NCBI GenBank assembly: GCA_028865095.1
Contig: JAGWLA010000002.1
Span: forward strand, 49,319-113,318
Source: Patescibacteria group bacterium
GTDB lineage: Bacteria; Patescibacteriota; Minisyncoccia; Phycocordibacterales; PALSA-1337
Direction: 5' to 3'
DNA: 64,000 nucleotides
Shown: in pieces, positions 1-64,000 of the stretch
Position numbering within the stretch: the stretch's first letter is position 1
How the letters are laid out: every line of letters begins with the position of its first letter
Made by a program: the position numbers and the translations under genes
Notes under the pieces: model-generated
What the model was told of the DNA's origin: nothing
The model's database searches: none
The model's input: only the letters and a program-made list of their open reading frames with translations

Positions 1-187
1 CGCAATCAAGCGACAGGGAAGGTCCCTATAGAGATAGACCATATCGACGGCGATTCGGAGAACAGTAGCGAGAAGAATCTGAGGTTGATATGTCCGAATT
101 GCCATTCTCTGACACTGAATTTCAGGGGCTTGAATATGGGATATGGAAGAAAATGGAGAAAATGACAGCTCTGATCAAGAATGATCT

Positions 188-874
188 CTATTTTCCTGAG
201 CTGTTGCCCGTGCTCGTCGCAGCCGTGCTCGAGGCCATGGTCGCCAGCTCCGGCATAAGCTTCTCCACGTCAGCGAGCGGCTTCAGGCCGTAGACGGGCT
301 TGTTGTGGACGACCAGGGCCGGCAGCCGGTCCTTCACGCCGTATATGCTCTCCAGCGTCTTGACCGCCGAGACGCTCCCGTTATAGTCGAACGAATAGAC
401 GCGCACCTCCGGGTAGTCCTGGCGCAGGGCGGTCAGCACGGCCCCCATGTCGGAGCAGTCGGGGCAGTCGCCGGCGTTCGAATAGAAATAGAGCACGAAG
501 ACGGGCTTCAGGCCGCATTTCTCGGTCATGTTCTGCATCAGGATGAAGTCCTTGATCTCGAGCAGGGCGTATTCCTGCTTGAGGGATATGACCTGGGCGT
601 CGCCGGAGCCGCGGGCGCTCTCGAGGTACGAGACCTGCTCGCCGAGGGTGTCGAGCTCCTGGGAGAGGGAGGAATTGCCGAGGTCGTCGCACGGCGTCTC
701 TTTGAGCAGGTCGAACTGCGTCTCCGACGACAGGATGTTCATGGATATGCTGTCCTGGATGGAGCGGATCTCGCTCACCCGCTGGTTGTCGAAGTAATTG
801 CTGACCAGGGTGATGCCGACGAATATGAGGGCGGTGATGACGAATGCCCAGAGGTATTTGCGGTAAGGGGACAT
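188..874 (-). CDS. membrane-anchored thioredoxin-fold protein with CxxC (CPDC) motif
   Basis: N-terminal single TM helix (LWAFVITALIFVGITLV). C-terminal region carries CPDC in a thioredoxin-like context (FVLYFYSNAGDCPDCSDMG...VYSFDYNGS). No closer family assignment possible by eye. Confidence 0.5.
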   Translation of the reverse strand: MSPYRKYLWAFVITALIFVGITLVSNYFDNQRVSEIRSIQDSISMNILSSETQFDLLKETPCDDLGNSSLSQELDTLGEQVSYLESARGSGDAQVISLKQEYALLEIKDFILMQNMTEKCGLKPVFVLYFYSNAGDCPDCSDMGAVLTALRQDYPEVRVYSFDYNGSVSAVKTLESIYGVKDRLPALVVHNKPVYGLKPLADVEKLMPELATMASSTAATSTGNSSGK

Positions 875-900
875 GAAGAGACACTAGCACATCGTCTCGG

Positions 901-2196
901 TCACCTCCAGCTGCCCACGTTCCGCGTCAATGCGCGGCCCCAGGAGATGGCCACCCAGACGGGGGCGATGAAGCCGTAGAAAATGGTGTAATACGCCATG
1001 TCCCGGGACGGCTTCCATGAGCCGGTGGCCATGCGCTTGCCGAAGAAGAGGAACGCCAGGGCCAGGACGACCAGCGCGAAGGTCAGCAGCCGGACGACCG
1101 TGGTGTCGATGAAGAACGGCTGGAACGACGGCCACTGCCAATGCCACTGCCAGCCCACCAGATACCAGCGGGAAAGGCTGTCCGCCGTGGTGGTGGCCGC
1201 GTCGACCGCGGCATAGCCGGCGAAGAAAAGGACGGTCACCAGCGATATGACGCCCGCCGGCAAGGTGAACGTGCCGATCTGGCCGTGCTTCCGGCTGAAG
1301 AACAGGCGGCGGTAGTCGCGGACGTTGAGCAGGAAGCCCGTCGTCCAGCGCACCCGCTGCTTGACCAGGGCACGCACCGTGGCGGGCGGGGTCGTATAGA
1401 CGTAGGCGTGCTCGGCGTTCTCGATGACGCAGTTGTGGCTGTGGAGGCGCAGAGCCATCTCCAGGTCCTCGGTGTTGTAGGCGCTCTTGAACGGCCCCAC
1501 CTGCTCGAAGACCGACCGGCGGAAGAGCGAGAACGGACCCGGGGTGACGTGGATGGCGTTGAAGACGCTGTACATCTTGCGCAGGAATATGCCGATGTTG
1601 TATTCGGCGTATTGGATATGCTCGAGGACGGTCTGCGGGGCCCGCACCTTGATGGCCGGGGTCACGGCCATGACGCGCGGGTCGGCGAAGAGGGGCGCCA
1701 TGCGGCTCAAAGCTTCGGCGTGGACGAACGAGTCGGCGTCGAGGCAGCCGATGATGTCGCTCCGGCTCTCGGCGATGCCGAGGTTCATGGCCGTATGCTT
1801 GCCGCCGTTCTCCTTGCGGAATATCCTGACCTGCGGGTCGGCCGCGTAGCGCTCGAGATACGACCAGGTGTCGTCGGTCGACCCGTCGTCGACCGCCAGG
1901 ATGGACAGCTTGTCGGCCGGGTAGCGGAGCCGCTTCAAGGACTCGATGGTGCCGACGACCGTGGCCTGCTCGTTGAAGCAGGGCACGATGATGGAGACCG
2001 TGGGCACGCTCTCGGCCTCCTTTCTCCCTTCTCCTATCTCCTTGCTCCTTCCTCCTTGCTCCTTCCTCCTTGCTCCCTTCTCCTTGCTCCTAAAAAGCGC
2101 CTCCCGGTGCTCGAAAAGGGTGATGATCAGGAAGACCTGTATGTAGAGGGAGACGAAGAGGAACGCCTCCATCACGATCGAGAAGACGGGGTTCAC
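901..2196 (-). CDS. family 2 glycosyltransferase, polytopic membrane (processive GT2-like)
   Basis: GT2 motifs: VSIIVPCFNEQ, ILAVDDGSTDDT, DADSF, QRVRWTTG-like QxxRW. TM helices flank the catalytic domain. N-terminus has a Lys/Glu/Gly-rich low-complexity stretch encoded by a DNA tandem repeat at 2030-2095. True start may be the internal Met at 2172. Confidence 0.7.
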   Translation of the reverse strand: MNPVFSIVMEAFLFVSLYIQVFLIITLFEHREALFRSKEKGARRKEQGGRSKEIGEGRKEAESVPTVSIIVPCFNEQATVVGTIESLKRLRYPADKLSILAVDDGSTDDTWSYLERYAADPQVRIFRKENGGKHTAMNLGIAESRSDIIGCLDADSFVHAEALSRMAPLFADPRVMAVTPAIKVRAPQTVLEHIQYAEYNIGIFLRKMYSVFNAIHVTPGPFSLFRRSVFEQVGPFKSAYNTEDLEMALRLHSHNCVIENAEHAYVYTTPPATVRALVKQRVRWTTGFLLNVRDYRRLFFSRKHGQIGTFTLPAGVISLVTVLFFAGYAAVDAATTTADSLSRWYLVGWQWHWQWPSFQPFFIDTTVVRLLTFALVVLALAFLFFGKRMATGSWKPSRDMAYYTIFYGFIAPVWVAISWGRALTRNVGSWR

Positions 2197-2252
2197 CGGC
2201 TCAGTATATGATTTTTCGCCGTTTTTTGCTAGAGTGGGGGCATCGCACCGCC

Positions 2253-3395
2253 ATGGGCAGGAAGATAACCATCACCGATACGACCGAGAAAGAGATGCTG
2301 GCTCTCCTCGAGACGAGGGCCGATTTCAAGAGCCTGCGCATGAAGCGCCTCTTGGCTTTGCCCGACCTGACCAAGAAGGAGCATTCGCCGGTCAAGATCC
2401 TCTTCGACGCCGTCATGCGCCTGCCGCGCTTCAAGGACTTCGACATCGTGGATTTCCCGCGCATCGTCACCGTGGAGCAGGATTTCGACCTCCTGAACAC
2501 GCCCAAGGACCACCCGAGCCGCCGGGAGACCGACACCTATTACGTCACCGACCGGTACGTCCTGCGCACCCAGATGACCGCCTTCTGGTCCTTCTATCTC
2601 AAGGACCCCGAAGTCCTGAAGCGCCTCGAGGCCGAAGGGCAGGTGGCCGCCCTCGCTCCCGGCATCGTCTACCGCAAGGACGAGATCGACCGGCACCACT
2701 TCCCGGCCTTCCATCAGATCGACGGCCTGCTCATATGCAAGAGATCAAAGAGAGCCATCACCCAGGACGACCTCAAAGAGGTCCAGGCCGACCTGGCCAA
2801 GGGCATATTCGGCCCTGACATCCAGTACAAGTTCCTGGATGACGACTTCCCGTACACGGTCCAGAGCCTGGAGATGGACATCATGTTCAACGGCGGCTGG
2901 ATGGAGGTGAACGGCGCCGGCCTGGTCAACCCGGTCGTCCTTCGCAACTTCGGCCTCGACCCGGAGATCTATAACGGCTGGGCCTTCGGCTTCGGCGAGC
3001 GCCTGGCCATGATCAAGATGGGCATCCCCGACATCCGCATCCTCTGGTCCGACGACCCGCGCATCACCAGCCAGTTCAAAGACATCGATTCGAAGTTCAA
3101 GGAGGTCAGCCGGTATCCGGCCATCGTCCGCGACATCTCCTTCGTGGTGGACGCGAGCATGGCCCTCAACAACTATTTCGAGATCGTCCGCGAATGCGCC
3201 GGCGACCTCATCGAGGAAGTGAAGCTGGTCGACGAGTATGAGAACGCCGCGAAGTTCGGCGCAGGGAAGAAGAGCTACACTTTCCGCATCACCTACCGCT
3301 CATTCGAGCGCACTCTGACCAACGAGGAGGTCAACGCCATCCACGAGAAGATCCGGGAGAAGACGGCGAGCGAGCTGAAGGCCGCCGTCCGCTAA
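2253..3395 (+). CDS. pheS: phenylalanine--tRNA ligase, monomeric (mitochondrial-like) architecture: PheS-type class II catalytic domain fused to a C-terminal FDX-ACB anticodon-binding domain
   Basis: PheS motif 1 (DHPSRRETDTYYV), motif 2 region (FHQIDGL) and motif 3 (GWAFGFGERLAMIKMGIPDIRILWSDD). The C-terminal 95 aa (RDISFVVDAS...KKSYTFRITYRSFERTLTNEEVNAIHEKIRE...ELKAAVR) matches the ferredoxin-fold anticodon-binding domain normally found at the C-terminus of PheT. Start chosen at MGRKITIT because the listed ORF start at 2208 would leave only 11 bp to the divergent GT2 gene. Confidence 0.7.
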   Translation: MGRKITITDTTEKEMLALLETRADFKSLRMKRLLALPDLTKKEHSPVKILFDAVMRLPRFKDFDIVDFPRIVTVEQDFDLLNTPKDHPSRRETDTYYVTDRYVLRTQMTAFWSFYLKDPEVLKRLEAEGQVAALAPGIVYRKDEIDRHHFPAFHQIDGLLICKRSKRAITQDDLKEVQADLAKGIFGPDIQYKFLDDDFPYTVQSLEMDIMFNGGWMEVNGAGLVNPVVLRNFGLDPEIYNGWAFGFGERLAMIKMGIPDIRILWSDDPRITSQFKDIDSKFKEVSRYPAIVRDISFVVDASMALNNYFEIVRECAGDLIEEVKLVDEYENAAKFGAGKKSYTFRITYRSFERTLTNEEVNAIHEKIREKTASELKAAVR

Positions 3396-3409
3396 GCCAT
3401 CGCATATAT

Positions 3410-4249
3410 ATGGAACCCCACGCACATCATCGAGAGACGGCGCCGGATGCGGCCCCGAAGGAAGCCGGCCGGCCGATCGACCTCGCGGCCCTCAAGCGCC
3501 AAGCCTGGCAGGACACGGTCCATGAGCTCCGGGACCTGGTCTTCTCCAAAGACGCGGCGTACGAAGCCGACGCGGCCGTCAGCCGGAAGATCGACGAGAA
3601 CAGCCGGTTCACGCCGGGCTTCCTGGCCCTTCTGGCAGGCGCGTCGGTGGTCTGCACCCTCGGCCTCCTCATGAACTCGTCCGCCGTCATCATCGGCGGC
3701 ATGATCATATCGCCCATCATGTGGCCGCTCATCAAAGCGGCGTTCGGCGTGTCCTTCGAGAACCTGTCGTACATATGGCGGGCGGCGGCCATCCTCGCCT
3801 TCAGCGTCATCTTGGCCGTGCTGGCGTCGGCGGCGATCACCCTTCTGTCGCCGATCCATGCCCTCGACGCCGAGATACTGGCGCGGACCCACCCGACCTT
3901 CCTCGACATCGTCGTCGCCCTGGTGGCCGGCTTCGTGGCGGCCCTCGGCATGATCAAGCCCCGCATATCGGAGAATCTCGCCGGGGTGGCCATCGCCGTC
4001 TCCCTCATGCCGCCCCTCTGCGTGGCCGGCATCGGCATCGCTTTGGTCAACGGCGCCGTGTCGCTGGCCGGCCTCTATCTGTTCCTGGAGAACGCCGTGG
4101 CCATCATATTCGTCGCCACGCTGGTCTTCGCCTATTATTCGCGGGTCACTAAGCGCATGAGCGTCTGGCGCCGCCGCTCCATCATCGCTTTGGCGATCGT
4201 CCTGGCCATCGTCTCGATCCCCGGCATCGTGTCTCTGTATCACGGGTAG
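3410..4249 (+). CDS. DUF389-family integral membrane protein
   Basis: Soluble N-terminal 60 aa followed by several hydrophobic helices (GFLALLAGASVVCTLGLLMNSSAVIIGGMIISPIMWPLIKAAFG...), typical of DUF389/TIGR00341 proteins. Confidence 0.45.
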   Translation: MEPHAHHRETAPDAAPKEAGRPIDLAALKRQAWQDTVHELRDLVFSKDAAYEADAAVSRKIDENSRFTPGFLALLAGASVVCTLGLLMNSSAVIIGGMIISPIMWPLIKAAFGVSFENLSYIWRAAAILAFSVILAVLASAAITLLSPIHALDAEILARTHPTFLDIVVALVAGFVAALGMIKPRISENLAGVAIAVSLMPPLCVAGIGIALVNGAVSLAGLYLFLENAVAIIFVATLVFAYYSRVTKRMSVWRRRSIIALAIVLAIVSIPGIVSLYHG

Positions 4250-4345
4250 GCGCGGAAGCGCATCGCCTGCGGCCTCGTCCGATAGGGGATGGAAAATAAA
4301 ACACCCGTCCAGATCTCTCTGAACGGGCTCGGGTGACGAAGGGCT

Positions 4346-6205
4346 TTACTTTTGAGGGGCTGCAGGCGTCGTATCGGTATCCATGCCTGGTCCCGTCGCG
4401 CGATCGGCAGTCTGCTTGAGAAGCATATTAGCCAGAAGGACATCGACGATCGTGCCGCCGCCTTGGCCATCCCTGGAACCGCTTCCCACTGTGATGCTCG
4501 GTACGATTGGAACCCTGCTGTTGCTCAAAGATTGAGCGACTTGAACGGCGGCATAGTTGCCGGCTTCCATGGATCTGATCTTCAGCTGGATGACGTCCGC
4601 TTCGGCAGTGCCGACAGCTTTGGTCTTCGCCGCCTCAGCTTCGCCGACGGTCTTGACGACCATCGCGTCGGCGGCTGCCTGGACCTTTTTTGCTTCGGCT
4701 AGGCCGCCGGCCTGCTTTATCGCGGCTTGAGCCTGGAAGTCGGCGATCGAGACGCTGCGCTCGGCGTTGACGACAGTGGCCTGCGTCTCTGCCATAGCAG
4801 TGGCTTGTTGGAGATCCTTGCGGGTCTCTTGGGCCAGTCTTTGCGTCTCGAACGTGACTTTCTCCTGTTCAGCCAGCTTCCGGTCCGTCAAGGTCTTCAT
4901 GAGCGATTCCGGCGGGACGATGTCCCCGATCAGGGTATCGACTGCGCCGACGTTGTATTCTTGAAGGGCTGACGAAATGGCGGTCTTCGCTTCTTTTTGG
5001 CGTTCCTGCCGTTTTTTAAGGAAGTCGATGACATCGGAATTCTGAGCCGCATTGCGGAAGTAATTTCCGATTGTCGGCTCCAATACTTGGCTGACCAGAT
5101 TCTCCACGCTGCCGAAGCGGGCGATGACCCTAGGGGCATCGTTCCGCGGTATGTGGATGATCTGGCTCACGTCCAAGTTGAAGGTGAACCCATCCGACGA
5201 ACGGACCTTGATGGTGCACAGATTCGCATCGAGCTTATGTGCCTCGCTCTTGCCGTCTGCCCAATTAAGGACGACGTTAGCCGTCGGCACGCTGACCACG
5301 TTGTGAGTGTAAGGGTTTATCGGATATTTGCCGGGGTCTAAGACCTCGACCCAAACGCCCTTTTGGCCTTTGCTCACCAAGTTCCCATGTTTGAAGCCGT
5401 CGCCGGTCGTGTCGATGCCGGTGGCTCCTACATAAGCGATGACGACGCCTACGTGGGCTATCGGCACCTCGGTCATCGGCTTGATCTCGATCGTGGCGAA
5501 TCGCGGATTGATGTAATACTGGCCGGCCACAAGCACCTGTTCTTGCAGGCCTTTGTAGCCGCCATGCTCGATGAAGGATTCCCCGTCCTGGAATGTATTA
5601 TGCTCGGGGACTTCCTTGCCGGCGATCTCGCCGGTGGGCAGCGGCTTGCCGTCCTGGGTGGTGACGATGCCGATGGCATTGTCACTGATCTGGGTGGTCA
5701 ACGCCGCGCTGACCTCGAAGAATGCGGTATTGATGCGGTAGGTCCCTGGCGGGATGATGGCGATCTGGGGCCCGCGCTCCCCGCCGCCTTCGAGGAACAT
5801 TCGCACGTTTTGGAACGAGTCGCATTTGACCGTCTTGGCCAAGATGCGGCCATTTGCGAGCGGCTTGCCGCCGCGCGCCTCGACCACGCCTATGTGGCCT
5901 TGTTCGATCGAGATGAATTGCTGGAGCTGGATGCTGAATTGCCACGGCCAGAACCAGAAATGCACGCCGGGAGGCAGCGTATCTGCTTGGATGCCCGCTT
6001 CGCCCTTCAAGGCGATGATCTCACCGTCCGGGAGTGTCCGGTTCGCTCCGAATAGGGCGAATTTCTTATTGACGATGCCGATGGCGTTCTTCGGGATGAA
6101 GATGACGCCGAAGATCCGAAGAAGGATCTTGTAACAGAGGATCGCAATGACGATCGCTGCGACCGGGATGCCGATGGCTATAAGACTGCTCAATGATGCT
6201 GTCAT
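4346..6205 (-). CDS. SPFH/band-7 flotillin-like membrane protein
   Basis: N-terminal TM anchor (MTASLSSLIAIGIPVAAIVIAILCYKILL), SPFH-like core, long Ala/Gln/Glu-rich C-terminal coiled-coil region (flotillin-like). Start placed at the internal Met (6205) preceded by AGGAAA. The longer listed ORF (to 6343) runs into the promoter region of the divergent gene. Confidence 0.6.
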   Translation of the reverse strand: MTASLSSLIAIGIPVAAIVIAILCYKILLRIFGVIFIPKNAIGIVNKKFALFGANRTLPDGEIIALKGEAGIQADTLPPGVHFWFWPWQFSIQLQQFISIEQGHIGVVEARGGKPLANGRILAKTVKCDSFQNVRMFLEGGGERGPQIAIIPPGTYRINTAFFEVSAALTTQISDNAIGIVTTQDGKPLPTGEIAGKEVPEHNTFQDGESFIEHGGYKGLQEQVLVAGQYYINPRFATIEIKPMTEVPIAHVGVVIAYVGATGIDTTGDGFKHGNLVSKGQKGVWVEVLDPGKYPINPYTHNVVSVPTANVVLNWADGKSEAHKLDANLCTIKVRSSDGFTFNLDVSQIIHIPRNDAPRVIARFGSVENLVSQVLEPTIGNYFRNAAQNSDVIDFLKKRQERQKEAKTAISSALQEYNVGAVDTLIGDIVPPESLMKTLTDRKLAEQEKVTFETQRLAQETRKDLQQATAMAETQATVVNAERSVSIADFQAQAAIKQAGGLAEAKKVQAAADAMVVKTVGEAEAAKTKAVGTAEADVIQLKIRSMEAGNYAAVQVAQSLSNSRVPIVPSITVGSGSRDGQGGGTIVDVLLANMLLKQTADRATGPGMDTDTTPAAPQK

Positions 6206-6336
6206 AGACTGATTTCCTGCGCTTTCTAGTTTTGTTGTTGTCAAGGAACCTGGCTCGAGGCGTCTGCCTCGAAGATGACCTGTTTCCTTGCCTGAATTAA
6301 GAATAACACGATTATTTATCAAGGTCAATATATGTA

Positions 6337-6365
6337 TTGACAATGCTCATACCGCGTGCTAATTT
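6337..6365 (+). promoter_or_regulatory. sigma70-like promoter (TTGACA-17 nt-TAATTT) upstream of CDS 6416
   Basis: TTGACA at 6337-6342, 17-nt spacer, TAATTT at 6360-6365. A GAAAGGAA Shine-Dalgarno sits about 8 nt before the ATG at 6416. Confidence 0.45.
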
Positions 6366-6415
6366 CACATCCAGGTCAGTCAAACAGCAAATGAACATTA
6401 CGAAAGGAATATGCT

Positions 6416-7291
6416 ATGAAAAAACTCTTTAGCTCGCTCTTCTCCGGCTTTAACGATCCGGTCAAAAGCGGCAAGGTCGCCACGGGCGAGCGCCCAGCGA
6501 CGCTCTCGTGCCTCAAAAACCCACCGCCCGCTCACGCCGAGCATCCTCGTCAACGGGACGAAAACCGTGAAGTCCGACCGGAGCCACCCGTCGCTATCCC
6601 GGCTGTGCCGGCGACTGAGAGCCCTTACGAGAAGGGTCTCGACGATTGGTGGGACATACTCGAGAACGAGTCTGCTAGCCATATCGATCACGCCAAGGCG
6701 TTCGAAGAGGTCTTGAAGAGCTCGAATGATCTTGGTGACTTCGGCAGGCTCTATGACGCCGTGGGCTCAAGGGATCCCTTACTCCCAGCGCTGATGAGCA
6801 AGCTCGGCGCTTTCAAAGCTAGCTTCAGCGAATGGGCAGATGCTTACGAGGGCAGAGACCACAGAGATGATTACTCGGATCTTCTTCTCGAACGGTCCAT
6901 GAGCTTGGCGAAGTCTCCTGGTGAATGGCTCTCTCTTTGGGAGAAAGCCGAGAATTCACATGATGAGGACCTTGGGAAGGTCACAGAGGCGCTTGATAAG
7001 CTCGAGTGGACCAAAGAGCAGTGGGGCGAGCTCCGCAGCAGCTCCGACGCGGATTCCGAGCCGGAGACGCTTGCCACCCGCAAGCTGGTGCAATTCTGCG
7101 AGACGGCCCCCGATGTTGTCTCTTTCTACCTCGAATATGTCGAAAATTGGAATGAGAGCAACGAAGCCGACGAAGCGATCTTCAAAAGGCTGTTCTCGCT
7201 CGCGACGCGCCAAGAAGCCCGTATCATCTCCGCGCTTGCTGACGACAATGACGCCTTGCGCGAAGCCGCTGATGAGTTCCTCAAGTCTTGA
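6416..7291 (+). CDS. hypothetical acidic protein (no recognisable domain)
   Basis: Clean ORF with promoter and SD upstream and an intrinsic terminator downstream. Asp/Glu-rich, Trp-containing repeats (WWDILENE, WADAYEG, EWLSLWEKAE). Confidence 0.4.
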   Translation: MKKLFSSLFSGFNDPVKSGKVATGERPATLSCLKNPPPAHAEHPRQRDENREVRPEPPVAIPAVPATESPYEKGLDDWWDILENESASHIDHAKAFEEVLKSSNDLGDFGRLYDAVGSRDPLLPALMSKLGAFKASFSEWADAYEGRDHRDDYSDLLLERSMSLAKSPGEWLSLWEKAENSHDEDLGKVTEALDKLEWTKEQWGELRSSSDADSEPETLATRKLVQFCETAPDVVSFYLEYVENWNESNEADEAIFKRLFSLATRQEARIISALADDNDALREAADEFLKS

Positions 7292-7314
7292 TTCCATCCC
7301 AAAAATCTCTCAAA

Positions 7315-7343
7315 CCCCGTGCAAAAGCGCGGGGTGTTTTTTA
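7315..7343 (+). terminator. rho-independent terminator
   Basis: CCCCGTGC-AAAA-GCGCGGGG hairpin followed by TGTTTTTT immediately after the stop of CDS 6416-7291. Confidence 0.6.
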
Positions 7344-7410
7344 TCCGGCAGCCGTCTTATAGAAAGATTCGCTGACACAGATGCGATGAGAACTTCCCAA
7401 CGAGCCTCAA

Positions 7411-8988
7411 ATGCCGTACTGTGTAGCATCCATGGCCAATACCCAGAAATCAGCCAGGCCGGACTTCTCCGGCGACACCATCATCCGTTTCGAGGACGTC
7501 TCATACGAATGGGGCCACAACAAGCCTATCCTCGACGAGGCGTCCTTCAGCGTGCGCCGCGGCACCAAGATCACTCTCATGGGCCAGAACGGCGCGGGCA
7601 AGAGCACGATCTTCGGGCTCATCCTGGGCGAGAATCGGCCCGAGAGCGGCGAGGTCCACGTCACGAAGGGCGCGACCATCGCCACGGCCCGCCAGGTCAT
7701 ACCCCGCGGCCAGATGGAGCTGCCCGTCCGCGAATTCTTCGCCGCATGCTTCAAGGAGAAAGTCTATGACCTGGATCCACGGATCGATTCTGTCCTGGAG
7801 GTGGTGAATCTGCATGCGCATAAGACCGCAGAAGACATAAAAGACAGGGCCCTCAAGAGCTTCTCCGGCGGCCAGCAGGCGCGCCTGCTCCTGGCGAGCG
7901 CCCTCATCCAGGATCCGGACATCCTGCTTCTGGACGAGCCGACGAACAACCTCGACGCCGCCGGCATCGAGCACCTGACGCGCTTCCTGGTCGAGTACCG
8001 GAAGACCTGCCTGGTCATCTCTCACGACGCGGACTTCCTGAACGCCTTCACCCACGGCGTCTTGTATCTGGACGTCCACACCCGCAAAGTCGAGCAATAT
8101 GTGGGCGACTACAAGGACGTGGTGGACCAGATCTCGGCCCGCATCGAGAAGGAGAACATGGCCAACGCCCGCCTGCAGAAGGAGATCGACGCCAAGAAGT
8201 ACCAGGCCGGCGTCTTCGCCCAGAAAGGCGGCGGCATGCGCCTGGTGGCCAAGCGGATGCGCGAGAAAGCAGAGGAGCTGGAGGAGGATATCGTCGAGGT
8301 GAGGAAGGAGGACAAGACGATCAAGGACTTCCGCATCCCGGCCCAGCCGGAGCTGGTCGGCGAGGTGATATCGATCTCGTCATACAGCATGATCAGCCCG
8401 AAGACGCACAAGCCGGTGAATCATGCCTGCCACATCAAGCTGCGCAAGAAGCAGCACCTGCTCATCTCGGGGCCGAACGGCATAGGGAAGTCGACGCTTT
8501 TGGAGCACATTGTGACAGAAGGAGAAAGGAGCGAGGAGAAAGGAGATGCGATGTCCCATGCTCCTTCCTCCATCCTCCTTTCTCCTTCCGTTCGCGTGGG
8601 CTATTACCGCCAGGACTTCTCGATGATGGATTTCAACGACACGGTCTATGAGTCGTTGGACAAGATCGCCAAGGCGAGCCGGATGCCGGTCTCGGAGACG
8701 GAGCTGCGCGCCACGTCGGCGAGCTTCCTGATCGGCGCCGACGCCATCCATACCCGCATCGGCTCGCTGTCGGAAGGGCAGAAGGGCCTCGTCGCCTTCG
8801 CCCGCCTGGTCTTGCAGAAGCCCGGCCTCCTCATCCTCGACGAGCCCACCAACCACATCAATTTCCGCCACCTGCCCGTCATCGCCCGCGCCCTCGACGC
8901 CTATGAAGGCGCCATGATCCTGGTCTCCCACGTGCCCGAGTTCGTGAAGCAGATTCGCATAGATGAGGTGCTGGAGATGGGGAAATAA
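7411..8988 (+). CDS. ABC-F family ATPase (tandem ABC domains, EttA/Uup-like)
   Basis: Two Walker A motifs (GQNGAGKST, GPNGIGKST), two ABC signatures (SGGQQARLLLA, SEGQKGLVAFA), two Walker B motifs (LLLDEPTNNLD, LILDEPTNHIN). Charged inter-domain linker and no TM domain. A low-complexity insertion lies inside domain 2. Confidence 0.8.
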   Translation: MPYCVASMANTQKSARPDFSGDTIIRFEDVSYEWGHNKPILDEASFSVRRGTKITLMGQNGAGKSTIFGLILGENRPESGEVHVTKGATIATARQVIPRGQMELPVREFFAACFKEKVYDLDPRIDSVLEVVNLHAHKTAEDIKDRALKSFSGGQQARLLLASALIQDPDILLLDEPTNNLDAAGIEHLTRFLVEYRKTCLVISHDADFLNAFTHGVLYLDVHTRKVEQYVGDYKDVVDQISARIEKENMANARLQKEIDAKKYQAGVFAQKGGGMRLVAKRMREKAEELEEDIVEVRKEDKTIKDFRIPAQPELVGEVISISSYSMISPKTHKPVNHACHIKLRKKQHLLISGPNGIGKSTLLEHIVTEGERSEEKGDAMSHAPSSILLSPSVRVGYYRQDFSMMDFNDTVYESLDKIAKASRMPVSETELRATSASFLIGADAIHTRIGSLSEGQKGLVAFARLVLQKPGLLILDEPTNHINFRHLPVIARALDAYEGAMILVSHVPEFVKQIRIDEVLEMGK

Positions 8989-9016
8989 AAAAGCGGCCCG
9001 CATTGCGAGCCGCTAT
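8989..9016. terminator. putative bidirectional terminator hairpin between convergent genes
   Basis: AAAAAAGCGGCCCGCATTGCGAGCCGCTATAGTT between the ABC-F stop (8988) and the GNAT stop (9020). Confidence 0.3.
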
Positions 9017-9019
9017 AGT

Positions 9020-9592
9020 TCACCCTTTCCGCCACTTCTCCCAACACTTCAGCCAGTCGCTCCGGAATAGCCCCAGAATGATCTCGTCCCAATACCGGCC
9101 GCCGACGAAATGCTGGCGCCGCAGCCGGCCCTCGACCTTGTAGCCGCAATGCAGGCTGTAGGCCAGGCTGCGGGCATTGAAGGCGATGACCCTGGACATG
9201 ATCTTGCGCAGGTTGAGGGTATTGAAGGCATAGTCGAGGAGGGCCATCTTGGCATCAGTGCCATAGCCCTTGCCCCAATACTGCTTCTCGCCGATCAAGG
9301 CCCCGGTGGTGGCGGTGCGGTCCTTCCAATCGATGCCGTGGATGCCCATACTGCCTATTGGGCGGCCTTTGACCTCTATGATGAGGATGATGTCTTTGTC
9401 GTTCTTCTTGCTTCTGCTCTCCAGCCACTCCCGCTCGGCGCCCATGGTCATGGGGAATATGTTCTTGATGAACACCCTGACCTCCGGATCGTTGATCCAC
9501 TTCTGACAGAGAGGCAGGTCGCTCTCGGAGAGGGGGCGGAGAATGGTCTTCCGACCGCGCAGGAATACGGGCGTTTCAGTTTTCTTTTTCAT
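9020..9592 (-). CDS. GNAT family N-acetyltransferase (RimJ/RimL-like)
   Basis: Acetyl-CoA-binding motif region (IGSMGIHGIDWKDRTATTGALIGEKQYWGKGYGTDA) and typical length (190 aa). Confidence 0.7.
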   Translation of the reverse strand: MKKKTETPVFLRGRKTILRPLSESDLPLCQKWINDPEVRVFIKNIFPMTMGAEREWLESRSKKNDKDIILIIEVKGRPIGSMGIHGIDWKDRTATTGALIGEKQYWGKGYGTDAKMALLDYAFNTLNLRKIMSRVIAFNARSLAYSLHCGYKVEGRLRRQHFVGGRYWDEIILGLFRSDWLKCWEKWRKG

Positions 9593-9956
9593 ATGTTTTC
9601 AATGTTCTATTGTTGTTATCTATCCACTGGATGCGGGACAAAAAATCCCGGCTTTCGTCCAGTCGGGATGTTTCGGGGAAGCGTAAGGAGGTTGAGCTCT
9701 ATAGCATATGAGAAACATCGCGACTGTCCGCAAGCGCGCCCTTGTAGGCGAGCACGAAGTTGGAACCGCGCTCGAAGTGCGGCATCCAAGCGGTCATGAT
9801 GTTGTTCTTATGCTCTCGTTGCATAACGATAATACGGTACTACGAGAGGGGAGGTGGTGTCAAGGAGAATGGCGCGAATACTTGACTTGATAATCGGAAT
9901 CCATGGTAAAATATAGGTAAGTCAAACCGACCCCAATCCAAAAATCTTGTCTGAGG

Positions 9957-9990
9957 ACGCGGTCGGTGTGGCCGCGTCCTTTTTTGGACG
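9957..9990 (+). terminator. rho-independent terminator of a possible short transcript
   Basis: GGACGCGG-TCGGTGTG-GCCGCGTCC hairpin followed by TTTTTTGG. An extended -10 TGGTAAAAT with an upstream TTGACT lies about 60 nt before it (see finding). Confidence 0.4.
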
Positions 9991-10450
9991 CAAGGTCGAT
10001 TAATAGTCGCTAAAATTCTTTAACCATCCCAATGCCAGACAGATCAAGAGATAGGAATGGCAGGCTTCGCGAGAAGCGTGCTGACACCAAAGTCGAGACT
10101 CTGAAGGAGACCTACCCTGAATTCGAAGGTATAAATGGAAACATGCATCTCGGTACCCTCAAGGAAGCTTTCGGAACGGAATCGCTGGATGGAGTTCGTC
10201 GCGCTCTTCGCGGTGCATAGAACTTCATACAACCTAATACCCTGAAAACAGTCGAGACAAGCGGCTGTTTTTGTATGCCAAGTTTAAACTATTGCAAAAA
10301 TGAAAACAGGAGTATAATTGTCGCACTTGCACGCATGGTCAGGTCGTCCGTTGCGATCATGCGAATCTAGAAGTCCAGAAAACGCTCTTGAAGCGCCGTT
10401 TTCTGATCGGTTTTGTCAATGTTTTATTAATAGTTAACTTAGTATAGACT

Positions 10451-11314
10451 ATGTACACGACACAACTTTTACCTGTCATGATTAGCAAAAAGATATTATC
10501 GAATGTCGAATCGAAGCCGTATTTCCAAAAAGGCGATTTTGTTCTTTATCATGGGGATTCTTTGAATGTTCTGGCTCAGTTGCCGGAGAATTCTATAGAT
10601 ATGATATTTGCAGATCCGCCATACAACCTTTCAAACGGGGGTTTTAGCGTCCATGCAGGCAAAATGGTTAGTGTGAACAAAGGTGACTGGGACAAGAGTA
10701 AAGGATTCAAGGATGATTATGATTTTCATTATCGCTGGCTGGAGGCTTGTAAGCGCATACTGAAGCCAAATGGAACACTTTGGGTTAGTGGAACGTATCA
10801 TTCCATATATCAATGTGGCCATGCGCTTCAGGCGCTTGGTTATCATATCCTGAATGATATTTCTTGGTTTAAGCCGAATGCTTCACCGAACCTAAGTTGC
10901 AGATTTTTCACTGCAAGCCACGAGACGATCATTTGGGCTAGGAAGGACAAGAAGGGGAAACACACTTTTAACTATGAATGGATGAAGAATAAGGAATGGC
11001 CAAGCGACTTTTTTAAGAATCCTAATAAACAGATGAGGAGTGTTTGGCATATACCAGACGTAGAGGATGTTTGGACTGTCGGTACTCCCAAAAGGGAAGA
11101 GAAAACGTTTGGAAAACATCCTACACAGAAGCCGCTGGAACTTCTCCGTAGGATCGTGCTTGCAAGCACAAATAGGGGTAATATAGTCCTTGACCCATTC
11201 ACTGGCAGTTCGACTACGGGAATAGCCTCGATCATGAATGGTCGAAAGTTTGTCGGTATAGATACTACGAAGGATTTTCTTGAGCTTTCAAAGAAGCGAT
11301 TACTAGAATTATAG
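10451..11314 (+). CDS. type II DNA methyltransferase, beta-class amino-MTase (N6-adenine or N4-cytosine)
   Basis: Motif IV DPPY (IFADPPYNLS) precedes motif I (IVLDPFTGSSTTGIA) in a beta-class permutation. The gene sits in a low-GC (about 40%) segment. Confidence 0.8.
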   Translation: MYTTQLLPVMISKKILSNVESKPYFQKGDFVLYHGDSLNVLAQLPENSIDMIFADPPYNLSNGGFSVHAGKMVSVNKGDWDKSKGFKDDYDFHYRWLEACKRILKPNGTLWVSGTYHSIYQCGHALQALGYHILNDISWFKPNASPNLSCRFFTASHETIIWARKDKKGKHTFNYEWMKNKEWPSDFFKNPNKQMRSVWHIPDVEDVWTVGTPKREEKTFGKHPTQKPLELLRRIVLASTNRGNIVLDPFTGSSTTGIASIMNGRKFVGIDTTKDFLELSKKRLLEL

Positions 11315-11321
11315 AAACAAC

Positions 11322-11843
11322 ATGATCAAAAAAGGAGTTGGAGGAGGAAATACAATAACTGGTCTTCGCTTCGAAAAGAGAGCAAGCATCTTAAAGCTTC
11401 TTAGTAGTCATGAAGGCTATAAAGTAAAAGGTCACATTATCTATTACCAAGGTAATGAAGTAGCGCAAAGTTATAGAAAAAATGGACTATATAAATACCT
11501 CGAATCAAAGGGTGTAGACTACGAAAAATATATATCCAAGAAATTACTTCCCGACGAGGCTATTTATGTGATCAGAAATAACACTCTATTTGTCATAGAG
11601 ATTAAATTCCAGAGTGTTGCAGGCTCGGTCGATGAAAAGCTTCAGACTTGTGACTTCAAGAAAAAGCAATACAAGAAGCTTGTGGCACCACTTAATATCG
11701 ATGCAGAATATATCTATATTCTGAATGATTGGTTTAGGAGACCAGAATATAAAGATGTTCTGGACTATATTATTTCGGTTGGATGCCAGTATTATTTCCA
11801 ATACTTACCATTGGAGAAGATCGGGCTACCAGTCCCAGCCTAA
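11322..11843 (+). CDS. putative type II restriction endonuclease (PD-(D/E)xK fold)
   Basis: Starts 8 nt after the methyltransferase stop, with the same low GC. Candidate PD...ExK motif (LLPDEAIYVIRNNTLFVIEIKFQ). No database check possible. Confidence 0.45.
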   Translation: MIKKGVGGGNTITGLRFEKRASILKLLSSHEGYKVKGHIIYYQGNEVAQSYRKNGLYKYLESKGVDYEKYISKKLLPDEAIYVIRNNTLFVIEIKFQSVAGSVDEKLQTCDFKKKQYKKLVAPLNIDAEYIYILNDWFRRPEYKDVLDYIISVGCQYYFQYLPLEKIGLPVPA

Positions 11844-11862
11844 AGATAATTGTAATAATTTT

Positions 11863-13386
11863 ATGGCTACAAGTTGGAAGGAATGGGAAAATAAAATAGG
11901 AAGAATCTTTAAGAATATTGGTTATACAAAGGTAGATAATATTGATAATTCAATTAATCTACAACCAAGAGAATTCTGTTTAGAGAAGCTGAATCATGAT
12001 ATGCAGGTAGATGTATTTGTCTGTGTTGATAAATCTCAGTGGGTACATATAGAGTGCCGAGATCGGAGGAATCGGACCATAAATGGGTGGCTTCACGAGA
12101 TTAAAGGACGTACTAGCCAACGTCTGACAAAACTAAAGAAAGGATTAAAAATAAAAAATATCAAGGTATTTGGTGTAGCTGCCACATCGCTAAGAGACCT
12201 TGATGGTAAGACCCAGAATGTTGCGGATGATACTGGTGTTGCGCTTTGGCATCACGGAGTAGTGGATTATTTACTTGCTATAACTAAAGGTGCTGGTGGT
12301 CAAGCAGAAGAGCTAGTCTTGAATAGGTGTGGAATTAGGAGAAGTAAGTACTTACCAATAAACATACAAGTTCAACCATGGCCAGGTATATCTGAGTCCT
12401 GGTTTATTGGATACGTATCTCCGCTTCAGATAGCTCACGCGACATTTGTTTATCAACGTGGTAATGGATTTGGAGAATCTGCATATCAGAGATTTCTAAA
12501 ACCACAACGCATTACTGAGATAGCAGACTTTGTTAGAAGTGGTAAATCATTTCCTAATTCAATAGTGATGGCCTTGCCGAAGGGGACCAAGTTGCCAGGC
12601 AGTACCGTAATTAGAGCAAATAATCTAATTACGATTTCGATTCCTGGTGATCCGGAGGGGATCAAGATAATTGATGGTCAGCATAGATTTTTTGGAGCGT
12701 TAGCTTCTGGAATGAACCCGAAGCTTTTGTGCACATTTGTTCAATCTGAAGATCTAGATCAAGCGATCATGTTCGCGAAGATTAACGGTAAACAGGTTAG
12801 TGTTAGTAAGAGCCAATTGATCTCACTATTTTCAATTCCGAATTTTGCAGCAAAGATAGCAGCAGGATACTCAGAAAGAGATCATTTGAAGATTGAACGG
12901 GAGGACACGGTATATAGGGCACTCCAAAGAATGAACCAGAAAGGATTATTTGCTCACAAATTTAATTTTATCTCAGGTAGGCCTTCCAAGGACACGATAC
13001 CGTTTAAATTTATATTTGACACTCTTATGTCACTATGGAATGTTGAGCCGTCCGGACTTGTCACTCTATCAGGGACTACGCAGGAAAAAGGAAAAGTCTT
13101 AGGGGACCGCTTAACATCCTTTTTGTCTGCTTGGGGAAAAGTACTTGGAAAGGAACGCCTTATGGATAGTCAGATATGGTTGCAGCCAACCATGCTAAGT
13201 GCACTAATTAAGACGTATCCAGACTGTAGATGGAATGCTGGGAAAAAGGATGTTGATTCTTGGCTTAAGCGGAGAGGGAAAATATCGTGGATACCTAAAC
13301 CAGAATCTTATCGCGGTGGTTCAGGGGCCTCGACTTTATCAAAGCTGCTATGTAGGAAAATAGGTATCAAGTCACAGTATATTTAG
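11863..13386 (+). CDS. DGQHR-domain (DndB/DpdB-like, ParB/Srx-fold) protein with a ~240-aa N-terminal extension
   Basis: IIDGQHRFFGA motif, preceded by FPNSIVMALPKG, which is typical of the start of the DGQHR/DndB domain. The N-terminal domain (WENKIGRIFKNIGY...DVFVCVDKSQWVHIECRD) looks like an Mrr/restriction-endonuclease-type fold. Start is 19 nt after the putative endonuclease gene, so the three genes probably form one operon. Confidence 0.55.
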   Translation: MATSWKEWENKIGRIFKNIGYTKVDNIDNSINLQPREFCLEKLNHDMQVDVFVCVDKSQWVHIECRDRRNRTINGWLHEIKGRTSQRLTKLKKGLKIKNIKVFGVAATSLRDLDGKTQNVADDTGVALWHHGVVDYLLAITKGAGGQAEELVLNRCGIRRSKYLPINIQVQPWPGISESWFIGYVSPLQIAHATFVYQRGNGFGESAYQRFLKPQRITEIADFVRSGKSFPNSIVMALPKGTKLPGSTVIRANNLITISIPGDPEGIKIIDGQHRFFGALASGMNPKLLCTFVQSEDLDQAIMFAKINGKQVSVSKSQLISLFSIPNFAAKIAAGYSERDHLKIEREDTVYRALQRMNQKGLFAHKFNFISGRPSKDTIPFKFIFDTLMSLWNVEPSGLVTLSGTTQEKGKVLGDRLTSFLSAWGKVLGKERLMDSQIWLQPTMLSALIKTYPDCRWNAGKKDVDSWLKRRGKISWIPKPESYRGGSGASTLSKLLCRKIGIKSQYI

Positions 13387-13395
13387 TATCCACAG

Positions 13396-13893
13396 TTGAA
13401 ATACATGTCCACCGCCAAATCGACACGCTACAGCCCGGAGAGCTTCTTGAAGGGGAAGATAGGGGAATTCGTCTTCGAGGAGATGTTCCGCAGGGCGGGG
13501 AGATTCACGGTCCTGCCATTCGGCTATGAGAAGACCCTGCCGGAGGTGGCTCAAAGGGTCGACCACGTGAGGTACAAGCATATCCTCGAGAATATAAGGA
13601 GCGCGCCGGATTTCGTCATCATCTCCCATGACGCCGCTAACGTCTATATGGTCGAAGTCAAATACCGCACCACCAAGACGGCCGAGGAGATGCTCGAGAT
13701 CGCCAAGGGCATCCAGAAGCGCTGGACCGCCATATGGGTATTCCTGGCCACGCCCGACGGATTCTATTTCGACTCTTGCACCGATATCGTCAAGAATGGG
13801 GGAGCCATGGCGCGGCTCAATACCGGCTGGGTCGATGAGGAGACGCAGAGGGAGTTCGGGGAGTTGCTGAGGAAGTTTGTGCCGGGAAAGTAG
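13396..13893 (+). CDS. PD-(D/E)xK nuclease-fold protein (Hjc/restriction-endonuclease-like)
   Basis: GEFVFEEMFRRAGRFTVLPFGYEK...APDFVIISHDAANVYMVEVKYR resembles the Hjc/NucS-type G...PD...(E)VK core. Confidence 0.4.
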   Translation: MKYMSTAKSTRYSPESFLKGKIGEFVFEEMFRRAGRFTVLPFGYEKTLPEVAQRVDHVRYKHILENIRSAPDFVIISHDAANVYMVEVKYRTTKTAEEMLEIAKGIQKRWTAIWVFLATPDGFYFDSCTDIVKNGGAMARLNTGWVDEETQREFGELLRKFVPGK

Positions 13894-13918
13894 ATCTGCT
13901 CTGTGTTATTCTTTTGTA

Positions 13919-14422
13919 ATGACCCTGATTTCCACCTGGAAAGATCCCGACGGACACATGGTGCGCTTCGAATATGAGGATGCGGATGATTTCAGCATGC
14001 TGGACAAGAGCAAATGCCGCCAAGTGTATGGCGTCTGCTTCTGTGATGGCAAACTGGTCATAGGCCGCGGCGGGCGCAAGGGGGATTGGGGCCTCATAGG
14101 CGGGACCATAGAGCCTGGAGAGACATTCGAGGAGACTCTGAAGCGCGAGGTTCAAGAAGAGTCCAATATGGAGGTCCTTACCGCCAAACCAATCGGATAT
14201 CAGAAGGCTGTCGATACCCGTGACGGTTCATGGGTATACCAACTCCGTTATGTTTGTCGAGTGCAGCCGTATGGTCCGTTCACCGGCGATCCTGATGGTG
14301 GCAGTATACAGGAGATCAAGCTCATAGATCCCGCCGACTATCGCACATACTTCGATTGGGGAGAGACCGGTGAACGGATGATACATAGATCGATCGAGTC
14401 GATTGAAAGATTATCAAAATAA
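13919..14422 (+). CDS. NUDIX hydrolase
   Basis: Nudix box GGTIEPGETFEETLKREVQEESNMEV (Gx5Ex7REUxEExGU). Start placed at MTLISTW. Confidence 0.7.
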   Translation: MTLISTWKDPDGHMVRFEYEDADDFSMLDKSKCRQVYGVCFCDGKLVIGRGGRKGDWGLIGGTIEPGETFEETLKREVQEESNMEVLTAKPIGYQKAVDTRDGSWVYQLRYVCRVQPYGPFTGDPDGGSIQEIKLIDPADYRTYFDWGETGERMIHRSIESIERLSK

Positions 14423-14432
14423 GCAGTCAAAC

Positions 14433-14885
14433 ATGCCCACCCCACGCTCTCAGCGGAGCTACTGGCTCATCAAATCCGAAGGGGATTGCTACTCGATCGA
14501 CGACTTGCGGCGCGACCGGCGCACGGCGTGGACGGGCATACGCAATTATCAGGCCAGGAACTACATGCGAGACATGAAGCCGGGCGACCTCCTGCTCTTC
14601 TACCATTCCATGGCCGACCCCACCGGCATATACGGCATCGCCAAGGTCGCGAGCGCGCCGTATGCCGACCCGACCGCTCTCGACCCGAAGGACGAGCATT
14701 ATGACCCGAAGCGCCCGTGGGTATGCGTGGACGTGGCCTTCGTCAAGAAGCTCGCCGCTCCGGTCTCGCTTGCAGAGATCAAGGCCGATCCTGCGCTCCG
14801 GCATATGCTCGTCGCCCGGCGCGGCCAGCGCCTGTCCGTCATGCCCGTCGAGGAGGCGCATTTCAAGAAGGTGGAGGCTATGTGA
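14433..14885 (+). CDS. EVE domain (PUA-like) protein
   Basis: YWLIKSEG...WTGIRNYQARNYMRDMKPGDLLLFYHS...GIYGIAKV matches the EVE/Thy28-like PUA fold that binds modified bases. Confidence 0.6.
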   Translation: MPTPRSQRSYWLIKSEGDCYSIDDLRRDRRTAWTGIRNYQARNYMRDMKPGDLLLFYHSMADPTGIYGIAKVASAPYADPTALDPKDEHYDPKRPWVCVDVAFVKKLAAPVSLAEIKADPALRHMLVARRGQRLSVMPVEEAHFKKVEAM

Positions 14886-15001
14886 TCTTCGGCATTGACA
14901 CGCATGCTATAATAAAGCCTCCGAAGTATTCATCCTATCGTTGTTCCGAGCGTCTATCAGCAGGAATGCCCTCATCAGGGTGTTTTTTAATCCAAAAAGC
15001 C

Positions 15002-15409
15002 ATGGCAAAAGCTTTCGATATCTGGAATTCCGTCAAGAAAAGGCTCGATGACAAGGTCATCGGTCGCGACTTCTATTTCAATGAGCGCGAGATATGGTGG
15101 TGCTCGCTCGGGCTCAATGTCGGAGTGGAGTCTGACGGAAAGAGCGACACGTTCGAACGGCCTGTCCTTATCATAAAGAAATTCAATGGGGACATGGTAT
15201 GGATCGTGCCGCTCACCGGTATGCCGCATGACGATAGGTATCACAGAAAGATAGCGCACGGGCGCAACGAATCGTGGGCGTGCCTGACTCAGATACGCAC
15301 GATCAGCACCAAAAGGCTATTGAGGAAGGTCGGAACGCTCGAGGAAGCATATTATCAAAGCGTAGTGGAGGGAGTCGCAGCCAATATAAAAACGAAACCC
15401 TCGCTGTAA
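15002..15409 (+). CDS. MazF/PemK-family toxin-like endoribonuclease
   Basis: REIWWCSLGLNVGVESDGKSDTFERPVLIIKK...VWIVPLTG matches the MazF/EndoA core (Exx-W-xxL-xx-GxE...RPVLhh...V..hPhT). No antitoxin-like ORF is evident upstream. The start is uncertain: in-frame ATGs at 14966 and 15002, with a TGCTATAAT -10 at 14907. Confidence 0.45.
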   Translation: MAKAFDIWNSVKKRLDDKVIGRDFYFNEREIWWCSLGLNVGVESDGKSDTFERPVLIIKKFNGDMVWIVPLTGMPHDDRYHRKIAHGRNESWACLTQIRTISTKRLLRKVGTLEEAYYQSVVEGVAANIKTKPSL

Positions 15410-15470
15410 AGCGAGGGAATCTCGGAGGCCGAAGCCGCTAATACAACAAGTGTAGGCGAATCGAAGCCGG

Positions 15471-15905
15471 GTGTCAATATCTTCTTTGTACATCTGCTAT
15501 CATGTCCCGATGATATCCTCGCGCATCCGCATCCGCCTTCGGGTCCCGCTCTGGCAGACCAGGAGCCGCAAGCTGTACATGGCCAACAGGGAAGCCGCCA
15601 GGAGCCTGGTCCATGAGCGGATCGGGCACTTCATGGCGCATTATGGGCCCCGGCATGGCATCGTCCCAGGCCGCGTCGCCATACGCAATCAGAGGAGCCG
15701 ATGGGGCTCGTGCTCCAGGAAGGGCAACCTCAATTTCAATTACAAGATCCTCTTCCTGCCCGCGGCGGCGCGCGACTATGTCATCGTGCATGAGCTGTGC
15801 CATTTGAAGGAGTTCAACCACGGCAGGCGCTTCTGGGACCTGGTGGCCGAGACCGTGCCGGACTATAAGGCGATCAAAAAGGGGATGAGGGAGCGGGTGG
15901 GGTGA
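15471..15905 (+). CDS. DUF45/YgjP-like metal-dependent hydrolase (M48-like HExxH), apparently N-terminally truncated
   Basis: RWGSCSRKGNLNFNYKILFLPAAARDYVIVHELCHLKEFNHGRRFWDLVAETVPDYK matches the WGSC...HELxHL core of DUF45. About 60-70 aa of the usual N-terminus seem to be missing. Confidence 0.55.
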   Translation: MSISSLYICYHVPMISSRIRIRLRVPLWQTRSRKLYMANREAARSLVHERIGHFMAHYGPRHGIVPGRVAIRNQRSRWGSCSRKGNLNFNYKILFLPAAARDYVIVHELCHLKEFNHGRRFWDLVAETVPDYKAIKKGMRERVG

Positions 15906-15975
15906 GGCGCGATTATAATAGGAAAAGGAAATAAAAGCACGTGATCCATGAGGACCACGTGCCGGTCGATCTCGT

Positions 15976-16317
15976 TCAGTTCTTGCTGCGATCGGAGGTG
16001 ACAGGGAAGAGAGGCTCTTTGATCCACTTGCCAGTGGAGAGCAGCTCTAAGTCCTTGAGCGGCCTGGCGATGAATTCGATCTTCATATCGCGGCCATCAA
16101 AGTCGAACTCTGCTTTGAAGACAAATCCGCCGACGGTCCCCATCATCCCGTATGCGTAATCGGTCTGCATCCATCCCTTGACGGCATGGTCCTGCTTGTT
16201 CAGGCGCATCTTCCGTTTCCTTCCGTCTATCATTTCCTGGGCTGCGAGGAATAGGGAGTTTCGGGCTTCGTCATTCAACGAGCCCCCATCGATTATCAGG
16301 CAATATAGCTTGTCCAT
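15976..16317 (-). CDS. hypothetical protein
   Basis: 113-aa ORF with no recognisable motifs. Coding call rests on length and codon usage only. Confidence 0.3.
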   Translation of the reverse strand: MDKLYCLIIDGGSLNDEARNSLFLAAQEMIDGRKRKMRLNKQDHAVKGWMQTDYAYGMMGTVGGFVFKAEFDFDGRDMKIEFIARPLKDLELLSTGKWIKEPLFPVTSDRSKN

Positions 16318-16492
16318 TCAATGTCCTATCGTTCGCACTAAGTTAACACATGATAATCCTCATGTCAAATTCTACGATATCTGCACCATAATGGCATCTC
16401 GCCTCGTATCCCTAGTGTAAGAAGGATTGATCTTTGACAGGGAACAGGTTGGAGACAGGCAGGTGTATGTGTCGGCTTATCCATGACTTTAA

Positions 16493-18844
<2,352 letters not shown>

Positions 18845-18862
18845 CCCCGTCTTTCCTGCCGT

Positions 18863-19180
18863 TCAGCCCTCCTCGGCGCGCCTGACGGTCTTGTTGAGCT
18901 TGGCCCATTCTTTTTCTAGGCTGGTCAATGCGTGGCGGCCCTTCTCTGTGAGGAAGCAGCATCGGCGCGGTTCGCCCGCGTCTATCTCGTCGATGCTGTG
19001 CTCGACTAAGCCGTCATGGACGAGGTCGTGGATCAGGGCATACAAGGTGCCGATCGGCGCTTTGTAGCCGAGGGCATTCATCCGTTTGTGGATATGGTTC
19101 GCCGGCTCGGGAACGCGGCGGATGAGCTTCATGACAAGCAGTTCGAGGAACGATCTGGATGAAAATGTAGGTTTTGACAT
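18863..19180 (-). CDS. PadR family transcriptional regulator
   Basis: Winged-helix PadR core (PIGTLYALIHDLVHDGLVEHSIDEIDAGEPRRCCFLTEKGRHALTSLEKEW). Confidence 0.7.
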   Translation of the reverse strand: MSKPTFSSRSFLELLVMKLIRRVPEPANHIHKRMNALGYKAPIGTLYALIHDLVHDGLVEHSIDEIDAGEPRRCCFLTEKGRHALTSLEKEWAKLNKTVRRAEEG

Positions 19181-19200
19181 AAGATAACGACGATAATGCC

Positions 19201-19345
19201 GGCGAATGGTATTCGCCTATAGGGTGCCATTTTAAATCCTTGGATTTCCAAAGATGCTCTCAAAATGACTCGATAAAATACCCGAATACAGGGATATTCT
19301 GGCAGCGCGATTCATTCACTTCGTAAACCCAAGGATTTTAAAACC
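19201..19345. promoter_or_regulatory. divergent PadR/Hsp20 control region with palindromic and repeated motifs
   Basis: GGCGAAT-GGT-ATTCGCC perfect inverted repeat at 19201-19217. AAATCCTTGGATTT at 19233-19246 and its relative CCCAAGGATTTTAAAA at 19328-19343. Confidence 0.3.
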
Positions 19346-19387
19346 CCTTGTGGTGGCAGACACGTTGTCGCGGCGAATCGCCGCCTT

Positions 19388-19885
19388 CTACGCCGTCTTG
19401 ACCTTGAGCTTCGACTGCCTCTTCTTATCCAGCTTCGGCAGCTTCAAGATGAGCAGGCCATGCTTCTCGACCGCTTCGGCGCCGTCGACGTCGATCTCTT
19501 CAGGGAGCGACACGGTGCGCGAGAACGCGCCCCAGTAGAGCTCCTGGACCAGATAATCCCCGTCGCCCGTGACCCGCTCCTCTTCGCGCCTGCCGCGGAT
19601 GGTGACGGCGTCGCGGGTGATGGAGACGTCGAGGTCGTCGGGGCGCACCCCGGCGATCATGCTCTTGACCACGATCATGTCCGGCGTCTGATAGACGTCG
19701 ATGGTGAGCTCCGCTTCTTTGTCGGTCTCCTCGTCGATCCACGACGCGAGCTCGGCCGCCTTCGCCGCCGACGGGCGGGCTGCGAACGAGCCGGCCGCTT
19801 CCGGGCGCACCGCCGGCGCTTCGTCGCCGTCGTCCATCTTGACCGCTCCCGTCAGCCTCTCGAAGAAAGATCTTTTTGTTGCCAT
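19388..19885 (-). CDS. Hsp20/alpha-crystallin family small heat-shock protein
   Basis: Alpha-crystallin domain (IDVYQTPDMIVVKSMIAGVRPDDLDVSITRDAVTIRGRR...GAFSRTVSLPEEIDVDGAEAVEKHGLLILKLPK). Confidence 0.8.
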   Translation of the reverse strand: MATKRSFFERLTGAVKMDDGDEAPAVRPEAAGSFAARPSAAKAAELASWIDEETDKEAELTIDVYQTPDMIVVKSMIAGVRPDDLDVSITRDAVTIRGRREEERVTGDGDYLVQELYWGAFSRTVSLPEEIDVDGAEAVEKHGLLILKLPKLDKKRQSKLKVKTA

Positions 19886-19906
19886 GGCGCTATTATACCA
19901 CCCCTC

Positions 19907-20620
19907 TCATATGCGTGAAGTGTTGATGGCCGGGGCATCCGCGGGCCTGACCGCTTTGACCTCCTCGAACAGGACGATCAGGATGACGATGGCCGCCCAG
20001 ACCCAGGCGAAGACCTTCAAAGCGTCGCCGGATGCCACGCTGACGATGCCGATATTGAAAGCGGCGTGGGCGGCGATGGCCGCCGCGAGCGCTGCGACGA
20101 CCGCGCCGATCCGGGCCAGCCAGCCCCGGTAGAACGTCATTCCCAGGGCGAAGCCGACGAGGGCCGACGAGAAGACGTGCACCAGCGTCGCCCCGAAATA
20201 GCGCATGTTGCCGTCGACCAGACCCGACGCCAGCCCGCTGTCGGAGAGGGTCCCCATGATGAACAGGGTGTTCTCGAGGGCCGCGAAGCCGAGCGAGACG
20301 GCGACGAAGTAGATCATGGCGTCGATCGGCTCGTCGTACCATCTGCTGCGGAGGGCGATCAGGGCGACGGCCGCGAACTTCAAGGCCTCTTCGATGGCGG
20401 CCCAGAAGATATAAAGGGTGGCCTGGTCGGTGGCGAGGCCGGCCACCGCTTTCTCGGCGGGGATGGCCACGGCCACCGCCGCCATGCCTCCGAGGAAGCA
20501 GGCGGCGAGAAGGGCGCGCGGCTCGGGCTGGCGCTCGTCCTCCCTCGTCCAGAAGAACAGCCAGACGAGCGACGGGACGATGCCGGCCATGAGGGCGTAC
20601 GCGAAAGTCGTGGCGTCCAT
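19907..20620 (-). CDS. PrsW-family intramembrane protease-like protein
   Basis: Only the 3-prime 714 nt of the 823-aa listed ORF is credible. It encodes a polytopic membrane protein with EExxK (AAIEEALKFAA), FxxxxENxxF and HAAFN-type motifs typical of PrsW. The upstream extension is antisense to PBP2. Confidence 0.55.
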   Translation of the reverse strand: MDATTFAYALMAGIVPSLVWLFFWTREDERQPEPRALLAACFLGGMAAVAVAIPAEKAVAGLATDQATLYIFWAAIEEALKFAAVALIALRSRWYDEPIDAMIYFVAVSLGFAALENTLFIMGTLSDSGLASGLVDGNMRYFGATLVHVFSSALVGFALGMTFYRGWLARIGAVVAALAAAIAAHAAFNIGIVSVASGDALKVFAWVWAAIVILIVLFEEVKAVRPADAPAINTSRI

Positions 20621-20662
20621 GCCACTAGTATACACCAGGGCGCTCTGTGATATCATCCATCC

Positions 20663-22399
20663 ATGGATGCCATCGGCAGCATAAAGGCCTATTTCCGCCG
20701 CGCCCGGCGCCGCAAGAGCCGCCGGAACAGCGAGATATACCCCGACGAGGTGCTCGTCGATTCGAGCAACATCCCCGGCTATGACGAGGACCGCTTCGAA
20801 GGCCGGCTCGAGAAGCCCATCCGCAAGAGCGTCCTCTATTCGCTCGGCATCGTCTTCGCCCTGCTGGCGGCGGTCTTCATCTTCCAGGCGGGCAACCTCG
20901 AGCTGGCGAACGGCGCGAGCTATCGCCAGCAGAGCGTGGACAATGCCCTGCGGCCGGTGCCGATATTCGCCAGCAGGGGAGCGATCTTCGACCGGAACGG
21001 GGTGCCGCTCGCCTGGAACGCCCCGTCGCAGGGGATGGCCACCGGCACCGGCGAGGACGCCGTGGCCGAGCGCGAATACGCCACCACCACCGGCCTGGCC
21101 CACGTCATCGGCTACGTCCAGTATCCGTCGAAGGACTCGAACGGCTTCTATTACCGCGACGACTTCGAAGGGGTGAGCGGCGCCGAGAAGTATCTGAACA
21201 GCGTCCTGACGGGGCAGAACGGCTCGCGGCTCGTCGAAGTCGACGCCCGCGGCAAAGTCGTCTCCGAGAGCGTGGTCGAGCCGCCCGTGTCGGGCCAGAC
21301 CGTCGACCTTTCCATCGATAGCGCCGTGCAGTCCGAGCTCTTCAGCAACATCAAGGACATCGCCACCACCTACGGCTTCAGCGGCGGCAGCGGCATCATC
21401 ATGGACGTCCATACCGGCGAGATCATCGCCCTCACCAGCTATCCCGAATACAGCCCCCAGGTCATGTCCGACAAGACCGACGCGGCCGCGGTCAAAGCGG
21501 AGCTGAACGACCCGAACCTGCCGTTCCTCGACCGGGCGGTCGACGGGCTTTATACGCCCGGGTCCATCGTCAAGCCGTACGTGGCCATGGGCGGGCTGAC
21601 CGACGGCGTCATCGATCCCGCCAAGACCATCGACGACACCGGCCTGATCTCCATCCCCAACCCGTACGACCCGTCGCACCCGAGCATATTCCGCGGCTGG
21701 AAGCCCGGAGGCCTCGGCCCCCTCGACGTCCGCCACGCCATCGCTATGTCTTCCGACATCTATTTCTATGCAGTCGGCGGCGGCTACGGCGACCAGAAGG
21801 GCATGGGCATCGACGCCATCGACAAATACCTCGAGCTCTTCGGCCTCGGCGAGGCCATCCCCGATTCCTTCGTGAGCGGGCCGTCCGGCCTCGTTTCGAC
21901 GCCCGCGTGGAAGAAAGCCACGTTCAACGAGCCGTGGTATCTCGGCGACACCTACCACACCGTCATCGGCCAATACGGCACCCAGGTCACGCCCGCCCAG
22001 ATAGTCAGGGCGGTGGCCACGATCGCCAACGGCGGCTCGCTCCTCGTGCCGACGATCGTCAAAGGGGCCGCTCCCACGGTCGAGCGGACCATCGGCCTCC
22101 CGCAGCAGGACTATCAGATCGTCCGCGAAGGCATGCGCCTCGGCGTGGAGGTCGGCACCAGCATCGCCCTGAAAGTCCCGTACACCGACGTGGCCGGCAA
22201 ATCCGGCACCGCCGAGCTCGGCGCGTCCAAGGCGAACGTCAATTCCTGGATCACCGGGTTCTGGCCCTACGAGAGCCCGAAGTACGCTTTCGCGGTGGTC
22301 ATGGAGCACGGAGCGACCAGCAACCTGATCGGCGCCGCCGCCGCCATGCGCCGCACCCTCGACTGGATGTCCGTCCACGCCCCGAGCTATTTCCAGTGA
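20663..22399 (+). CDS. mrdA: penicillin-binding protein 2 (peptidoglycan D,D-transpeptidase, MrdA-like)
   Basis: N-terminal TM anchor, dimerisation domain, transpeptidase motifs SIVKP (SxxK), SSD (SxN), KSGTA (KTG). Confidence 0.75.
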   Translation: MDAIGSIKAYFRRARRRKSRRNSEIYPDEVLVDSSNIPGYDEDRFEGRLEKPIRKSVLYSLGIVFALLAAVFIFQAGNLELANGASYRQQSVDNALRPVPIFASRGAIFDRNGVPLAWNAPSQGMATGTGEDAVAEREYATTTGLAHVIGYVQYPSKDSNGFYYRDDFEGVSGAEKYLNSVLTGQNGSRLVEVDARGKVVSESVVEPPVSGQTVDLSIDSAVQSELFSNIKDIATTYGFSGGSGIIMDVHTGEIIALTSYPEYSPQVMSDKTDAAAVKAELNDPNLPFLDRAVDGLYTPGSIVKPYVAMGGLTDGVIDPAKTIDDTGLISIPNPYDPSHPSIFRGWKPGGLGPLDVRHAIAMSSDIYFYAVGGGYGDQKGMGIDAIDKYLELFGLGEAIPDSFVSGPSGLVSTPAWKKATFNEPWYLGDTYHTVIGQYGTQVTPAQIVRAVATIANGGSLLVPTIVKGAAPTVERTIGLPQQDYQIVREGMRLGVEVGTSIALKVPYTDVAGKSGTAELGASKANVNSWITGFWPYESPKYAFAVVMEHGATSNLIGAAAAMRRTLDWMSVHAPSYFQ

Positions 22400-22506
22400 G
22401 GCGGCCGCCGGGAGCCGGAAGCCGCCCGGCCGTCTTGTCTCTGCGGGAGGCCCCGTGATATGATTAAGCTCCGCATTATTCCTCCGATAATGTCCCTTTC
22501 TTTTTT

Positions 22507-22974
22507 ATGTCCCACGACATCCAGTATCTGACGAAAGAGAAGTTCGCCGACCTCGAGCGAGAGCTCGCGCATCTCCGGACCGACCGCCGCAAAGAAGTGG
22601 CGGAGCACCTCGAGTACGCCAAGAAGCTCGGCGACCTTTCCGAGAACGCCGAATATCACCAGGCCCGCGAAGAGCAGGCCGAGGTCGAAGACCGCATCCG
22701 CAGGCTCGAAGAGCTCCTCAAGCAGGCCGTCATCACCGGCCAGGGAGGGGGCGACGCCGTGACCGTCGGGTCGACGGTCAGGGTCGAGAAGGACGGCGAC
22801 AACAAGTCGGTCGTCTTCACCATCGTCGGGTCGGAGGAAGCCGACACGGCCAGCGGCAAAGTCTCCAACGTCTCTCCCATGGGAGCCGCGCTCCTCGGCC
22901 ACAAGGTCGGCGACGTCATCTCGGTCGCCACCCCCAAAGGCTTCACCGAGTACAAGATCGCCGCGATCAAATAA
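22507..22974 (+). CDS. greA: transcription elongation factor GreA
   Basis: N-terminal coiled coil carrying the conserved acidic residues (GDLSENAEY) and a C-terminal FKBP-like domain. 155 aa. Confidence 0.85.
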   Translation: MSHDIQYLTKEKFADLERELAHLRTDRRKEVAEHLEYAKKLGDLSENAEYHQAREEQAEVEDRIRRLEELLKQAVITGQGGGDAVTVGSTVRVEKDGDNKSVVFTIVGSEEADTASGKVSNVSPMGAALLGHKVGDVISVATPKGFTEYKIAAIK

Positions 22975-22977
22975 GCG

Positions 22978-24573
22978 ATGTTCTGGGCCGACAGCACCGT
23001 TCAGGATATCGAGAAGCGCTTCTCGGAGAAGGCCGCCTCGGGCGCGCCGATCGTCGTTCGCGACGAGAAGACCGCGTCAGGCCGCGTCCATGTCGGCTCA
23101 TTGAGAGGCGTGGCCATCCACGGCATCATCGCCGAGATCCTCGCCGGCAAGGGCATCGCCGCGAAGTATCTCTTCGAGATCAACGATTTCGACCCCATGG
23201 ACGGCATCCCCGCCTATCTCGACCAAGAGAAGTACGCTCCGTATCTGGGGAAGCCGCTCTGCGATATCCCGTCGCCCGACGGGGCAGCCGCCAATTTCGC
23301 GGAATATTACGCCCAGGAATTCATCGGCGTCATCAAGGAGATCGGCTTCGACCCCGAATTCTACCGCTCGAGCGAAGTCTACCGGTCCGGCCGCTACAAC
23401 GGCTGCATCAAGGCCGCTCTCGAGAGCGCCGGCGCCATCCGCGAGATATACAAGCGGGTGTCCGGGTCGGTGCGCGACGATTCCTGGCTGCCGGTGCAGA
23501 TGATCTGCGAGAAGTGCGGGAAAGTCAGCACTACCAAGGCCCTCTCGTTCGACGGGTCGATGGTGGCCTATGTCTGCTCCGACCTCGAATGGACGAAAGG
23601 CTGCGGCTACAAAGGCGCGGGGTCGCCGTTCGACGGCCATGCCAAGCTTCCGTGGAAAGTCGAATGGGCCGCTAAATTCAAGGTCATCGGCGTCGACGTC
23701 GAAGGGGCCGGCAAGGACCACTCGACTAAAGGCGGCTCCCGCGACGTGGCGGAAGCCATCGCCCGGGAAGTCTTCGCCACCGAGCCGCCGTTCAACATCC
23801 CGTACGAGTTCTTCCACGTGAACGGCCGGAAGATGTCCTCGTCCAAGGGCGCCGGCTCGTCGTCCCGCGAGATGGCCGACCTGCTCCCGCCCCAGATCCT
23901 GCGCCTCCTCCTGCTCCAGAAAGTGCCGCAGCGCGTCATCGATTTCGTCCCCGACGGCGACACCGTGCCGATACTGTACGATGGGTATGACAAGCTCGCC
24001 AAGAGCTATTTCGCCCATGCCCCCGGCGACGACAGCCGTGTCTTCTCGCTGGTGCATTTTCCCGCCATCGCAAGCCTTCTCGCCGAGCGGTTCCTGCCCC
24101 GGTTCTCCGAGGTCGCCTATCTCGTCCAGATGCCGCACATCGACGTCGTCGCCGAGGTCGAGAAGCAGAAAGGGTCCGCGCTCACCGAGGGCGACAAGGC
24201 GGAGATTGCCCTTCGCCGGTCGTATGCGAAGCGCTGGCTCGACGCGTACGCGCCCGAAGACTACAAGTTCGACATCCAGGCGGCTCTCCCTGCGCAGGCC
24301 GCCTCGCTCTCCGCGATCCAAAAGGAGGCGCTGGGGAAGGTGCTCGGCTATGTCAGGTCCCAGAGCGCCCTCGACGGCCAGGGCCTCCATACCGCTCTCC
24401 ATGACATACGGAAATCGATGGGCATCGAGCCAAAAGATTATTTCGAGGCGATATACCTGTCGTTCTTGGGCAAGCCGAGCGGCCCCAAAGCCGGCTGGTT
24501 CTTGAGCGTCCTCGACAAAGCCTTCGTCGAGCAGCGCCTCTCCGAAGCGTCTGCGATCGCAAGACCGAGCTAA
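22978..24573 (+). CDS. lysK: lysine--tRNA ligase, class I (archaeal-type LysRS)
   Basis: Class I HIGH-type motif variant (GRVHVGSLRG) and KMSKS variant (KMSSSKG). Zn-binding Cys cluster (CEKCGK...C) typical of LysRS-I. About 530 aa. Confidence 0.75.
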   Translation: MFWADSTVQDIEKRFSEKAASGAPIVVRDEKTASGRVHVGSLRGVAIHGIIAEILAGKGIAAKYLFEINDFDPMDGIPAYLDQEKYAPYLGKPLCDIPSPDGAAANFAEYYAQEFIGVIKEIGFDPEFYRSSEVYRSGRYNGCIKAALESAGAIREIYKRVSGSVRDDSWLPVQMICEKCGKVSTTKALSFDGSMVAYVCSDLEWTKGCGYKGAGSPFDGHAKLPWKVEWAAKFKVIGVDVEGAGKDHSTKGGSRDVAEAIAREVFATEPPFNIPYEFFHVNGRKMSSSKGAGSSSREMADLLPPQILRLLLLQKVPQRVIDFVPDGDTVPILYDGYDKLAKSYFAHAPGDDSRVFSLVHFPAIASLLAERFLPRFSEVAYLVQMPHIDVVAEVEKQKGSALTEGDKAEIALRRSYAKRWLDAYAPEDYKFDIQAALPAQAASLSAIQKEALGKVLGYVRSQSALDGQGLHTALHDIRKSMGIEPKDYFEAIYLSFLGKPSGPKAGWFLSVLDKAFVEQRLSEASAIARPS

Positions 24574-24626
24574 GGCCTTACCGTACAGCTGAATATTTTG
24601 CTCGTACTATCCACAGCTTATCCACT

Positions 24627-24689
24627 GTGGTATTTTTGCGTATTTTGGGGGAAGTGGGGTAAAATACCCATCAAGTGGGATGAAGTGGT
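24627..24689 (+). promoter_or_regulatory. mraZ promoter/operator with GTGG[GT] direct repeats (MraZ boxes)
   Basis: GTGGT at 24627, GTGGG at 24654, GTGGG at 24675, GTGGT at 24685 (the last two 10 bp apart), around GGTAAAATA. The element lies directly upstream of mraZ. Confidence 0.4.
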
Positions 24690-24704
24690 ATATCCCACAA
24701 ACCT

Positions 24705-25145
24705 ATGATCATCGGCACTCACTTCCACACTATCGACGACAAGAATCGCCTCTCCCTCCCGGCGAGATTCCGCAAGGAAATGGGCAGGGCAGTGGTGATA
24801 ACGCCCGGTCTCGACGACTGCCTCTTCGTCTTCACGGCGAAAGAGTGGGAGAAGATATCGGGCCGCTTGTCGGAAGGCGAGTCCTCGATGCTCAAGGCGG
24901 ACAACCGGAGCTTCAACCGCTACCTTCTGGGGATGGCGGTCGAAGTCGAGGTTGACGCGGCAGGGAGGATGCTCATCCCCGAGCATCTTCGTAGCCGCGC
25001 CAAGCTCCAGTCCAAGGTCGTCCTGATCGGCGTCAGGGACCGCGTGGAGATCTGGGACGAGAGCTCCTGGAAAGCCTATGCGGCCGGCGTCGAGAGCAAA
25101 GCCGACGCTTTGGCCGAGAAGCTCGGCGAGGCAGGGATGCTCTAG
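24705..25145 (+). CDS. mraZ: transcriptional regulator MraZ
   Basis: Duplicated MraZ/SpoVT-AbrB-like halves with DxxxR motifs (IDDKNRLSLP, VDAAGRMLIP). 146 aa, heads the dcw cluster. Confidence 0.85.
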   Translation: MIIGTHFHTIDDKNRLSLPARFRKEMGRAVVITPGLDDCLFVFTAKEWEKISGRLSEGESSMLKADNRSFNRYLLGMAVEVEVDAAGRMLIPEHLRSRAKLQSKVVLIGVRDRVEIWDESSWKAYAAGVESKADALAEKLGEAGML

Positions 25146-25151
25146 CCGCAC

Positions 25152-26090
25152 ATGGAAAGCGTACACGAACCGGTTCTTTTACATGAGACAGTCGAGGCAT
25201 TGGTCCGCGGGCGCGGCGAGAGCCGCCCGAACGCGGCGCCATGGTATCTCGACGGCACCCTCGGCGGGGCGGGGCATGCCTTGGCCGTGGCCGAAGCCCT
25301 GAAGGGCAAGCTCGGCATCGTCGGCCTGGACAGGGACCCTGACGCCATCGCCCGGGCAAAGGCCAAGCTCGCCGGAGCGGCTGAAGAGGTCATCCTCGAG
25401 AATGCCAGCTTCCGCAGCCTCGGCGCCGTCCTGGACAAGCACGGCATCGCGGCGGTCGACATGGTCCTCTTCGACCTCGGCATATCGTCCGACCAGCTCG
25501 ACCGCTCGGGGAGAGGCTTCTCCTTCCAGCGCGACGAGGCCCTGCATATGACCATGGGCGACCCGGCCAGCCACCCCTTCACCGCCAAGGACATCGTCAA
25601 CGGGTGGGAGGAGGCGAGCATCGCCGACGCCATATATGCCTACGGGGAGGAGCGCTTCGCCCGGCGGATCGCCCGCGCCATCGTCTCGTACCGGGCCAAG
25701 AAGCCCATCGAGACGTCGGCGGAGCTGGCCGAGGTCGTCAAAGGAGCGGTGCCCGCGCTCCGGAGGCACGGCCCCGGCGCCCGGCGGATCCATCCGGCGA
25801 CGCGCACCTTCCAGGCCCTGCGCATCGCGGTCAACGACGAGCTCGCCGCCCTCAAGGACGGGCTGGCCGCGGGGTACGAGCGCCTGGCTCCCGGCGGGCG
25901 CATGGCGGTCATCTCCTTCCATAGCCTCGAAGACCGCATCGTCAAGGAGTTCTTCAGGGCTAAGGCGGCCGAAGGGGCCGAGCTCGCCTCCAAGAAGCCC
26001 GTCGCGCCGTCCGACGAAGAGATCGAGCGGAACCCGCGCTCCCGGAGCGCCAAGCTGAGGGCCATCGCGAAGCCGGCCGCGAACATTTAA
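25152..26090 (+). CDS. rsmH: 16S rRNA (cytosine1402-N4)-methyltransferase RsmH
   Basis: HEPVLLHETVEAL, DGTLGGAGHA, FDLGISSDQLD, GGRMAVISFHSLEDRIVK. Conserved position after mraZ. Confidence 0.85.
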   Translation: MESVHEPVLLHETVEALVRGRGESRPNAAPWYLDGTLGGAGHALAVAEALKGKLGIVGLDRDPDAIARAKAKLAGAAEEVILENASFRSLGAVLDKHGIAAVDMVLFDLGISSDQLDRSGRGFSFQRDEALHMTMGDPASHPFTAKDIVNGWEEASIADAIYAYGEERFARRIARAIVSYRAKKPIETSAELAEVVKGAVPALRRHGPGARRIHPATRTFQALRIAVNDELAALKDGLAAGYERLAPGGRMAVISFHSLEDRIVKEFFRAKAAEGAELASKKPVAPSDEEIERNPRSRSAKLRAIAKPAANI

Positions 26091-26143
26091 CCATACACAG
26101 CATCCATAACCGACGCGCTCCGCGCATCATCATCACCACGAAT

Positions 26144-26488
26144 ATGACGAAAACGATCGCACGCACATACGACACCGCATTCGAGAACAGGTCGCGCATC
26201 ACGGCGATCCTCCTTTCCGCGTGCCTCTTCATGGCGCTTTTCTACGCCTATGACGTCTATTCGGTGGTCTCCAAGACCGTGGCTCTCGAGAAGGTCAGCC
26301 GGCAGACGACGGCCGTGAGCGGCGCTATCAGCGCCCTCGACGGGAGCTATATCGCTCTCCTCGGCTCGGTGACCCCCGACGCCCTCGGCGCGTACGGCCT
26401 GGAGGCGGGCCAAGTGGCGGCGTACATCCCGCTCTCCGCTCCGACGGCCTCGCTCGGCGGCTTGGCGTCGGCCGGCCATGAACTCTAA
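26144..26488 (+). CDS. ftsL: FtsL-like small bitopic cell-division protein
   Basis: 114 aa with a single TM helix (ITAILLSACLFMALFYAY) followed by a coiled-coil-like segment. Located between rsmH and ftsI and overlaps the ftsI start. Confidence 0.4.
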   Translation: MTKTIARTYDTAFENRSRITAILLSACLFMALFYAYDVYSVVSKTVALEKVSRQTTAVSGAISALDGSYIALLGSVTPDALGAYGLEAGQVAAYIPLSAPTASLGGLASAGHEL

Positions 26489-28199
26489 GCAGCGCTTCCG
26501 CACGCGCCTCATGCTCGCCTGCGTCATCGCGGCGGGCTGCGTCTTGGCCGCCAAGCTGTACGACACCGACATCATCAACGGAGGGGCATATGCCGCCCGG
26601 GCAGCCGCCCAGTATTCGAAGCCGTCATCCGCCCTCTTCGACCGGGGCACCATATTCTTCACCAGCAAGGACGGGACCGAGACCGCTGCCGCCGCGGTGG
26701 AGAACGGCTACCTCGTCTATATGAACCCCATGCAGGTCACCGACCCGCAAGGGGATTATCAGGCATTGTCCACTCTCTTGCCGCTCGACAAAGCGTCCTT
26801 CATCGCCCATGCGACCAAGCCCGGCGACCCTTATGAGGAGATCGCCCACAAGGTCGACGCCAGCACCTCGGCCGCCATCCAGGGCCTCGACCTCACGGGC
26901 ATCAGGACGGCTCCCGAGACGTGGCGCTCGTACCCCGGCGGGACGCTCGCGGCCCACATCCTCGGGGTGATCGGCGAAGACGGGACTTCGACGGCCGTCT
27001 CCGGGCGGTACGGGCTCGAGAAATATTACGACAGCGTACTTTCCAAGCCGGGCGTCGGGCCGAGCATCGACGCTTTCGCTTCTCTCTTCTCGGGGATCAA
27101 GGACTCGGTGTTCGGCGGGAGCGCCCAGCGCTCGGGTGACGTGGTCACCACCATCGACCCTGCCGTGCAGGCCTATCTCGAGCAAGTGCTCTCCCAGACC
27201 GAGAGCACCTGGCATCCCGACCAGATCGGGGGCATCGTCATCGACCCGAATACCGGCGCCATCGTGGCCATGGCCTCCCACCCGACGTTCGACCCTAACG
27301 ACCTCTCGTCCGTGAAGTCGAACGCCGTCCTTTCCGACCCCCTGGTCGAGAGCGTCTACGAGATGGGCTCGATCATGAAGCCGCTCACCATGGCCGCCGC
27401 CCTGGATTCCGGGGCGGTCGGGCCCGATTCGACCTATGACGACACCGGCTGCATGACCGTCAGCGGCCGGAAGATCTGCAATTACGACTTGCGCGCCCGC
27501 GGGCCGGCCACGCCCATGCAGCAGATATTGAGCCAGTCGCTGAACGTCGGCGCGGCCACCATCGCCTTGAAGATGGGCGCGGACGAGTACCGGAAATATT
27601 TCTATTCATACGGGCTCGGCGAGAAGAGCGGCATCGACCTTCCCGACGAGGCCGCCCCGCTCTCCGGCAACCTGACGATCGGCGCGGACGTCGACATCGC
27701 CACGGCTTCCTTCGGGCAAGGGGTCGCCGTCACGCCGGTCGGCATGGCCAGGGCGCTGTCGGTCATCGCCAACGGGGGATATGTGGTGACCCCGCATGTG
27801 GTCAAAGAGATCGACTATGACGACGGCTCGGTCGTGAAAGTGGACCCGCCCCGCGCCGGCCCCGTCCTGTCCCCGAAGACCGTCGAAGAGGTCAAGAACA
27901 TGCTGGTCACCGTAGTGGACAAGGCCTTCAGGCCCGGCACGATCGCCCGGACCCATTACAGCCAGGGAGCCAAGACCGGCACGGCCCAGATCGCCGATCC
28001 CGTCCATGGCGGCTACTATGCCGACCGCTATCTGCACTCCTTCTTCGGCTTCTTCCCGGCGTATTCGCCGCGCTTCCTGGTCTTCTTCTACCAGGTCTAC
28101 CCCAAAGGGGCCGAATACGCGTCGGAGACCCTGACCGCCGCCTATAACGATATGGCCGGTTTTCTGATAAACTACTATGACATACCGCCCGACCGGTAG
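26478..28199 (+). CDS. ftsI: penicillin-binding protein FtsI (PBP3-type transpeptidase)
   Basis: N-terminal TM anchor, transpeptidase motifs SIMKP (SxxK), SQSLN (SxN), KTGTA (KTG). dcw-cluster position. Confidence 0.8.
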   Translation: MNSKQRFRTRLMLACVIAAGCVLAAKLYDTDIINGGAYAARAAAQYSKPSSALFDRGTIFFTSKDGTETAAAAVENGYLVYMNPMQVTDPQGDYQALSTLLPLDKASFIAHATKPGDPYEEIAHKVDASTSAAIQGLDLTGIRTAPETWRSYPGGTLAAHILGVIGEDGTSTAVSGRYGLEKYYDSVLSKPGVGPSIDAFASLFSGIKDSVFGGSAQRSGDVVTTIDPAVQAYLEQVLSQTESTWHPDQIGGIVIDPNTGAIVAMASHPTFDPNDLSSVKSNAVLSDPLVESVYEMGSIMKPLTMAAALDSGAVGPDSTYDDTGCMTVSGRKICNYDLRARGPATPMQQILSQSLNVGAATIALKMGADEYRKYFYSYGLGEKSGIDLPDEAAPLSGNLTIGADVDIATASFGQGVAVTPVGMARALSVIANGGYVVTPHVVKEIDYDDGSVVKVDPPRAGPVLSPKTVEEVKNMLVTVVDKAFRPGTIARTHYSQGAKTGTAQIADPVHGGYYADRYLHSFFGFFPAYSPRFLVFFYQVYPKGAEYASETLTAAYNDMAGFLINYYDIPPDR

Positions 28200-28204
28200 A
28201 TCAT

Positions 28205-29587
28205 ATGGCAATCGCAAAGAAGCTCATCGTATGGATCCTGACCCTGGAATCCCGCGTCATCCTGCGCCGGCAGAAGCCGTTCGTGGTGGCCGTGACCGGC
28301 AGCGTCGGCAAGACCGCCGCTAAGGACGCCATATACGACGTCCTCAAGGGTCGCAGCCGCTGCGTCCGGAAGAGCGAGAAGAGCCTGAACAGCGAGATCG
28401 GCCTCCCGCTCACCGTCATCGGCGCGCCCACCGCCTGGCGGAGCCTCGCAGGCTGGTCGCGCAACCTCATCGTCGGCCTGCGCACGGCTCTCGCCCGGCG
28501 GGGGAGCTACCCCGACCGCCTCGTCCTCGAAGTCGGGGCCGACCATCCCGGAGACATCGAGCGCGTCACGCGCTGGCTCAAGCCCGACATCGCCGTCATC
28601 GCCCGGATCAGCCGCACGCCGGTCCACGTCGAATTCTTCAGATCGCCGGAGCAGGTCTTCAAAGAGAAGGCTTTCCTCGCCGCCGCGGTCAAGCCTGGCG
28701 GCTCGCTGGTCCTTTATGCCGACGACCCCAAGATCGCGTCGCTCGGCGACGGGGCATCCGCCAAGGGCGTGAAGTCCCTGACGTACGGCCTGTCCGAGAG
28801 CGCGTCCGTCCGGGCCGCCGGCCTCGAAGCGCTCTATGACGGGGAAGAGAACCGCGTCTGGAAGGTCGAGGGCGGCCTCGGCGCCGTCTCCAACGGCTTC
28901 GCTTTCTCGCCCGCGTCCCGCCGCTCGCCGATAGGGATGTCGTTCAGCCTTCGGATCGGGACGGAGAGCGCCCCCGTCGAGATCCGCGGCGGCCTCGGCA
29001 TCGGCTACGTCTATTCGTATCTCGCCGCCGCGGCCGTCGGCGCGGCCACGGGCGTCGGCATCGCCGACATCGCCGCCGCCCTCTCGGCTTCCCGCCCGCC
29101 GCGGGGCCGCATGAACATCATCCCCGGCCTGAACGGCTCGACCCTCGTCGACGACACCTATAATTCCTCGCCCGACGCCGCCGAAGCGGCCCTGGAAGCC
29201 GTCAAAGGCCTCGAATGCGCCGGCGCCCGGATCGCCGTCCTCGGCGATATGATGGAGCTCGGGTCCTATGCCGCCGAAGAGCACCGCCGCATCGGCGCTC
29301 TGGCGGCCAAAGCCGTCCAGCGCCTCTATACCGTCGGCCCCCGCTCGCGCTTGACCGCCGACGAAGCCTTGAAGGCCGGCATGCCCGCAGACATGGTGCG
29401 TTCGTTCGATACCGCCGACGAGGCCGCCGCCCATGTCGCCAAGGAAGCGGCCGCCGGCGACGTCATCCTGGTCAAGGGCTCCCAGTCCGTGCGCATGGAG
29501 CGCGTCTCCAAAGCCCTGCTCGCCGAGCCTTCCCGCGCGGCCGAGCTCCTGGTGCGGCAGGAGAGGGAATGGCTTGAGAAGAAGTGA
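28205..29587 (+). CDS. murF: UDP-N-acetylmuramoyl-tripeptide--D-alanyl-D-alanine ligase
   Basis: Mur ligase P-loop VAVTGSVGKTAAKD, DDTYNSSPDAAEAAL, Mur ligase C-terminal domain (VILVKGSQSVRME). Confidence 0.85.
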   Translation: MAIAKKLIVWILTLESRVILRRQKPFVVAVTGSVGKTAAKDAIYDVLKGRSRCVRKSEKSLNSEIGLPLTVIGAPTAWRSLAGWSRNLIVGLRTALARRGSYPDRLVLEVGADHPGDIERVTRWLKPDIAVIARISRTPVHVEFFRSPEQVFKEKAFLAAAVKPGGSLVLYADDPKIASLGDGASAKGVKSLTYGLSESASVRAAGLEALYDGEENRVWKVEGGLGAVSNGFAFSPASRRSPIGMSFSLRIGTESAPVEIRGGLGIGYVYSYLAAAAVGAATGVGIADIAAALSASRPPRGRMNIIPGLNGSTLVDDTYNSSPDAAEAALEAVKGLECAGARIAVLGDMMELGSYAAEEHRRIGALAAKAVQRLYTVGPRSRLTADEALKAGMPADMVRSFDTADEAAAHVAKEAAAGDVILVKGSQSVRMERVSKALLAEPSRAAELLVRQEREWLEKK

Positions 29588-29629
29588 GAAGTGTGTTATT
29601 TTTCTCTGGCGCCTGCCCGCCATCCACCA

Positions 29630-29702
29630 GGCCCTATCGTCTAACGGCTAGGACGGAGGCTTCTCAAGCCTCAAATCAGGGTTCGATTCCCTGTAGGGTC
29701 AC
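29630..29702 (+). tRNA. tRNA-Glu (anticodon CUC)
   Basis: Cloverleaf: acceptor GGCCCTA/TAGGGTC, D-arm GTCT-AACGGCTA-GGAC, anticodon stem GAGGC/GCCTC with loop TTCTCAA (anticodon CTC), T-arm CAGGG-TTCGATT-CCCTG. No encoded CCA. Confidence 0.7.
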
Positions 29703-29708
29703 AAGATA

Positions 29709-29737
29709 TTGATTTTGTTGTATTAGTATGTTATAAT
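29709..29737 (+). promoter_or_regulatory. sigma70-like promoter TTGATT-17 nt-TATAAT
   Basis: Consensus-like -35 and -10 with a 17-nt spacer, 50 nt upstream of CDS 29788, followed by an AAAGG Shine-Dalgarno. Confidence 0.45.
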
Positions 29738-29787
29738 TTAGGTGTGGCTCTTTACAGGGAAGTTTAACTGCAAACGAAAGGCAATGT

Positions 29788-30309
29788 ATGACAAAGCAGA
29801 AAGGCGGCGCGATCGTCGACCTGGGCAATGTCATCATTGCCCATTGGTTGAGTAACATCACTCCGGAAAACTTCCATACGGTCGATTACAACTCGATCCC
29901 GGAAGTTCCCGGAGCCTTCGATGGTCTCAAATGGCTCAATGAAAAATTCGGCGGCAACGTCACTGTGGTCTACAAAGCCACCGACATCGCTACCGAAAAG
30001 ATCATCGCCTGGCTCGCGCATCATCGGTTTGCGGAGCGTACAGGCATCCCACTTGAACGGGTCGACCGCACGAAAGGCGGTCGAGACAAAACCCTTCACA
30101 TGGACCAGTCAAGTCTGACCTATCACGGCACAACCGTGGTGGTCGATGACCGACTAGAGGTCATGAGCTATTTCGTTGGAAAGGCCCCTCATCTGTTCCT
30201 GTTTCGCCCTCAACAACAGGAGGTCGAACAGTTCAACGGCACAGGAGCTCTTTCCCACGTCCACATCGTTCAGTCGTGGCAAGAGATTGAAGACATCCTC
30301 AACATGTAG
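29788..30309 (+). CDS. hypothetical protein, paralog A of a tandem pair (possible degenerate HAD-like fold)
   Basis: Shares DLGNVII, HHRF-ERTGIP and VVDDRLEV-like motifs with the next gene. Pattern resembles HAD motifs I/III/IV, but motif I is D-x-G-N-V rather than DxDGT. Lower GC than the flanks. Confidence 0.35.
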   Translation: MTKQKGGAIVDLGNVIIAHWLSNITPENFHTVDYNSIPEVPGAFDGLKWLNEKFGGNVTVVYKATDIATEKIIAWLAHHRFAERTGIPLERVDRTKGGRDKTLHMDQSSLTYHGTTVVVDDRLEVMSYFVGKAPHLFLFRPQQQEVEQFNGTGALSHVHIVQSWQEIEDILNM

Positions 30310-30373
30310 CCCGCGCGATCCGCTTCGCACGGGCTGCTTTTTATATCCAAAATCTCATGGTACGATTACTGCA

Positions 30374-30892
30374 ATGCAAAATAAAATAGCTCTTGGAGTC
30401 GACATCGGCAATGTCATCATCGACAATCGCTCGGTCGATCCGGAAGCAAAAAAAGTCGATGAAGCGACCTATGCGTCATTCCCTCCGACCAGGGGCGTAT
30501 TTGAGGCGCTAAAATCTCTCAACAGCTACTTCCAAGGCGATGTCTATCTCATCTCGAAATGCACCGAATGGGCGCAGGAGCAGATCTTGCTCTGGCTCAA
30601 GGATCACGATTTCTATGCCAGGACAGGCATCAAACCGGAGAACGTCTTCTTTGTCCGGCAGCGCCACGAAAAAGACGGCGTGTGCCGTAAGCTAGGATTG
30701 ACGCATTTCATCGACGATCGCCTTGAAGTGCTCGGCCACATGGTCGGCTCGACTCCGAACCTGATATTATTCCAGCCCGACGACGAAGAAGTCCGGGAGT
30801 TCGAACGGTTCTTGCCCAAGGTCTCTGTCGCCCGAGATTGGGATGAAGCCATGAGAAAGATCGAGAAAGAACATGATATCATATCTCCATGA
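30374..30892 (+). CDS. hypothetical protein, paralog B of the tandem pair
   Basis: VDIGNVII, HDFYARTGIKPENV, RHEKDGVCRKLG, FIDDRLEV. About 30% identical by eye to paralog A. Confidence 0.35.
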   Translation: MQNKIALGVDIGNVIIDNRSVDPEAKKVDEATYASFPPTRGVFEALKSLNSYFQGDVYLISKCTEWAQEQILLWLKDHDFYARTGIKPENVFFVRQRHEKDGVCRKLGLTHFIDDRLEVLGHMVGSTPNLILFQPDDEEVREFERFLPKVSVARDWDEAMRKIEKEHDIISP

Positions 30893-31959
30893 AAGACCTC
30901 TTCACCAGGTCGGCGGCGAACCCGATCATCACGCCGGATAGCTCCGGCTGGTGGAAGATCTATAACCCCGGCGCGGCGCTCGACGGACAGGGCGCTGTCC
31001 ACCTCTTCCCGCGCGCGGTCAAGAAAGAGGCCGATTGGCATTCGCGGATCCTTCATGCCGTCTCCCGCGACGGAGTGCGTTTCGAGCTGGACAAAGAGCC
31101 TGTCTTCGAAAGGATAGGGGAGAGCGAGCTCCGCGGGCTGGAGGATCCTCGGGTGACCTTCCTCGACGGCATCTACCACATCGTCTTCGCCGCATATGAC
31201 GGGGCGAGGGTCTTGCTCCATAGCGCGACCGCGCCGGCGCTCGAAGGCCCGTGGCAGCGCCGCGGCGCGATGCTCCCCGATTTCGATTTCTTCAAGAACG
31301 GCGGCAAGATGGTGGAATGGAAGGACGGCAAGCCCGTTGCCAAGACCCATACCAAGAGTGGCTCGGTCTGGAACAAATCAGGAGCGCTTTTCCCGGAGAA
31401 GATCGGCGGCAAGCCCACGCTCATCTTCGGCGAATATCATATGTGGCTCGCCGGCTCCGACGATGGCTTCCGCTATGAAGCCGATCCGACGCCGATCTTG
31501 ACGCCCCGCACCGGGACGCGTTATTTCGACAATACTTTCATCGAGATGGGGCCGCCGCCGATGCTGACCGACAAGGGGTGGCTGGTCTTGTATCATGGGA
31601 TCGACGAGGCGTTCCGCTATCAGCTCGGCTTCGTCATCCTCGACAGGCATGACGTACGGAAAGTCTTATATAGGACCGACGAGCCTATTTTCGGCCCGAA
31701 AGAGCCGTATGAGATGGGGGATGCCCTGATCGACGTCATCAAGGGCGGTATAACGGCCATGAGCGCGATGGACGACGAGCAGCTTAAGGAGTTCTATAAA
31801 ACGGCCAGGAATGAGAACGTCATGCCCCAAGTGACGTTCTGTCCCGGGGCAGTGGTCAAAGACGAGATGCTCTGGCTTTACTATGGCGCCGGCGACACAT
31901 CGATCTGCATGGCTCACGCGCCGCTCCAGAAGCTACTGGACATGGTCCCCGCCGTCTAG
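30889..31959 (+). CDS. glycoside hydrolase family 130 (beta-mannoside phosphorylase-like, DUF377)
   Basis: GH130-type beta-propeller motifs (NPIITPD, NPGA, EDPRV, YHIVFAAYDG, WLVLYHG, YQLGFVILD, YYGAGDT). Confidence 0.7.
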   Translation: MKDLFTRSAANPIITPDSSGWWKIYNPGAALDGQGAVHLFPRAVKKEADWHSRILHAVSRDGVRFELDKEPVFERIGESELRGLEDPRVTFLDGIYHIVFAAYDGARVLLHSATAPALEGPWQRRGAMLPDFDFFKNGGKMVEWKDGKPVAKTHTKSGSVWNKSGALFPEKIGGKPTLIFGEYHMWLAGSDDGFRYEADPTPILTPRTGTRYFDNTFIEMGPPPMLTDKGWLVLYHGIDEAFRYQLGFVILDRHDVRKVLYRTDEPIFGPKEPYEMGDALIDVIKGGITAMSAMDDEQLKEFYKTARNENVMPQVTFCPGAVVKDEMLWLYYGAGDTSICMAHAPLQKLLDMVPAV

Positions 31960-31987
31960 TACACTCTCACCACAACGACATCCGTCT

Positions 31988-32422
31988 ATGCACCGCCTCC
32001 GCATCACCCGACAATTCATCCGCCGCGCCTTCGGAGTGGCCGTCGCCGCCGTCATCGCCAACGTCATCGTCCTCGGCCTCGCCCGAGCCGCTTTTCCGGC
32101 GCCGGCGGCCTTCAGCCCGTATTTCTACAGCTCCGTCATCGAGCTGACCGCCGCCGGGGTCGTGGCTGCGGCCGCCGTCTATGTGGTCATGGGCCTCATC
32201 TTCAGGAAGCGCGACAGGAACAAGGATTTCGTCTGGGTGTCCTTCGTCGCTCTGGTCCTGTCGTTCGTCCCCGACATCCTCCTGCCGTTCTCGTCCGACG
32301 CGGATAACCAGGGCGCCACCTGGCCCATCGTAGGCGTGCTCATGCTCCTTCACGTCATCCCGGCGGTCATGGTCATATGGGGCTTCACCAGCGGGGTCAA
32401 GGACGTCTCTTCCCATGGATAA
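31988..32422 (+). CDS. hypothetical small integral membrane protein (about 4 TM helices)
   Basis: Start placed at MHRLRITRQ. Hydrophobic helices (VAVAAVIANVIVLGL, VVAAAAVYVVMGLIF, VWVSFVALVLSFV, IVGVLMLLHVIPAVMVIW). Confidence 0.4.
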   Translation: MHRLRITRQFIRRAFGVAVAAVIANVIVLGLARAAFPAPAAFSPYFYSSVIELTAAGVVAAAAVYVVMGLIFRKRDRNKDFVWVSFVALVLSFVPDILLPFSSDADNQGATWPIVGVLMLLHVIPAVMVIWGFTSGVKDVSSHG

Positions 32423-34436
32423 AGGCACGCCGCCTGTCCGGCCTGCGGCGACCGTCATAGGCGCCATATCGGTCACCACCAAGGGGGCCGGCTATGTCGA
32501 CTATGAGGACCCGAAGAAGGACTCGATATATCTCGAGCCGGGCACTCTGAACACCGCCCTCAACCGCGATACCGTCGAAGTGGCGGTCGCCCGGAAGATG
32601 GTCCGCGGGTCCATGCAGGACGTCGGCACCGTCCTGCGGGTCGTCTCGCGCGCCAAAGAGGCCTTCGTCGGCTCCGTATCCTTCGAAGGAGGGGCCTGCC
32701 TGGTCGTTCCCGACGACACCCGCTTCTATACCAAGATCATGATGCCTCCCGCCGAGGCGACCAAGCTCTCGGCCGGGGTCAAAGCGTACGTCAAGCTCCG
32801 CCCCTGGACCGACCCGGCGAAGCTCCCCGAAGGGGAAGTCATCAAGGTCATCGGCCGCAAAGGCGAGAACGACGCCGAGATGGAGTCCATCGTCCTCGAC
32901 AAAGGCTTCGAGATCGGCTTCCCGGCCGCCGTCGAGCGGGAAGCCGCGGAGATCGAGCGGAACAAGGCCATCACGGCCGAAGAGATCGCCGCCCGCCGGG
33001 ACATGCGCTCGACCGAGACCTATACCATCGACCCGTTCGACGCCAAGGATTTCGACGACGCCATCTCCTTCAAGGAGCTGCCCGGCGGCCTCTACGAGGT
33101 CGGCGTCCATATCGCCGACGTCTCCCATTACGTCAGGCCCGGCACGGCCCTCGACGCGGAAGCGGTCAAGCGCGGCTGCTCTGTCTACCTGGTCGACCGG
33201 ACCATCCCCATGCTGCCGGAAGCCCTGTCCAACGACGTCTGCAGCCTCAATCCCCACGAGGACAAGCTGTCGTTCTCGGCCATATTCGTCATGGACGATC
33301 AGGCGCGGGTGCGCGAGCGCTGGTTCGGCAAGACCGTCATGAATTCCTGCCACCGCTTCACGTACGAGACCGCCCAGGCCGCCATCGACGGCGCTCCCGA
33401 GAACGCCGTGAAGTATTCGAACGGCATCCAGACCGCCGCCTCGGCCGAAGCCGGCATGGGATACCGCTCCCAGCTCCAGACCCTGAACCGCCTGGCCAAG
33501 CTCCTCCAGAAGGAGAAGTTCTCCAACGGCGCCATCGAGTTCGAGCAGGACGAGGTCAAGTTCCGCCTCGACGAGAAAGGCAGGCCGGTCGGCGTCTACG
33601 TCAAGGAGCGCATGGACGCGCACAAGCTCGTCGAAGAATACATGCTCCTCGCCAACCGGGAGGTGGCCAAGTTCATATACGACCGGATGAAGGCCAAGGG
33701 CGGCAAGGACACCGGGGCCATATACCGCATCCACGACGTGCCCGACAAGGACCGGATCAAGGATCTGGCCCTGTTCGTCAAAGCCCTCGGCTATGACCTG
33801 AAGACGAAGGACGGCGCCGTCACCGCCCGCGACCTCAACCATCTCCTCGACCAGATCGAGGGCACGCCGCACGAGTCGCTCATCCGCACCGCCACCATCC
33901 GCTCCATGCAGAAAGCGGTCTATTCGACCAAGAACATCGGCCACTTCGGCCTGGCCTTCGAGTTCTACACCCACTTCACGTCGCCGATCCGCCGCTATCC
34001 CGACCTGCTCGTCCACCGCATCCTGGCCAAGCATCTCCACGACGAGCCGTTCGGCGACCGCGACGCCGCCGCCCTCCAGAAGGTCGCCGAGAGCTCGACC
34101 GACCGCGAGATCGGCGCCGCCGAAGCGGAGCGCGCTTCCCGCAAGCTCAAGCAGGTGGAATACATGTCCGAGCGCGTGGGCAAGTCCTTCGCCGGCACCA
34201 TATCGGGCGTGGCCAAATGGGGCCTCTATGTCGAGGAAGACGAGAGCCGCTCGGAGGGCCTGATCCCCATCCGCGAGCTCGGCAACGACTATTATATATT
34301 CGACGAGAAGACGTACAGCATCAAAGGCGAGCGGACAGGGAAGAAGTTCACCCTGGGCGACAAGGTGCGCTTCAAGGTGCTCGCCGCCGACCTCGACAAG
34401 AGGACGCTCGATTATCGTCTGGACGGTGCGCGCTAA
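32415..34436 (+). CDS. rnr: ribonuclease R (RNB family 3-prime-to-5-prime exoribonuclease)
   Basis: N-terminal cold-shock/OB domains, RNB catalytic domain (YTIDPFDAKDFDDAIS, CSLNPHEDKLSFS), C-terminal S1 domain (GTISGVAKWGLYVEE). Confidence 0.85.
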   Translation: MDKGTPPVRPAATVIGAISVTTKGAGYVDYEDPKKDSIYLEPGTLNTALNRDTVEVAVARKMVRGSMQDVGTVLRVVSRAKEAFVGSVSFEGGACLVVPDDTRFYTKIMMPPAEATKLSAGVKAYVKLRPWTDPAKLPEGEVIKVIGRKGENDAEMESIVLDKGFEIGFPAAVEREAAEIERNKAITAEEIAARRDMRSTETYTIDPFDAKDFDDAISFKELPGGLYEVGVHIADVSHYVRPGTALDAEAVKRGCSVYLVDRTIPMLPEALSNDVCSLNPHEDKLSFSAIFVMDDQARVRERWFGKTVMNSCHRFTYETAQAAIDGAPENAVKYSNGIQTAASAEAGMGYRSQLQTLNRLAKLLQKEKFSNGAIEFEQDEVKFRLDEKGRPVGVYVKERMDAHKLVEEYMLLANREVAKFIYDRMKAKGGKDTGAIYRIHDVPDKDRIKDLALFVKALGYDLKTKDGAVTARDLNHLLDQIEGTPHESLIRTATIRSMQKAVYSTKNIGHFGLAFEFYTHFTSPIRRYPDLLVHRILAKHLHDEPFGDRDAAALQKVAESSTDREIGAAEAERASRKLKQVEYMSERVGKSFAGTISGVAKWGLYVEEDESRSEGLIPIRELGNDYYIFDEKTYSIKGERTGKKFTLGDKVRFKVLAADLDKRTLDYRLDGAR

Positions 34437-34499
34437 GGGATTCGAACCCCTGGCCTACCCCACGTCAAGGGGTCGCTCTACCAACTGAGCTAAGCGCGC
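34427..34499 (-). tRNA. tRNA-Val (anticodon GAC)
   Basis: Reverse complement reads GCGCGCT-TA-GCTC-AGTTGGTA-GAGC-G-ACCCC-TTGACGT-GGGGT-AGGCC-AGGGG-TTCGAAT-CCCTT-AGCGCGC-A. The 3-prime end overlaps the rnr stop codon. Confidence 0.75.
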
Positions 34500-34540
34500 G
34501 ATGTACGGACCACTATACCAGACTGGCCGGAAAAATCCAC

Positions 34541-34615
34541 TGGTGACCCTACCGGGAATCGAACCCGGATTTAAGGCTTGAAAAGCCTCCGTCCTAACCG
34601 TTAGACGATAGGGCC
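34541..34615 (-). tRNA. tRNA-Glu (anticodon UUC), CCA encoded
   Basis: Reverse complement GGCCCTATCGTCTAACGGTTAGGACGGAGGCTTTTCAAGCCTTAAATCCGGGTTCGATTCCCGGTAGGGTCACCA. Near-identical to the Glu-CUC gene at 29630 apart from the anticodon and a few stem positions. Confidence 0.8.
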
Positions 34616-34716
34616 GAACGCTAGCAGCGTATCATTTTTTTGTATTTTCGGCAAAAAATTGCTATGGTAGAGCGTATTCGGCGGGCGCCGCCCGGTCCGG
34701 AAAAAGGAGAAATAAA

Positions 34717-34806
34717 GGAGAGATGGCTGAGTGGTCGAAGGCACCGCACTCGAAATGCGGCAGGGGCGCAAGCCCCTCGAGGGTTCGAATCCCTCTCTCT
34801 CCGCCA
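34717..34806 (+). tRNA. tRNA-Ser (anticodon CGA), long variable arm, CCA encoded
   Basis: GGAGAGA-TG-GCTGAGTGGTCGAAGGC...CCGCA-CTCGAAA-TGCGG-(long V-arm CAGGGGCGCAAGCCCCTC)-GAGGG-TTCGAAT-CCCTC-TCTCTCC-G-CCA. Confidence 0.8.
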
Positions 34807-34856
34807 GGACAATCAAGCATCGGTATGACCCGAGCAGTCCGATTCAAACAATTGAA

Positions 34857-35519
34857 ATGATCCCCGGAAAGAGAGAAACAAGAAAAGTGGTCTATTTTGT
34901 TCGACACGGACAAAGCGTGGCGAACGTGACCCCGGTCTTCCAGAGCGAAGACTCGCCGCTATCGGCGACAGGAAAGAAGCAAGCCCAGCTCATAGCCGGC
35001 CGGATATCCCAGATCGACTTTGATGCTTTGATATCGAGCCCCTCGATGCGCACCAAGGAGACGGCGGAATTCATATCTCATAAGACGGGCAAACCAATCG
35101 TCTTCTCGGATCTTTTTGTCGAACGGATAAAGCCGTCTTCGGTATCGGGCAAGCCGCATGACGACAAGGAAGCCAGCAAGAGATTCCATGATTGGGAAAC
35201 TAGCCTGCATGTTCCCAACATGAGAGTCGAGGATGGCGAGAATTTCGATGATATCACAGCTCGCGCCGCACAAGCTCTCTCGTTTCTATACAATCGCCCC
35301 GAAAAGAGGATCGTCGTAGTGACGCACGGATTCTTCTTGAGAGCCTTGCTGGCGAAGGTGCTGAATGGGGATTCCCTTACTTCGAAGAATTTCAGATCAT
35401 TCCTTTTGCATTCAATAATGGATAATACAGGTCTCTCTGCCATCAAATATATAGAAAGCGAGAAGGGGTCCGCTTGGAACTTGTGGATCCATAACGATCA
35501 TGCCCACTTGGCTGAATAA
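34857..35519 (+). CDS. histidine phosphatase family protein (phosphoglycerate-mutase-like)
   Basis: RHG catalytic motif (VYFVRHGQSVAN), conserved Arg (SSPSMRTKETAEF), C-terminal His motif (VVVTHGFFLRALLA). The listed ORF start lies inside tRNA-Ser, so start moved to MIPGKRE. Confidence 0.65.
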   Translation: MIPGKRETRKVVYFVRHGQSVANVTPVFQSEDSPLSATGKKQAQLIAGRISQIDFDALISSPSMRTKETAEFISHKTGKPIVFSDLFVERIKPSSVSGKPHDDKEASKRFHDWETSLHVPNMRVEDGENFDDITARAAQALSFLYNRPEKRIVVVTHGFFLRALLAKVLNGDSLTSKNFRSFLLHSIMDNTGLSAIKYIESEKGSAWNLWIHNDHAHLAE

Positions 35520-35587
35520 TCTCTGCGTTAATCCGAGCACCTAAATTCCGTGCAGAGAGAGTGCGGAAGGAGTATCATAGGAAGCGC

Positions 35588-35812
35588 ATGAGCAAGACAG
35601 GAAAGATTATCATCGGAGCGATCATCGCGGCTGCCGCCGTCGGGGCCGGCTACGTCTTCATGAAGAGCCGGAACAATGGCGCGGCGAGCCAGAACGCAGG
35701 CGGCAGCGCGAGCCAAAGCATCATAATGGGAACGGGCGATCCGTATGACCAGCAGCATCTCCAGCGCACCCTGAATTCAGGGGGAACGCCGGGAGATGGC
35801 GGAGGGGGATGA
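35588..35812 (+). CDS. hypothetical small membrane-anchored protein
   Basis: MSKTGKIIIGAIIAAAAVGAGYVFM TM anchor followed by a Gly/Ser/Gln-rich tail. Weak call. Confidence 0.25.
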   Translation: MSKTGKIIIGAIIAAAAVGAGYVFMKSRNNGAASQNAGGSASQSIIMGTGDPYDQQHLQRTLNSGGTPGDGGGG

Positions 35813-35859
35813 GGGGCGATCTGCTTCATATTTGACCCCAAAGATGATAGATTCTCTGC

Positions 35860-36810
35860 ATGGAACTCGTAAGGGGCTTCAGTCAGCTTACGAAATCCGA
35901 CTCTGACATAGCCGGCGGGAAAGGTGCGTCTCTGGGCGAGATGACCGCCGCCGGGATACCCGTGCCGCCCGGCTTCGTCGTGCTGTCGGCCTCATTCGAG
36001 CGGTTCATCGAAGAGACCGGTCTGACGCAGGAGATCGACGCGGCATTGCATGCGGTCGACCACAAGGAGATCCATACCGTCGAGAACGCTTCCGAGAGGA
36101 TCCAGGCCCTGATCCTCGCGGCCGAGATGCCGAAGGACATAGCCTCCGAGATCGAGAAGGCATTCAAGGGATTGGGCGCGCCCTATGTGGCGGTCCGCTC
36201 GTCCGCGACCGCCGAAGACTCTTCCATGGCCGCGTGGGCCGGGCAGCTTGACAGCTATCTGAATACGACGGAAAAGGACCTGCTCGAGAAAGTGAAGCGC
36301 TGCTGGGCATCGCTGTTCACGCCGCGCGCCATCTTCTATCGCTTCGAGAAAGGTCTGCACGCGGCCAAGATCTCCGTGGCCGTCGTCGTCCAGAAGATGG
36401 TCGCCTCGGAGAAGTCCGGCATCGCCTTCTCTGTCCATCCGGTGACAGAAGACCACAACCAGCTCATCATCGAAGCGGGCTTCGGCCTCGGTGAAGCTAT
36501 CGTCTCCGGCCAGATAACGCCGGATAGCTATGTGGTGGAGAAAAAGCCGAGAAGGATCGTGGATATCAGCGTCTCCGAGCAGACGAAAGGGCTCTTCAGG
36601 CGGGACGGCGGCGGGAACGAATGGAAGGGGCTGGGCAAGCTCGGCGCCTCGCAAGTCTTGGATGAGGCCGCGATCCTGGATCTAGCGGAGCTCGTGGTGA
36701 AGATAGAGAGGCATTACGGCTTTCCCTGCGACATCGAATGGGCATACGAGGACGGGAGATTCTACATCGTCCAGAGCAGGCCGATCACGACGCTGCAAAA
36801 GAAACAATGA
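35860..36810 (+). CDS. PEP-synthase/PPDK-type N-terminal ATP-grasp (nucleotide-binding) domain protein, stand-alone
   Basis: PPDK_N-like start (DIAGGKGASLGEMTAAGIPVPPGFVV), AVRSSATAEDSSMAAWAGQ, ATP-grasp body to the C-terminus (DIEWAYEDGRFYIVQSRPIT). No swivel His domain in this ORF. Stop overlaps the next start (ATGA). Confidence 0.7.
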   Translation: MELVRGFSQLTKSDSDIAGGKGASLGEMTAAGIPVPPGFVVLSASFERFIEETGLTQEIDAALHAVDHKEIHTVENASERIQALILAAEMPKDIASEIEKAFKGLGAPYVAVRSSATAEDSSMAAWAGQLDSYLNTTEKDLLEKVKRCWASLFTPRAIFYRFEKGLHAAKISVAVVVQKMVASEKSGIAFSVHPVTEDHNQLIIEAGFGLGEAIVSGQITPDSYVVEKKPRRIVDISVSEQTKGLFRRDGGGNEWKGLGKLGASQVLDEAAILDLAELVVKIERHYGFPCDIEWAYEDGRFYIVQSRPITTLQKKQ

Positions 36811-37835
36811 GGCTTCTTCTGACCAAATCTTTCTCCCGGGAGCACTCGCTCTTCTACTGCTACGTCTGGAACGATAGCGACATGATTGGACTTCCGAAAT
36901 ACGCCGACATGAGCCCGAACTCGCTCTTCCAAGGCGAGGGCAGAGGGAAGAGATTATCGGTCTGGTACAACCAGGCGGAATTGGATATGTTGTTCGGAAA
37001 TATCGAGAAGAAGATAAGCGCTGATCCTCGATATTTTGCGAATGCTAAAAGCGAATTCTACAAATGGTGGGATCTGCTCCTTCCTTACATAAAGAAAGAG
37101 AAGAAGATCGGATCGATAGACTGTATTGAAGATTTTTATGACATATTTGTGAAATGGTGGTCGCCCATGGCCTCGATCATATATATCCCTGATATGAAGG
37201 ACGCACCGGAGGATATCAAAAAGGAAGCTTTCAAGATCCGCGACGAGACCCAGCATTATTCAGATGATGGCGATAGGCTCTTCATTGAATTCTTCCTTGC
37301 ACATTACCCGGAATATACGGACATCGCTTATGTGATATCTCCAACAGAGGTATTTTCGCTCAAGGATGGGCCTTTGAGCCAGCAAGCTCTAGCCGAGATC
37401 AGAAAAAGGCTAGACGGATACATCGTGCACAAAGGGAAGCTGTACCTTGCAAGCGAACTGGACAAAGTCCTTGAAGCCAATAAGCTCGAATTAGAGAAGC
37501 CTAAAACCGAGGATTTGAAAGAGATAAAAGGCGTGCCGGCTAGCAAAGGCAAAGCGAAAGGACCCATCAAGCTCGTCCTTTACAAAGAGCAGATAAAGAC
37601 AGTGAAAGAAGGCGATATACTCGTCACAGAGATGACGTCTCCGGATTTTGTGCCTGCCATGAAGAGATCGGCAGCCATCATTACCGACGAAGGCGGGATA
37701 ACTTGTCATGCTGCTATTGCCTCAAGGGAACTTGGAAAACCATGCATCATAGGTACCAAAATCGCTACGCAGGTCTTCAAGGACGGCGACCTGGTCGAAG
37801 TGGATGCGGACAGAGGGCTGGTAAGGAAGATTTAA
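36807..37835 (+). CDS. phosphotransferase subunit: unknown about 240-aa substrate-type domain plus C-terminal PEP-utilising-enzyme mobile (phospho-His swivel) domain
   Basis: C-terminal motif LVTEMTSPDFVPAMKRSAAIITDEGGITCHAAIASRELGKPCIIG matches the GGxTSHAAI[IV]ARE swivel-His domain with the catalytic His retained. The N-terminal domain (REHSLFYCYVWNDSD...WYNQAELD...) is unassigned. Lower GC than the flanks. Confidence 0.65.
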   Translation: MRLLLTKSFSREHSLFYCYVWNDSDMIGLPKYADMSPNSLFQGEGRGKRLSVWYNQAELDMLFGNIEKKISADPRYFANAKSEFYKWWDLLLPYIKKEKKIGSIDCIEDFYDIFVKWWSPMASIIYIPDMKDAPEDIKKEAFKIRDETQHYSDDGDRLFIEFFLAHYPEYTDIAYVISPTEVFSLKDGPLSQQALAEIRKRLDGYIVHKGKLYLASELDKVLEANKLELEKPKTEDLKEIKGVPASKGKAKGPIKLVLYKEQIKTVKEGDILVTEMTSPDFVPAMKRSAAIITDEGGITCHAAIASRELGKPCIIGTKIATQVFKDGDLVEVDADRGLVRKI

Positions 37836-37863
37836 AGCGGCCCATTAGGGTATAATCTATCCA

Positions 37864-38910
37864 ATGCGCAGGAAGAGGAATCTAGAGAAAGCCTATACGC
37901 GGGAGCACTCGCTCTTCTATTGCATGGCCTGGAGCGAATCCGACAGGTTCTCGAAGGGGTGGGGAGACGCCGGTTCGCTGTCATTGTTCATCGGGGAAGG
38001 CGCATCGAAGAAGATATCGGTGTGGTATGACCAGCGGGAGCTCGACGAGTATTACGAAGCTTTTGCCAAGAGGTTCCGGGACGAGCCGGGCCGCTTCTCT
38101 TCGATGAGAGAAGATTTCCGCGCCTATTGGGCCGAATGGCTCGATCTCATCCGTGGCACGAAGAGGATCGAGACCGTGGACGATCTCGAGCATATGTATC
38201 ATCTGTATATAAGATGGTGGACGATCACCTCAGATTTCTATTGCGTGCCCGAATTGCCTGGCGCGCCGGCTTCTTCGAAGAGAGACGCGATGAAGATACG
38301 GGAAGAGACCCAGGAATATACGGAATTCGGGGACGACGCCTTCCGTTCCTTCATCGCCTCCAAGTTCCCGGAATATTCCCGGCTGGCGTACGTCATGGCC
38401 CCGCAAGAGGCTTTCTTGCTCAAATACAGGAGATTGCGTCCGCGGGAAGTGTCCGAGATCGAGAGCAGGCTCGGCGGCTATGCGATCATCGACAGCCAGA
38501 TCTATCCCAAAGCCGGCCTGAAGCGGCTGGCGCGCGAATATGATTTCGAGCTGAAGCCTGTCACGGCGGCCCGGAAAGGCGCGATCAAAGGCAGTCCGGC
38601 GTCCAAAGGCCGCGCGACCGGCAGGGTAAGGCTGCTCCTCTTCAAGGACCAGCTCCCGCGGTTCAAGGAAGGGGAAGTCCTCGTGACCGAGATGACCTCC
38701 CCCGACTTCGTCCCGGCCATGAAGAAGGCGGCGGCCATCGTCACCGACGAAGGCGGGATAACCTGTCATGCCGCCATCGCTTCCCGCGAGCTCGGCAAGC
38801 CCTGCGTCATCGGCACAAAAACGGCTACGCAGATCCTGAAGGACGGCGACCTGGTCGAAGTGGATGCGGATGGGGGAGTGGTGAGGGTCATGAGCTGGAC
38901 GAGTCTTTAG
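37864..38910 (+). CDS. paralogous phosphotransferase subunit (unknown N-terminal domain plus PEP-utilising His swivel domain)
   Basis: Same architecture and colinear motifs as 36807-37835 (REHSLFYCMAWSESD, WYDQRELDEYY, VTEMTSPDFVPAMKKAAAIVTDEGGITCHAAIASRELGKPCVIG) but high GC. Confidence 0.65.
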   Translation: MRRKRNLEKAYTREHSLFYCMAWSESDRFSKGWGDAGSLSLFIGEGASKKISVWYDQRELDEYYEAFAKRFRDEPGRFSSMREDFRAYWAEWLDLIRGTKRIETVDDLEHMYHLYIRWWTITSDFYCVPELPGAPASSKRDAMKIREETQEYTEFGDDAFRSFIASKFPEYSRLAYVMAPQEAFLLKYRRLRPREVSEIESRLGGYAIIDSQIYPKAGLKRLAREYDFELKPVTAARKGAIKGSPASKGRATGRVRLLLFKDQLPRFKEGEVLVTEMTSPDFVPAMKKAAAIVTDEGGITCHAAIASRELGKPCVIGTKTATQILKDGDLVEVDADGGVVRVMSWTSL

Positions 38911-38975
38911 GGGCCCTATAGACAGAAAAGCCGCCGACGTGTGCGTCAGCGGCTCGTGATTTTTCGGTCGATCCA

Positions 38976-39746
38976 TCAGTTCGATTGGCGCTCGAGCCAC
39001 ACGACCTCTTCGGGCGTGAGGGCTCGGGAGCACCCGTACGGCACCGGGTTCTGCAGGCGGTGCAGGCATTTGTTGACCCAACTTTGAGGGTCGATGGCCT
39101 TGAAGCCCATGGGATCGTCTTCCGCGGCGCGGAATGCCGGTCCGAGGCCTTTCTTGCGGTCGTGCTTCTTCACGAAGCCGAACCAGCAAGCGGCTTCGAA
39201 CAGCGAGCGTGCCTCTTCCCGGGCCATATATGCCCCCTCATAGAGCTCTCCTTTTTCGAGAAGGAGAGTCATGCGCGCCAGGTCCTCTATGAGCCAGAGG
39301 AATAGGCGCTTCAGGCCTGCCTCGTCGGCGGGGAACTGCCCTTTCGTCATGGGGTGCGATAACAGCAGGCGATACATCGCTCCCTGGAAACGCCCGATGA
39401 ACCGGTCGTAGAGACGACCGAGCGATCCGATGGCGATAAAACAAGCTATCGCATCGAGACCTCCCAGTACCGAATCCACCCGCTCCTCCGTCGGGGAAGA
39501 GACTTTTCCTGTGAGCGCTGCGACCAGGCTCATGATGCCTAACAGCATCATTGCGAGGAGGCCTACCCGGATGTCCCCGAGGGAGCCCCTCTTCTCGAGC
39601 CATTTATGCCCCCACACCGGGTCGAACCAGTTTGCTTTCTTCCAGGCGTCGCGGACATAGCGAGGAAACACCCCCGCCTCCGCCAGCTTGAACATGTCAG
39701 ATTCGCCGCCGTGAGGGCCGATAGGCCCGCTTTCGTTCGTTTTCAT
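38976..39746 (-). CDS. hypothetical membrane-associated protein
   Basis: 256-aa ORF with one or two hydrophobic segments (VGLLAMMLLGIMSLVAALTG, VLGGLDAIACFIAIGSL). No recognisable family. Confidence 0.35.
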   Translation of the reverse strand: MKTNESGPIGPHGGESDMFKLAEAGVFPRYVRDAWKKANWFDPVWGHKWLEKRGSLGDIRVGLLAMMLLGIMSLVAALTGKVSSPTEERVDSVLGGLDAIACFIAIGSLGRLYDRFIGRFQGAMYRLLLSHPMTKGQFPADEAGLKRLFLWLIEDLARMTLLLEKGELYEGAYMAREEARSLFEAACWFGFVKKHDRKKGLGPAFRAAEDDPMGFKAIDPQSWVNKCLHRLQNPVPYGCSRALTPEEVVWLERQSN

Positions 39747-39939
39747 TTTTTACTCTCTTTCAATGTGCTTTGTTTGTAGCAGAGGTAAGGGATCTTCCGA
39801 TCCGCCGTTCCGGGATTCCAGCCCCGGAGGGCTTTGTGCTTGTCTGCGAATCGAATGCACTCTCCGATTCCTCCATATTATAACACTTTAAGCATTCAAC
39901 GTCAAATAGCGCCAGGATGGCCCAGGATGGTGCTATACT

Positions 39940-40119
39940 ATGGCCATGATCAAAGTCATCAATCACGGCGCTTTGGGCGGGGGATTGTGGTTCGGCGGGT
40001 GGCTCTTCACGCTGGGCTACTTGCACCTCTCGTTCTGGAGCGGCGTACTGGCCATCGTCATATGGCCGTACGACATAGGCGTCCATGTGAGCGCTTTGGC
40101 GGCCGGGGCGCTCTAGCCG
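39940..40119 (+). CDS. possible 59-aa two-TM small protein (not in the supplied ORF track)
   Basis: ATGGCCATGATCAAAGTC... translates to MAMIKVINHGALGGGLWFGGWLFTLGYLHLSFWSGVLAIVIWPYDIGVHVSALAAGAL. Immediately preceded by TGCTATACT, suggesting a leaderless transcript. Confidence 0.25.
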
Positions 40120-40131
40120 GGCGCAGCGGCT

Positions 40132-41673
40132 TTAAGCGAAGCCCGGGAAGAAGTCGGTCTTGATGCGCCGGCGCGGCACCCCCATGTCCGTCAAGAGATG
40201 CTCGCAGGACGTGACGAAGGATTGGGGCCCCGATATGTAGAAGATGCGCTCGCGGTAGTCGGGGATCTCTTCCTCGATGGTCTCCGGGCCGATATAGCCC
40301 GTGCGGCCCCTCCAGCCCGCCGGGACGCGGGCGGCGTCGGTCAGGGTGCAGACGGTCTTCATGCCGAGCTTCTCGTATGCTTCTTCGAGGACGTCGGCGT
40401 AAGCGATCTCTTCCATGCGCTTGTTGGAATAGACGAGGACCATGTCGCGCTTCTCGCCCGCGTCGAGGGCGTGCTTGATCATGCTCCGGAAGGGCGTGAT
40501 GCCGATGCCGCCGGCCAGGAAGGCCACTTTGGCGCGGCGGTCGCGGGGAAGGGTGAAGTCGCCCGCCAGCTGGCCCGCCATGATGGTGGCGCCGTCGTCG
40601 AGCTCGGCCAGGGCTTTCTTGAAGGAGCTGGGCTTGTCGTAGAATTTTATGCCCAGGAGCAGGTGCTTCTCGGTGGGCGAGTTGGCGAGGGTGAAATAGC
40701 GCCGGTTGCCGCGGCTGTCGGCTTTGCGGTGGGCCAGGGTCCATTCCATGTACTGGCCGGGCTTGAACGAGACCGGGCGGTCGGCTTCGAAGGCGAATTC
40801 GCCCGTGTCGGCGGCGGCTTTCTCGGCTTTGACCAGGCGCAGGACGTACTTGCCTTTGGGGCTCAAGGCGTATGAAAGGAGGTTGCCGATGCAGAGGGCC
40901 AGCTCGGGGGTCGAATAGATCGCGCCGATATGCACCGCCGGCGCATAGAGGGCGCCCACGAAAGCGCCGTAAGCGATGCGGCGGGCGCGGGTCGGCGGCG
41001 TGGTGAGGGGCTCCGTCAGCATGACGGTCGCGAAGAAGACGAACGGCGAGTCGATGAAGACCTCTTTGAGGGCGCCGGACAGGCCCATGCCGGAGACGGC
41101 CGTGAAGAGGATGGCGGCCAGGGCGATGGCGGCGAAGGATATGACGAGGTCGAAGCGGTGGATCTTCCTGACGATGAGCAGGCCTCCGATGGCCACGAAC
41201 GGCAGCATGAAGAGGGTGCCGACCCACCAGCTGGCGGAAGCTCCGATGAAGAGGCCGGTGAGGGCGACGGCGATGGCGGCGGGATTGAAAAGGTGCTTCT
41301 TGCCGATGGCCAGGATGAACTTGGAGGACATGGCCAGGATCGGCGCCCAGACGAGCAGGGGGAGGTCGGAGAGGTATTCCGATGCGGCGTGCGGCGGGCT
41401 GATGATGAGGGCCAGGATGAGGGCGGTGATATAGACGGATTCGACGTTCTCGTGCGTCTCGAAGACGACGGCGAAGAGCCTGTTCGCGAGCCAGGACAGC
41501 GCCAGGATGACGGCGGTGGAATAGAGGAGGGCCAGGGGCGAGAACGGCATGCGCCCGCCGGCGGCCAGGAGGGCCGCGATGGCCAGCCAGCCGATCAGGC
41601 AGTACATGACCAGCTTGTACATGGTCACTCTGTTCAGGACGCGGTCGATGGGGTCTATGAAGGCGCGGATCAT
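40132..41673 (-). CDS. polytopic membrane domain fused to FNR-like FAD/NAD(P)-binding oxidoreductase domain (transmembrane NAD(P)H-dependent reductase)
   Basis: N-terminal about 230 aa with 6-8 TM helices including an HLFNPAAIAVAL segment reminiscent of RnfD/NqrB-type proteins. C-terminal FAD_binding_6 (RRYFTLANSP, RxYS-type) and NAD_binding_1 (GGIGITPFRSM, YISGPQSF) domains. Confidence 0.6.
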   Translation of the reverse strand: MIRAFIDPIDRVLNRVTMYKLVMYCLIGWLAIAALLAAGGRMPFSPLALLYSTAVILALSWLANRLFAVVFETHENVESVYITALILALIISPPHAASEYLSDLPLLVWAPILAMSSKFILAIGKKHLFNPAAIAVALTGLFIGASASWWVGTLFMLPFVAIGGLLIVRKIHRFDLVISFAAIALAAILFTAVSGMGLSGALKEVFIDSPFVFFATVMLTEPLTTPPTRARRIAYGAFVGALYAPAVHIGAIYSTPELALCIGNLLSYALSPKGKYVLRLVKAEKAAADTGEFAFEADRPVSFKPGQYMEWTLAHRKADSRGNRRYFTLANSPTEKHLLLGIKFYDKPSSFKKALAELDDGATIMAGQLAGDFTLPRDRRAKVAFLAGGIGITPFRSMIKHALDAGEKRDMVLVYSNKRMEEIAYADVLEEAYEKLGMKTVCTLTDAARVPAGWRGRTGYIGPETIEEEIPDYRERIFYISGPQSFVTSCEHLLTDMGVPRRRIKTDFFPGFA

Positions 41674-42425
41674 GATGTATAGCGGAAGAAGCCGGCGGTC
41701 ATGGCGGCGATGCCGTCCGAGCCGATCTGGTAGCCTTCCAGGCCCGGCAGGCCGCCTATGAAGGATATGCCGTCGGCTCCCATGGCGAAGGCCGCGGTGG
41801 CGAAGCGGTCGGCGTCATATATGTCGGGGCCGACGACGGTCAGGCTGGCGACGTCCGTCAAAGGCCTGTCCTTGTCGAGCGGGTCGTATATGTGCTGGCC
41901 GCGGACGTAGGTGCCGGAGGTGGCGATGGCGGCGCCGGAAAGGCGGACGGTCTTGACGATCGCGCTCTGGTCGAACGGGCTGCGGATGCCGATCTCCCAC
42001 GGCTCGCCGCGCTCGTTCGTGCCGGACGCCTGGATGTCGCCGCCGGCGTCGACGAGGGAATCCGGGAACCCGGCGTCGGAGATCATCCGGGCGGCGCGGG
42101 CGATGGCCCAGCCTTTGACGAGGCCGGACGGGTCGAAGGAGCCCGAGCGGTCGACGATGTCGAAGCGCCCGCCCGTCTCCCGCTTGGTGCGCTCGGCTTC
42201 GGCCATGACCTCCTTCATGTCGGCGCTCCACTCCGCTTCAAGGATCTCCCCGCGGTTGATGCGGCTGATCTCGCTGCCGTCCTTGTAGGTGCTGAAGCGC
42301 TCGTCGACGGAGACGAAATAGGCGAACGCCGCTTCTGCGGCCGCGACGGCCGCCGCGCGCTTCCCGGCGGGCGCGACGATGCGGATGGTGACGGGCATTC
42401 CCATGATGATGCGGGTCTCATTCAT
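41670..42425 (-). CDS. apbE: FAD:protein FMN transferase (ApbE family)
   Basis: ApbE motifs MGMPVTIRI, FDPSGLVKGWA, DAGGDIQASG, AIATSGTY. Stop and start overlap the flanking genes, forming an operon. Confidence 0.75.
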   Translation of the reverse strand: MNETRIIMGMPVTIRIVAPAGKRAAAVAAAEAAFAYFVSVDERFSTYKDGSEISRINRGEILEAEWSADMKEVMAEAERTKRETGGRFDIVDRSGSFDPSGLVKGWAIARAARMISDAGFPDSLVDAGGDIQASGTNERGEPWEIGIRSPFDQSAIVKTVRLSGAAIATSGTYVRGQHIYDPLDKDRPLTDVASLTVVGPDIYDADRFATAAFAMGADGISFIGGLPGLEGYQIGSDGIAAMTAGFFRYTS

Positions 42426-42426
42426 G

Positions 42427-43008
42427 TCAGTTGGCGGCCTTGGACAGGGCGGAGGCCAAGGACTGGACGAAAGCCTGGCTCGTCTGGGTGGCGCCGGAGA
42501 CGGCGTCGACGTGGGCGCTCTGGGCTGTGACGGCTTCGCGGACGAGGGTCGGCAAGGAAGTCTGGCTGATGTACTTCGACGTGCCGCGGTCGCCCGGAGA
42601 CTGCAGGATCGATACGTCGGCGAGCGCGCCGCCCTTGATGACGGCCGCCACTTGGACGTTGCCGAAATAGGCGTCGGCGACCGTGCCGTCGTATGTGCCG
42701 TCTTTGAACGCGCCGCTCGAAGCGGCGGCAGGGGCCGGCGCAGGAGCCGGGGCCCGCGAGGGCGCGGGCGCAGGAGAGGGCTTCGCGGCCGCCGGCGCGG
42801 CCTTCGCGGGCGGAACGGCCGCTCTCGAGGGCGTCGACCCAGAGGACGGCCCTGAAGAGGCGGCAGGCGCCTTCGACGGAGGGATCGTCGCTACGGCGAT
42901 CGGCGCTCCGGACGGCGCGGCGCCTTCGGCTGAGCTCCCGAGGAATGCATATGCGGCGAATGCGACGACCACGGCTGCCGATAGGGCGAATCTTTTCATG
43001 TCTGGCAT
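42427..43008 (-). CDS. extracytoplasmic FMN-binding domain protein (flavinylation target, SGAT motif)
   Basis: Signal anchor (MKRFALSAAVVVAFAAYAFLG), Pro/Ala/Ser-rich linker, FMN_bind domain (DGTYDGTVADAYFGNVQVAAVIKGG...SILQSP) with the flavinylation motif DAVSGATQTS. Confidence 0.7.
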   Translation of the reverse strand: MPDMKRFALSAAVVVAFAAYAFLGSSAEGAAPSGAPIAVATIPPSKAPAASSGPSSGSTPSRAAVPPAKAAPAAAKPSPAPAPSRAPAPAPAPAAASSGAFKDGTYDGTVADAYFGNVQVAAVIKGGALADVSILQSPGDRGTSKYISQTSLPTLVREAVTAQSAHVDAVSGATQTSQAFVQSLASALSKAAN

Positions 43009-43103
43009 ATACGAGGGGCTCTCGGCTTCTGGTGCATCGCTCCGGTCTGGTATACTGTCCGGCGTCGGAAGGGGCCGCGCGGTCTGCCGTATAACGCGCG
43101 TAT

Positions 43104-43637
43104 ATGAAGAAAGCTCTCATGCTGGCCGCGTCGGGCGGCCTGTTCGTGGCGCTCGCTGCTGCCTGCTGGCTCTGGCTGGCATATGGCAGATCGGCTGCGG
43201 AACGCGAAGTCCCGATAGATCCGGATGCGGATTATCGGGTCTCGCGGGTCGTCGACGGCGACACCTTCAAGGCGGAGGTCGAAGGCCGCGAGATCACGGT
43301 GCGCCTGCTCGGCGTCAACACCCCGGAGACCGTCGACCCTCGCAAAGCGGTGGAGTGCTATGGCCCCGAAGCGTCTGCGGAGACGAAGGCGCTCTTGAGC
43401 GGCCGCTCCGTCCGGCTGGCATTCAGCCCGGAGAAGGAGCACCGCGACAGATACGGGAGGTATCTCCTGTATGCCTACCGAGACGACGGCCTCCTGATCA
43501 ACCGGTCGCTCATCGAAGAAGGATATGCCAGGGAATACACGGTCGGGAAGGCGTATTCGCTGCACGCGGCGTTCAGGGACGCAGAAGCGGCGGCCAAAGC
43601 CGCCGGCAAGGGATTGTGGGGCGCGTGCGAGAAGTAG
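43104..43637 (+). CDS. thermonuclease (staphylococcal-nuclease-like, SNase) family, membrane-anchored or secreted
   Basis: Signal anchor, then SNase motifs VVDGDTF, VRLLGVNTPE, DRYGRYLLYAY, GYAREY. Confidence 0.75.
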   Translation: MKKALMLAASGGLFVALAAACWLWLAYGRSAAEREVPIDPDADYRVSRVVDGDTFKAEVEGREITVRLLGVNTPETVDPRKAVECYGPEASAETKALLSGRSVRLAFSPEKEHRDRYGRYLLYAYRDDGLLINRSLIEEGYAREYTVGKAYSLHAAFRDAEAAAKAAGKGLWGACEK

Positions 43638-43684
43638 CAGGGAGGGGAGCAGGAAGGCGGGACTTGCTGCTCCCCTCCCCGACC

Positions 43685-44608
43685 TTACTTCTTGTTGTGC
43701 AGCCAGATATAGATGTCCTCGATGGCCTTCACCGCGTCTCCTGCGGCGATGTTGTTCTGGTGATAGAGGCCGTCGGTGACGTCTCCTGCCGCCCATATGC
43801 CCTCTACGGAAGCCCGCTGATTGCGAGGGTCGGCGACGATATGGCCGAACGCATCAGTCGCCGCGATGCCTTTGGCGAAGCCGCTATTGGGGACCGAGCC
43901 GACCTCCGCGAATATGCCGGTGACGGGGATCTCCGTGTCCGTGCTGCTCTTCGTCTCGGTATAGACGAGGGAGGAGACGAACTTGCCCCCCTTGATCTCC
44001 TTGGGGACCGCGAATTCGATGGCCTTCATCTTAGGGTCTTTGAGGGCGGCTTGGACCGTGCCCGGATCGGCTTTGAACCCGCTGCGCGACAGGAGAGTGA
44101 CGCTCGTGCAATAGGCGAGGAGCTGGGCCGCGGCTTCGAAGCCGGCGTTGCCGCCTCCGATCACGGCCACGGCCTGGCCTTTGTAGAGAGGGCCGTCGCA
44201 GGTGGCGCAGTAGGTGACCCCTTTGTTCTCGTACTCGGCCGCACCGGGCACCTCCAGCTTGCGGCGGCTTGAGCCGCTGGCGATGAGGACGGCGCGCGCC
44301 TCATACGAGCCTTTGTCGGTCGCGACCGCGAACCCGTCGCCGCTCTTGGACAGGGCAGCGCAGGCTTCGCCATCCTTGAAATCGATGACGCCGGCCCCGT
44401 ACGCCTTGGCGTGCTTCTCGAGGGCCTGCGACAGCTCCAGGCCGGAAAGGGCGACCGTCCCGACCCAGTTCTCGATCTTCTCCGAGACGTTGGACTGGCC
44501 GAGCCAGTCCTTGGCGATGACGACGGTGCGGATCTGCTTGCGGGCGGCATAGACCGCGGCCGCCGCTCCGGCAGGCCCGCCTCCGATGATTGCTAGATCG
44601 TAAGTCAT
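43685..44608 (-). CDS. trxB: thioredoxin-disulfide reductase
   Basis: FAD motif IIGGGPAGAAAAVYAAR, redox-active CATCDG, NADPH motif VIGGGNAGFEAA, C-terminal GDVTDG. Confidence 0.85.
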   Translation of the reverse strand: MTYDLAIIGGGPAGAAAAVYAARKQIRTVVIAKDWLGQSNVSEKIENWVGTVALSGLELSQALEKHAKAYGAGVIDFKDGEACAALSKSGDGFAVATDKGSYEARAVLIASGSSRRKLEVPGAAEYENKGVTYCATCDGPLYKGQAVAVIGGGNAGFEAAAQLLAYCTSVTLLSRSGFKADPGTVQAALKDPKMKAIEFAVPKEIKGGKFVSSLVYTETKSSTDTEIPVTGIFAEVGSVPNSGFAKGIAATDAFGHIVADPRNQRASVEGIWAAGDVTDGLYHQNNIAAGDAVKAIEDIYIWLHNKK

Positions 44609-44730
44609 GTATGTTGGCGTTTACGTCCTTATAAGGATGAGCCTATTATAGCACGCGCCGCCATATACATTCAAATCATTGTTTGAATGTGTGGAGTCCC
44701 GCCGCCGGCCGGCGGGGAGGCGTCCCCGGA

Positions 44731-45993
44731 TTATTTCAGCCGCGAGCGGCGCAGGAATGCCGGTACGGCGCCCCAGTCGTCATCGTCGTCCTTGGCGGCG
44801 TCTTTGGCATCCTTCTTGAGGTCCACCATCTTGGCTGCGACAGCGGCCGCGGGGGCGGCGTCGCGGTCCTTCTTGGCGTCTCCGCCGCCGACCAGAGAAT
44901 TGAATATCTTGCCGCGGTCAGGGCGTTCGGCGCGCTCGGCCCTGTCGGCCGCGGCCTTGAGGATCGACGCGGCGGCGGATTCGCCGTTCGCGGCGGACGC
45001 CCCGGCCGGAGCGCGGTTGGGGATGGCGGCAGGATGGCCTTCGGGGAAGCCTGTGGCGATGACGGTGACCTTGACCTCGTTCTTCTTGAGCTTGTCGTCG
45101 CGGACCGTCCCGAATATGATCTTGGCTTCGGGGTCGATGGACTCGGTGATGACCTTGGCGGCGTCCTGGATCTCGAACATGGTCAAGTCCTCGCCGCCGG
45201 CGATGGAGAAGAGCACGCCCTTGGCGCCGGTGATGGAGACGTCGAGGAGCGGGCTGTTGATGGCGGCTTTGGCCGCTTCGATGGCGCGGTTCTCGCCCGT
45301 GGCCCGGCCGATGCCCATGAGGGCCGATCCGGCGTTCTCCATGACGGTGCGGATGTCGGCGAAGTCGATGTTGATGAGGCCGGGAGTGGTGATGAGGTCG
45401 GCGATCCCTTCGACGGCGTGGCGGAGGATGTCGTCGCACATGGAGAAAGCGCTCTTGACGGTGGTCTCCTTGTCGACGGCCGCGAGCAGACGGTCGTTCG
45501 GGATGACGATGATGGCGTCGACTTCCTTGCGCAGGTCTTCAAGGCCGGCGTCGGCGATGCGGGTGCGCTGGCGGCCTTCGAAGAAGAAAGGCTTGGTGGC
45601 GACGCCGACGGTCAGGCAGCCGAGCTCCTTGGCGATGCGGGCCACGACCGAGCTGGCTCCCGTGAAGGTGCCGCCGCCGAGGCCGCCGGTGACGAAGACC
45701 ATGTCCGCCCCTTTGACGGTCTCCTGGATCTCGTCGCGGGTCTCTTCGGCGGCGCGCTTGCCGAGCTCCGGGTTCATGCCGGTGCCGAGGCCGCGAGTGA
45801 TGTTCTTGCCGATATGGATGCGCTTCTTGGCCAGGGAGCCGTGGAGGTCCTGGGCGTCGGTGTTGACGACCATGAAATCGACGCCCTTGACCTTGCTCGC
45901 GATCATGTGGTTGATGGCGTTCTTTCCGGATCCGCCGATGCCGATGACTTTGATGCGGGCGAATGCTTCGATTTCAGGCTTTATGTTGGGCAT
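44731..45993 (-). CDS. ftsZ: cell-division GTPase FtsZ
   Basis: IKVIGIGGSGKNAINHM, tubulin signature GGGTGTGA-type (TGGLGGGTFTGAS), T7 loop (NIDFADIRTVM). Disordered Ala/Asp-rich C-terminal linker. Confidence 0.9.
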   Translation of the reverse strand: MPNIKPEIEAFARIKVIGIGGSGKNAINHMIASKVKGVDFMVVNTDAQDLHGSLAKKRIHIGKNITRGLGTGMNPELGKRAAEETRDEIQETVKGADMVFVTGGLGGGTFTGASSVVARIAKELGCLTVGVATKPFFFEGRQRTRIADAGLEDLRKEVDAIIVIPNDRLLAAVDKETTVKSAFSMCDDILRHAVEGIADLITTPGLINIDFADIRTVMENAGSALMGIGRATGENRAIEAAKAAINSPLLDVSITGAKGVLFSIAGGEDLTMFEIQDAAKVITESIDPEAKIIFGTVRDDKLKKNEVKVTVIATGFPEGHPAAIPNRAPAGASAANGESAAASILKAAADRAERAERPDRGKIFNSLVGGGDAKKDRDAAPAAAVAAKMVDLKKDAKDAAKDDDDDWGAVPAFLRRSRLK

Positions 45994-46096
45994 GATGGGA
46001 TATTACCGCGGGTAGTTTTGGTACGCTGTATATTAGCAGATGAGACGCGGAGCGCAAGGCCGGCGCGGCCGCGGAGGAGGCGCCCGGGCTCGGCCG

Positions 46097-46645
46097 TCAG
46101 GCGCAGAGGACGGCGATGGCGGCGGCCGTCACGGCGATCTCCGCATAGAAAGTGACCCTGCCGAGGTGGCGGCGGTCGGCGATGTATCTCCAATAGTAGG
46201 TAAGCGACCCTTTCACCCCGTCGATCTGCGCTTCGGGGACTTCGCGCAGGCAGAACCTCTTGTCCGAGAAAGGCCAAAGCCACCGGATGCCGTATTCGAT
46301 GGAATCGAGGATGAAGTGGCTCCAGGTGCCGGCGAGGACGATCCAGCCGATGAATGCGACGAAGCTCGACCCCGCGGCATAGCCGGCCGCGGCGATAACG
46401 AGCGAGACGGCGAGCCAGAACGCCGGCGCATGGGTGATATGGTCGCGGTGGCTGTCCTTCGTGCCGTCCTTGCGGATCACATGGGCGACATAGAAGAAGG
46501 CGAGGTCGATGTCCGGCAGCTCGCCCGCGAGGGTGCCGATGGCCAGGAGCGCGGCCGTCTGGGAAGGCGTGAAGGAAGCGTGCGCTGCGGCGAGCAGGGC
46601 TTTGGCAGCGAGATATCCACCGGCGAGATGTCCTGGGAGCACCAT
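46097..46645 (-). CDS. DUF457/YdjM-like membrane-bound metal-dependent hydrolase
   Basis: Polytopic protein with His-rich motifs (HRDHITHAP, WSHFILD) typical of LexA-regulated YdjM/DUF457. Inserted between ftsA and ftsZ. Confidence 0.45.
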   Translation of the reverse strand: MVLPGHLAGGYLAAKALLAAAHASFTPSQTAALLAIGTLAGELPDIDLAFFYVAHVIRKDGTKDSHRDHITHAPAFWLAVSLVIAAAGYAAGSSFVAFIGWIVLAGTWSHFILDSIEYGIRWLWPFSDKRFCLREVPEAQIDGVKGSLTYYWRYIADRRHLGRVTFYAEIAVTAAAIAVLCA

Positions 46646-46655
46646 GGCTTGGCCG

Positions 46656-47837
46656 TTAAGGAAGGAAGCGCTTCACCCAGCGGAAGGCGGCTTTCCAGGA
46701 TTGCTTCAGGAACATGGACGCGGGATCGATATCGGGCCCTTCGTCGGCGTGGATGCCGGCGATGCAGAGCCCGTAGGCCACCGCCCAGGTGGCGTCCTTG
46801 AAGGACGATTTGCCGTCGATGGCGCCGATCGAGCCGATGCGGGAAGGGAGCTTCAAGGCGGCTTTGGCCAGAGCGTCGATGGAGTTCAGGCCCGACCCGC
46901 CGCCGGTGATGACGATGCCGGCGGGCAGGAGGCCGTTCCTGCCGATCTTGCGCAGGTGGGAGTCGATGAGCTCGAATATGTCGGACAGCCGTGCGGCCAC
47001 GATCTCCTCGAGCTTCTTGCGCGGGAACGACGAGCCGGTGATGGCGCCGATCTTGATCTGCTCCGCTTCCTCGAGAGGCACTTTGAGCCCGAGGGCGATG
47101 TCGTTGGTGATGTCGGTCGACCCGATGGGGAAGACTTCGAGCGACGAGGGGACGTTGTTCTCGAAGACCACGATGGAGACGGTCTCGGCGCCGATGTTGG
47201 CGAGGACGCAGCCGGCCACTTTCTGGGCTTTGGACAAGGTCACGAAGCCCGCCGCGATCGGCGACGCCATGACGTCCTCTACTTCGATGCCGGCTTCGTT
47301 GACGGCCTGGATGAGGTCGGTGACGTGATGGTCGAGGCAGGTGACGAACAGCGACTTGAGCTCGAGCTTGTTGCCGGTGAGGCCGATCGGGTCGCCGAGG
47401 ACCGCTTCGCCGTCGATCCGGTACTGGAGGGGGATGTCATATATGATGCGGCGGTTGGCGATGGACGTCTTGGGGATGTCCTTCTCGCACTGCTCATGGA
47501 GCTTGGCGATGTCGATATGGGTGATCTCGGCGTCCGCCCGCGAGGTCATGACGGTGCCGGTGACGGCGGCGCTGCCGAGGCCGATGCCGCCCATCCCGAC
47601 GAAGGCGCGCTTGATCGAGCGGCCGGCTTTCTCCTCGGCGATGGCGACGGCCCGCTTGACGCTCTCGGCCACGTCGCGGACGTTGGTCACATAGCCGTGG
47701 CGGAGGCCGCGCGACTCGGCCATGCCCGCTCCGATGACCCGGGGCAACCCTTTCTCGTTCTTCTCGCCGGGGTCGACGACGACGACCTTGACCAGATTGG
47801 TCCCCACGTCTATTCCAGTGACTATGTTTCTTGCCAT
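46656..47837 (-). CDS. ftsA: cell-division protein FtsA (actin-like ATPase)
   Basis: Actin-fold phosphate-1 motif (VTGIDVGTNLVKVVV), adenosine motif (VITGGGSGLNSI). Start chosen at MARNIVTGIDVG. Confidence 0.85.
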   Translation of the reverse strand: MARNIVTGIDVGTNLVKVVVVDPGEKNEKGLPRVIGAGMAESRGLRHGYVTNVRDVAESVKRAVAIAEEKAGRSIKRAFVGMGGIGLGSAAVTGTVMTSRADAEITHIDIAKLHEQCEKDIPKTSIANRRIIYDIPLQYRIDGEAVLGDPIGLTGNKLELKSLFVTCLDHHVTDLIQAVNEAGIEVEDVMASPIAAGFVTLSKAQKVAGCVLANIGAETVSIVVFENNVPSSLEVFPIGSTDITNDIALGLKVPLEEAEQIKIGAITGSSFPRKKLEEIVAARLSDIFELIDSHLRKIGRNGLLPAGIVITGGGSGLNSIDALAKAALKLPSRIGSIGAIDGKSSFKDATWAVAYGLCIAGIHADEGPDIDPASMFLKQSWKAAFRWVKRFLP

Positions 47838-47844
47838 CGATGTA

Positions 47845-48234
47845 TTAGATCTTGAATCGCCGCCGGAACGAGGCTTCGATGCGCTCCATTGTACTCCCAT
47901 GATCGTATCCTTTCAAATGCGCGCACCCGTGGATGAAGAGGAAAGCGATGAAATTCGGGTACGTCCGGCCGAACTCCTTCGCCTGCTTCCGCGCTTCCGA
48001 CGGGGATATGTATATCTCGCCCTCGCCGTCTGCCAGAGGGAAGCTCAAGATGTCGGTCGGCTCGTCCTTGTCGCGGTATATGGCGTTGAGCTTCTTCATC
48101 CGGGAGGGAGAGACGAAGACCAGGCTCAGCCGATAGCGCGGGCCGAGCATGGCCCGGGCGATGGCCGAAAAAGGCGCGCGCGGGATGGCCGCGCGCGTCT
48201 CATTGGCGATGGCTATGCCCGTCGCTGACGGCAT
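47845..48234 (-). CDS. ybeY: rRNA maturation endoribonuclease YbeY
   Basis: Conserved HGxLHLxGYDH-type motif (FIHGCAHLKGYDH) and typical length (129 aa). Confidence 0.8.
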   Translation of the reverse strand: MPSATGIAIANETRAAIPRAPFSAIARAMLGPRYRLSLVFVSPSRMKKLNAIYRDKDEPTDILSFPLADGEGEIYISPSEARKQAKEFGRTYPNFIAFLFIHGCAHLKGYDHGSTMERIEASFRRRFKI

Positions 48235-48236
48235 GC

Positions 48237-48488
48237 CTATGACCGGTGGCCCCTGCGGGTCGGGGCCGCCTGGATCTTGCCGAGCTTGATGAGCTCCTCG
48301 GTCTCCTTGCGGCGGGCGATGGCCTTGAGGGCCCTCTGCTTGACCTTGAACGGGGACTGGGTGCGCCCGCTGAAGCGGATGCTCCTCACGCGGGGGATGA
48401 CCCCGGAGCTCTGGACCTTGCGGCTGAAGCGGCGGAGGGTGCTCAAGGCTCCCTCGCCGGCCGCGCGCGTTATCTCTACGTTTATCAT
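48237..48488 (-). CDS. rpsU: putative 30S ribosomal protein S21
   Basis: MINVEITRAAGEGALSTLRRFSRKVQSSGVIPRVRSIRF...SPFKVKQRALKAIARRK follows the S21 pattern (ALRRFKR...G...E.R.R..YEKPS..RKR). Adjacent to ybeY. Start placed at the internal Met. Moderate confidence. Confidence 0.45.
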   Translation of the reverse strand: MINVEITRAAGEGALSTLRRFSRKVQSSGVIPRVRSIRFSGRTQSPFKVKQRALKAIARRKETEELIKLGKIQAAPTRRGHRS

Positions 48489-48541
48489 GGGGTGAAGATT
48501 AGCACGGATATCGGGAACGCGCAAATGGCGCTTGGGGCCGG

Positions 48542-49834
48542 TCAGCGCCCCCAATGCTTCCTCTCGACGCGCTTCATGTAGTCGGGGAGGTCGTCGATCG
48601 GCACCGTCTCCTGGGAATAGGTGTCGACGCGGCGGACGATGGCGGAGCGCTCGACCGCCTCTTTCTTGCCGATGACGATGACGTACGGGGTATGGTAGCG
48701 CTCGACCGTCGAGACCTGGGCTCCGAGCCGGTCCTTGGCCAGGGAGAGATAGAGCGGGATCTTGGCTTTGCGGAGCCGCTCGATGACGTCGAGGGACATG
48801 AGCTTCGATTCGATGCCGAGCTGGACGAACGAGGCGATCGGGCGCTTGATGCGCTTGACCGCGCCGCGGAGGCCGCGGCCGCTCTCCTTGATGAGGAGGG
48901 AGAGGCCGACTCCCTGGATGTCCTTCTTCATGCCGAGCCTCTTGGCCAGGCCGTTGTAGCGCACGCCGATGCCGAGCACGCGCTGGCCTTTCGCGCCCTT
49001 GGCGCCGTCGCCGTCAGCGGCGACGATGGAGAATATCGTCTCGGTGCCGTACGAGCGGTTCCCGATGAGGCCGTTGTTGATCGAATACGGGACGCCCAGG
49101 GATTCGAGGTATTCGAGCACTTCCTCGAGATGGCGGCGGCTCGCTTCCGACAGGAAGTTCATGGCGCGCGGCGCTTTGTCGTTGATCTCCGCGCAGGCGG
49201 AGTCGTGCGACGACAGGAGCTCGAACGGCCCTTTCTTGAAGAGCTGGCGGCACTCGGGCGTCATGTCGTTGATGCATTTGCGGTAATAGGCGGTCAGCTC
49301 GCGGCTGAAGCGGGCGAGGGAATCGCGGTCGCCGACGCTGTTCACTTCCACCCGGGTGTCCGCGTAGCCTTCTTCGGCGAGCATGGCGCGGCCGGCCTGG
49401 ACGAGGGTGGCCTCGGCGATCGGCCCCGAAGCGCCGATGATCTCCAAGTCGGCGTAGCGGTGGTGCGGGCTCTTCTTGGCGCCGGCGGAGCCGATGCCCC
49501 TGCACGGGTCTTTGAGGTACAGGCATACCGGCTGGGTCAGGGAGGCCCAGTCCTCTTCATGATAGGTGCGGATGAGGGCGATCTTCTCTTCGACGCGGAG
49601 CGGCATCTTGCCATGGCTCTCCGTCTCGTCGTCGATATAGTCGCCGTCGGTGATCCCTTTGGCGGCGTCGAGGTCGGCTTTCGATATGGCAGGGCTCTTG
49701 ATGGGAGAGAAGCCGTAATACATCGCCACTTCGCCGATCTTGTCCAGATGGTCGATGGGCACGAACCGCGAGGCTCCTTTCGAGCTCCGCTGCTCGCCCT
49801 CCGTCCCCGGCTTGTGGTCAGTTCGCTGGTTCAT
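48542..49834 (-). CDS. hisS: histidine--tRNA ligase (class IIa), divergent
   Basis: Class II core with a HisRS-type GIGVRYNGLAKRLG (GGRYDGL-like) motif and a C-terminal anticodon-binding domain (PYVIVIGKKEAVERSAIVRRVDT). N-terminal start uncertain. Confidence 0.55.
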   Translation of the reverse strand: MNQRTDHKPGTEGEQRSSKGASRFVPIDHLDKIGEVAMYYGFSPIKSPAISKADLDAAKGITDGDYIDDETESHGKMPLRVEEKIALIRTYHEEDWASLTQPVCLYLKDPCRGIGSAGAKKSPHHRYADLEIIGASGPIAEATLVQAGRAMLAEEGYADTRVEVNSVGDRDSLARFSRELTAYYRKCINDMTPECRQLFKKGPFELLSSHDSACAEINDKAPRAMNFLSEASRRHLEEVLEYLESLGVPYSINNGLIGNRSYGTETIFSIVAADGDGAKGAKGQRVLGIGVRYNGLAKRLGMKKDIQGVGLSLLIKESGRGLRGAVKRIKRPIASFVQLGIESKLMSLDVIERLRKAKIPLYLSLAKDRLGAQVSTVERYHTPYVIVIGKKEAVERSAIVRRVDTYSQETVPIDDLPDYMKRVERKHWGR

Positions 49835-50441
49835 GGTAGGAGCCGGGCAGGAACGATATCTGGCTCAAAGGGGTGAGCCGCACGATCGGCCTGCCGATGA
49901 TGAGGGAAGCGTCGAGAGGCCCCCACGCCCGGGAATCGGAGCTCTGGGCGCGGTTGTCGCCCATGACGAAGTATTGGCTGGGGCCGAGCGGATATACGCC
50001 GTCGTCATGCGACGCATGGCTCGGCGATACGTAGGGCTGCGGCACCGCGACCGTGGTGGTCGCGCCGGGCTCCCTGACGCCGACCTCGCCGTCCTTCACG
50101 ACCACGATCTCGCCGGGGAGGCCGATGATGCGCTTGATATAGTATATGCTCGGGTCGTCGGGGAAGCGGAAGACGATCACGTCTCCCCGCTGGGGCTTCT
50201 CGAAATCATACGTCAGCCTATCGACGATCAGGAACTGCCCGGTGGAGAAGGTCGGGTCCATCGAAGCGCCGTTCACCACGAACGGCTCGGCGATGAAGAG
50301 GCGGATCGGGATCGCCACCGCCAGGGCGATGACGATCACTTTCGCCCATTCCCAGACGGTGCGCCTGAACGAGGTGTTGGGTTGGCCCGCTTCAGGTGGC
50401 ATGATGGCGTGTATTGTATTCCTCATCGGGGTTCGGCGCAA
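49818..50441 (-). CDS. lepB: signal peptidase I
   Basis: TM anchor, catalytic Ser box (FVVNGASMDPTF), Lys box (YIKRIIGLPGE), GDNRAQSSDSRAWG. Confidence 0.8.
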   Translation of the reverse strand: MRRTPMRNTIHAIMPPEAGQPNTSFRRTVWEWAKVIVIALAVAIPIRLFIAEPFVVNGASMDPTFSTGQFLIVDRLTYDFEKPQRGDVIVFRFPDDPSIYYIKRIIGLPGEIVVVKDGEVGVREPGATTTVAVPQPYVSPSHASHDDGVYPLGPSQYFVMGDNRAQSSDSRAWGPLDASLIIGRPIVRLTPLSQISFLPGSYHEPAN

Positions 50442-50494
50442 GCTCCCCGCCGCCGGGCTCTTGATGCCGCGTCCCTCTCTGATATACTTCCGCC

Positions 50495-51112
50495 ATGCCC
50501 TATATCATCGCCGGCCTCGGGAATCCCGGGGAAGAGTACGAAGGCACCCGCCACAATGCGGGCCGCATGGTCCTCGAAGCCATCAGGAAGGGATATGCCG
50601 CTTCCGCCTTCGAGCACGACAAGAAGCTGAACGCCCTCACAGCCGAAGCCACGATCGGCGGCGCCAAGGCCCTGCTCGTCGCCCCCGACGGCTTCATGAA
50701 CAATTCAGGGAAGTCTCTCGCACCCATCGTCACAGCCAAGAAGGACGCGGCGCTCAAGCGGAACGCCGCCAACGGCCTGCTAGTCATATATGACGACTTC
50801 CAGCTGCCGATCGGCAGGATGAAGCTGTCTTACGATAAGAGCTCGGGCGGCCATAACGGCCTCGAGTCGGTCATCAAGGCCGTGAAGACGCAGGCTTTCC
50901 CGCGCCTGCGCATCGGCACCGCTCCCGCCGACGCCAAAGGCAACGCCAAAGTCCCCCACGGCGACGAGAAGATCGAGAAGTTCATCCTCGGGCCCTTCAA
51001 GCCCGAAGAGCTGAAAGCCCTAAAGAAAGCGGCGGCCAAAGCCGTCAAAGTCGCGGAGATATGGGTCAAAGAGGGGAGAGAGAAGGCCACGAACGTGGCC
51101 AACACGGACTAG
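50495..51112 (+). CDS. pth: peptidyl-tRNA hydrolase
   Basis: YIIAGLGNPGEEYEGTRHNAGRMVLE, GHNGLES motif. 205 aa. Confidence 0.85.
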   Translation: MPYIIAGLGNPGEEYEGTRHNAGRMVLEAIRKGYAASAFEHDKKLNALTAEATIGGAKALLVAPDGFMNNSGKSLAPIVTAKKDAALKRNAANGLLVIYDDFQLPIGRMKLSYDKSSGGHNGLESVIKAVKTQAFPRLRIGTAPADAKGNAKVPHGDEKIEKFILGPFKPEELKALKKAAAKAVKVAEIWVKEGREKATNVANTD

Positions 51113-51122
51113 CGCTCCGTGT

Positions 51123-51422
51123 CTATCTCGTCCCGGGCACGACCTGCACCTCCGAATATGTCAGCTTCTTGGGCCCCGCGATGATGGACCACAGGTCGCT
51201 CGCCAAGGCTCCCGCCCCGGCGACCATCGATTGGGCGGGAGAGCCGGCCCGGTCGACGGCGGAAGCCACTGCGGCCCCGCTCTTGATGTCTATGCCCGTG
51301 ATCGATCCTACCCAGAAGACGGCCATGATCGCCGTGGCGCCGAACGCCCACCAGAACGCCGCGCGGCGCTTGTCCTTCTCGGGCTTCGAACGGACGTTCT
51401 CGATGTATGATCTGATGCTCAT
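51123..51422 (-). CDS. hypothetical small membrane protein
   Basis: 99 aa with one TM helix (AAFWWAFGATAIMAVFWVGSI). Weak call. Confidence 0.3.
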   Translation of the reverse strand: MSIRSYIENVRSKPEKDKRRAAFWWAFGATAIMAVFWVGSITGIDIKSGAAVASAVDRAGSPAQSMVAGAGALASDLWSIIAGPKKLTYSEVQVVPGTR

Positions 51423-51478
51423 GTCGGCTTAAGCATACCACCGCCGCATGCGGGCGCAAGGCTGCGCGAGCGGCCCGG

Positions 51479-52114
51479 TCAGCACTCCGCTTCCAGGACC
51501 ATGACCTCGGCCTCTTTCCCTTCCAGGTCCTTCTTCTTGAGAGTGAGCTTCGCTTCGGGCTTCGGGCTCTCGCCGGCTTCCTTCAAGAAGGCTTTCAGGG
51601 CGTCTTTGCCGCCGATGTCCCCGAAATGGATGGGGATGATCAGCTTCGGGCCCATGGATACCGCCAGCTTATAGGCGCGGGCGGGGTCGAGCACCCCGTC
51701 GCCGCCTATCGGCACGAAGAGGATGTCCACGCCGTCGATGGCCTCGTCGGCCTCCTTCGGCAGCTCGCTCTGGTCGAGCGCGCCGAGATAGCAGATGTTC
51801 ATGCCCTCGAGCGTCACCGAATATATGGTGTTGATCCGCTTCTCTCCGCCGTATCCGGAATCGGAAGCGAAGCCTTTGATGAAGACGCCCTTGGCCTCGT
51901 ATTCGCCGGGGCCGGTGATGGCGAACGGCTTCTTGTCGCCGAACGTCACCTGGTCGATGCCGTTCATGTCCTCGTGGTTGAGCGACGAGAGCACGATGTC
52001 GGCGCCGTACTTGGCCGGCTTGAGCTTCGAGTCCTTGGAAACCGGATTGAACGCCAGGACCGTGTCGCCGAACTGGGCTTTGACGGATTCTCCGCCGAGG
52101 AAGGTGATGATCAT
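51479..52114 (-). CDS. MBL-fold metallo-hydrolase-like protein
   Basis: MIITFLGGESV..., ADIVLSSLNHEDM, ILFVPIGGDG, IIPIHFGD. Resembles beta-lactamase-fold Zn-hydrolases of the UlaG/YtnP type. Confidence 0.5.
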   Translation of the reverse strand: MIITFLGGESVKAQFGDTVLAFNPVSKDSKLKPAKYGADIVLSSLNHEDMNGIDQVTFGDKKPFAITGPGEYEAKGVFIKGFASDSGYGGEKRINTIYSVTLEGMNICYLGALDQSELPKEADEAIDGVDILFVPIGGDGVLDPARAYKLAVSMGPKLIIPIHFGDIGGKDALKAFLKEAGESPKPEAKLTLKKKDLEGKEAEVMVLEAEC

Positions 52115-52259
52115 ATGGCTGGTAATCTAGCATAGAAGCTGCTATAGTTCCACCGAACGGCGCATGCCGTTTTACGTTCGCAGTTAACAGCCCGCGTCAT
52201 CCCGCCTTTATTATCATAAGCCCGGCAACGGGCGAACTGGCGGCTCGCGGGACATATCA

Positions 52260-53471
52260 ATGTTCAAAAAGCTCAAAGAGACCCTCGTCGGCGCCCCTGC
52301 CGGCGAACCGGCCCGGGCGGCCGCCGCAGATCCTGCTTCCTCCGATAAGGACGGAGCCGCCCCCGCCAAGAAGAAAGAAGCGGAGATGGTCCTGACCGAC
52401 GCCCAGAAAGCGAGCGCCATGGCGCCTTTCGTCGCGTCCATGAAGAACCCTCCGGTCATCGGCGACCTCGTCGAAGGGCCGGTCATCGCCCTCGATAAGG
52501 CGGCCGTCTACGTCGACCTCGCCCCGTTCGGCACCGGCATCATATACGGCCGCGAATTCATCGTGGCCCGCGACGTCATCAAGAAGATCAACGTCGGCGA
52601 CGTCATCGCCGCCAAGATCGTGGACGATGCGCACAAGGAAGGCTATCTCGAGCTCTCCCTGAAGGAGGCCCGCCAAGCGCTCATCTGGAGCGAGGCCGAA
52701 GCCGCCATCAAGGAGAAGAAGTCTCTCGACCTTCCCGTCAAGGAAGCCAACAAGGGCGGCCTCCTCATCGAATGGCAGGGCATCGTCGGCTTCCTGCCGG
52801 CGTCCCAGCTCAAGGCCGACCATTATCCCCGCGTCTCCGACGGCGACAAGGACAAGATCCTCGACGAGCTCAAGAAGCTCGTCGGCACCCGCCTCGAAGT
52901 GTCGATCATCACCGCCGACCCGAAGGAAGGCAAGCTCATCTTCTCGGAGAAGGGCTCCGAGCACAAAGAGAAGGAGAAGATCGTCAGCAAATACGAGATC
53001 GGCGACGAGGTCGAAGGCCTGGTCACCGGCGTGGTGGACTTCGGCGTCTTCGTCAAGCTGGAGGAAGGCCTCGAAGGCCTGGTCCATATCTCCGAGATCG
53101 ACTGGGGCCTGGTGGACGACCCTCGCAACTTCGTGAAGACCGGCCAGAAGATCAAGGCCAAGATCATCGAGATCAAGGACGGCAAGATCTCCTTGTCCAT
53201 GAAGCAGCTCCGCCCCAATCCGTGGCTGGAAGCCTCCAAGAAGTACAAGAAGGACATGCCCGTCACCGGCGTCATCATCAAATTCAACAAGCACGGCGCC
53301 CTCGCCTCCATCGAGGAGGGAGTGGCCGGCCTGGTCCATGTCTCCGAGTTCGGCTCCGAGGAGAAGCTCCGCAAAGCCCTCGAGCTCGGCAAGACCTATC
53401 CGTTCAAGATCGCCCTCTTCGACCCGAAAGACCAGAAGATGGCCCTCTCGTTCGCGGGGGACAAGAAATAA
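52260..53471 (+). CDS. rpsA: 30S ribosomal protein S1 (four S1 domains)
   Basis: Repeated S1 OB-fold units (GDLVEGPVIALDKAAVYVDL, GLLIEWQGIVGFLPASQ, DEVEGLVTGVVDFGVFVKL, MPVTGVIIKFNKHGALASI). Low-complexity N-terminal leader. Confidence 0.8.
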   Translation: MFKKLKETLVGAPAGEPARAAAADPASSDKDGAAPAKKKEAEMVLTDAQKASAMAPFVASMKNPPVIGDLVEGPVIALDKAAVYVDLAPFGTGIIYGREFIVARDVIKKINVGDVIAAKIVDDAHKEGYLELSLKEARQALIWSEAEAAIKEKKSLDLPVKEANKGGLLIEWQGIVGFLPASQLKADHYPRVSDGDKDKILDELKKLVGTRLEVSIITADPKEGKLIFSEKGSEHKEKEKIVSKYEIGDEVEGLVTGVVDFGVFVKLEEGLEGLVHISEIDWGLVDDPRNFVKTGQKIKAKIIEIKDGKISLSMKQLRPNPWLEASKKYKKDMPVTGVIIKFNKHGALASIEEGVAGLVHVSEFGSEEKLRKALELGKTYPFKIALFDPKDQKMALSFAGDKK

Positions 53472-53492
53472 GCCCGCTCCGCGGCGCGCTGA

Positions 53493-53518
53493 AAAGGCCC
53501 TTCAAGGGCCTTTTCTTA
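53493..53518 (+). terminator. rho-independent terminator after rpsA
   Basis: AAGGCCC-TTCA-AGGGCCTT hairpin followed by TTTCTTAT. Confidence 0.55.
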
Positions 53519-53530
53519 TGGGCCGTTTTT

Positions 53531-53539
53531 TGCTATAAT
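53531..53539 (+). promoter_or_regulatory. extended -10 element TGCTATAAT for gyrA
   Basis: TTTTTTGCTATAATGGGGAGACCTATG places the -10 only about 10 nt before the gyrA ATG at 53550 (GGAG in between), suggesting a very short leader. Confidence 0.4.
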
Positions 53540-53549
53540 GGGGAGACCT

Positions 53550-56018
53550 ATGGCCAAGAAACCGGAGGAGAAGATGCCTGACGAGCGCCCGGCCCAGACC
53601 GGCGTCGTCGCGCGCTCGATCACGACCGAGATGCGCGAGTCATACCTCGACTATGCCATGTCCGTCATCACGGCGCGCGCCCTTCCGGACGTGCGCGACG
53701 GCCTCAAGCCCGTCCATCGCCGCATCCTTTACGCCATGCACGAGAAAGGCCTGACCGCTTCCGCCAAGTTCCGCAAATCGGCCGTGGTGGTCGGCGACGT
53801 GCTCGGCAATTATCACCCGCACGGCGACGTGGCCGTCTACGACACCCTCGTCGGCATGGCCCAGGATTTCCGCATGCGCTACCCGCTCGTCCAGGGGCAG
53901 GGCAACTTCGGCAACATCGACGGCGACCCGGCCGCCGCCATGCGCTACACCGAGGCCCGCATGTCCCGGCCGGCCGCGGAATTGCTGCGCGACATCGACA
54001 AGGACACCGTCGACTTCAGGCCTAACTACGACGGCACGCGCACGGAGCCCGTCGTCCTCCCCACGGCCGTGCCGAACATGCTCCTGAACGGCACGCTCGG
54101 CATCGCCGTCGGCATGGCCACGAACATCGCCCCCCACAACCTGGGCGAAGTCGTCGATGCGACGGCCCACCTCATCGAGAACAAGGACGCCACCACCGAA
54201 GACCTCCTCGGCTTCATCAAGGGCCCCGATTTCCCGACCGGCGCCGTCATGTACGGCGAGAAGGACATCCATCACGCCTATACCACCGGCCGCGGCCCCA
54301 TCGTGGTGCGCGGCGAGGCCGAGATCATCGAAGACAAGAAAGGCCAATACCAGATCGTCATCACTTCCATCCCGTACCGCGTCAACAAGGCCGAGCTCAT
54401 CATGAAGATCGCCGACCTCGTCCGCGACAAGGTCATCGAGGGAGTCCGCGCCCTTCGCGACGAGTCCGACAAGGACCTGCGCATCGTCATCGAGCTCAAG
54501 CAGGGCTCGTTCCCCGAGAAGACCCTCAACCTCCTCTATAAGCACACCCAGCTCGAGGACAGCTTCCACGTCAACATGGTGGCTCTGGTTAACGGCGTGC
54601 CCCAGACCCTCGGCCTCAAGTCCATCCTCCAGGAATTCGTCGCCCACCGCATCGAGGTCATCCGCCGCCGGACCAAGTTCGACCTCGACGCCGCCCAGGC
54701 CCGCGAGCACATCCTCCTCGGCCTGAAGAAGGCCCTCGACCACATCGACGAGATCATCAGCCTCATCCGGGCCTCGAAGGACGTCGCCGACGCCAAGGCC
54801 GGCCTGATGAAGAAGTTCAAGTTCAGCGACCTCCAGGCCCAGGCCATCCTCGACATGCGCCTCCAGAAGCTCGCTGGCCTCGAGCGCAAGAAAGTCCTCG
54901 ACGAGCTCGCCGAGGTCCAGGCCCTCATCGAGGAGCTCAAAGGCATCCTCGGCTCGGAGAAGAAGGTCCGCGGCATCATCACCAAGGAGCTCGCCGAGAT
55001 CAAGGCCAAGTACGGCGACGACCGCCGGACCAAGCTGGTCAAGCACGGCGTCAAGGAATTCAAGGCAGAGGACCTCATCGCCGACGAGGAATCCGTGCTC
55101 GTCCTCACCAAGGGCGGCTACGTCAAGCGCACCGACCCCGCCGAATACCGCAAGCAGAAGCGCGGCGGCGTCGGCGTCGTCGACCTCGACACCAAGGAGG
55201 AGGATTTCATATCGCATCTCGTCTTCGCCAGCACCCATAACGACCTCCTTTTCTTCACCGACAAGGGCAAAGCCTATCAGATCAAGATGTTCGAGATCCC
55301 CGAAGGCAAGCGCGCCACCAAGGGCAAGTCCGTCATGAACTTCTTGTCGCTCGCGGAAGGGGAGCGGGTCACGTCCATCCTGCCCATGCCCAAGAACAAG
55401 AAGGAGGCCGAAGGCCTCTCGCTCATGCTCGTCACCCGCGATGGCACCGGCAAGAAGACGTCCGCCGCCCATTTCAAGGACGTCCGCCGCTCCGGCCTCA
55501 TCGCCATCACTCTCGACGCCGGGGACGAGCTCATCTCCGCAAGCTTCGCCTCGAAGGGCGACGAGGTCATGATCGCCACCAAGGACGGGCAGTCCATCCA
55601 TTTCAAAGAGTCGGATATCCGCGAGATGGGCCGCAACGCCGCCGGCGTGCGGGCCATCAAGCTCGACAAGGGCGACGCCGTCATCTCCGCCGACGTCGTC
55701 TCGAAGGGCGCCAAGAACCCCTGCCTGTTCGTTATGGGGGCCAACGGCTACGGCAAGAAGACCGAGCTGTCCGAATACAAGGTCCAGGGCAGGGGAGGCT
55801 CCGGCATTCTCACCATGAACGTCACTTCCAAGACCGGCCCGCTCATCGCCGCCAAAGTGGTGACCGACGACGACGCCGAAGTCGTGGCCATGTCCAAGAA
55901 GTCGCAGGTCATCCGGACCGACCTCAAGGAGATACCGACCCTCTCGCGCGCCACCCAGGGCGTCCGCGTCATGAAGCTCCGCGAAGGGGATTCGCTCGCC
56001 TCGCTCATCTGCCTGTAG
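53550..56018 (+). CDS. gyrA: DNA gyrase subunit A
   Basis: Active-site region ([29 protein letters not shown]), the catalytic Tyr context, QRR loop-like region, and C-terminal beta-pinwheel repeats. Start at MAKKPEE (53550) rather than the listed 53538, which overlaps the -10 box. Confidence 0.9.
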
Positions 56019-56021
56019 CCT

Positions 56022-56145
56022 CAGAGGAAGAAATGCCCTCTCAGAATCAGAACAGCCCCTGCAGGGGCTGTTCTTCGTCCTCGACGATTCCCTGCTGGAA
56101 ATCGTCTGCGGATGTTCTTCAAGGGCGTTTCTTCCTCTGAGGCTG
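56022..56145 (+). repeat. 16-bp perfect inverted repeat (GCCTCAGAGGAAGAAA / TTTCTTCCTCTGAGGC) enclosing a GC-rich palindromic hairpin
   Basis: Outer arms at 56022-56037 and 56130-56145. Inner hairpin AACAGCCCCTG/CAGGGGCTGTT at about 56055-56076. Located between gyrA and the methyltransferase gene. Confidence 0.35.
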
Positions 56146-56201
56146 CGCAGCTGTCCCCAGGCGTATTCCTCGAGCATCCGTTTTCGCTGTATAATTGCAG
56201 C

Positions 56202-56720
56202 ATGTTCTCCGATCCTGCCGCGAATATCGCCAAGCTCGGCCTCGCCGAAGGCATGAAAGTGGCCGATCTCGGAGCCGGCTCCGGCTTCTATGCCATCGAG
56301 GCGGCCAAGAAAGTCGGGGCGAGCGGCCGGGTCTATGCCGTCGACGTCCAGAAGGACCTGCTCGAGCGCCTGCGCTCCGCCGCCCAGGCGGCAGGCCTCC
56401 ACAACGTCGAAGTCGTCTGGGGCAACGCCGAGAAGATCGGCGGCACCAAGCTGCGCGAAGGGGCGGCCGACCGGGCCATCGTCTCCAACGTGCTCTTCCA
56501 GGTCGCGGCGCCCGACGACTTCGCCCTCGAAGCCAAGCGCATCCTGAAGCCCGGCGGCAAAGCGCTGGTCGTCGACTGGAGCGAAGCGAGCCCGCTCGGC
56601 CCGAAGACCGTCTTCCCGTCCATGAAGGCCCAAGCCCTCTTCGAGAAGAGCGGCTTCGCGCTCGAGCAGTCGTTCAAGGCGGGCGACCATCATTACGGCC
56701 TCGTATTCACCCGCACATGA
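56202..56720 (+). CDS. class I SAM-dependent methyltransferase
   Basis: SAM-binding motif I (VADLGAGSGFYAIEAA), motif II/III (RVYAVDVQ, IVSNVLFQV). A TGTATAAT -10 element ends 7 nt before the ATG (leaderless-like). Confidence 0.7.
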   Translation: MFSDPAANIAKLGLAEGMKVADLGAGSGFYAIEAAKKVGASGRVYAVDVQKDLLERLRSAAQAAGLHNVEVVWGNAEKIGGTKLREGAADRAIVSNVLFQVAAPDDFALEAKRILKPGGKALVVDWSEASPLGPKTVFPSMKAQALFEKSGFALEQSFKAGDHHYGLVFTRT

Positions 56721-58018
56721 AGATATCCAAGTTCCAGCTCATCGTCCTCATCGCGTTCGTCGCGTTCCTCGTCGTCGGCGTGATCCTCTTCTCGACCTTC
56801 AAGAACAATTCGACGTCGTCGCAGCTCCCCGCCATCACCATCTGGGGCACGTTCCCGAAGGCGACGTTCGACCAATATGTGGCGACCATCGATACGACTT
56901 CGTCCCAGAGGCTGACGGTCGACTATGTCCAGAAGCAGCCGGCGGCCTTCACCGGCGACTTCATCGCCGCTCTCGCCCGGGGGGCCGGGCCTGACGCTAT
57001 CCTGATCGGCGTCGACCAGCTCCTCTCGAACGAGGACAAGCTGACGCCCATACCGTATTCCGCTTTGCCGCAGCGCACGTTCCTCGATACCTACATCCAG
57101 GAGGGCGACCTCTATCTCGGCCCGAACGGGGCGCTCGGCATACCGTTCGTCGTCGACCCCCTGGTCATGTATTGGAATCGCGACCTCTTCAATTCCGCCG
57201 GCGTGGCGACGCCGCCCGCCACTTGGAACGCTTTCGACCCCTTGATCAAGGCTCTGACCGTCAAAGACTCCAGTGGCACGATATCCCGCAGCGCCGTCGC
57301 CATGGGCGATTTCACCAACGTGGACAATGCCCGAGAGCTCTTCGGGACCCTGCTCATGCAGTCGGGCGACCCGGTGACGTCCGTCGGCTCCGACGGCTCC
57401 ATCAAGAGCGGCCTTTCATCGAGCGCCCGGAGCAGCCCGATCCCCGCCCTCCAGTTCTTCGCCAAGTTCGTCGACCCGTCGAACGCCGACTATTCCTGGA
57501 ACAGGAGCTGGCCCGACTCGAAGACCGCCTTCCTGGCCGGCAATCTCGCGACGTATTTCGGCTTCGCATCCGAGCTCTCCGACATCAAAGCCAAGAACCC
57601 CAATCTCGGCTTCGACGTGGCGGCGCTCCCGCAAGCGAGCTCCGGCGGCGTGGCTGCGACGTATGGCAAGATGTACGGCTTCTCGCTGGTCAAGGCGTCG
57701 AGCAACACGTCCGCCGCGTACCAGGTCATCGCCACTTTGGCGTCGCCGCAGTATCTGTCGTCCCTCGAGAAGCAGCTCTATCTGCCTTCCGTCCTTCGGA
57801 CGAACATCGCCGCCGGGTCGAGCGATCCCTATGTCTCCATCTTCGACAAATCCGCCCTCATCGCCGACGCGTGGCTCGATGCCGACCCCGCCCAGTCCTC
57901 GCAGATATTCGGCGCCATGGTCCAGGCCGTGACGAGCGGCCAGAAGACCGCCGAACAGGCGGTCCGCGACGCGGGAGGCCAGTATGACGCCCTCTTGCAG
58001 AGAGCGCTCCAACAATGA
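56717..58018 (+). CDS. membrane-anchored extracellular solute-binding-protein-like protein
   Basis: N-terminal TM anchor (FQLIVLIAFVAFLVVGVILF) followed by about 400 aa resembling ABC sugar-type substrate-binding proteins (ITIWGTF, PFVVDPLVMYWNRDLF, W-rich). No permease or ATPase genes adjacent. The listed ORF 56195-58018 is a frame chimera. Confidence 0.45.
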   Translation: MKISKFQLIVLIAFVAFLVVGVILFSTFKNNSTSSQLPAITIWGTFPKATFDQYVATIDTTSSQRLTVDYVQKQPAAFTGDFIAALARGAGPDAILIGVDQLLSNEDKLTPIPYSALPQRTFLDTYIQEGDLYLGPNGALGIPFVVDPLVMYWNRDLFNSAGVATPPATWNAFDPLIKALTVKDSSGTISRSAVAMGDFTNVDNARELFGTLLMQSGDPVTSVGSDGSIKSGLSSSARSSPIPALQFFAKFVDPSNADYSWNRSWPDSKTAFLAGNLATYFGFASELSDIKAKNPNLGFDVAALPQASSGGVAATYGKMYGFSLVKASSNTSAAYQVIATLASPQYLSSLEKQLYLPSVLRTNIAAGSSDPYVSIFDKSALIADAWLDADPAQSSQIFGAMVQAVTSGQKTAEQAVRDAGGQYDALLQRALQQ

Positions 58019-58023
58019 CCTTA

Positions 58024-58541
58024 TGAAGAAGACCCGACGGCAAATGCTCGCGTACGCTCTCGCCGCCCTCCTCGCGGCGGGCGCTCCGGCCGCCGCCGCG
58101 CTGGCCCAGAGCTCGACGGTCGGTTCGGGGCAGGTCCAGATCAATCAGGCGCCGACCAATGGCCCGTTCGGGGCTTTCCAGATCGTCCAGTGCGATGGGC
58201 CGACCTTGCCGGGGGACGCCTCTTCGCTGGCTTATCTGGCTTCTTTCAAAGCCCAGACCGGGCGCGACTATGTGCCGTGCGACTTCAAGGGCTTCATGGG
58301 ACAGGTCCAATTCCTGATGAACGTCATGATCGTCCTCGGCGTCCTGGCCGGCATCGGGGTGTCCGCCTATGCCGGCTATCTCTATATCACCGGCACCGAG
58401 AAGAACATATCGAAGGCCAAGGAGATATTCCCAAAACTGGCGTGGGGCTTTATACTTATGCTGACCGCTTGGTTCATCGTCTATCAGATCCTGGTGTGGC
58501 TGACGGGCAGCGGCGGGTATCTGGCCGGCGGCGGGTCGTAA
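58024..58541 (+). CDS. TrbC/VirB2-like secreted pilin-type protein (paralog 1)
   Basis: Sec signal peptide with AxA site (AAALAQ/SS), mature domain with two hydrophobic helices (FLMNVMIVLGVLAGIGVSAYAGYLYI and WGFILMLTAWFIVYQILVWL), Gly-rich tail. Confidence 0.5.
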
Positions 58542-58542
58542 C

Positions 58543-59124
58543 ATGCATCGTATGGATAGCCGATATATCATGACCATAAAGAATACTATGAGAGACAACG
58601 AATCAGGGGCGAACACGCGCCTGGCCCTCTGTCTCGCGTTCGTCGCTGTCTTCGCTCTCAACATGTCGGCGGTCGCTCGCGCCGATACTGCGAACACCGG
58701 GGGACAGCAATCGCCCGCCCCCTCGACGGGCGGGCAACAATCTCCTCCTCCGCCGACCACGGGCCAGCAATCGCAAACGCCTCCGTCGAGCTCGCAAGGT
58801 TCCTTCTACCTCCAGAATCCCTTGAGTAGCCAGTTCAACACCGTCGGCGGCTTGGTGGACGGGTTCATGCAGATCTTCTCGTATCTGGCCGTGCTCTTCG
58901 CGGTCTTCATGCTCATCTGGGTCGGCTTCCAGTTCGTCCTCGCCCAAGGGAAGCCCGACCGCATGAAGGAGCTCAAGAATTGGCTCCTGTATATCGTCAT
59001 CGGGGTGGCGGTCGTCATCGGCGCCCGGATCATCGTGAGCGTGGTCATCAACACCCTTCAGGCCACGGGGACGGTGAACCAAGGGGTCATCACCAACGCC
59101 AACAACGCCCTTAACGGCAATTAA
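58543..59124 (+). CDS. TrbC/VirB2-like pilin-type protein (paralog 2)
   Basis: Signal peptide (LALCLAFVAVFALNMSAVARA/DT), Pro/Gln/Ser-rich spacer with GGQQSP repeats, two TM helices (IFSYLAVLFAVFMLIWVGF and LLYIVIGVAVVIGARIIV). Confidence 0.5.
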   Translation: MHRMDSRYIMTIKNTMRDNESGANTRLALCLAFVAVFALNMSAVARADTANTGGQQSPAPSTGGQQSPPPPTTGQQSQTPPSSSQGSFYLQNPLSSQFNTVGGLVDGFMQIFSYLAVLFAVFMLIWVGFQFVLAQGKPDRMKELKNWLLYIVIGVAVVIGARIIVSVVINTLQATGTVNQGVITNANNALNGN

Positions 59125-59138
59125 CATAGAATAATCAC

Positions 59139-59555
59139 ATGACCATGCCAAAAAAGCCTTTTGCCTTCGCCCTCTCGACGCTCGCGGCGCTGCTGCCGCT
59201 CGCATCGTACGCCCAGACGACCATCCCGCTCGGAGTGACCGTCGCCCCCAGCAACACCAATCCGCAGACGCTCGCCGACGTCATCGGCGTGGTCATCTAC
59301 TATCTGAACGCCGCGCTCGGGCTGATGATGGCCTTCGCCGTGGTCATGTTCGTCTGGTACGTCATCCAGTATTTCATCAAGGCCGACGCCGACCGGAAGG
59401 CGGCGGGGACATACGTCCTCTTCAGCGTCATCGGCTTCTTCGTCATCCTCTCCATCTGGGGCCTCGTCAACATCCTCGGCGGCACCTTCGGCTTGAGCAA
59501 CCAGAGCAATTCGTATCAGACCTGGCAGAGCTTCGGCGGCCTCTTCCCGCGGTGA
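59139..59555 (+). CDS. TrbC/VirB2-like pilin-type protein (paralog 3)
   Basis: Signal peptide (ALLPLASYAQ/TT), two TM helices (VVIYYLNAALGLMMAFAVVMFVWYVI and VLFSVIGFFVILSIWGLVNIL). Confidence 0.5.
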   Translation: MTMPKKPFAFALSTLAALLPLASYAQTTIPLGVTVAPSNTNPQTLADVIGVVIYYLNAALGLMMAFAVVMFVWYVIQYFIKADADRKAAGTYVLFSVIGFFVILSIWGLVNILGGTFGLSNQSNSYQTWQSFGGLFPR

Positions 59556-59668
59556 CGCGCCCGGCGGTAATCCACAGCCGGCCCGGGTAGGGCGCCCCCG
59601 CTCTGGTATAATGGCGGGAGCTCAACGAAGCAGCAACCCTTAGCAGATAACAATAACCATAACTACCA

Positions 59669-60028
59669 ATGAAGAAAGCAATCGCAGCGATCGCCCTCCT
59701 CGCCCCTTCGGCGGCGTTCGCGCAGACCCCTATCAATAACGTCAGCTCGCTCACGGTCACGCTGACCAACATCGGCACGACCGTCATCAGCGTGCTCATC
59801 GCCCTTGGCGTCATCTGGATCGTCTGGAACGCCGTCCAGTTCATCATGAACGCCGACAACGAAGAGAAGCGCAAAGAGAAGGGCCTCGCCATGCTCTGGG
59901 GCATCGTCGGCCTGTTCGTCATCCTCTCCATCTGGGGCCTCGTGGCCATCCTGACCGGCACGTTCACCACGACCGGCAATAATGCTCCGACCGGCCAGTT
60001 CCCGCAGGTCAAGACGTTCGTCCAATAA
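59669..60028 (+). CDS. TrbC/VirB2-like pilin-type protein (paralog 4)
   Basis: Signal peptide (ALLAPSAAFAQ/TP), two TM helices, shares the ILSIWGLV motif with paralog 3. Has its own TGGTATAAT promoter at 59604-59612. Confidence 0.5.
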   Translation: MKKAIAAIALLAPSAAFAQTPINNVSSLTVTLTNIGTTVISVLIALGVIWIVWNAVQFIMNADNEEKRKEKGLAMLWGIVGLFVILSIWGLVAILTGTFTTTGNNAPTGQFPQVKTFVQ

Positions 60029-60039
60029 TCGGAATCGGC

Positions 60040-60318
60040 ATGATCGTTTACGCCGCTTCTTCCATCGATCCCGTCGCTTTCGGGAAGGTCGTCGACCCGA
60101 TCATCGCCAACATCGTCGACCCGATCATCGAGCTCATCTTCGCCGTCGCCCTGATCGCCTTCATATACGGCATCTTGCAGATGGTCACCCACGGGACGGA
60201 TTCCGACGCCCACCAGCGGGGCAGGATGAGCATGCTCTCCGGCGTCATCGGCATGTTCATCATGATGTCGGCCTGGGGCATCATCAATATCGTCGCCGGC
60301 ACGGTTGGGCAGTTCTAA
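60040..60318 (+). CDS. pilin-core-like small membrane protein (paralog 5, no signal peptide)
   Basis: Two hydrophobic helices (IIELIFAVALIAFIYGILQMV and SGVIGMFIMMSAWGIINIVAG) matching the mature-domain pattern of the four preceding genes. Confidence 0.4.
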   Translation: MIVYAASSIDPVAFGKVVDPIIANIVDPIIELIFAVALIAFIYGILQMVTHGTDSDAHQRGRMSMLSGVIGMFIMMSAWGIINIVAGTVGQF

Positions 60319-60330
60319 GGGGCGCGGATC

Positions 60331-60370
60331 GATATAAAAACAAGCCGCGGGAGTTATGCTCCTGCGGCTT
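60331..60370. terminator. 12-bp-stem hairpin between convergent genes (terminator for the minus-strand gene, possibly bidirectional)
   Basis: AAGCCGCGGGAG-TTATG-CTCCTGCGGCTT. On the minus strand it is followed by GTTTTTAT. Confidence 0.45.
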
Positions 60371-60401
60371 GGTGCGTGCGATCTTCGCCATTGCTCGATA
60401 G

Positions 60402-60854
60402 TCAGTAGTGATACACTTCGTACTCGAGAATGACCGGCCCTTTGATCACGATGCCGGATGTCCTCCAGCGGAACCCGCCGAGACGATGTCCGCTCGTGTC
60501 GATAGTCTGGCCTTGGTTGAAACCATAGGCTCTATCTGGTTCGCCCGGATCCTGTACCTGGTAGGCATAATCGCTCTTGTCAGAGCCGATAGGCGCTACC
60601 ATCCCCGAAACGATCTTGTATCGTATGCCTTGGCCTTTATTCAGGTCGACCGCTACGGCCTTGGACCATTCATGGCTCAAGGTGATATAGCCGGATTCGA
60701 CCAGAATGCAGGTCGGCTCGGCGCTCGCCGGCGCTTTCATCCTGCCGTGCAATGCGCCCGAGAAGGCGTTCCCGACCGCTTCCCAATCACCGGCGACGAA
60801 TATGCAGACGGCTACGACGAGGGTGATGAGCATTATCTTCACTAAGGTTTTCAT
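60402..60854 (-). CDS. hypothetical exported protein
   Basis: Signal anchor MKTLVKIMLITLVVAVCIFVAG, then a soluble about 125-aa domain. No family recognised. Confidence 0.35.
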   Translation of the reverse strand: MKTLVKIMLITLVVAVCIFVAGDWEAVGNAFSGALHGRMKAPASAEPTCILVESGYITLSHEWSKAVAVDLNKGQGIRYKIVSGMVAPIGSDKSDYAYQVQDPGEPDRAYGFNQGQTIDTSGHRLGGFRWRTSGIVIKGPVILEYEVYHY

Positions 60855-60855
60855 T

Positions 60856-62100
60856 CTATCCTCTCTTTGTTCTGTTGGGATCGACTTGTGTGACGTTGAT
60901 GCCCTGGCCTGTTATGACCTGTTCCACCTTCCCGTCCTCCTCGAGATTCTCTTGGAAGGATTGGTTGCGGAGGTCGGTGACCGTAGGCTTCGGGCCGGTC
61001 TGGTCAGCAGGAACGATGATGTTCCCGTGAGCGTCCCTGACGCCGTTCCAATACAGGTCCGCCCGCAGGGCGATCTGCTGGTTCAGCGTTTCGGTGTTGA
61101 TGACTTCGGAGCGGCGCTTTGCCAAGCGGACCATGACCTCTGTCCTTGCTTTGACGAGCTCGGGCGGAGGTATGGGTATGACCTGGAACTTCCTGAAGGC
61201 GATCCCCGTGCCGCGCGTATCGTCGAGCTCGCTGTTCCGGATCTCCCCATTTGCGCCTTTCCGTCCGATGATGAGAGGGAACAGCGTATTTGCGATCTCG
61301 GGTCCGCCTCTTTCCAATTGATCACCGGTCATCCCGTTGGCGATCCGCTGTACCCACGTGGTGAGGATGCCGTCGAGCTGTTTGATGACTCCCGGCATGC
61401 GCCCGACGTTGGCGAAGTCTCTCAGCTTCTGTCCCCCGGACTTCCAATCTGGAGTGCCGGGGAGATCGTCATTCGCATCCGGTATGATGCTTGTGTTGAA
61501 TATGACGTTAGGGAAGTAGACATCGTCTACTGTCCTTATCGGCTTCTGCATGTTGAAGTCGTGGTCGATCTTCTCGAGCACGATCTCCCGGTATCCGATG
61601 ATCCGCAGCCCCGGGATCCAGTCGAATAGCAGCGTCACGCTGCTCACTTTCGTGGCTGTCATCTGGCCGAAGAAGGTTATCAGCCACACTCTCGTGGGCT
61701 CTTCTTCTTTCGGCCACTTGATGCCGCGCAACATGATGATGCCTGCCATGAGGGGGAATAAGCCCCACCACTCGAGGTGGTAGAGCGAATACCCGCCCCA
61801 TCCGATGCCTCCTATCACGATGGCCAGCAGCGTCCCGCTATACGGGTTCAGCATGCTGGGCCATGGATTGAGCCTGTGCGACCAATATGTCGCAAAGGCC
61901 AGGACCTGCTGTGCGGCTTGGTGCCATCTCCGCAGCTCCTCGCTGATCTGTCGTGCGGCTTCGTGCCACTCCGACAGCTCGTCTCTGATCTGCTGCATGG
62001 CGCAACGCCACTTCAGCAGCTCCTCTCGTATCTTGTTCATACCGTCCTCAATTGTTGTAGCCCCCTGAAAGGGAAGCGATTGTTGTGTCGTTGATGTCAA
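60856..62100 (-). CDS. membrane protein with N-terminal heptad repeats and SPFH/band-7-like C-terminal region
   Basis: N-terminal repeated ELLKWR/ELSEWH/ELRRWH units encoded by DNA repeats at about 61880-62040. Two TM helices (LLAIVIGGIGWGGYSLY and LFPLMAGIIML). SPFH-like segment (VDDVYFPNVIFNTSIIPD...ARTEVMVRLAKRRSEV). Confidence 0.4.
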   Translation of the reverse strand: MTSTTQQSLPFQGATTIEDGMNKIREELLKWRCAMQQIRDELSEWHEAARQISEELRRWHQAAQQVLAFATYWSHRLNPWPSMLNPYSGTLLAIVIGGIGWGGYSLYHLEWWGLFPLMAGIIMLRGIKWPKEEEPTRVWLITFFGQMTATKVSSVTLLFDWIPGLRIIGYREIVLEKIDHDFNMQKPIRTVDDVYFPNVIFNTSIIPDANDDLPGTPDWKSGGQKLRDFANVGRMPGVIKQLDGILTTWVQRIANGMTGDQLERGGPEIANTLFPLIIGRKGANGEIRNSELDDTRGTGIAFRKFQVIPIPPPELVKARTEVMVRLAKRRSEVINTETLNQQIALRADLYWNGVRDAHGNIIVPADQTGPKPTVTDLRNQSFQENLEEDGKVEQVITGQGINVTQVDPNRTKRG

Positions 62101-62195
62101 CGAGCGTTCTTTTTACCCGCCAAGCGCTAGTCTAGCATAATTTTGCATATATGTCAATATTATTTATGCGTCAGTTTGGCCTCAGAACCAGACGA

Positions 62196-62230
62196 ACAAA
62201 ACCCCGCTTCTGCGAACAGAAGCGGGGTTG
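62196..62230 (-). terminator. rho-independent terminator for CDS 62246-63241
   Basis: On the minus strand: CCCCGCTTCTG-TTCG-CAGAAGCGGGG followed by TTTTGTTCG. Confidence 0.55.
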
Positions 62231-62245
62231 AAGGTAAGGCGCTCA

Positions 62246-63241
62246 TCACTTGAGAAGGATCTGGTTCTTCTCTGCAGGGATAGCGTTTGTGATGTCGTGC
62301 AGGCTGCCGGGAGGGGCCTCGGGGATCTCGTAGCGATTGATCACCATTGGCCCATAGACATTGACGTTCGTGGATCCTGTGATCGTCACGTCGCCCATGT
62401 TCATATTGCTCCCGATCATCATGGCTTTGACAGAGTTGTGATTCGTAAGCGAGCCCATCGTCATGTCCCAATTCGTCGAGACAAGCGGTGCTTTTGGCAC
62501 GGCCTGGGTCTGAACCGCTTTGGGATCGCTGACAGGCTGCTTTCCGACGATGCGGCCGCTGAAGGCGTGCCAGATCGCAAAGCATCCAGTCAAGAACACT
62601 AATACGATGACAGCCACGATGACCGCGATCCGTATCCAGCCCCCTTTCGGAGACTGCGACTGGACCGTTGTCGGCGCATGAGGCGGCGCCGCTGCCGGCG
62701 GGGCTCCTGTCGGAGCTGCCGGTTGCGCTGCTGCCGGTGGCGGTGGCGCTGTCGGCGCCCCCGTGCCGGTAGCTGCCGGTCCCGTTGAAGGGGCTGGCGG
62801 CGTCGCGGCCGGCGGAGGCGTAGCCGAAGGCGCTGTCGCAGCAGGCGGCGTTTGGGGCGCCGCTGGCGCTGTCACAACAGGCGTTGCGACAGGCGCTGAA
62901 GGCTGTGCCGCAGGCGCGGGGGACGGGGGAATAGGAGGAGTATAAGGCACGACCGAGAATTTGGTCATACCCGACTTGCCGACAGTAAATGATGCTTGCA
63001 CTGGCGGACCATCGTTTTTGTCGTCGCTGGCCGTTACGGTCAGCTTGTAGTCGCCTGGGTGATCCTTAAGGTCTCCAAGGTCGACACTGCAGCTCTCCGT
63101 ATTTCCCCGGCCCATCTCGTTGTTCTGGCTATCAACGACGATGAACTCGAAGTTCTTTGCCGCCGGGTTCTTTTTCCACGTCACGCTGCATTTGTTGCTG
63201 GAGCATTTAAGCCCCTCGATCATGAGGTCATTCTTTTTCAT
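62246..63241 (-). CDS. hypothetical bitopic protein with Ig-like N-terminal domain and Pro/Ala/Thr-rich linker
   Basis: N-terminal beta-rich domain, about 90-aa PAPT low-complexity spacer, single TM helix (IRIAVIVAVIVLVFLTGCFAIW), C-terminal domain. Lower GC than the genome. Confidence 0.4.
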   Translation of the reverse strand: MKKNDLMIEGLKCSSNKCSVTWKKNPAAKNFEFIVVDSQNNEMGRGNTESCSVDLGDLKDHPGDYKLTVTASDDKNDGPPVQASFTVGKSGMTKFSVVPYTPPIPPSPAPAAQPSAPVATPVVTAPAAPQTPPAATAPSATPPPAATPPAPSTGPAATGTGAPTAPPPPAAAQPAAPTGAPPAAAPPHAPTTVQSQSPKGGWIRIAVIVAVIVLVFLTGCFAIWHAFSGRIVGKQPVSDPKAVQTQAVPKAPLVSTNWDMTMGSLTNHNSVKAMMIGSNMNMGDVTITGSTNVNVYGPMVINRYEIPEAPPGSLHDITNAIPAEKNQILLK

Positions 63242-63344
63242 ACACTGCTGTCTTTCCTTGTGTTGTGCTCAAGGCCCAAGGGCTGAGCGTTTTTTGATTT
63301 TTCAACCAGTTTGTCGGTCGTTTCGCTATATTATATACTATATA

Positions 63345-63384
63345 TAATAAAAAGTCAACCCCATCACGTTTTATGATGGGGTTG
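63345..63384 (-). terminator. rho-independent terminator for CDS ending at 63408
   Basis: On the minus strand: CAACCCCATCA-TAAAACG-TGATGGGGTTG followed by ACTTTTTATTAT. Confidence 0.45.
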
Positions 63385-63407
63385 GTGCTGAATAGCAGAC
63401 GAGACAG

Positions 63408-64000
63408 TCAAGGCTGGCCCTTTTCACCATTGATATGAAGCTTTGCAGCCGCTTGTAAGCCCTCTGCCTCTTGAGGGAGGACGATCTTGAAGCCCCCATC
63501 CTTATGAGTATGCTCTTCGATCTCTTCCCTTGTGACTTCTGGCACGCTATGCCTGTGCTGTCGGCGTAACGTCCCTCCTTTGTTTTGACGGGAGACACCG
63601 AATATTTCATGCGCTTTGTCAACGCGCCGCCGGTAATCTTCTCTGCCTTTGACCCGGTCAGCCATGCGGTCCTTTATCCTGTCGAGGCACTCGCCCCAAC
63701 TGATGCCGCCCTTTCCTTTCCTGCGCAGACCAAGCGTTTTCGACGCAACTACGAGAGGGCTGCCCTTGCAGATCTCGTCCCTGGAGTTGAAGACACACCC
63801 GGACACGGGAATGATCTTTCCTCCCTGGATCTTGTTGTCCTGGAAAAACGCTCCGCCGTAGTACAGGCGCACCTCGGCAAGCGGCGTACCGTCTCGAAGG
63901 GATTGCTCGATTTCTTGCGGTACGAATGGAGCGTAGCGCACCGGCTGGAATTGGATGTTGTCGATGGCGCACATCTCCAGATCTCCATCCTGTTGGACGA
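63408..64000 (-). CDS. hypothetical protein, probably 5-prime-partial at the window edge
   Basis: The reading frame stays open upstream of the listed Met at 63974 to the end of the window. Lys/Arg-rich, no family recognised. Low-GC region. Confidence 0.3.
   Translation of the reverse strand, partial: VQQDGDLEMCAIDNIQFQPVRYAPFVPQEIEQSLRDGTPLAEVRLYYGGAFFQDNKIQGGKIIPVSGCVFNSRDEICKGSPLVVASKTLGLRRKGKGGISWGECLDRIKDRMADRVKGREDYRRRVDKAHEIFGVSRQNKGGTLRRQHRHSVPEVTREEIEEHTHKDGGFKIVLPQEAEGLQAAAKLHINGEKGQP

Follow-up and report, generated by a model that had tools for sequence, protein, structure and literature searches.

An FMN_bind–ApbE–reductase operon in a Patescibacteria genome, a probable member of the NQR/RNF-like electron-transfer system with a leaderless ApbE

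The 64,000-nucleotide stretch analysed here (hereafter the window) carries three minus-strand genes encoding, in order, an FMN_bind protein, an ApbE-family protein and a reductase. They are tightly packed and lie at the coordinates of the initial annotation (Table 1). A chance origin of these open reading frames (ORFs) is no concern, since they are long, give strong family matches and have thousands of homologues. The three genes had been described as overlapping. This holds for the ApbE and reductase genes, where the stop of one and the start of the other share an ATGA that suggests translational coupling, but not for the FMN_bind and ApbE genes, the stop of the former being separated from the ATG of the latter by 1 nt (TGA-c-ATG). 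The secreted thermonuclease reported as divergently adjacent to the triad is a real gene (SNase). Its adjacency is incidental, as SNase is missing from all 80 related loci. A functional tie of the triad to this nuclease or to TrxR was rejected, the TrxR gene adjoining the triad only in its two closest relatives (L001 and L004). No second ApbE was found within the 64-kb window and neither Ndh2 nor EetA/B genes in the neighbourhood of the triad; NqrD/E or RnfA/E genes are not found beside it in the window, nor do any recur in the 80 related loci.

Table 1. Features of the operon and its surroundings in the window.
Feature	Coordinates	Strand	Basis
FMN_bind protein, 193 aa from ATG 43008 or 190 aa from ATG 42999	42427..43008	-	PF04205 E=5.6e-8, residues 116-188
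N-terminal signal anchor, MKRF + FALSAAVVVAFAAYAFL, predicted N-in/C-out	42940..42999	-	read from sequence
Low-complexity Ala/Pro/Ser linker, ~79 aa, from anchor to FMN domain	42700..42936	-	sequence
Flavinylation motif DAVSGAT, residues 168-174	42487..42507	-	sequence
ApbE-family FAD:protein FMN transferase (predicted activity), 251 aa, MDE2037943.1	41670..42425	-	PF02424 E=1.2e-40
ATGA overlap, 4 nt, ApbE stop/reductase start	41670..41673	-	ORF coordinates
Reductase fusion, 513 aa	40132..41673	-	PF00175 E=1.5e-16, residues 385-490
RnfD/NqrB-type membrane domain, residues 1-272	40858..41673	-	profile search, AF2 model, Foldseek
FNR-type FAD-binding barrel and NAD(P)H-binding Rossmann domain, cytoplasmic, residues 273-513	40135..40857	-	PF00175, Foldseek
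SNase gene, divergent to the triad	43104..43637		PF00565 E=1e-20, hydrophobic N-terminus

The first gene encodes, as initially annotated, a signal-anchored FMN-binding protein with a flavinylation motif: PF04205 scores above its cut-off (33.8 bits, cut-off 22), a hydrophobic N-terminal anchor follows K/R residues and the DAVSGAT motif is present. Of its two possible starts, that at 42999 (MKRFALS...) is more probably the true one than that at 43008, because it is the NCBI start of MDE2037944.1 and agrees with the MKKFxLS N-termini of the homologues. The anchor is followed by the Ala/Pro/Ser-rich linker, which in the homologues measures 23–120 residues (median of about 60), and by a C-terminal FMN_bind domain of approximately 90 residues. 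Across 77 homologues, the eight residues ahead of the hydrophobic core of the anchor contain on average 2.05 Lys + Arg and 0.13 Asp + Glu, and the 15 residues after it 1.05 and 0.96, respectively. These charges obey the positive-inside rule, so that the protein is predicted to be oriented with its N-terminus inside and its C-terminus outside. A Tat signal was rejected: the N-termini read MKKF or MKRF (KK/KR), with no twin arginine. FMN is predicted to be attached at Thr174, which precedes the C-terminus by 19 residues, and a motif (D/N/Q/S/A)xx(S/T)GA(S/T) is present 18–21 residues from the C-terminus in all family members (79/79). In a PDB search with the profile of the FMN domain, the best match was the FMN-binding domain 8p2a_A (E = 2e-22), with 3o6u and 8p2b also retrieved but, up to E = 1, neither NqrC nor RnfG. 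The NCBIfam models of RnfG reach only about 15 bits (cut-offs of 102–230), with weak matches around the flavinylation motif. From these profile comparisons, the domain is a minimal FMN_bind domain and not a specific RnfG/NqrC orthologue.

By family, the second gene encodes an ApbE-type FAD:protein FMN transferase, whose activity is predicted. The initial assignment is supported by the PF02424 score (140.1 bits, cut-off 25.6) and by the alignment of ATSGTY, GQHIYDP and DADRFAT with the active-site and metal-site motifs of solved ApbEs (TSG, HIxDP and DADxxxT), which are invariant in 25 family members. About 50 residues of the solved ApbEs, corresponding to residues ~106–154 of the E. coli ApbE chain, are missing. 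No signal peptide or lipobox is found in this ApbE or in the ApbEs of 72 related loci. The N-terminus reads MNETRIIMGMP and, in the alignment, corresponds to a point about 14 residues into the mature Salmonella ApbE that was crystallised. In 48 homologues the maximal ApbE ORF has only seven residues ahead of the MGMP motif, and where homologous ORFs run longer the extra upstream residues are non-hydrophobic. A hidden N-terminal extension was considered and rejected: in this GC-rich window, the 155 open codons that precede the start in frame include no ATG, GTG or TTG, and low-GC homologues begin at the same MK(E/Q)TR. A programmed frameshift that would fuse FMN_bind to ApbE, and thus export the latter, is contradicted by the junction itself, which differs across loci, from 4-nt overlaps to gaps of 1–30+ nt and in different frames. 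The ApbE of the operon therefore looks cytoplasmic, from the lack of signal peptide or lipobox in the 72 loci and a start located inside the mature Salmonella enzyme, while its presumed substrate looks exported. This mismatch had been overlooked in the initial annotation and is apparently unaddressed in the two studies of the system discussed below (PMC8238504; PMC11334425).

The third gene encodes a membrane domain fused to FNR-type FAD- and NAD(P)H-binding domains, in agreement with the first description of this protein. PF00175 scores 61.4 bits (cut-off 22), and the FNR two-domain fold carries the motifs RRYFT (324–328), GGIGITPF (388–395) and YISGP (479–483) and a C-terminal DFFPGFA; RxYxT, GGxGxTP and the C-terminal aromatic residue are conserved across the reductase family. 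Partial NCBIfam matches are to Hmp, GbcB, Fre and NqrF. With Foldseek, E-values between 1e-17 and 1e-13 are obtained for flavohaemoglobin, cytochrome b5 reductase, Fre and the FAD domain of NqrF, and SpNOX (8qta, 8qt6) turns up as a structural match when the full-length model is searched. The reductase contains four cysteines, which are not conserved, and the FMN_bind protein and ApbE contain none; without a conserved cysteine cluster, no Fe–S centre is expected.

The nature of the membrane domain is indicated by both profile and fold. PF03116 scores 20.6 bits with the window reductase alone, below the 27.7-bit cut-off, and is present in the precomputed annotation of homologues at 57–76% identity. 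A family profile searched against the PDB matches only RnfD (8ahx_D, E = 6.9e-5) and NqrB (7xk3_B, E = 0.054). Foldseek, run with the AF2 model of the domain (pLDDT 83.6, pTM 0.84), gives RnfD or NqrB at each of the first 15 ranks (TM-score 0.52–0.69, with 0.69 for the RnfD chain 8rbq_D); urea and ammonium channels come next (E ~1, TM-score 0.41–0.51). The di-haem ferric reductase domain PF01794 gives no match in the reductase and PF08030 stays at 17.8 bits, under its cut-off of 22.2. As judged from profiles and the predicted fold, the domain is thus of the RnfD/NqrB type and belongs neither to a ferric-reductase nor to a transporter family. The RnfD/NqrB flavour initially proposed is borne out, and assignment to a non-redox transporter, set in advance as the refuting outcome, did not occur. 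The estimate of 6–8 helices has to be revised: in the model about ten helices lie in the membrane, and there is also an amphipathic one at the N-terminus. Along the sequence and the modelled helices, the K/R-rich loops KKH (125–127), RKIHR (169–173), RARR (229–232) and KGK (273–275) alternate with uncharged or acidic ones, which puts SASWW and YSTPE on the outer side and leaves the N-terminus and the FNR domain on the inner one. SASWW (146–150) and YSTPE (253–257) are conserved motifs of the domain, together with NVES (76–79), KKHLFNPAA (125–133) and TEPLTTPPT (220–228). The domain has no counterpart of NqrB's long outer loop. SA(S/T)WW, 13 residues past FNPAA, is the sole SGAT-like remnant, and we rejected it as an obligatory flavinylation site: among 196 sequences its third position is Ser in 126 and Thr in 58, but Asn replaces the hydroxyl residue in 12, which matches the published absence of this site.

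The exact triad does co-occur in relatives, its order being kept in 63 of the 80 related loci, with all three genes in a variant arrangement in four more. These loci belong to Patescibacteria, Chloroflexota and one Thermoleophilia genome. Clustering of the ORFs near the triad in the 80 loci revealed no conserved acceptor gene, only regulators and MacAB-type transporters (9–17 loci each); as no other gene is conserved across them, the triad itself would be the functional unit. We count 597 or more matching stretches among species-representative genomes and, separately, 578 clusters (50% identity, E ≤ 1e-30), compared with 127 clusters in the first count (PMC8238504). By this measure, the published census understates the size of the family. 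Cultured carriers of the module include Dictyobacter aurantiacus and Ktedonobacter racemifer.

A flavinylation-associated system of this kind was named ‘NQR/RNF-like’ from bioinformatics (Méheust et al., 2021, eLife; PMC8238504). Its operational definition includes a C-terminal PF00175 on the same polypeptide, encoded at most five genes from an ApbE or FMN_bind gene; in the window, the reductase gene directly adjoins both, in the same operon. An AlphaFold-multimer model later docked the outer FMN site beside the flavin pocket of the membrane subunit, whose membrane domain is without the flavinylated Thr of NqrB/RnfD (Huang et al., 2024, mSystems; PMC11334425). It is probable that the operon is a member of this system and operates by the outward mechanism proposed for it. 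The route deduced in the initial annotation, from NAD(P)H through the membrane to an extracytosolic flavoprotein, is the published one (PMC8238504; PMC11334425), so that this reading was right but not new. It is still a prediction, and we found no experimental study of any family member in the literature.

According to the outward mechanism, the C-terminal FNR domain, for which fold and motifs are in place, would oxidise NAD(P)H via FAD at the cytoplasmic face. Electrons would then pass the membrane via the RnfD/NqrB-type domain, which has no Fe–S or haem ligands and would therefore have to rely on one or more non-covalent flavins comparable to the riboflavin of NqrB. ApbE would attach FMN covalently to Thr174 of the FMN_bind domain, which is anchored by a helix and tethered by the flexible linker. 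The tethered FMN would dock at the outer face of the membrane domain, become reduced and pass its electrons to an extracytosolic acceptor encoded outside the operon, with ferric iron, free flavins or quinones, oxygen and envelope proteins as candidates. The net result would be a one-way outlet for cytoplasmic reducing power, independent of haem, quinone and Fe–S. Points against this outward model are the leaderless ApbE, the failure of cytosolically expressed Salmonella ApbE to complement an apbE mutant (review PMC12052999), the PF03116 score under the cut-off, an intramembrane flavin that has to be assumed and the lack of an acceptor gene nearby.

The absence of an export signal from ApbE, in 72 of 72 loci, would fit a flavin chain wholly facing the cytoplasm, in which ApbE flavinylates FMN_bind inside and the helix-held FMN domain relays electrons from the FNR domain to the RnfD-like domain and on to a membrane or lipophilic acceptor. 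Flavoproteins of the cytoplasm that are modified by cytoplasmic ApbEs are indeed known, Klebsiella fumarate reductase being an example (review PMC12052999). We nevertheless regard this arrangement as unlikely, as the published AlphaFold-multimer model has the FMN domain at the outer face (PMC11334425). The charges around the anchor favour the N-in, C-out orientation, and long linkers of Ser/Thr/Pro/Ala are a usual feature of envelope proteins. Moreover, Patescibacteria are generally thought to lack quinones. The homology of the membrane domain to NqrB and RnfD could instead suggest a cut-down ion pump or ion-coupled device, with NAD(P)H oxidation driving the movement of Na+ or H+ as in Na+-NQR and Rnf. 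A lead in this direction is the invariant E221 (TEP), which aligns with V. cholerae NqrB Asp346 (TDP), a residue implicated in Na+ translocation. Such a device is, however, less likely still, given that NqrD/E or RnfA/E homologues, an Fe–S centre and a U-shaped return path are all absent from the operon and from the 80 related loci, and that the loop bearing the covalent FMN of NqrB/RnfD is missing here, as also found by others (PMC11334425).

The three proteins might alternatively capture, reduce or import flavins for organisms unable to make them. Treponema ApbE homologues have been described as flavin-trafficking proteins (PMC4436053, PMC4767422), and the membrane domain has urea and ammonium channels as its next fold matches after RnfD/NqrB. 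These channel matches are weak beside those to RnfD/NqrB, though, while the fused NAD(P)H-dependent FNR domain and the covalent-FMN motif in every partner (79/79) point to electron transfer, and a role in flavin handling seems very improbable. Electron flow might finally be directed inward, an external reductant reducing the tethered FMN and the fusion protein then reducing NAD(P)+, since Rnf is reversible (review PMC12052999). We give this the least credence of all: from general bioenergetics, without an ion-coupling apparatus there would be no driving force for reducing NAD(P)+ at about -320 mV, and FNR fusions on membrane redox domains (NOX, Fre, MsrQ-like) work outward (PMC8238504).

We may wonder how an ApbE that looks cytoplasmic modifies a substrate that looks exported. 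A possible, if rather doubtful, answer is that covalent FMN is installed in the cytoplasm, the leaderless, shortened ApbE acting before or during translocation of the C-terminal part of FMN_bind, in which the motif lies 18–21 residues from the end. If true, cytoplasmic installation would be a new route to exported flavoproteins without FAD export, and could explain the assembly of the only trans-membrane electron outlet of Patescibacteria, which are generally considered to lack haem as well as quinones. The mismatch is a concrete and cheaply testable question.

The locus is otherwise a typical copy of a known, uncharacterised system and opens no new category. The module is one of few membrane redox devices in Patescibacteria, and is widespread there and in Chloroflexota. 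If the outward model is true, fermentative, host-dependent bacteria could regenerate NAD(P)+ by passing electrons to acceptors outside the cell, or could reduce iron, and would need no haem, quinone or Fe–S cofactor to do so.

Compared with the published NQR/RNF-like system, the operon shows the same architecture (an NqrB/RnfD-like domain fused to PF00175, beside FMN_bind and ApbE genes), occurs in the same phyla (the candidate phyla radiation and Chloroflexota such as Ktedonobacter) and likewise has a membrane domain without an obligatory flavinylated Thr. There is no essential difference; what is added here is a PF03116 score just below the cut-off in the window, the leaderless, shortened ApbE and a larger family. 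With Na+-NQR, the operon shares the NqrB fold of the membrane domain, the NqrF FAD/NADH fold of the FNR domain and an FMN_bind partner with an SGAT-type motif. Unlike Na+-NQR, it has no NqrA, NqrD, NqrE, 2Fe–2S centre or quinone site; it lacks the Thr236-bearing periplasmic loop of NqrB and joins the FNR domain straight to the B-type domain, its FMN domain does not qualify as a specific orthologue of NqrC, and the predicted flow is one-way outward instead of U-shaped. The likeness to Rnf resides in RnfD, the best match of the membrane domain by both sequence (8ahx_D) and fold (8rbq_D), whereas RnfA, B, C and E, ferredoxin and the Fe–S modules are absent from the operon and the RnfG scores are far under their cut-offs. 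The Listeria locus comprises Ndh2, EetA/B, DmkA/B, PplA and FmnB, with a membrane step carried out by a type II NADH dehydrogenase and quinone, FmnB and PplA being lipoproteins. Listeria-type flavin-based extracellular electron transfer follows a comparable logic, in that electrons of cytoplasmic NADH reach an external acceptor by way of a surface flavoprotein flavinylated by an ApbE, but here the membrane would be spanned by a single flavin-only polypeptide, the transferase has no leader and the NCBIfam model of PplA gives only 14.3 bits (cut-off 325). Finally, NOX, Fre and MsrQ-like proteins such as S. pneumoniae NOX share the design in which a redox domain in the membrane precedes an FNR dehydrogenase domain in the cytoplasm; their membrane domain is a six-helix di-haem ferric-reductase domain, whereas that of the operon is of the RnfD/NqrB type.

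The region 40132-43008 carries three tightly packed minus-strand ORFs, and these ORFs with their family matches bear out the three-gene operon (hereafter the triad) proposed by the initial annotation: an FMN-binding protein (FMN_bind), an ApbE-family transferase and a membrane reductase. The three genes had been described as overlapping, which holds for ApbE and the reductase, whose stop and start overlap as ATGA, and not for FMN_bind and ApbE, which lie 1 nt apart. The NCBI entry for the FMN-binding partner starts at the second methionine (42999, MKRFALS...), and this start fits the homologues better than that at 43008. Residues 136-267 of the reductase match NQR2_RnfD_RnfE (PF03116) below threshold (20.6 bits versus 27.7). 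Directly downstream of the operon lies a 256-aa ORF (38976-39746, minus strand) with no match in Pfam or NCBIfam; the strong sigma-70-like promoter match that precedes it (11 of 12 positions, 39905-39877) suggests a transcript of its own, apart from that of the triad.

Coordinates and matches of the triad and of two genes in a low-GC island; NCBI proteins are from a MAG of a 'Patescibacteria group bacterium', on a contig of 126 kb
Feature	Position	Strand	Match	NCBI protein
FMN_bind gene	42427-43008	-	PF04205, 33.8 bits (cut-off 22), residues 116-188	MDE2037944.1 'FMN-binding protein'
DAVSGAT motif of FMN_bind protein	residues 168-174
ApbE gene	41670-42425	-	PF02424, E=1.2e-40	MDE2037943.1 'FAD:protein FMN transferase'
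Reductase gene (513 aa)	40132-41673	-	PF00175 (NAD-binding domain), E=1.5e-16	MDE2037942.1 'oxidoreductase'
N6/N4 DNA methylase (low-GC island)	10451-11314		E=6e-57
EVE-domain protein (low-GC island)	14403-14885		E=7e-54

We searched a profile of the reductase membrane domain (residues 1-274, 25 family members) against the whole PDB. Only three distinct sequences matched, namely Azotobacter RnfD (8ahx_D, E=6.9e-5) and two V. cholerae NqrB variants (E=0.054 and 0.071). We also modelled the domain with AlphaFold2 (pLDDT 83.6, pTM 0.84) and compared the model with the PDB using Foldseek: the first 15 matches are all RnfD or NqrB chains (probability 1.00, query TM-score 0.52-0.69), and the next are urea and ammonium channels, with E of about 1. 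Moreover, PF03116 figures in the precomputed annotation of many homologues at 57-76% identity. The domain is thus of the RnfD/NqrB type, as the initial annotation had proposed, rather than a ferric reductase or a transporter, the alternatives against which the annotation asked for it to be checked. The annotated figure of 6-8 membrane helices should be revised, the model showing about ten together with an amphipathic N-terminal helix. The K/R-rich loops at 125-127, 169-173, 229-232 and 273-275 alternate with acidic or uncharged loops, a pattern that puts both ends of the reductase, its N-terminus and its C-terminal domain, on the predicted cytoplasmic side and the conserved SASWW and YSTPE loops outside. 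Glu221, in the invariant-Glu motif TEPLTTPPT (40990-41016 region), aligns with Asp346 (TDP) of V. cholerae NqrB, and the TDP of RnfD aligns with it as well. This NqrB aspartate has been linked to Na+ translocation. The third position of SA(S/T)WW is S in 126, T in 58 and N in 12 of 196 sequences. The membrane domain has no obligatory flavinylation site, in agreement with Huang et al. (2024; PMC11334425), who reported it to lack the flavinylated threonine of NqrB and RnfD.

Residues 273-513 of the reductase form a standard FNR two-domain fold. Foldseek matches it to flavohaemoglobin, the FAD/NADH domain of NqrF, cytochrome b5 reductase and Fre (E 1e-13 to 1e-17), and the NCBIfam models of Hmp, GbcB, Fre and NqrF match parts of it. 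The domain lies no nearer to NqrF than to other proteins of the FNR family. RRYFT, GGIGITPF, YISGP and the C-terminal DFFPGFA are kept in 30 homologues. The four cysteines of the reductase are not conserved, and neither ApbE nor the FMN_bind protein contains any; the electron chain therefore has no Fe-S centres. The modelled RnfD/NqrB fold gives no reason to expect haem in the membrane domain.

The 79 family members examined all have a common layout: the N-terminus is short and basic (MKKF/MKRF), a hydrophobic helix comes next, and a low-complexity linker rich in Ser/Thr/Pro/Ala, 23-120 residues long, leads to an FMN_bind domain of about 90 aa, with (D/N/Q/S/A)xx(S/T)GA(S/T) 18-21 residues from the C-terminus. 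Among solved structures, a profile of this domain comes closest to the FMN-binding domain 8p2a_A (E=2e-22), followed by 3o6u and 8p2b, and finds no match in NqrC or RnfG; the RnfG and PplA NCBIfam models reach only about 15 bits, around the flavinylation motif. The partner is a minimal FMN_bind domain and not a specific RnfG/NqrC orthologue.

It should be noted that the presumed ApbE substrate, the FMN_bind protein, has an N-terminal export anchor, whereas ApbE is leaderless in every locus. Neither a signal peptide nor a lipobox was found in the window ApbE or in any of 72 homologues, all of which start MK(E/Q)TR(I/L)(I/L)MGMP, only 7 residues ahead of the first conserved strand; Salmonella ApbE was crystallised without its signal, and residue 29 of that chain aligns with residue 15 of the window protein. 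The family is also shortened by about 50 residues of the solved ApbEs (roughly 106-154 of the E. coli chain), with the TSG, HIxDP and DADxxxT motifs still present. A Tat signal on the FMN_bind protein and a conserved frameshift fusion of ApbE to FMN_bind were both excluded. Ahead of its ATG, the ApbE frame stays open over 155 codons (42425-42890, minus strand), overlapping the FMN_bind gene; these codons include no ATG, GTG or TTG, which excludes an upstream start, and the open frame is thus probably an effect of GC content and not part of a longer protein.

Several explanations may be considered. FMN may be attached in the cytoplasm, before or during export of the FMN_bind protein; the cytoplasmic ApbEs known so far serve cytoplasmic substrates, and Salmonella ApbE expressed in the cytosol gave no complementation (review PMC12052999). 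Export of ApbE by an unrecognised route is another possibility. The ApbEs acting on extracytosolic substrates, where characterised, are exported lipoproteins (review PMC12052999). A second ApbE elsewhere in the genome could also modify the FMN_bind protein. Finally, the FMN_bind domain may itself be cytoplasmic; against this, the charges flanking its helix in the homologues (a mean of 2.05 K+R in the eight preceding residues, against 1.05 K+R and 0.96 D+E in the 15 following) favour an N-in, C-out orientation. The leaderless ApbE apparently goes undiscussed in the searchable text of PMC8238504 and PMC11334425.

A scan of species-representative genomes retrieved at least 597 stretches encoding relatives, the best 80 of which were taken. 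Many classes of Patescibacteria are represented among these 80 loci, together with Chloroflexota (the cultured Dictyobacter aurantiacus S27 among them) and a single Thermoleophilia genome. Closed Patescibacteria chromosomes that carry the triad include OY970175.1, OY970354.1 and OY970290.1. The co-occurrence survey proposed in the initial annotation found the order FMN_bind-ApbE-reductase in 63 of these best 80; an extra FMN_bind gene occurs in two more, a split ApbE in one and a convergent arrangement in one. Among the remaining 13, seven have FMN_bind without adjacent ApbE, five have ApbE without FMN_bind (three cut by a contig end) and one truncated locus has the reductase alone. Two FMN_bind genes lie upstream of the reductase in loci L033, L051, L059 and L061, with no adjacent ApbE in L033 and L059. 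Comparison of neighbours in the best 80 loci revealed no gene conserved beyond the triad: the secreted thermonuclease (SNase) gene, flagged as divergently adjacent, was found in none, and TrxR adjoins the triad only in L001 and L004, the two nearest relatives. Neighbours that do recur, in 9-17 loci each, are OmpR-type regulators with histidine kinases, ECF sigma factors and HlyD/ABC/MacB-type transporters. Envelope stress or efflux may be the setting that they hint at; no such module lies near the triad in the window. Their order and orientation vary (L006, L013, L022, L023, L027, L031, L053, L054, L068, L079 and others), and modules of HlyD, ABC ATPase and MacB/FtsX permease are sometimes accompanied by a small DUF5666-like protein. 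Searching 1.84 billion representative proteins with a profile gave 578 clusters (50% identity, E<=1e-30); among the best matches listed, most are 480-515 aa long.

Elsewhere in the window, GC content falls to 0.40-0.45 at 10000-15000, compared with about 0.62 outside. Besides the methylase and the EVE-domain protein, this segment encodes a weak PD-(D/E)XK match, a DndB-like protein below the cut-off and a NUDIX protein, and has the look of an island for DNA modification or restriction that arrived by horizontal transfer. At 35860-38910 (plus strand), a 316-aa PPDK_N ATP-grasp protein is followed by two paralogues of about 350 aa, both ending in a PEP-utilizers mobile domain, an arrangement resembling a split PEP synthase in which the swivel-domain gene is duplicated.

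Given the folds and sequence motifs, the topology signals and the linkage of the genes observed here, we consider it fairly probable that the triad forms an outward route through FNR, membrane flavins and tethered FMN; the membrane-domain cofactors, the covalent attachment of FMN, the outward direction and the acceptor are what we infer. NAD(P)H would reduce the FAD of the cytoplasmic FNR domain, and the RnfD/NqrB-type domain would pass the electrons on via at least one non-covalent flavin. Once docked at the outer face, the tethered partner would receive them on the FMN that its Thr174 binds covalently, and the long flexible linker could let the reduced FMN domain reach acceptors distant from the membrane.

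The initial annotation's reading as a transmembrane flavin electron route is thus supported, as a prediction, and had already been published. Méheust et al. (2021; PMC8238504) define an 'NQR/RNF-like system' as a flavinylation gene cluster in which a membrane domain resembling NqrB/RnfD (PF03116) is fused to PF00175, and count 127 such clusters, most of them from Actinobacteria and the candidate phyla radiation. Huang et al. (2024; PMC11334425) modelled the Ktedonobacter racemifer complex with AlphaFold-multimer, and suggested that the outer subunit's covalent FMN samples a pocket for non-covalent flavin in the membrane subunit. Our full-text literature search found no experimental study of the system. 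What the window operon chiefly still offers is the question of the leaderless ApbE and that of the acceptor. The operon is an ordinary member of this known, computationally described system, every element of whose definition it contains: a PF03116-type membrane domain fused to PF00175, FMN_bind and ApbE.

Follow-up and report, generated by a model that had tools for sequence, protein, structure and literature searches.

The question raised by this locus, a stretch of 64,000 nucleotides (64 kb) hereafter termed the window, is what kind of surface structure may be built from five small pilin-like proteins encoded in tandem, and which machinery would assemble them. ORF calling revealed five consecutive pilin-like ORFs on the + strand (58023-60318), termed pil1 to pil5, as described in an earlier note on this DNA, which had reported five consecutive genes on the same strand. 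Two details of that description need correction, since the first ATG is located at position 58023 rather than 58024 and the proteins range from 92 to 193 residues rather than from 119 to 193. An alternative ATG for pil1 lies farther upstream, at 57984, and would lead to an overlap with the preceding gene, while possible later starts of pil2 are found at 58570 or 58588. The coordinates of the array and of its surroundings are collected in Table 1.

Table 1. Genes and sequence elements of the pilin locus (positions in the window)
Feature	Position	Strand	Description
Hairpin after gyrA	56049..56074	+	GC-rich, 11-bp stem; RNA fold of 56019-56100, z = -2.8
P1 upstream box TGTCCCCA	56152..56159	+	Putative; from cross-genome comparison
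P1 -10 hexamer TATAAT	56190..56195	+	Putative; 6 nt before the methyltransferase ATG
Class I SAM-dependent methyltransferase	56202..56720	+	172 aa; first gene of the module; NCBIfam and Pfam matches
Solute-binding protein (SBP), SBP_bac_1/SBP_bac_8	56717..58018	+	433 aa; membrane-anchored extracellular solute-binding protein of oligosaccharide-binding type; Pfam
pil1	58023..58541	+	172 aa; most divergent pilin-like paralog; signal peptide, ~65-aa ectodomain with two conserved Cys, two-TM hairpin
pil2	58543..59124	+	193 aa; signal peptide, low-complexity GGQQSP spacer, hairpin
GGQQSP-like Pro/Gln-rich spacer	58696..58794	+	pil2 residues 52-84, from translation
pil3	59139..59555	+	138 aa; short, with signal peptide
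P2 upstream box TAATCCACA	59568..59576	+	Putative; resembles a DnaA box
P2 extended -10 TGGTATAAT	59604..59612	+	Putative internal promoter, conserved in the long gap before pil4
pil4	59669..60028	+	119 aa; AlphaFold hairpin
pil5	60040..60318	+	92 aa; short, without signal peptide
14-bp GC-rich hairpin	60341..60371	.	Between convergent pil5 and a 150-aa ORF; RNA fold -43.6 kcal/mol, z = -5.5

Signal peptides were called from hydropathy and the -3/-1 rule. The hydropathy profiles of pil1-4 display an N-terminal, signal-like hydrophobic segment followed by two strong TM segments arranged around a charged loop, and the signal-like segments end in AALAQ/S (pil1), AVARA/D (pil2), ASYAQ/T (pil3) and AAFAQ/T (pil4), the slash marking the cleavage point. 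The hydrophobic segments of pil5 comprise the two TM segments only, as they do in pil5 orthologues (median length 96 aa), and no upstream in-frame start able to give pil5 a signal peptide was found. Hydropathy and the cleavage-site rule thus bear out the previous proposal of four Sec signal peptides and a fifth protein lacking one. The GGQQSP-repeat spacer that had been noticed in one of the proteins belongs to pil2; TRF detected no tandem repeat in the DNA of the spacer, where the repetition exists only at the protein level.

The family to which these proteins belong was established by profile comparisons. Against Pfam PF18895 (T4SS_pilin; gathering threshold of 26.6 bits), pil1-5 score 19.5, 38.6, 28.3, 37.5 and 37.8 bits, respectively, so that the HMM search against T4SS pilin families for which the earlier note had called places four of the five proteins above the threshold. 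Although pil1 misses it, this protein is tied to the other four by position-specific HMMs built from orthologues, which cross-match all five array ORFs and no other ORF of the window (the pil1 HMM matches pil2 at 2.9e-7). In addition, hhalign aligns the pil2 and pil4 profiles with a probability of 96.8% (E 2.8e-10). The curated cutoff of NCBIfam NF045849 ('pilin-like conjugal transfer protein', Mbov_0395 family; 40 bits) is exceeded by pil4 only (46.1 bits), with pil2, pil3 and pil5 scoring 26.1, 20.6 and 18.1 bits and pil1 presenting no match. Scores against Pfam TrbC/VirB2 (PF04956; gathering threshold of 27.9 bits) are borderline, the best being those of pil2 (27.6 bits, E 3.5e-6) and pil4 (20.4 bits), and the proteins are therefore classified as VirB2-like rather than as members of TrbC/VirB2. 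The paralog nearest to the pilin-like proteins of Firmicute conjugation clusters is pil2 (tblastn from a Pontibacillus pilin-like gene, E 5e-9). At the level of sequence profiles, the five proteins are shown to be homologous and to belong to the T4SS-pilin family. Their earlier assignment as TrbC/VirB2-like, T4SS-type pilins rather than PilA is thereby upheld by PF18895, by NF045849 and by the near-threshold scores for PF04956. A type IV (PilA-type) pilin was rejected because ordinary Sec leaders with AxA-like sites precede the two TM helices, and no class III prepilin leader is present; the Pfam matches of the array proteins include no pilin or T2SS family of that type. A patescibacterial VirB2 array has been defined as at least two tandem PF18895/PF04956 genes in a Patescibacteria genome, with E < 0.001 and >50% profile coverage (PMC12102498), and the present array, with four to five consecutive matches and a profile coverage of roughly 75-97%, falls within this definition, the DNA being that of a Paceibacteria-type MAG annotated as 'Patescibacteria group bacterium'.

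A two-helix hairpin with a short charged loop is predicted by hydropathy in all five proteins. The AlphaFold model of pil4 (pLDDT 76) displays a helix-loop-helix hairpin with helices extending from residues 25 to 60 and 65 to 99, in agreement with the VirB2-like helical hairpin that had been expected. A Foldseek search of the PDB with this model revealed generic helical hairpins only, none at E <= 0.001, and was uninformative because the pil4 hairpin is not separable from other helical hairpins. Profile searches of PDB sequences with the pil4 and pil2 alignments identified no meaningful match and no solved pilin.

The five pilin genes are part of a larger conserved unit, which the earlier note, correct as to the array itself, had overlooked. 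The module comprises, in this order, the methyltransferase, the SBP, pil1, pil2, pil3, pil4 and pil5, and the order is kept in the genomes of ~80 species; carriers of the module include complete genomes such as OY969557.1. The SBP gene is located directly 5' of the pilins in 64/64 informative loci, and the methyltransferase gene lies upstream in 57 of 64. The methyltransferase stop overlaps the SBP start (ATGA), intergenic gaps across related loci span 3-9 nt, and the sole long gap, with a median of 93 nt, precedes pil4. The module lies beside gyrA in a housekeeping region of the chromosome and has a GC content equal to that of the flanks. The closest solved relative of the SBP is a manno-oligosaccharide-binding protein (PDB code 4r9f; E 3.6e-14), and the likeness extends to manno-, malto- and cello-oligosaccharide binders. 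The cluster is made up of methyltransferase, SBP and pilin genes and contains none of the permease or ATPase genes of an SBP-dependent ABC importer; a single ABC protein was identified in the window (7411-8985), a soluble one with two ATPase (ABC_tran) stretches. A GH130 mannoside phosphorylase is also encoded in the window. The downstream flank encodes a 414-aa protein, which was compared with the SPFH/Band 7 protein of the window and found to be unrelated. The literature searched on patescibacterial pilin arrays makes no mention of a fixed SBP-methyltransferase-pil1-5 order, of a head-carrying pil1 or of shared-box promoters, and the fixed module of SBP, methyltransferase and five pilins seems not to have been described before.

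At their N termini, pil1 and pil2 have ectodomains that differ between genomes. The SBP and pil1 are fused in a single ORF in 5 loci, and 3 database proteins show the same fusion. The AlphaFold model of one such fusion (P0152) comprises a TM anchor, an SBP fold that matches oligosaccharide-binding proteins and, beyond a disordered linker, a helical hairpin, the pil1 part contributing helices that extend from residues 505 to 540 and 543 to 578. In other contigs, pil1 of the same module bears a Laminin_G_3 (lectin) or fn3 head. Taken together, these domain arrangements point to pil1 as a predicted carrier of variable binding domains.

Upstream, the hairpin following gyrA likely limits the transcription unit, and the hairpin 3' of pil5 is likely its terminator; an Rfam search of the array region gave no match. 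Two putative promoters, P1 and P2, would drive methyltransferase-SBP-pil1-pil2-pil3 and pil4-pil5, respectively. Both were missed by a consensus promoter scan, as neither contains a canonical -35 element, and were found by genome comparison. The pattern [tTGTCC(C/A)CA]-N29-33-[TATAAT] precedes the methyltransferase gene in 37/67 related loci, and TATAAT-N6-ATG is present in 32 of these 37; with the P1 -10 hexamer only 6 nt from the ATG, a leaderless mRNA is implied. In about 60 related genomes, P2 is conserved ahead of pil4, in a gap that is unstructured (RNA fold z = +0.8), and its box (consensus TWATCCACA, 29-32 nt 5' of the -10 in 61 sequences) has a single match in the window, where the composite pattern of box and -10 occurs just twice. 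The two promoters share a cluster-specific upstream box that seems undescribed. It does not represent a general promoter feature, since ~105 of its 123 occurrences are found ahead of one of two genes, pil4 and the methyltransferase gene, and the rest are near the shuffle expectation of 14. A DnaA box as sole explanation is weakened by the methyltransferase promoter, which has TTGTCCCCA, a poor fit to a DnaA box. A dedicated factor acting on T(G/A)TCC(C/A)CA could be DnaA, given that the box ahead of pil4 is almost a perfect DnaA box. Conservation before pil4 upholds the internal promoter noted earlier at 59604, whereas the independent regulation of the paralogs that had been suggested from it is not retained, because a box common to P1 and P2 suggests co-regulation.

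Profile searches identified no VirB4, VirB6 or VirD4 family among 38 larger window ORFs outside the array and its downstream flank, and tblastn with monoderm VirB4 gave no match in the window, confirming what had been noted before about the lack of these genes there. In 80 related genomes, no VirB4 or other T4SS gene turned up at a distance of up to 10 kb from the array. The connection with a T4SS thus rests on family homology and on the literature on other lineages, from which we infer that pil1-5 may be T4SS-assembled. Two genomes that contain the module, L030 and L070, are marked VirB4 'Yes' (Table S1, PMC12102498); a third, C7867-002, is listed as 'No', an entry that is uninformative as only 206 CDSs are annotated for this genome (PMC12102498). 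Tblastn against plasmids gave no match with pil4 and one weak match with the pil2 core, which led to a Pontibacillus T4SS locus. This Firmicute plasmid encodes a VirB4-like CD1110 ATPase along with a peptidoglycan hydrolase, and two tandem homologues lie 4 kb 5' of them.

The explanation that we consider probable is that pil1-5 are the pilin genes of a conserved Paceibacteria module on the chromosome that forms a T4SS-assembled, glycan-recognising surface structure. In such a structure, pil1-4 would enter the membrane via Sec and be processed by signal peptidase I, pil5 would be inserted without a leader, and all five would sit in the membrane as helical hairpins that expose both termini on the outside and the basic loop on the inside. 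A VirB4 T4SS of Gram-positive type (MPF-FATA-like), encoded elsewhere on the chromosome, would extract the pilins and polymerise them into a filament on the surface or an extension of the channel. The candidate major subunit is pil4, the most conserved pilin (orthologue mean identity of 53%), which has its own promoter and would act as the bulk subunit, aided by pil3 (43% identical to pil4) and pil5. The N-terminal extensions of pil1 and pil2 would be displayed outside, and pil1 would hold the SBP head for sugar binding, whence it is proposed that the structure recognises host-cell glycans for attachment or nutrient capture. More tentatively, and with considerable doubt, the product may be a VirB2-type filament in which pil1 bears exchangeable heads (SBP, separate or fused, ConA-like lectin or FN3) and both promoters are switched by one factor, which would provide Paceibacteria with a modular glycan-recognising pilus used to find, hold or tap their hosts.

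The invariable linkage of the SBP to the pilins, its occasional fusion to pil1 and the lack of any ABC permease, ABC ATPase or T4SS gene in the cluster or its 10-kb surroundings would also suit a membrane complex that works independently of a T4SS, in which the SBP passes host oligosaccharide to a channel or receptor formed by the five two-TM proteins, as pilin homologues that remain in the membrane, in place of an ABC permease. The likeness of the SBP to oligosaccharide binders and the mannoside phosphorylase of the window point in the same direction. We nevertheless regard such a complex as unlikely, since the family is otherwise tied to conjugation or T4SS loci, no known transporter is made of VirB2-like hairpins, the lectin and FN3 heads borne by pil1 elsewhere suit adhesion better than transport, and VirB4 is listed in two genomes that bear the module.

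The array could also serve antigenic or host-range variation, the antigenic kind having been suggested for the paralogs in the earlier note. Five interchangeable major pilins would then take turns in expression under separate promoters, a scheme proposed for the VirB2 paralogs of Bartonella and Anaplasma. The paralogs are divergent within the genome (pairwise identity of 21-43%), an internal promoter exists, the ectodomains of pil1 and pil2 vary across genomes, and the idea has been raised for Patescibacteria arrays (PMC12102498). However, each of the five types has a same-position orthologue in ~80 species, with an orthologue identity (38-53%) that is higher than that between paralogs, and architecture depends on position, pil1 having an ectodomain, pil2 a spacer and pil5 no signal peptide. 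There are just two promoters, with one common upstream box, and TRF detected no recent duplicates or DNA repeats in the array. Judging from these comparisons, the five paralog types are ancient, order-keeping and orthologous across species. The fixed order and the closer relationship of cross-species orthologues than of paralogs argue against antigenic variation, for which the interchangeable, recently diversified copies and the lineage-specific expansion were not observed, and we consider it highly improbable.

That the resemblance arose by chance, the proteins being unrelated small hydrophobic membrane proteins or the remnant of an integrated conjugative element, can hardly be correct, for although short two-TM proteins readily yield weak profile matches, pil1 and the TrbC scores fall below threshold and the fold search was uninformative, this reading is largely refuted by four above-threshold PF18895 matches in a row, the NCBIfam match over its cutoff, the hhalign result and the cross-matching HMMs, while the housekeeping context by gyrA, the flank-like GC content and the conservation in ~80 genomes exclude a recent mobile-element remnant.

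Patescibacteria, which live attached to other microbes, account for a large part of bacterial diversity. To our knowledge, nobody knows what the patescibacterial T4SS transports or contacts. In the one Patescibacteria species tested, Southlakia epibionticum, the T4SS and the pilin series of its locus are essential (Wang et al. 2023, PMC10633639). A conserved unit that always includes a surface protein of sugar-binding type suggests a way in which CPR bacteria might hold on to their hosts or feed on them. The fixed parts of the module, namely a head that binds sugars, a pilin that carries a head, three short core pilins, the methyltransferase and the promoter box common to P1 and P2, yield specific hypotheses regarding the glycan recognised, the bulk pilin and the controlling factor, and the module is usable as a comparative-genomics marker in Paceibacteria. 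Should the pilus with exchangeable heads exist, it would represent the first case in which an ABC-type solute-binding protein has taken on the role of pilus adhesin, and would offer a tangible way into the function of the enigmatic patescibacterial T4SS; pilin-like proteins acting without a T4SS would constitute a new use of the VirB2 fold.

A VirB2-like pilin array in Patescibacteria is of a kind already known. Arrays of 2-11 VirB2-like pilins have been published (PMC12102498, PMC10633639), including those described by Quinonero-Coronel et al. 2025 (PMC12102498), and the earlier statement that such arrays are reported in CPR lineages agrees with the literature (PMC12102498, PMC10633639, PMC12857230). 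The present array shares with them PF18895/PF04956-type matches, a tandem arrangement, divergence (~25% identity) and a chromosomal location without relaxase context. In contrast to the published arrays, it is not located beside virB4 and presents five fixed orthologous types after an SBP and a methyltransferase, a head-carrying pil1 and two shared-box promoters. Gram-negative TrbC/VirB2 pilins, such as those of the T-pilus and the F-pilus (TraA), are similar in their Sec signal peptide, two helices, basic loop, small size and predicted hairpin, but the scores lie just below the family threshold, no solved pilin is retrieved by sequence, the organism is monoderm and no VirB4, VirB5 or VirB6 is nearby. 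The resemblance to the NF045849 Mbov_0395 family of Mycoplasma ICEs and Firmicute conjugation clusters is reflected in the above-cutoff score of pil4 and in the tandem NF045849 pair of Pontibacillus, which aligns with pil2-position genes; NF045849 genes sit in mobile conjugation clusters, whereas pil1-5 lie in the housekeeping chromosome with an SBP and without an ATPase. FimH is a two-domain tip adhesin composed of a lectin domain and a pilin domain. By analogy, the SBP-, Laminin_G_3- and fn3-pil1 fusions would likewise combine a carbohydrate-binding-type head, a linker and a pilin module at one end of the cluster, although the pilin fold and assembly pathway of FimH are unrelated. Finally, several VirB2-type genes also occur in tandem in Bartonella and Anaplasma, where the paralogs are thought to serve immune evasion (cited in PMC12102498). 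This contrasts with pil1-5, which are old, position-specific and kept across species.

Five tandem open reading frames, pil1 to pil5, follow the solute-binding protein (SBP) gene, and all have the elevated third-position GC expected of genuine genes where the genome GC is ~62%. Hydropathy analysis reveals that pil1 to pil4 comprise a signal-like N-terminal segment ending in an AxA-like site, followed by two strong transmembrane segments separated by a charged loop; pil5, for which no upstream start is possible, contains the two transmembrane segments only. Gly, Asn, Thr and Ser abound in the C-terminal tails, and residues 52-84 of pil2 form a GGQQSP-like spacer. The earlier note, which described five two-helix genes, was thus right in its ORFs, hydropathy, spacer and the TGGTATAAT element at 59604; its start was one base off, and the fifth protein has 92 residues.

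Features of the window, with promoter elements P1 (methyltransferase) and P2 (pil4)
Feature	Position	Strand	Remarks
SPFH/Band 7 protein	4349-6343		
Low-GC island	10000-14000		GC 0.40-0.45 versus ~0.62 elsewhere
N6/N4 DNA methylase	10451-11311		in low-GC island
DndB-like (weak match)	11725-13383		in low-GC island
GH130	30889-31956		beta-1,4-mannooligosaccharide phosphorylase
Split PPDK/PEP-utilising ORFs	35860-38907		PPDK_N 35860-36807; PEP-utilizers mobile domain 37864-38907
P1 box	56152-56159		layout tTGTCC(C/A)CA - 29-33 nt - TATAAT
P1 -10	56190-56195		TATAAT
Methyltransferase	56202 (ATG)		
SBP	56717-58018		N-terminal membrane anchor
pil1	58023-58541	+	172 aa
pil2	58543-59124	+	193 aa
pil3	59139-59555	+	138 aa
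P2 upstream box	59568-59576		consensus TWATCCACA
P2 extended -10	59604-59612		TGGTATAAT; conserved in gap before pil4
pil4	59669-60028	+	119 aa
pil5	60040-60318	+	92 aa
No family match	60856-62100	-	414 aa
Putative surface-protein gene	62246-63241	-	convergent; Pro-rich, membrane-anchored

Membership in a T4SS-type pilin family, as claimed previously, was borne out by HMM search. Pfam PF18895 (T4SS_pilin; threshold 26.6 bits) recognised pil2 (38.6 bits), pil3 (28.3 bits), pil4 (37.5 bits) and pil5 (37.8 bits), with pil1 below threshold at 19.5 bits. NCBIfam NF045849 ('Mbov_0395 family pilin-like conjugal transfer protein'; cutoff 40 bits) matched pil4 at 46.1 bits and pil2, pil3 and pil5 more weakly, and the PF04956 (TrbC/VirB2) score of pil2, 27.6 bits, lies slightly under the 27.9-bit threshold. 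Alignment of pil2 with pil4 by hhalign gave a probability of 96.8%. Position-wise orthologue HMMs match the other pil positions and nothing further in the window. An AlphaFold2 model of pil4 (mean pLDDT 76) displays a helix-loop-helix hairpin besides its leader helix; the hairpin is too small to be discriminated by fold and sequence searches of solved structures. The pil proteins do not belong to the type IV (PilA) pilins.

The pil4 and SBP proteins are identical to the NCBI proteins MDE2037964.1 (annotated as hypothetical) and MDE2037960.1, respectively, both encoded on a 126-kb contig of a MAG labelled 'Patescibacteria group bacterium'. Housekeeping chromosome makes up the window, encoding gyrB, gyrA, PBPs, MurE, class I LysRS, PheRS, RNase R, FtsZ, FtsA and signal peptidase I, among others. 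Its low-GC island was probably acquired and would serve restriction-modification or defence; the split PPDK ORFs reflect gene fragmentation or else an enzyme that is unusually divided.

Scanning GTDB species genomes with pil4 orthologues yielded 80 related loci, each from a MAG labelled as Paceibacteria, Taylorbacteria or Parcubacteria-type. When the ORFs there were assigned by best hit, a nearly constant order emerged, (gyrA)-methyltransferase-SBP_bac_1 protein-pil1-pil2-pil3-pil4-pil5. Where upstream DNA sufficed, the SBP gene lay directly 5' of the pilins in 64/64 loci and the methyltransferase was found in 57/64; 55 of the 80 loci contain all five pilin types and 74 at least four. Packing is tight, the median distance between genes being 3-9 nt, with the exception of a conserved gap of ~93 nt ahead of pil4; the window itself has an ATGA overlap of methyltransferase and SBP and 4 nt between SBP and pil1. 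Some genomes (loci L017, L048, L049, L059, L066, L068, L075) carry a sixth pilin-like gene, nearest to pil4, on the - strand just upstream of and divergent from the methyltransferase, and several others a pil4-type duplication within the array. The 414-aa protein, conserved just downstream of pil5 in ~15 related loci, is not related to the SPFH/Band 7 protein of the window. The neighbouring convergent gene encodes a protein with a strongly variable N-terminal domain; many loci have barely alignable counterparts of 460-990 aa at ~2 kb past pil5, and this position looks like a hypervariable surface-protein slot adjoining the module.

The nearest solved relative of the SBP is the manno-oligosaccharide-binding protein CpMnBP1, which makes the GH130 gene of the window noteworthy. 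SBP and pil1 form a single ORF of 561-696 aa in five related loci (one containing Ns) and three database proteins. In the AlphaFold2 model of one such fusion, P0152, a transmembrane helix precedes a confident SBP fold, best matched in the PDB by manno-, malto- and cello-oligosaccharide binders, a disordered linker of ~65 residues and a C-terminal helical hairpin. On other contigs with the module pil1 bears Laminin_G_3 (ConA-like lectin), fn3 or a large unassigned ectodomain, and pil2 is sometimes extended too; in pil1 of the window the ectodomain spans 65 residues, two conserved cysteines among them. The fusions, heads and ectodomain mark the first pilin as a carrier of extracellular binding domains, carbohydrate-binding for the most part.

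A weak tblastn match led to a Pontibacillus plasmid (NZ_CP062975.1), where two tandem pilin-like genes (11779-12691), just one of them so annotated, are followed after 4 kb by the genes of a VirB4-like CD1110 ATPase and a peptidoglycan hydrolase. Their products align with pil2-position genes of the window and many related loci. This locus and the profile matches indicate that the family is tied to Gram-positive-type T4SS loci. In agreement with the earlier note, 38 larger ORFs of the window, lying outside the array and the flank downstream of it, include no T4SS family. When VirB4 of Pontibacillus and the proteins encoded next to it served as tblastn queries against the window and all 80 loci, the pilins were the sole matches. 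Clustering of all large flanking ORFs likewise recovered no VirB4-like group; the clusters included SMC, IF-2, ClpB, tRNA synthetases and surface proteins of variable type. Table S1 of PMC12102498 lists VirB4 as 'Yes' for two genomes carrying the module (GCA_001821055.1, GCA_001822575.1) and 'No' for C7867-002, a poorly annotated genome. From these entries and the lack of nearby T4SS genes we infer that assembly by a distant T4SS is plausible. GspE/PilB-like and PilC/GspF-like genes, whose products look by their N-terminal sequences like ATPase and platform proteins of type IV pili or T2SS, follow the module at a distance of at most 10 kb in 4-6 of the 80 loci (L055 6247-7383, L049 14858-15922 and a few others).

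We favour, as rather probable, a mechanism in which a T4SS would assemble the pilins into a glycan-recognising surface structure. The main rival, a T4SS-independent membrane complex linked to the SBP, appears rather improbable; the invariable SBP neighbour and the absence of T4SS genes nearby speak for it, the T4SS-type profile matches and the VirB4 entries against it. Antigenic variation, raised in the earlier note, is unlikely, since same-position orthologues keep 38-53% identity across species (pil4 highest, 53%) versus 21-43% among paralogs inside the window, values pointing to old, specialised paralogs rather than recently diversified copies.

The internal promoter proposed at 59604 is real: in 61 sequences the TWATCCACA box lies 29-32 nt 5' of the extended -10. 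The common box layout makes it look co-regulated with the methyltransferase promoter rather than independent. There, the ATG lies exactly 6 nt past the -10 hexamer in 32/37 loci, a spacing from which the mRNA should be leaderless, as a conserved trait. Across the 1.16 Mb of loci, the composite of box and -10 was counted 123 times versus ~14 in shuffles, with 65 occurrences before pil4 and ~40 before the methyltransferase gene, and within the window only at these two sites. The box before pil4 is similar to a DnaA box, to which the methyltransferase box is a poorer fit. Hairpins 3' of gyrA and 3' of pil5 probably bound the transcription unit, and the pil3-pil4 gap is unstructured. In one lineage (L086 6462-7877, L087 107-1522) an ECF-type sigma factor gene and an unassigned 242-aa gene, together a possible local regulator, directly precede the module.

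Pilin arrays in Patescibacteria are already known, as the earlier note had indicated. VirB2-like pilins were reported in 1,948 Patescibacteria assemblies, with 441 arrays of 2-11 genes at ~25% identity within arrays (Quinonero-Coronel et al. 2025, PMC12102498), and an essential pilin series was described in the T4SS locus of Southlakia epibionticum (Wang et al. 2023, PMC10633639) and restated in a 2025 review. The five-pilin array was thus identified correctly, and features of its kind are known. Reviews describe Gram-positive T4SS as being without VirB2 homologues, in contrast with the Pontibacillus VirB4 (CD1110-type) cluster. The literature searched makes no mention of the module as a whole; added here are a cassette of five paralogs in fixed composition, its link to a methyltransferase and a sugar-binding protein, its head-carrying first pilin and a common promoter box.
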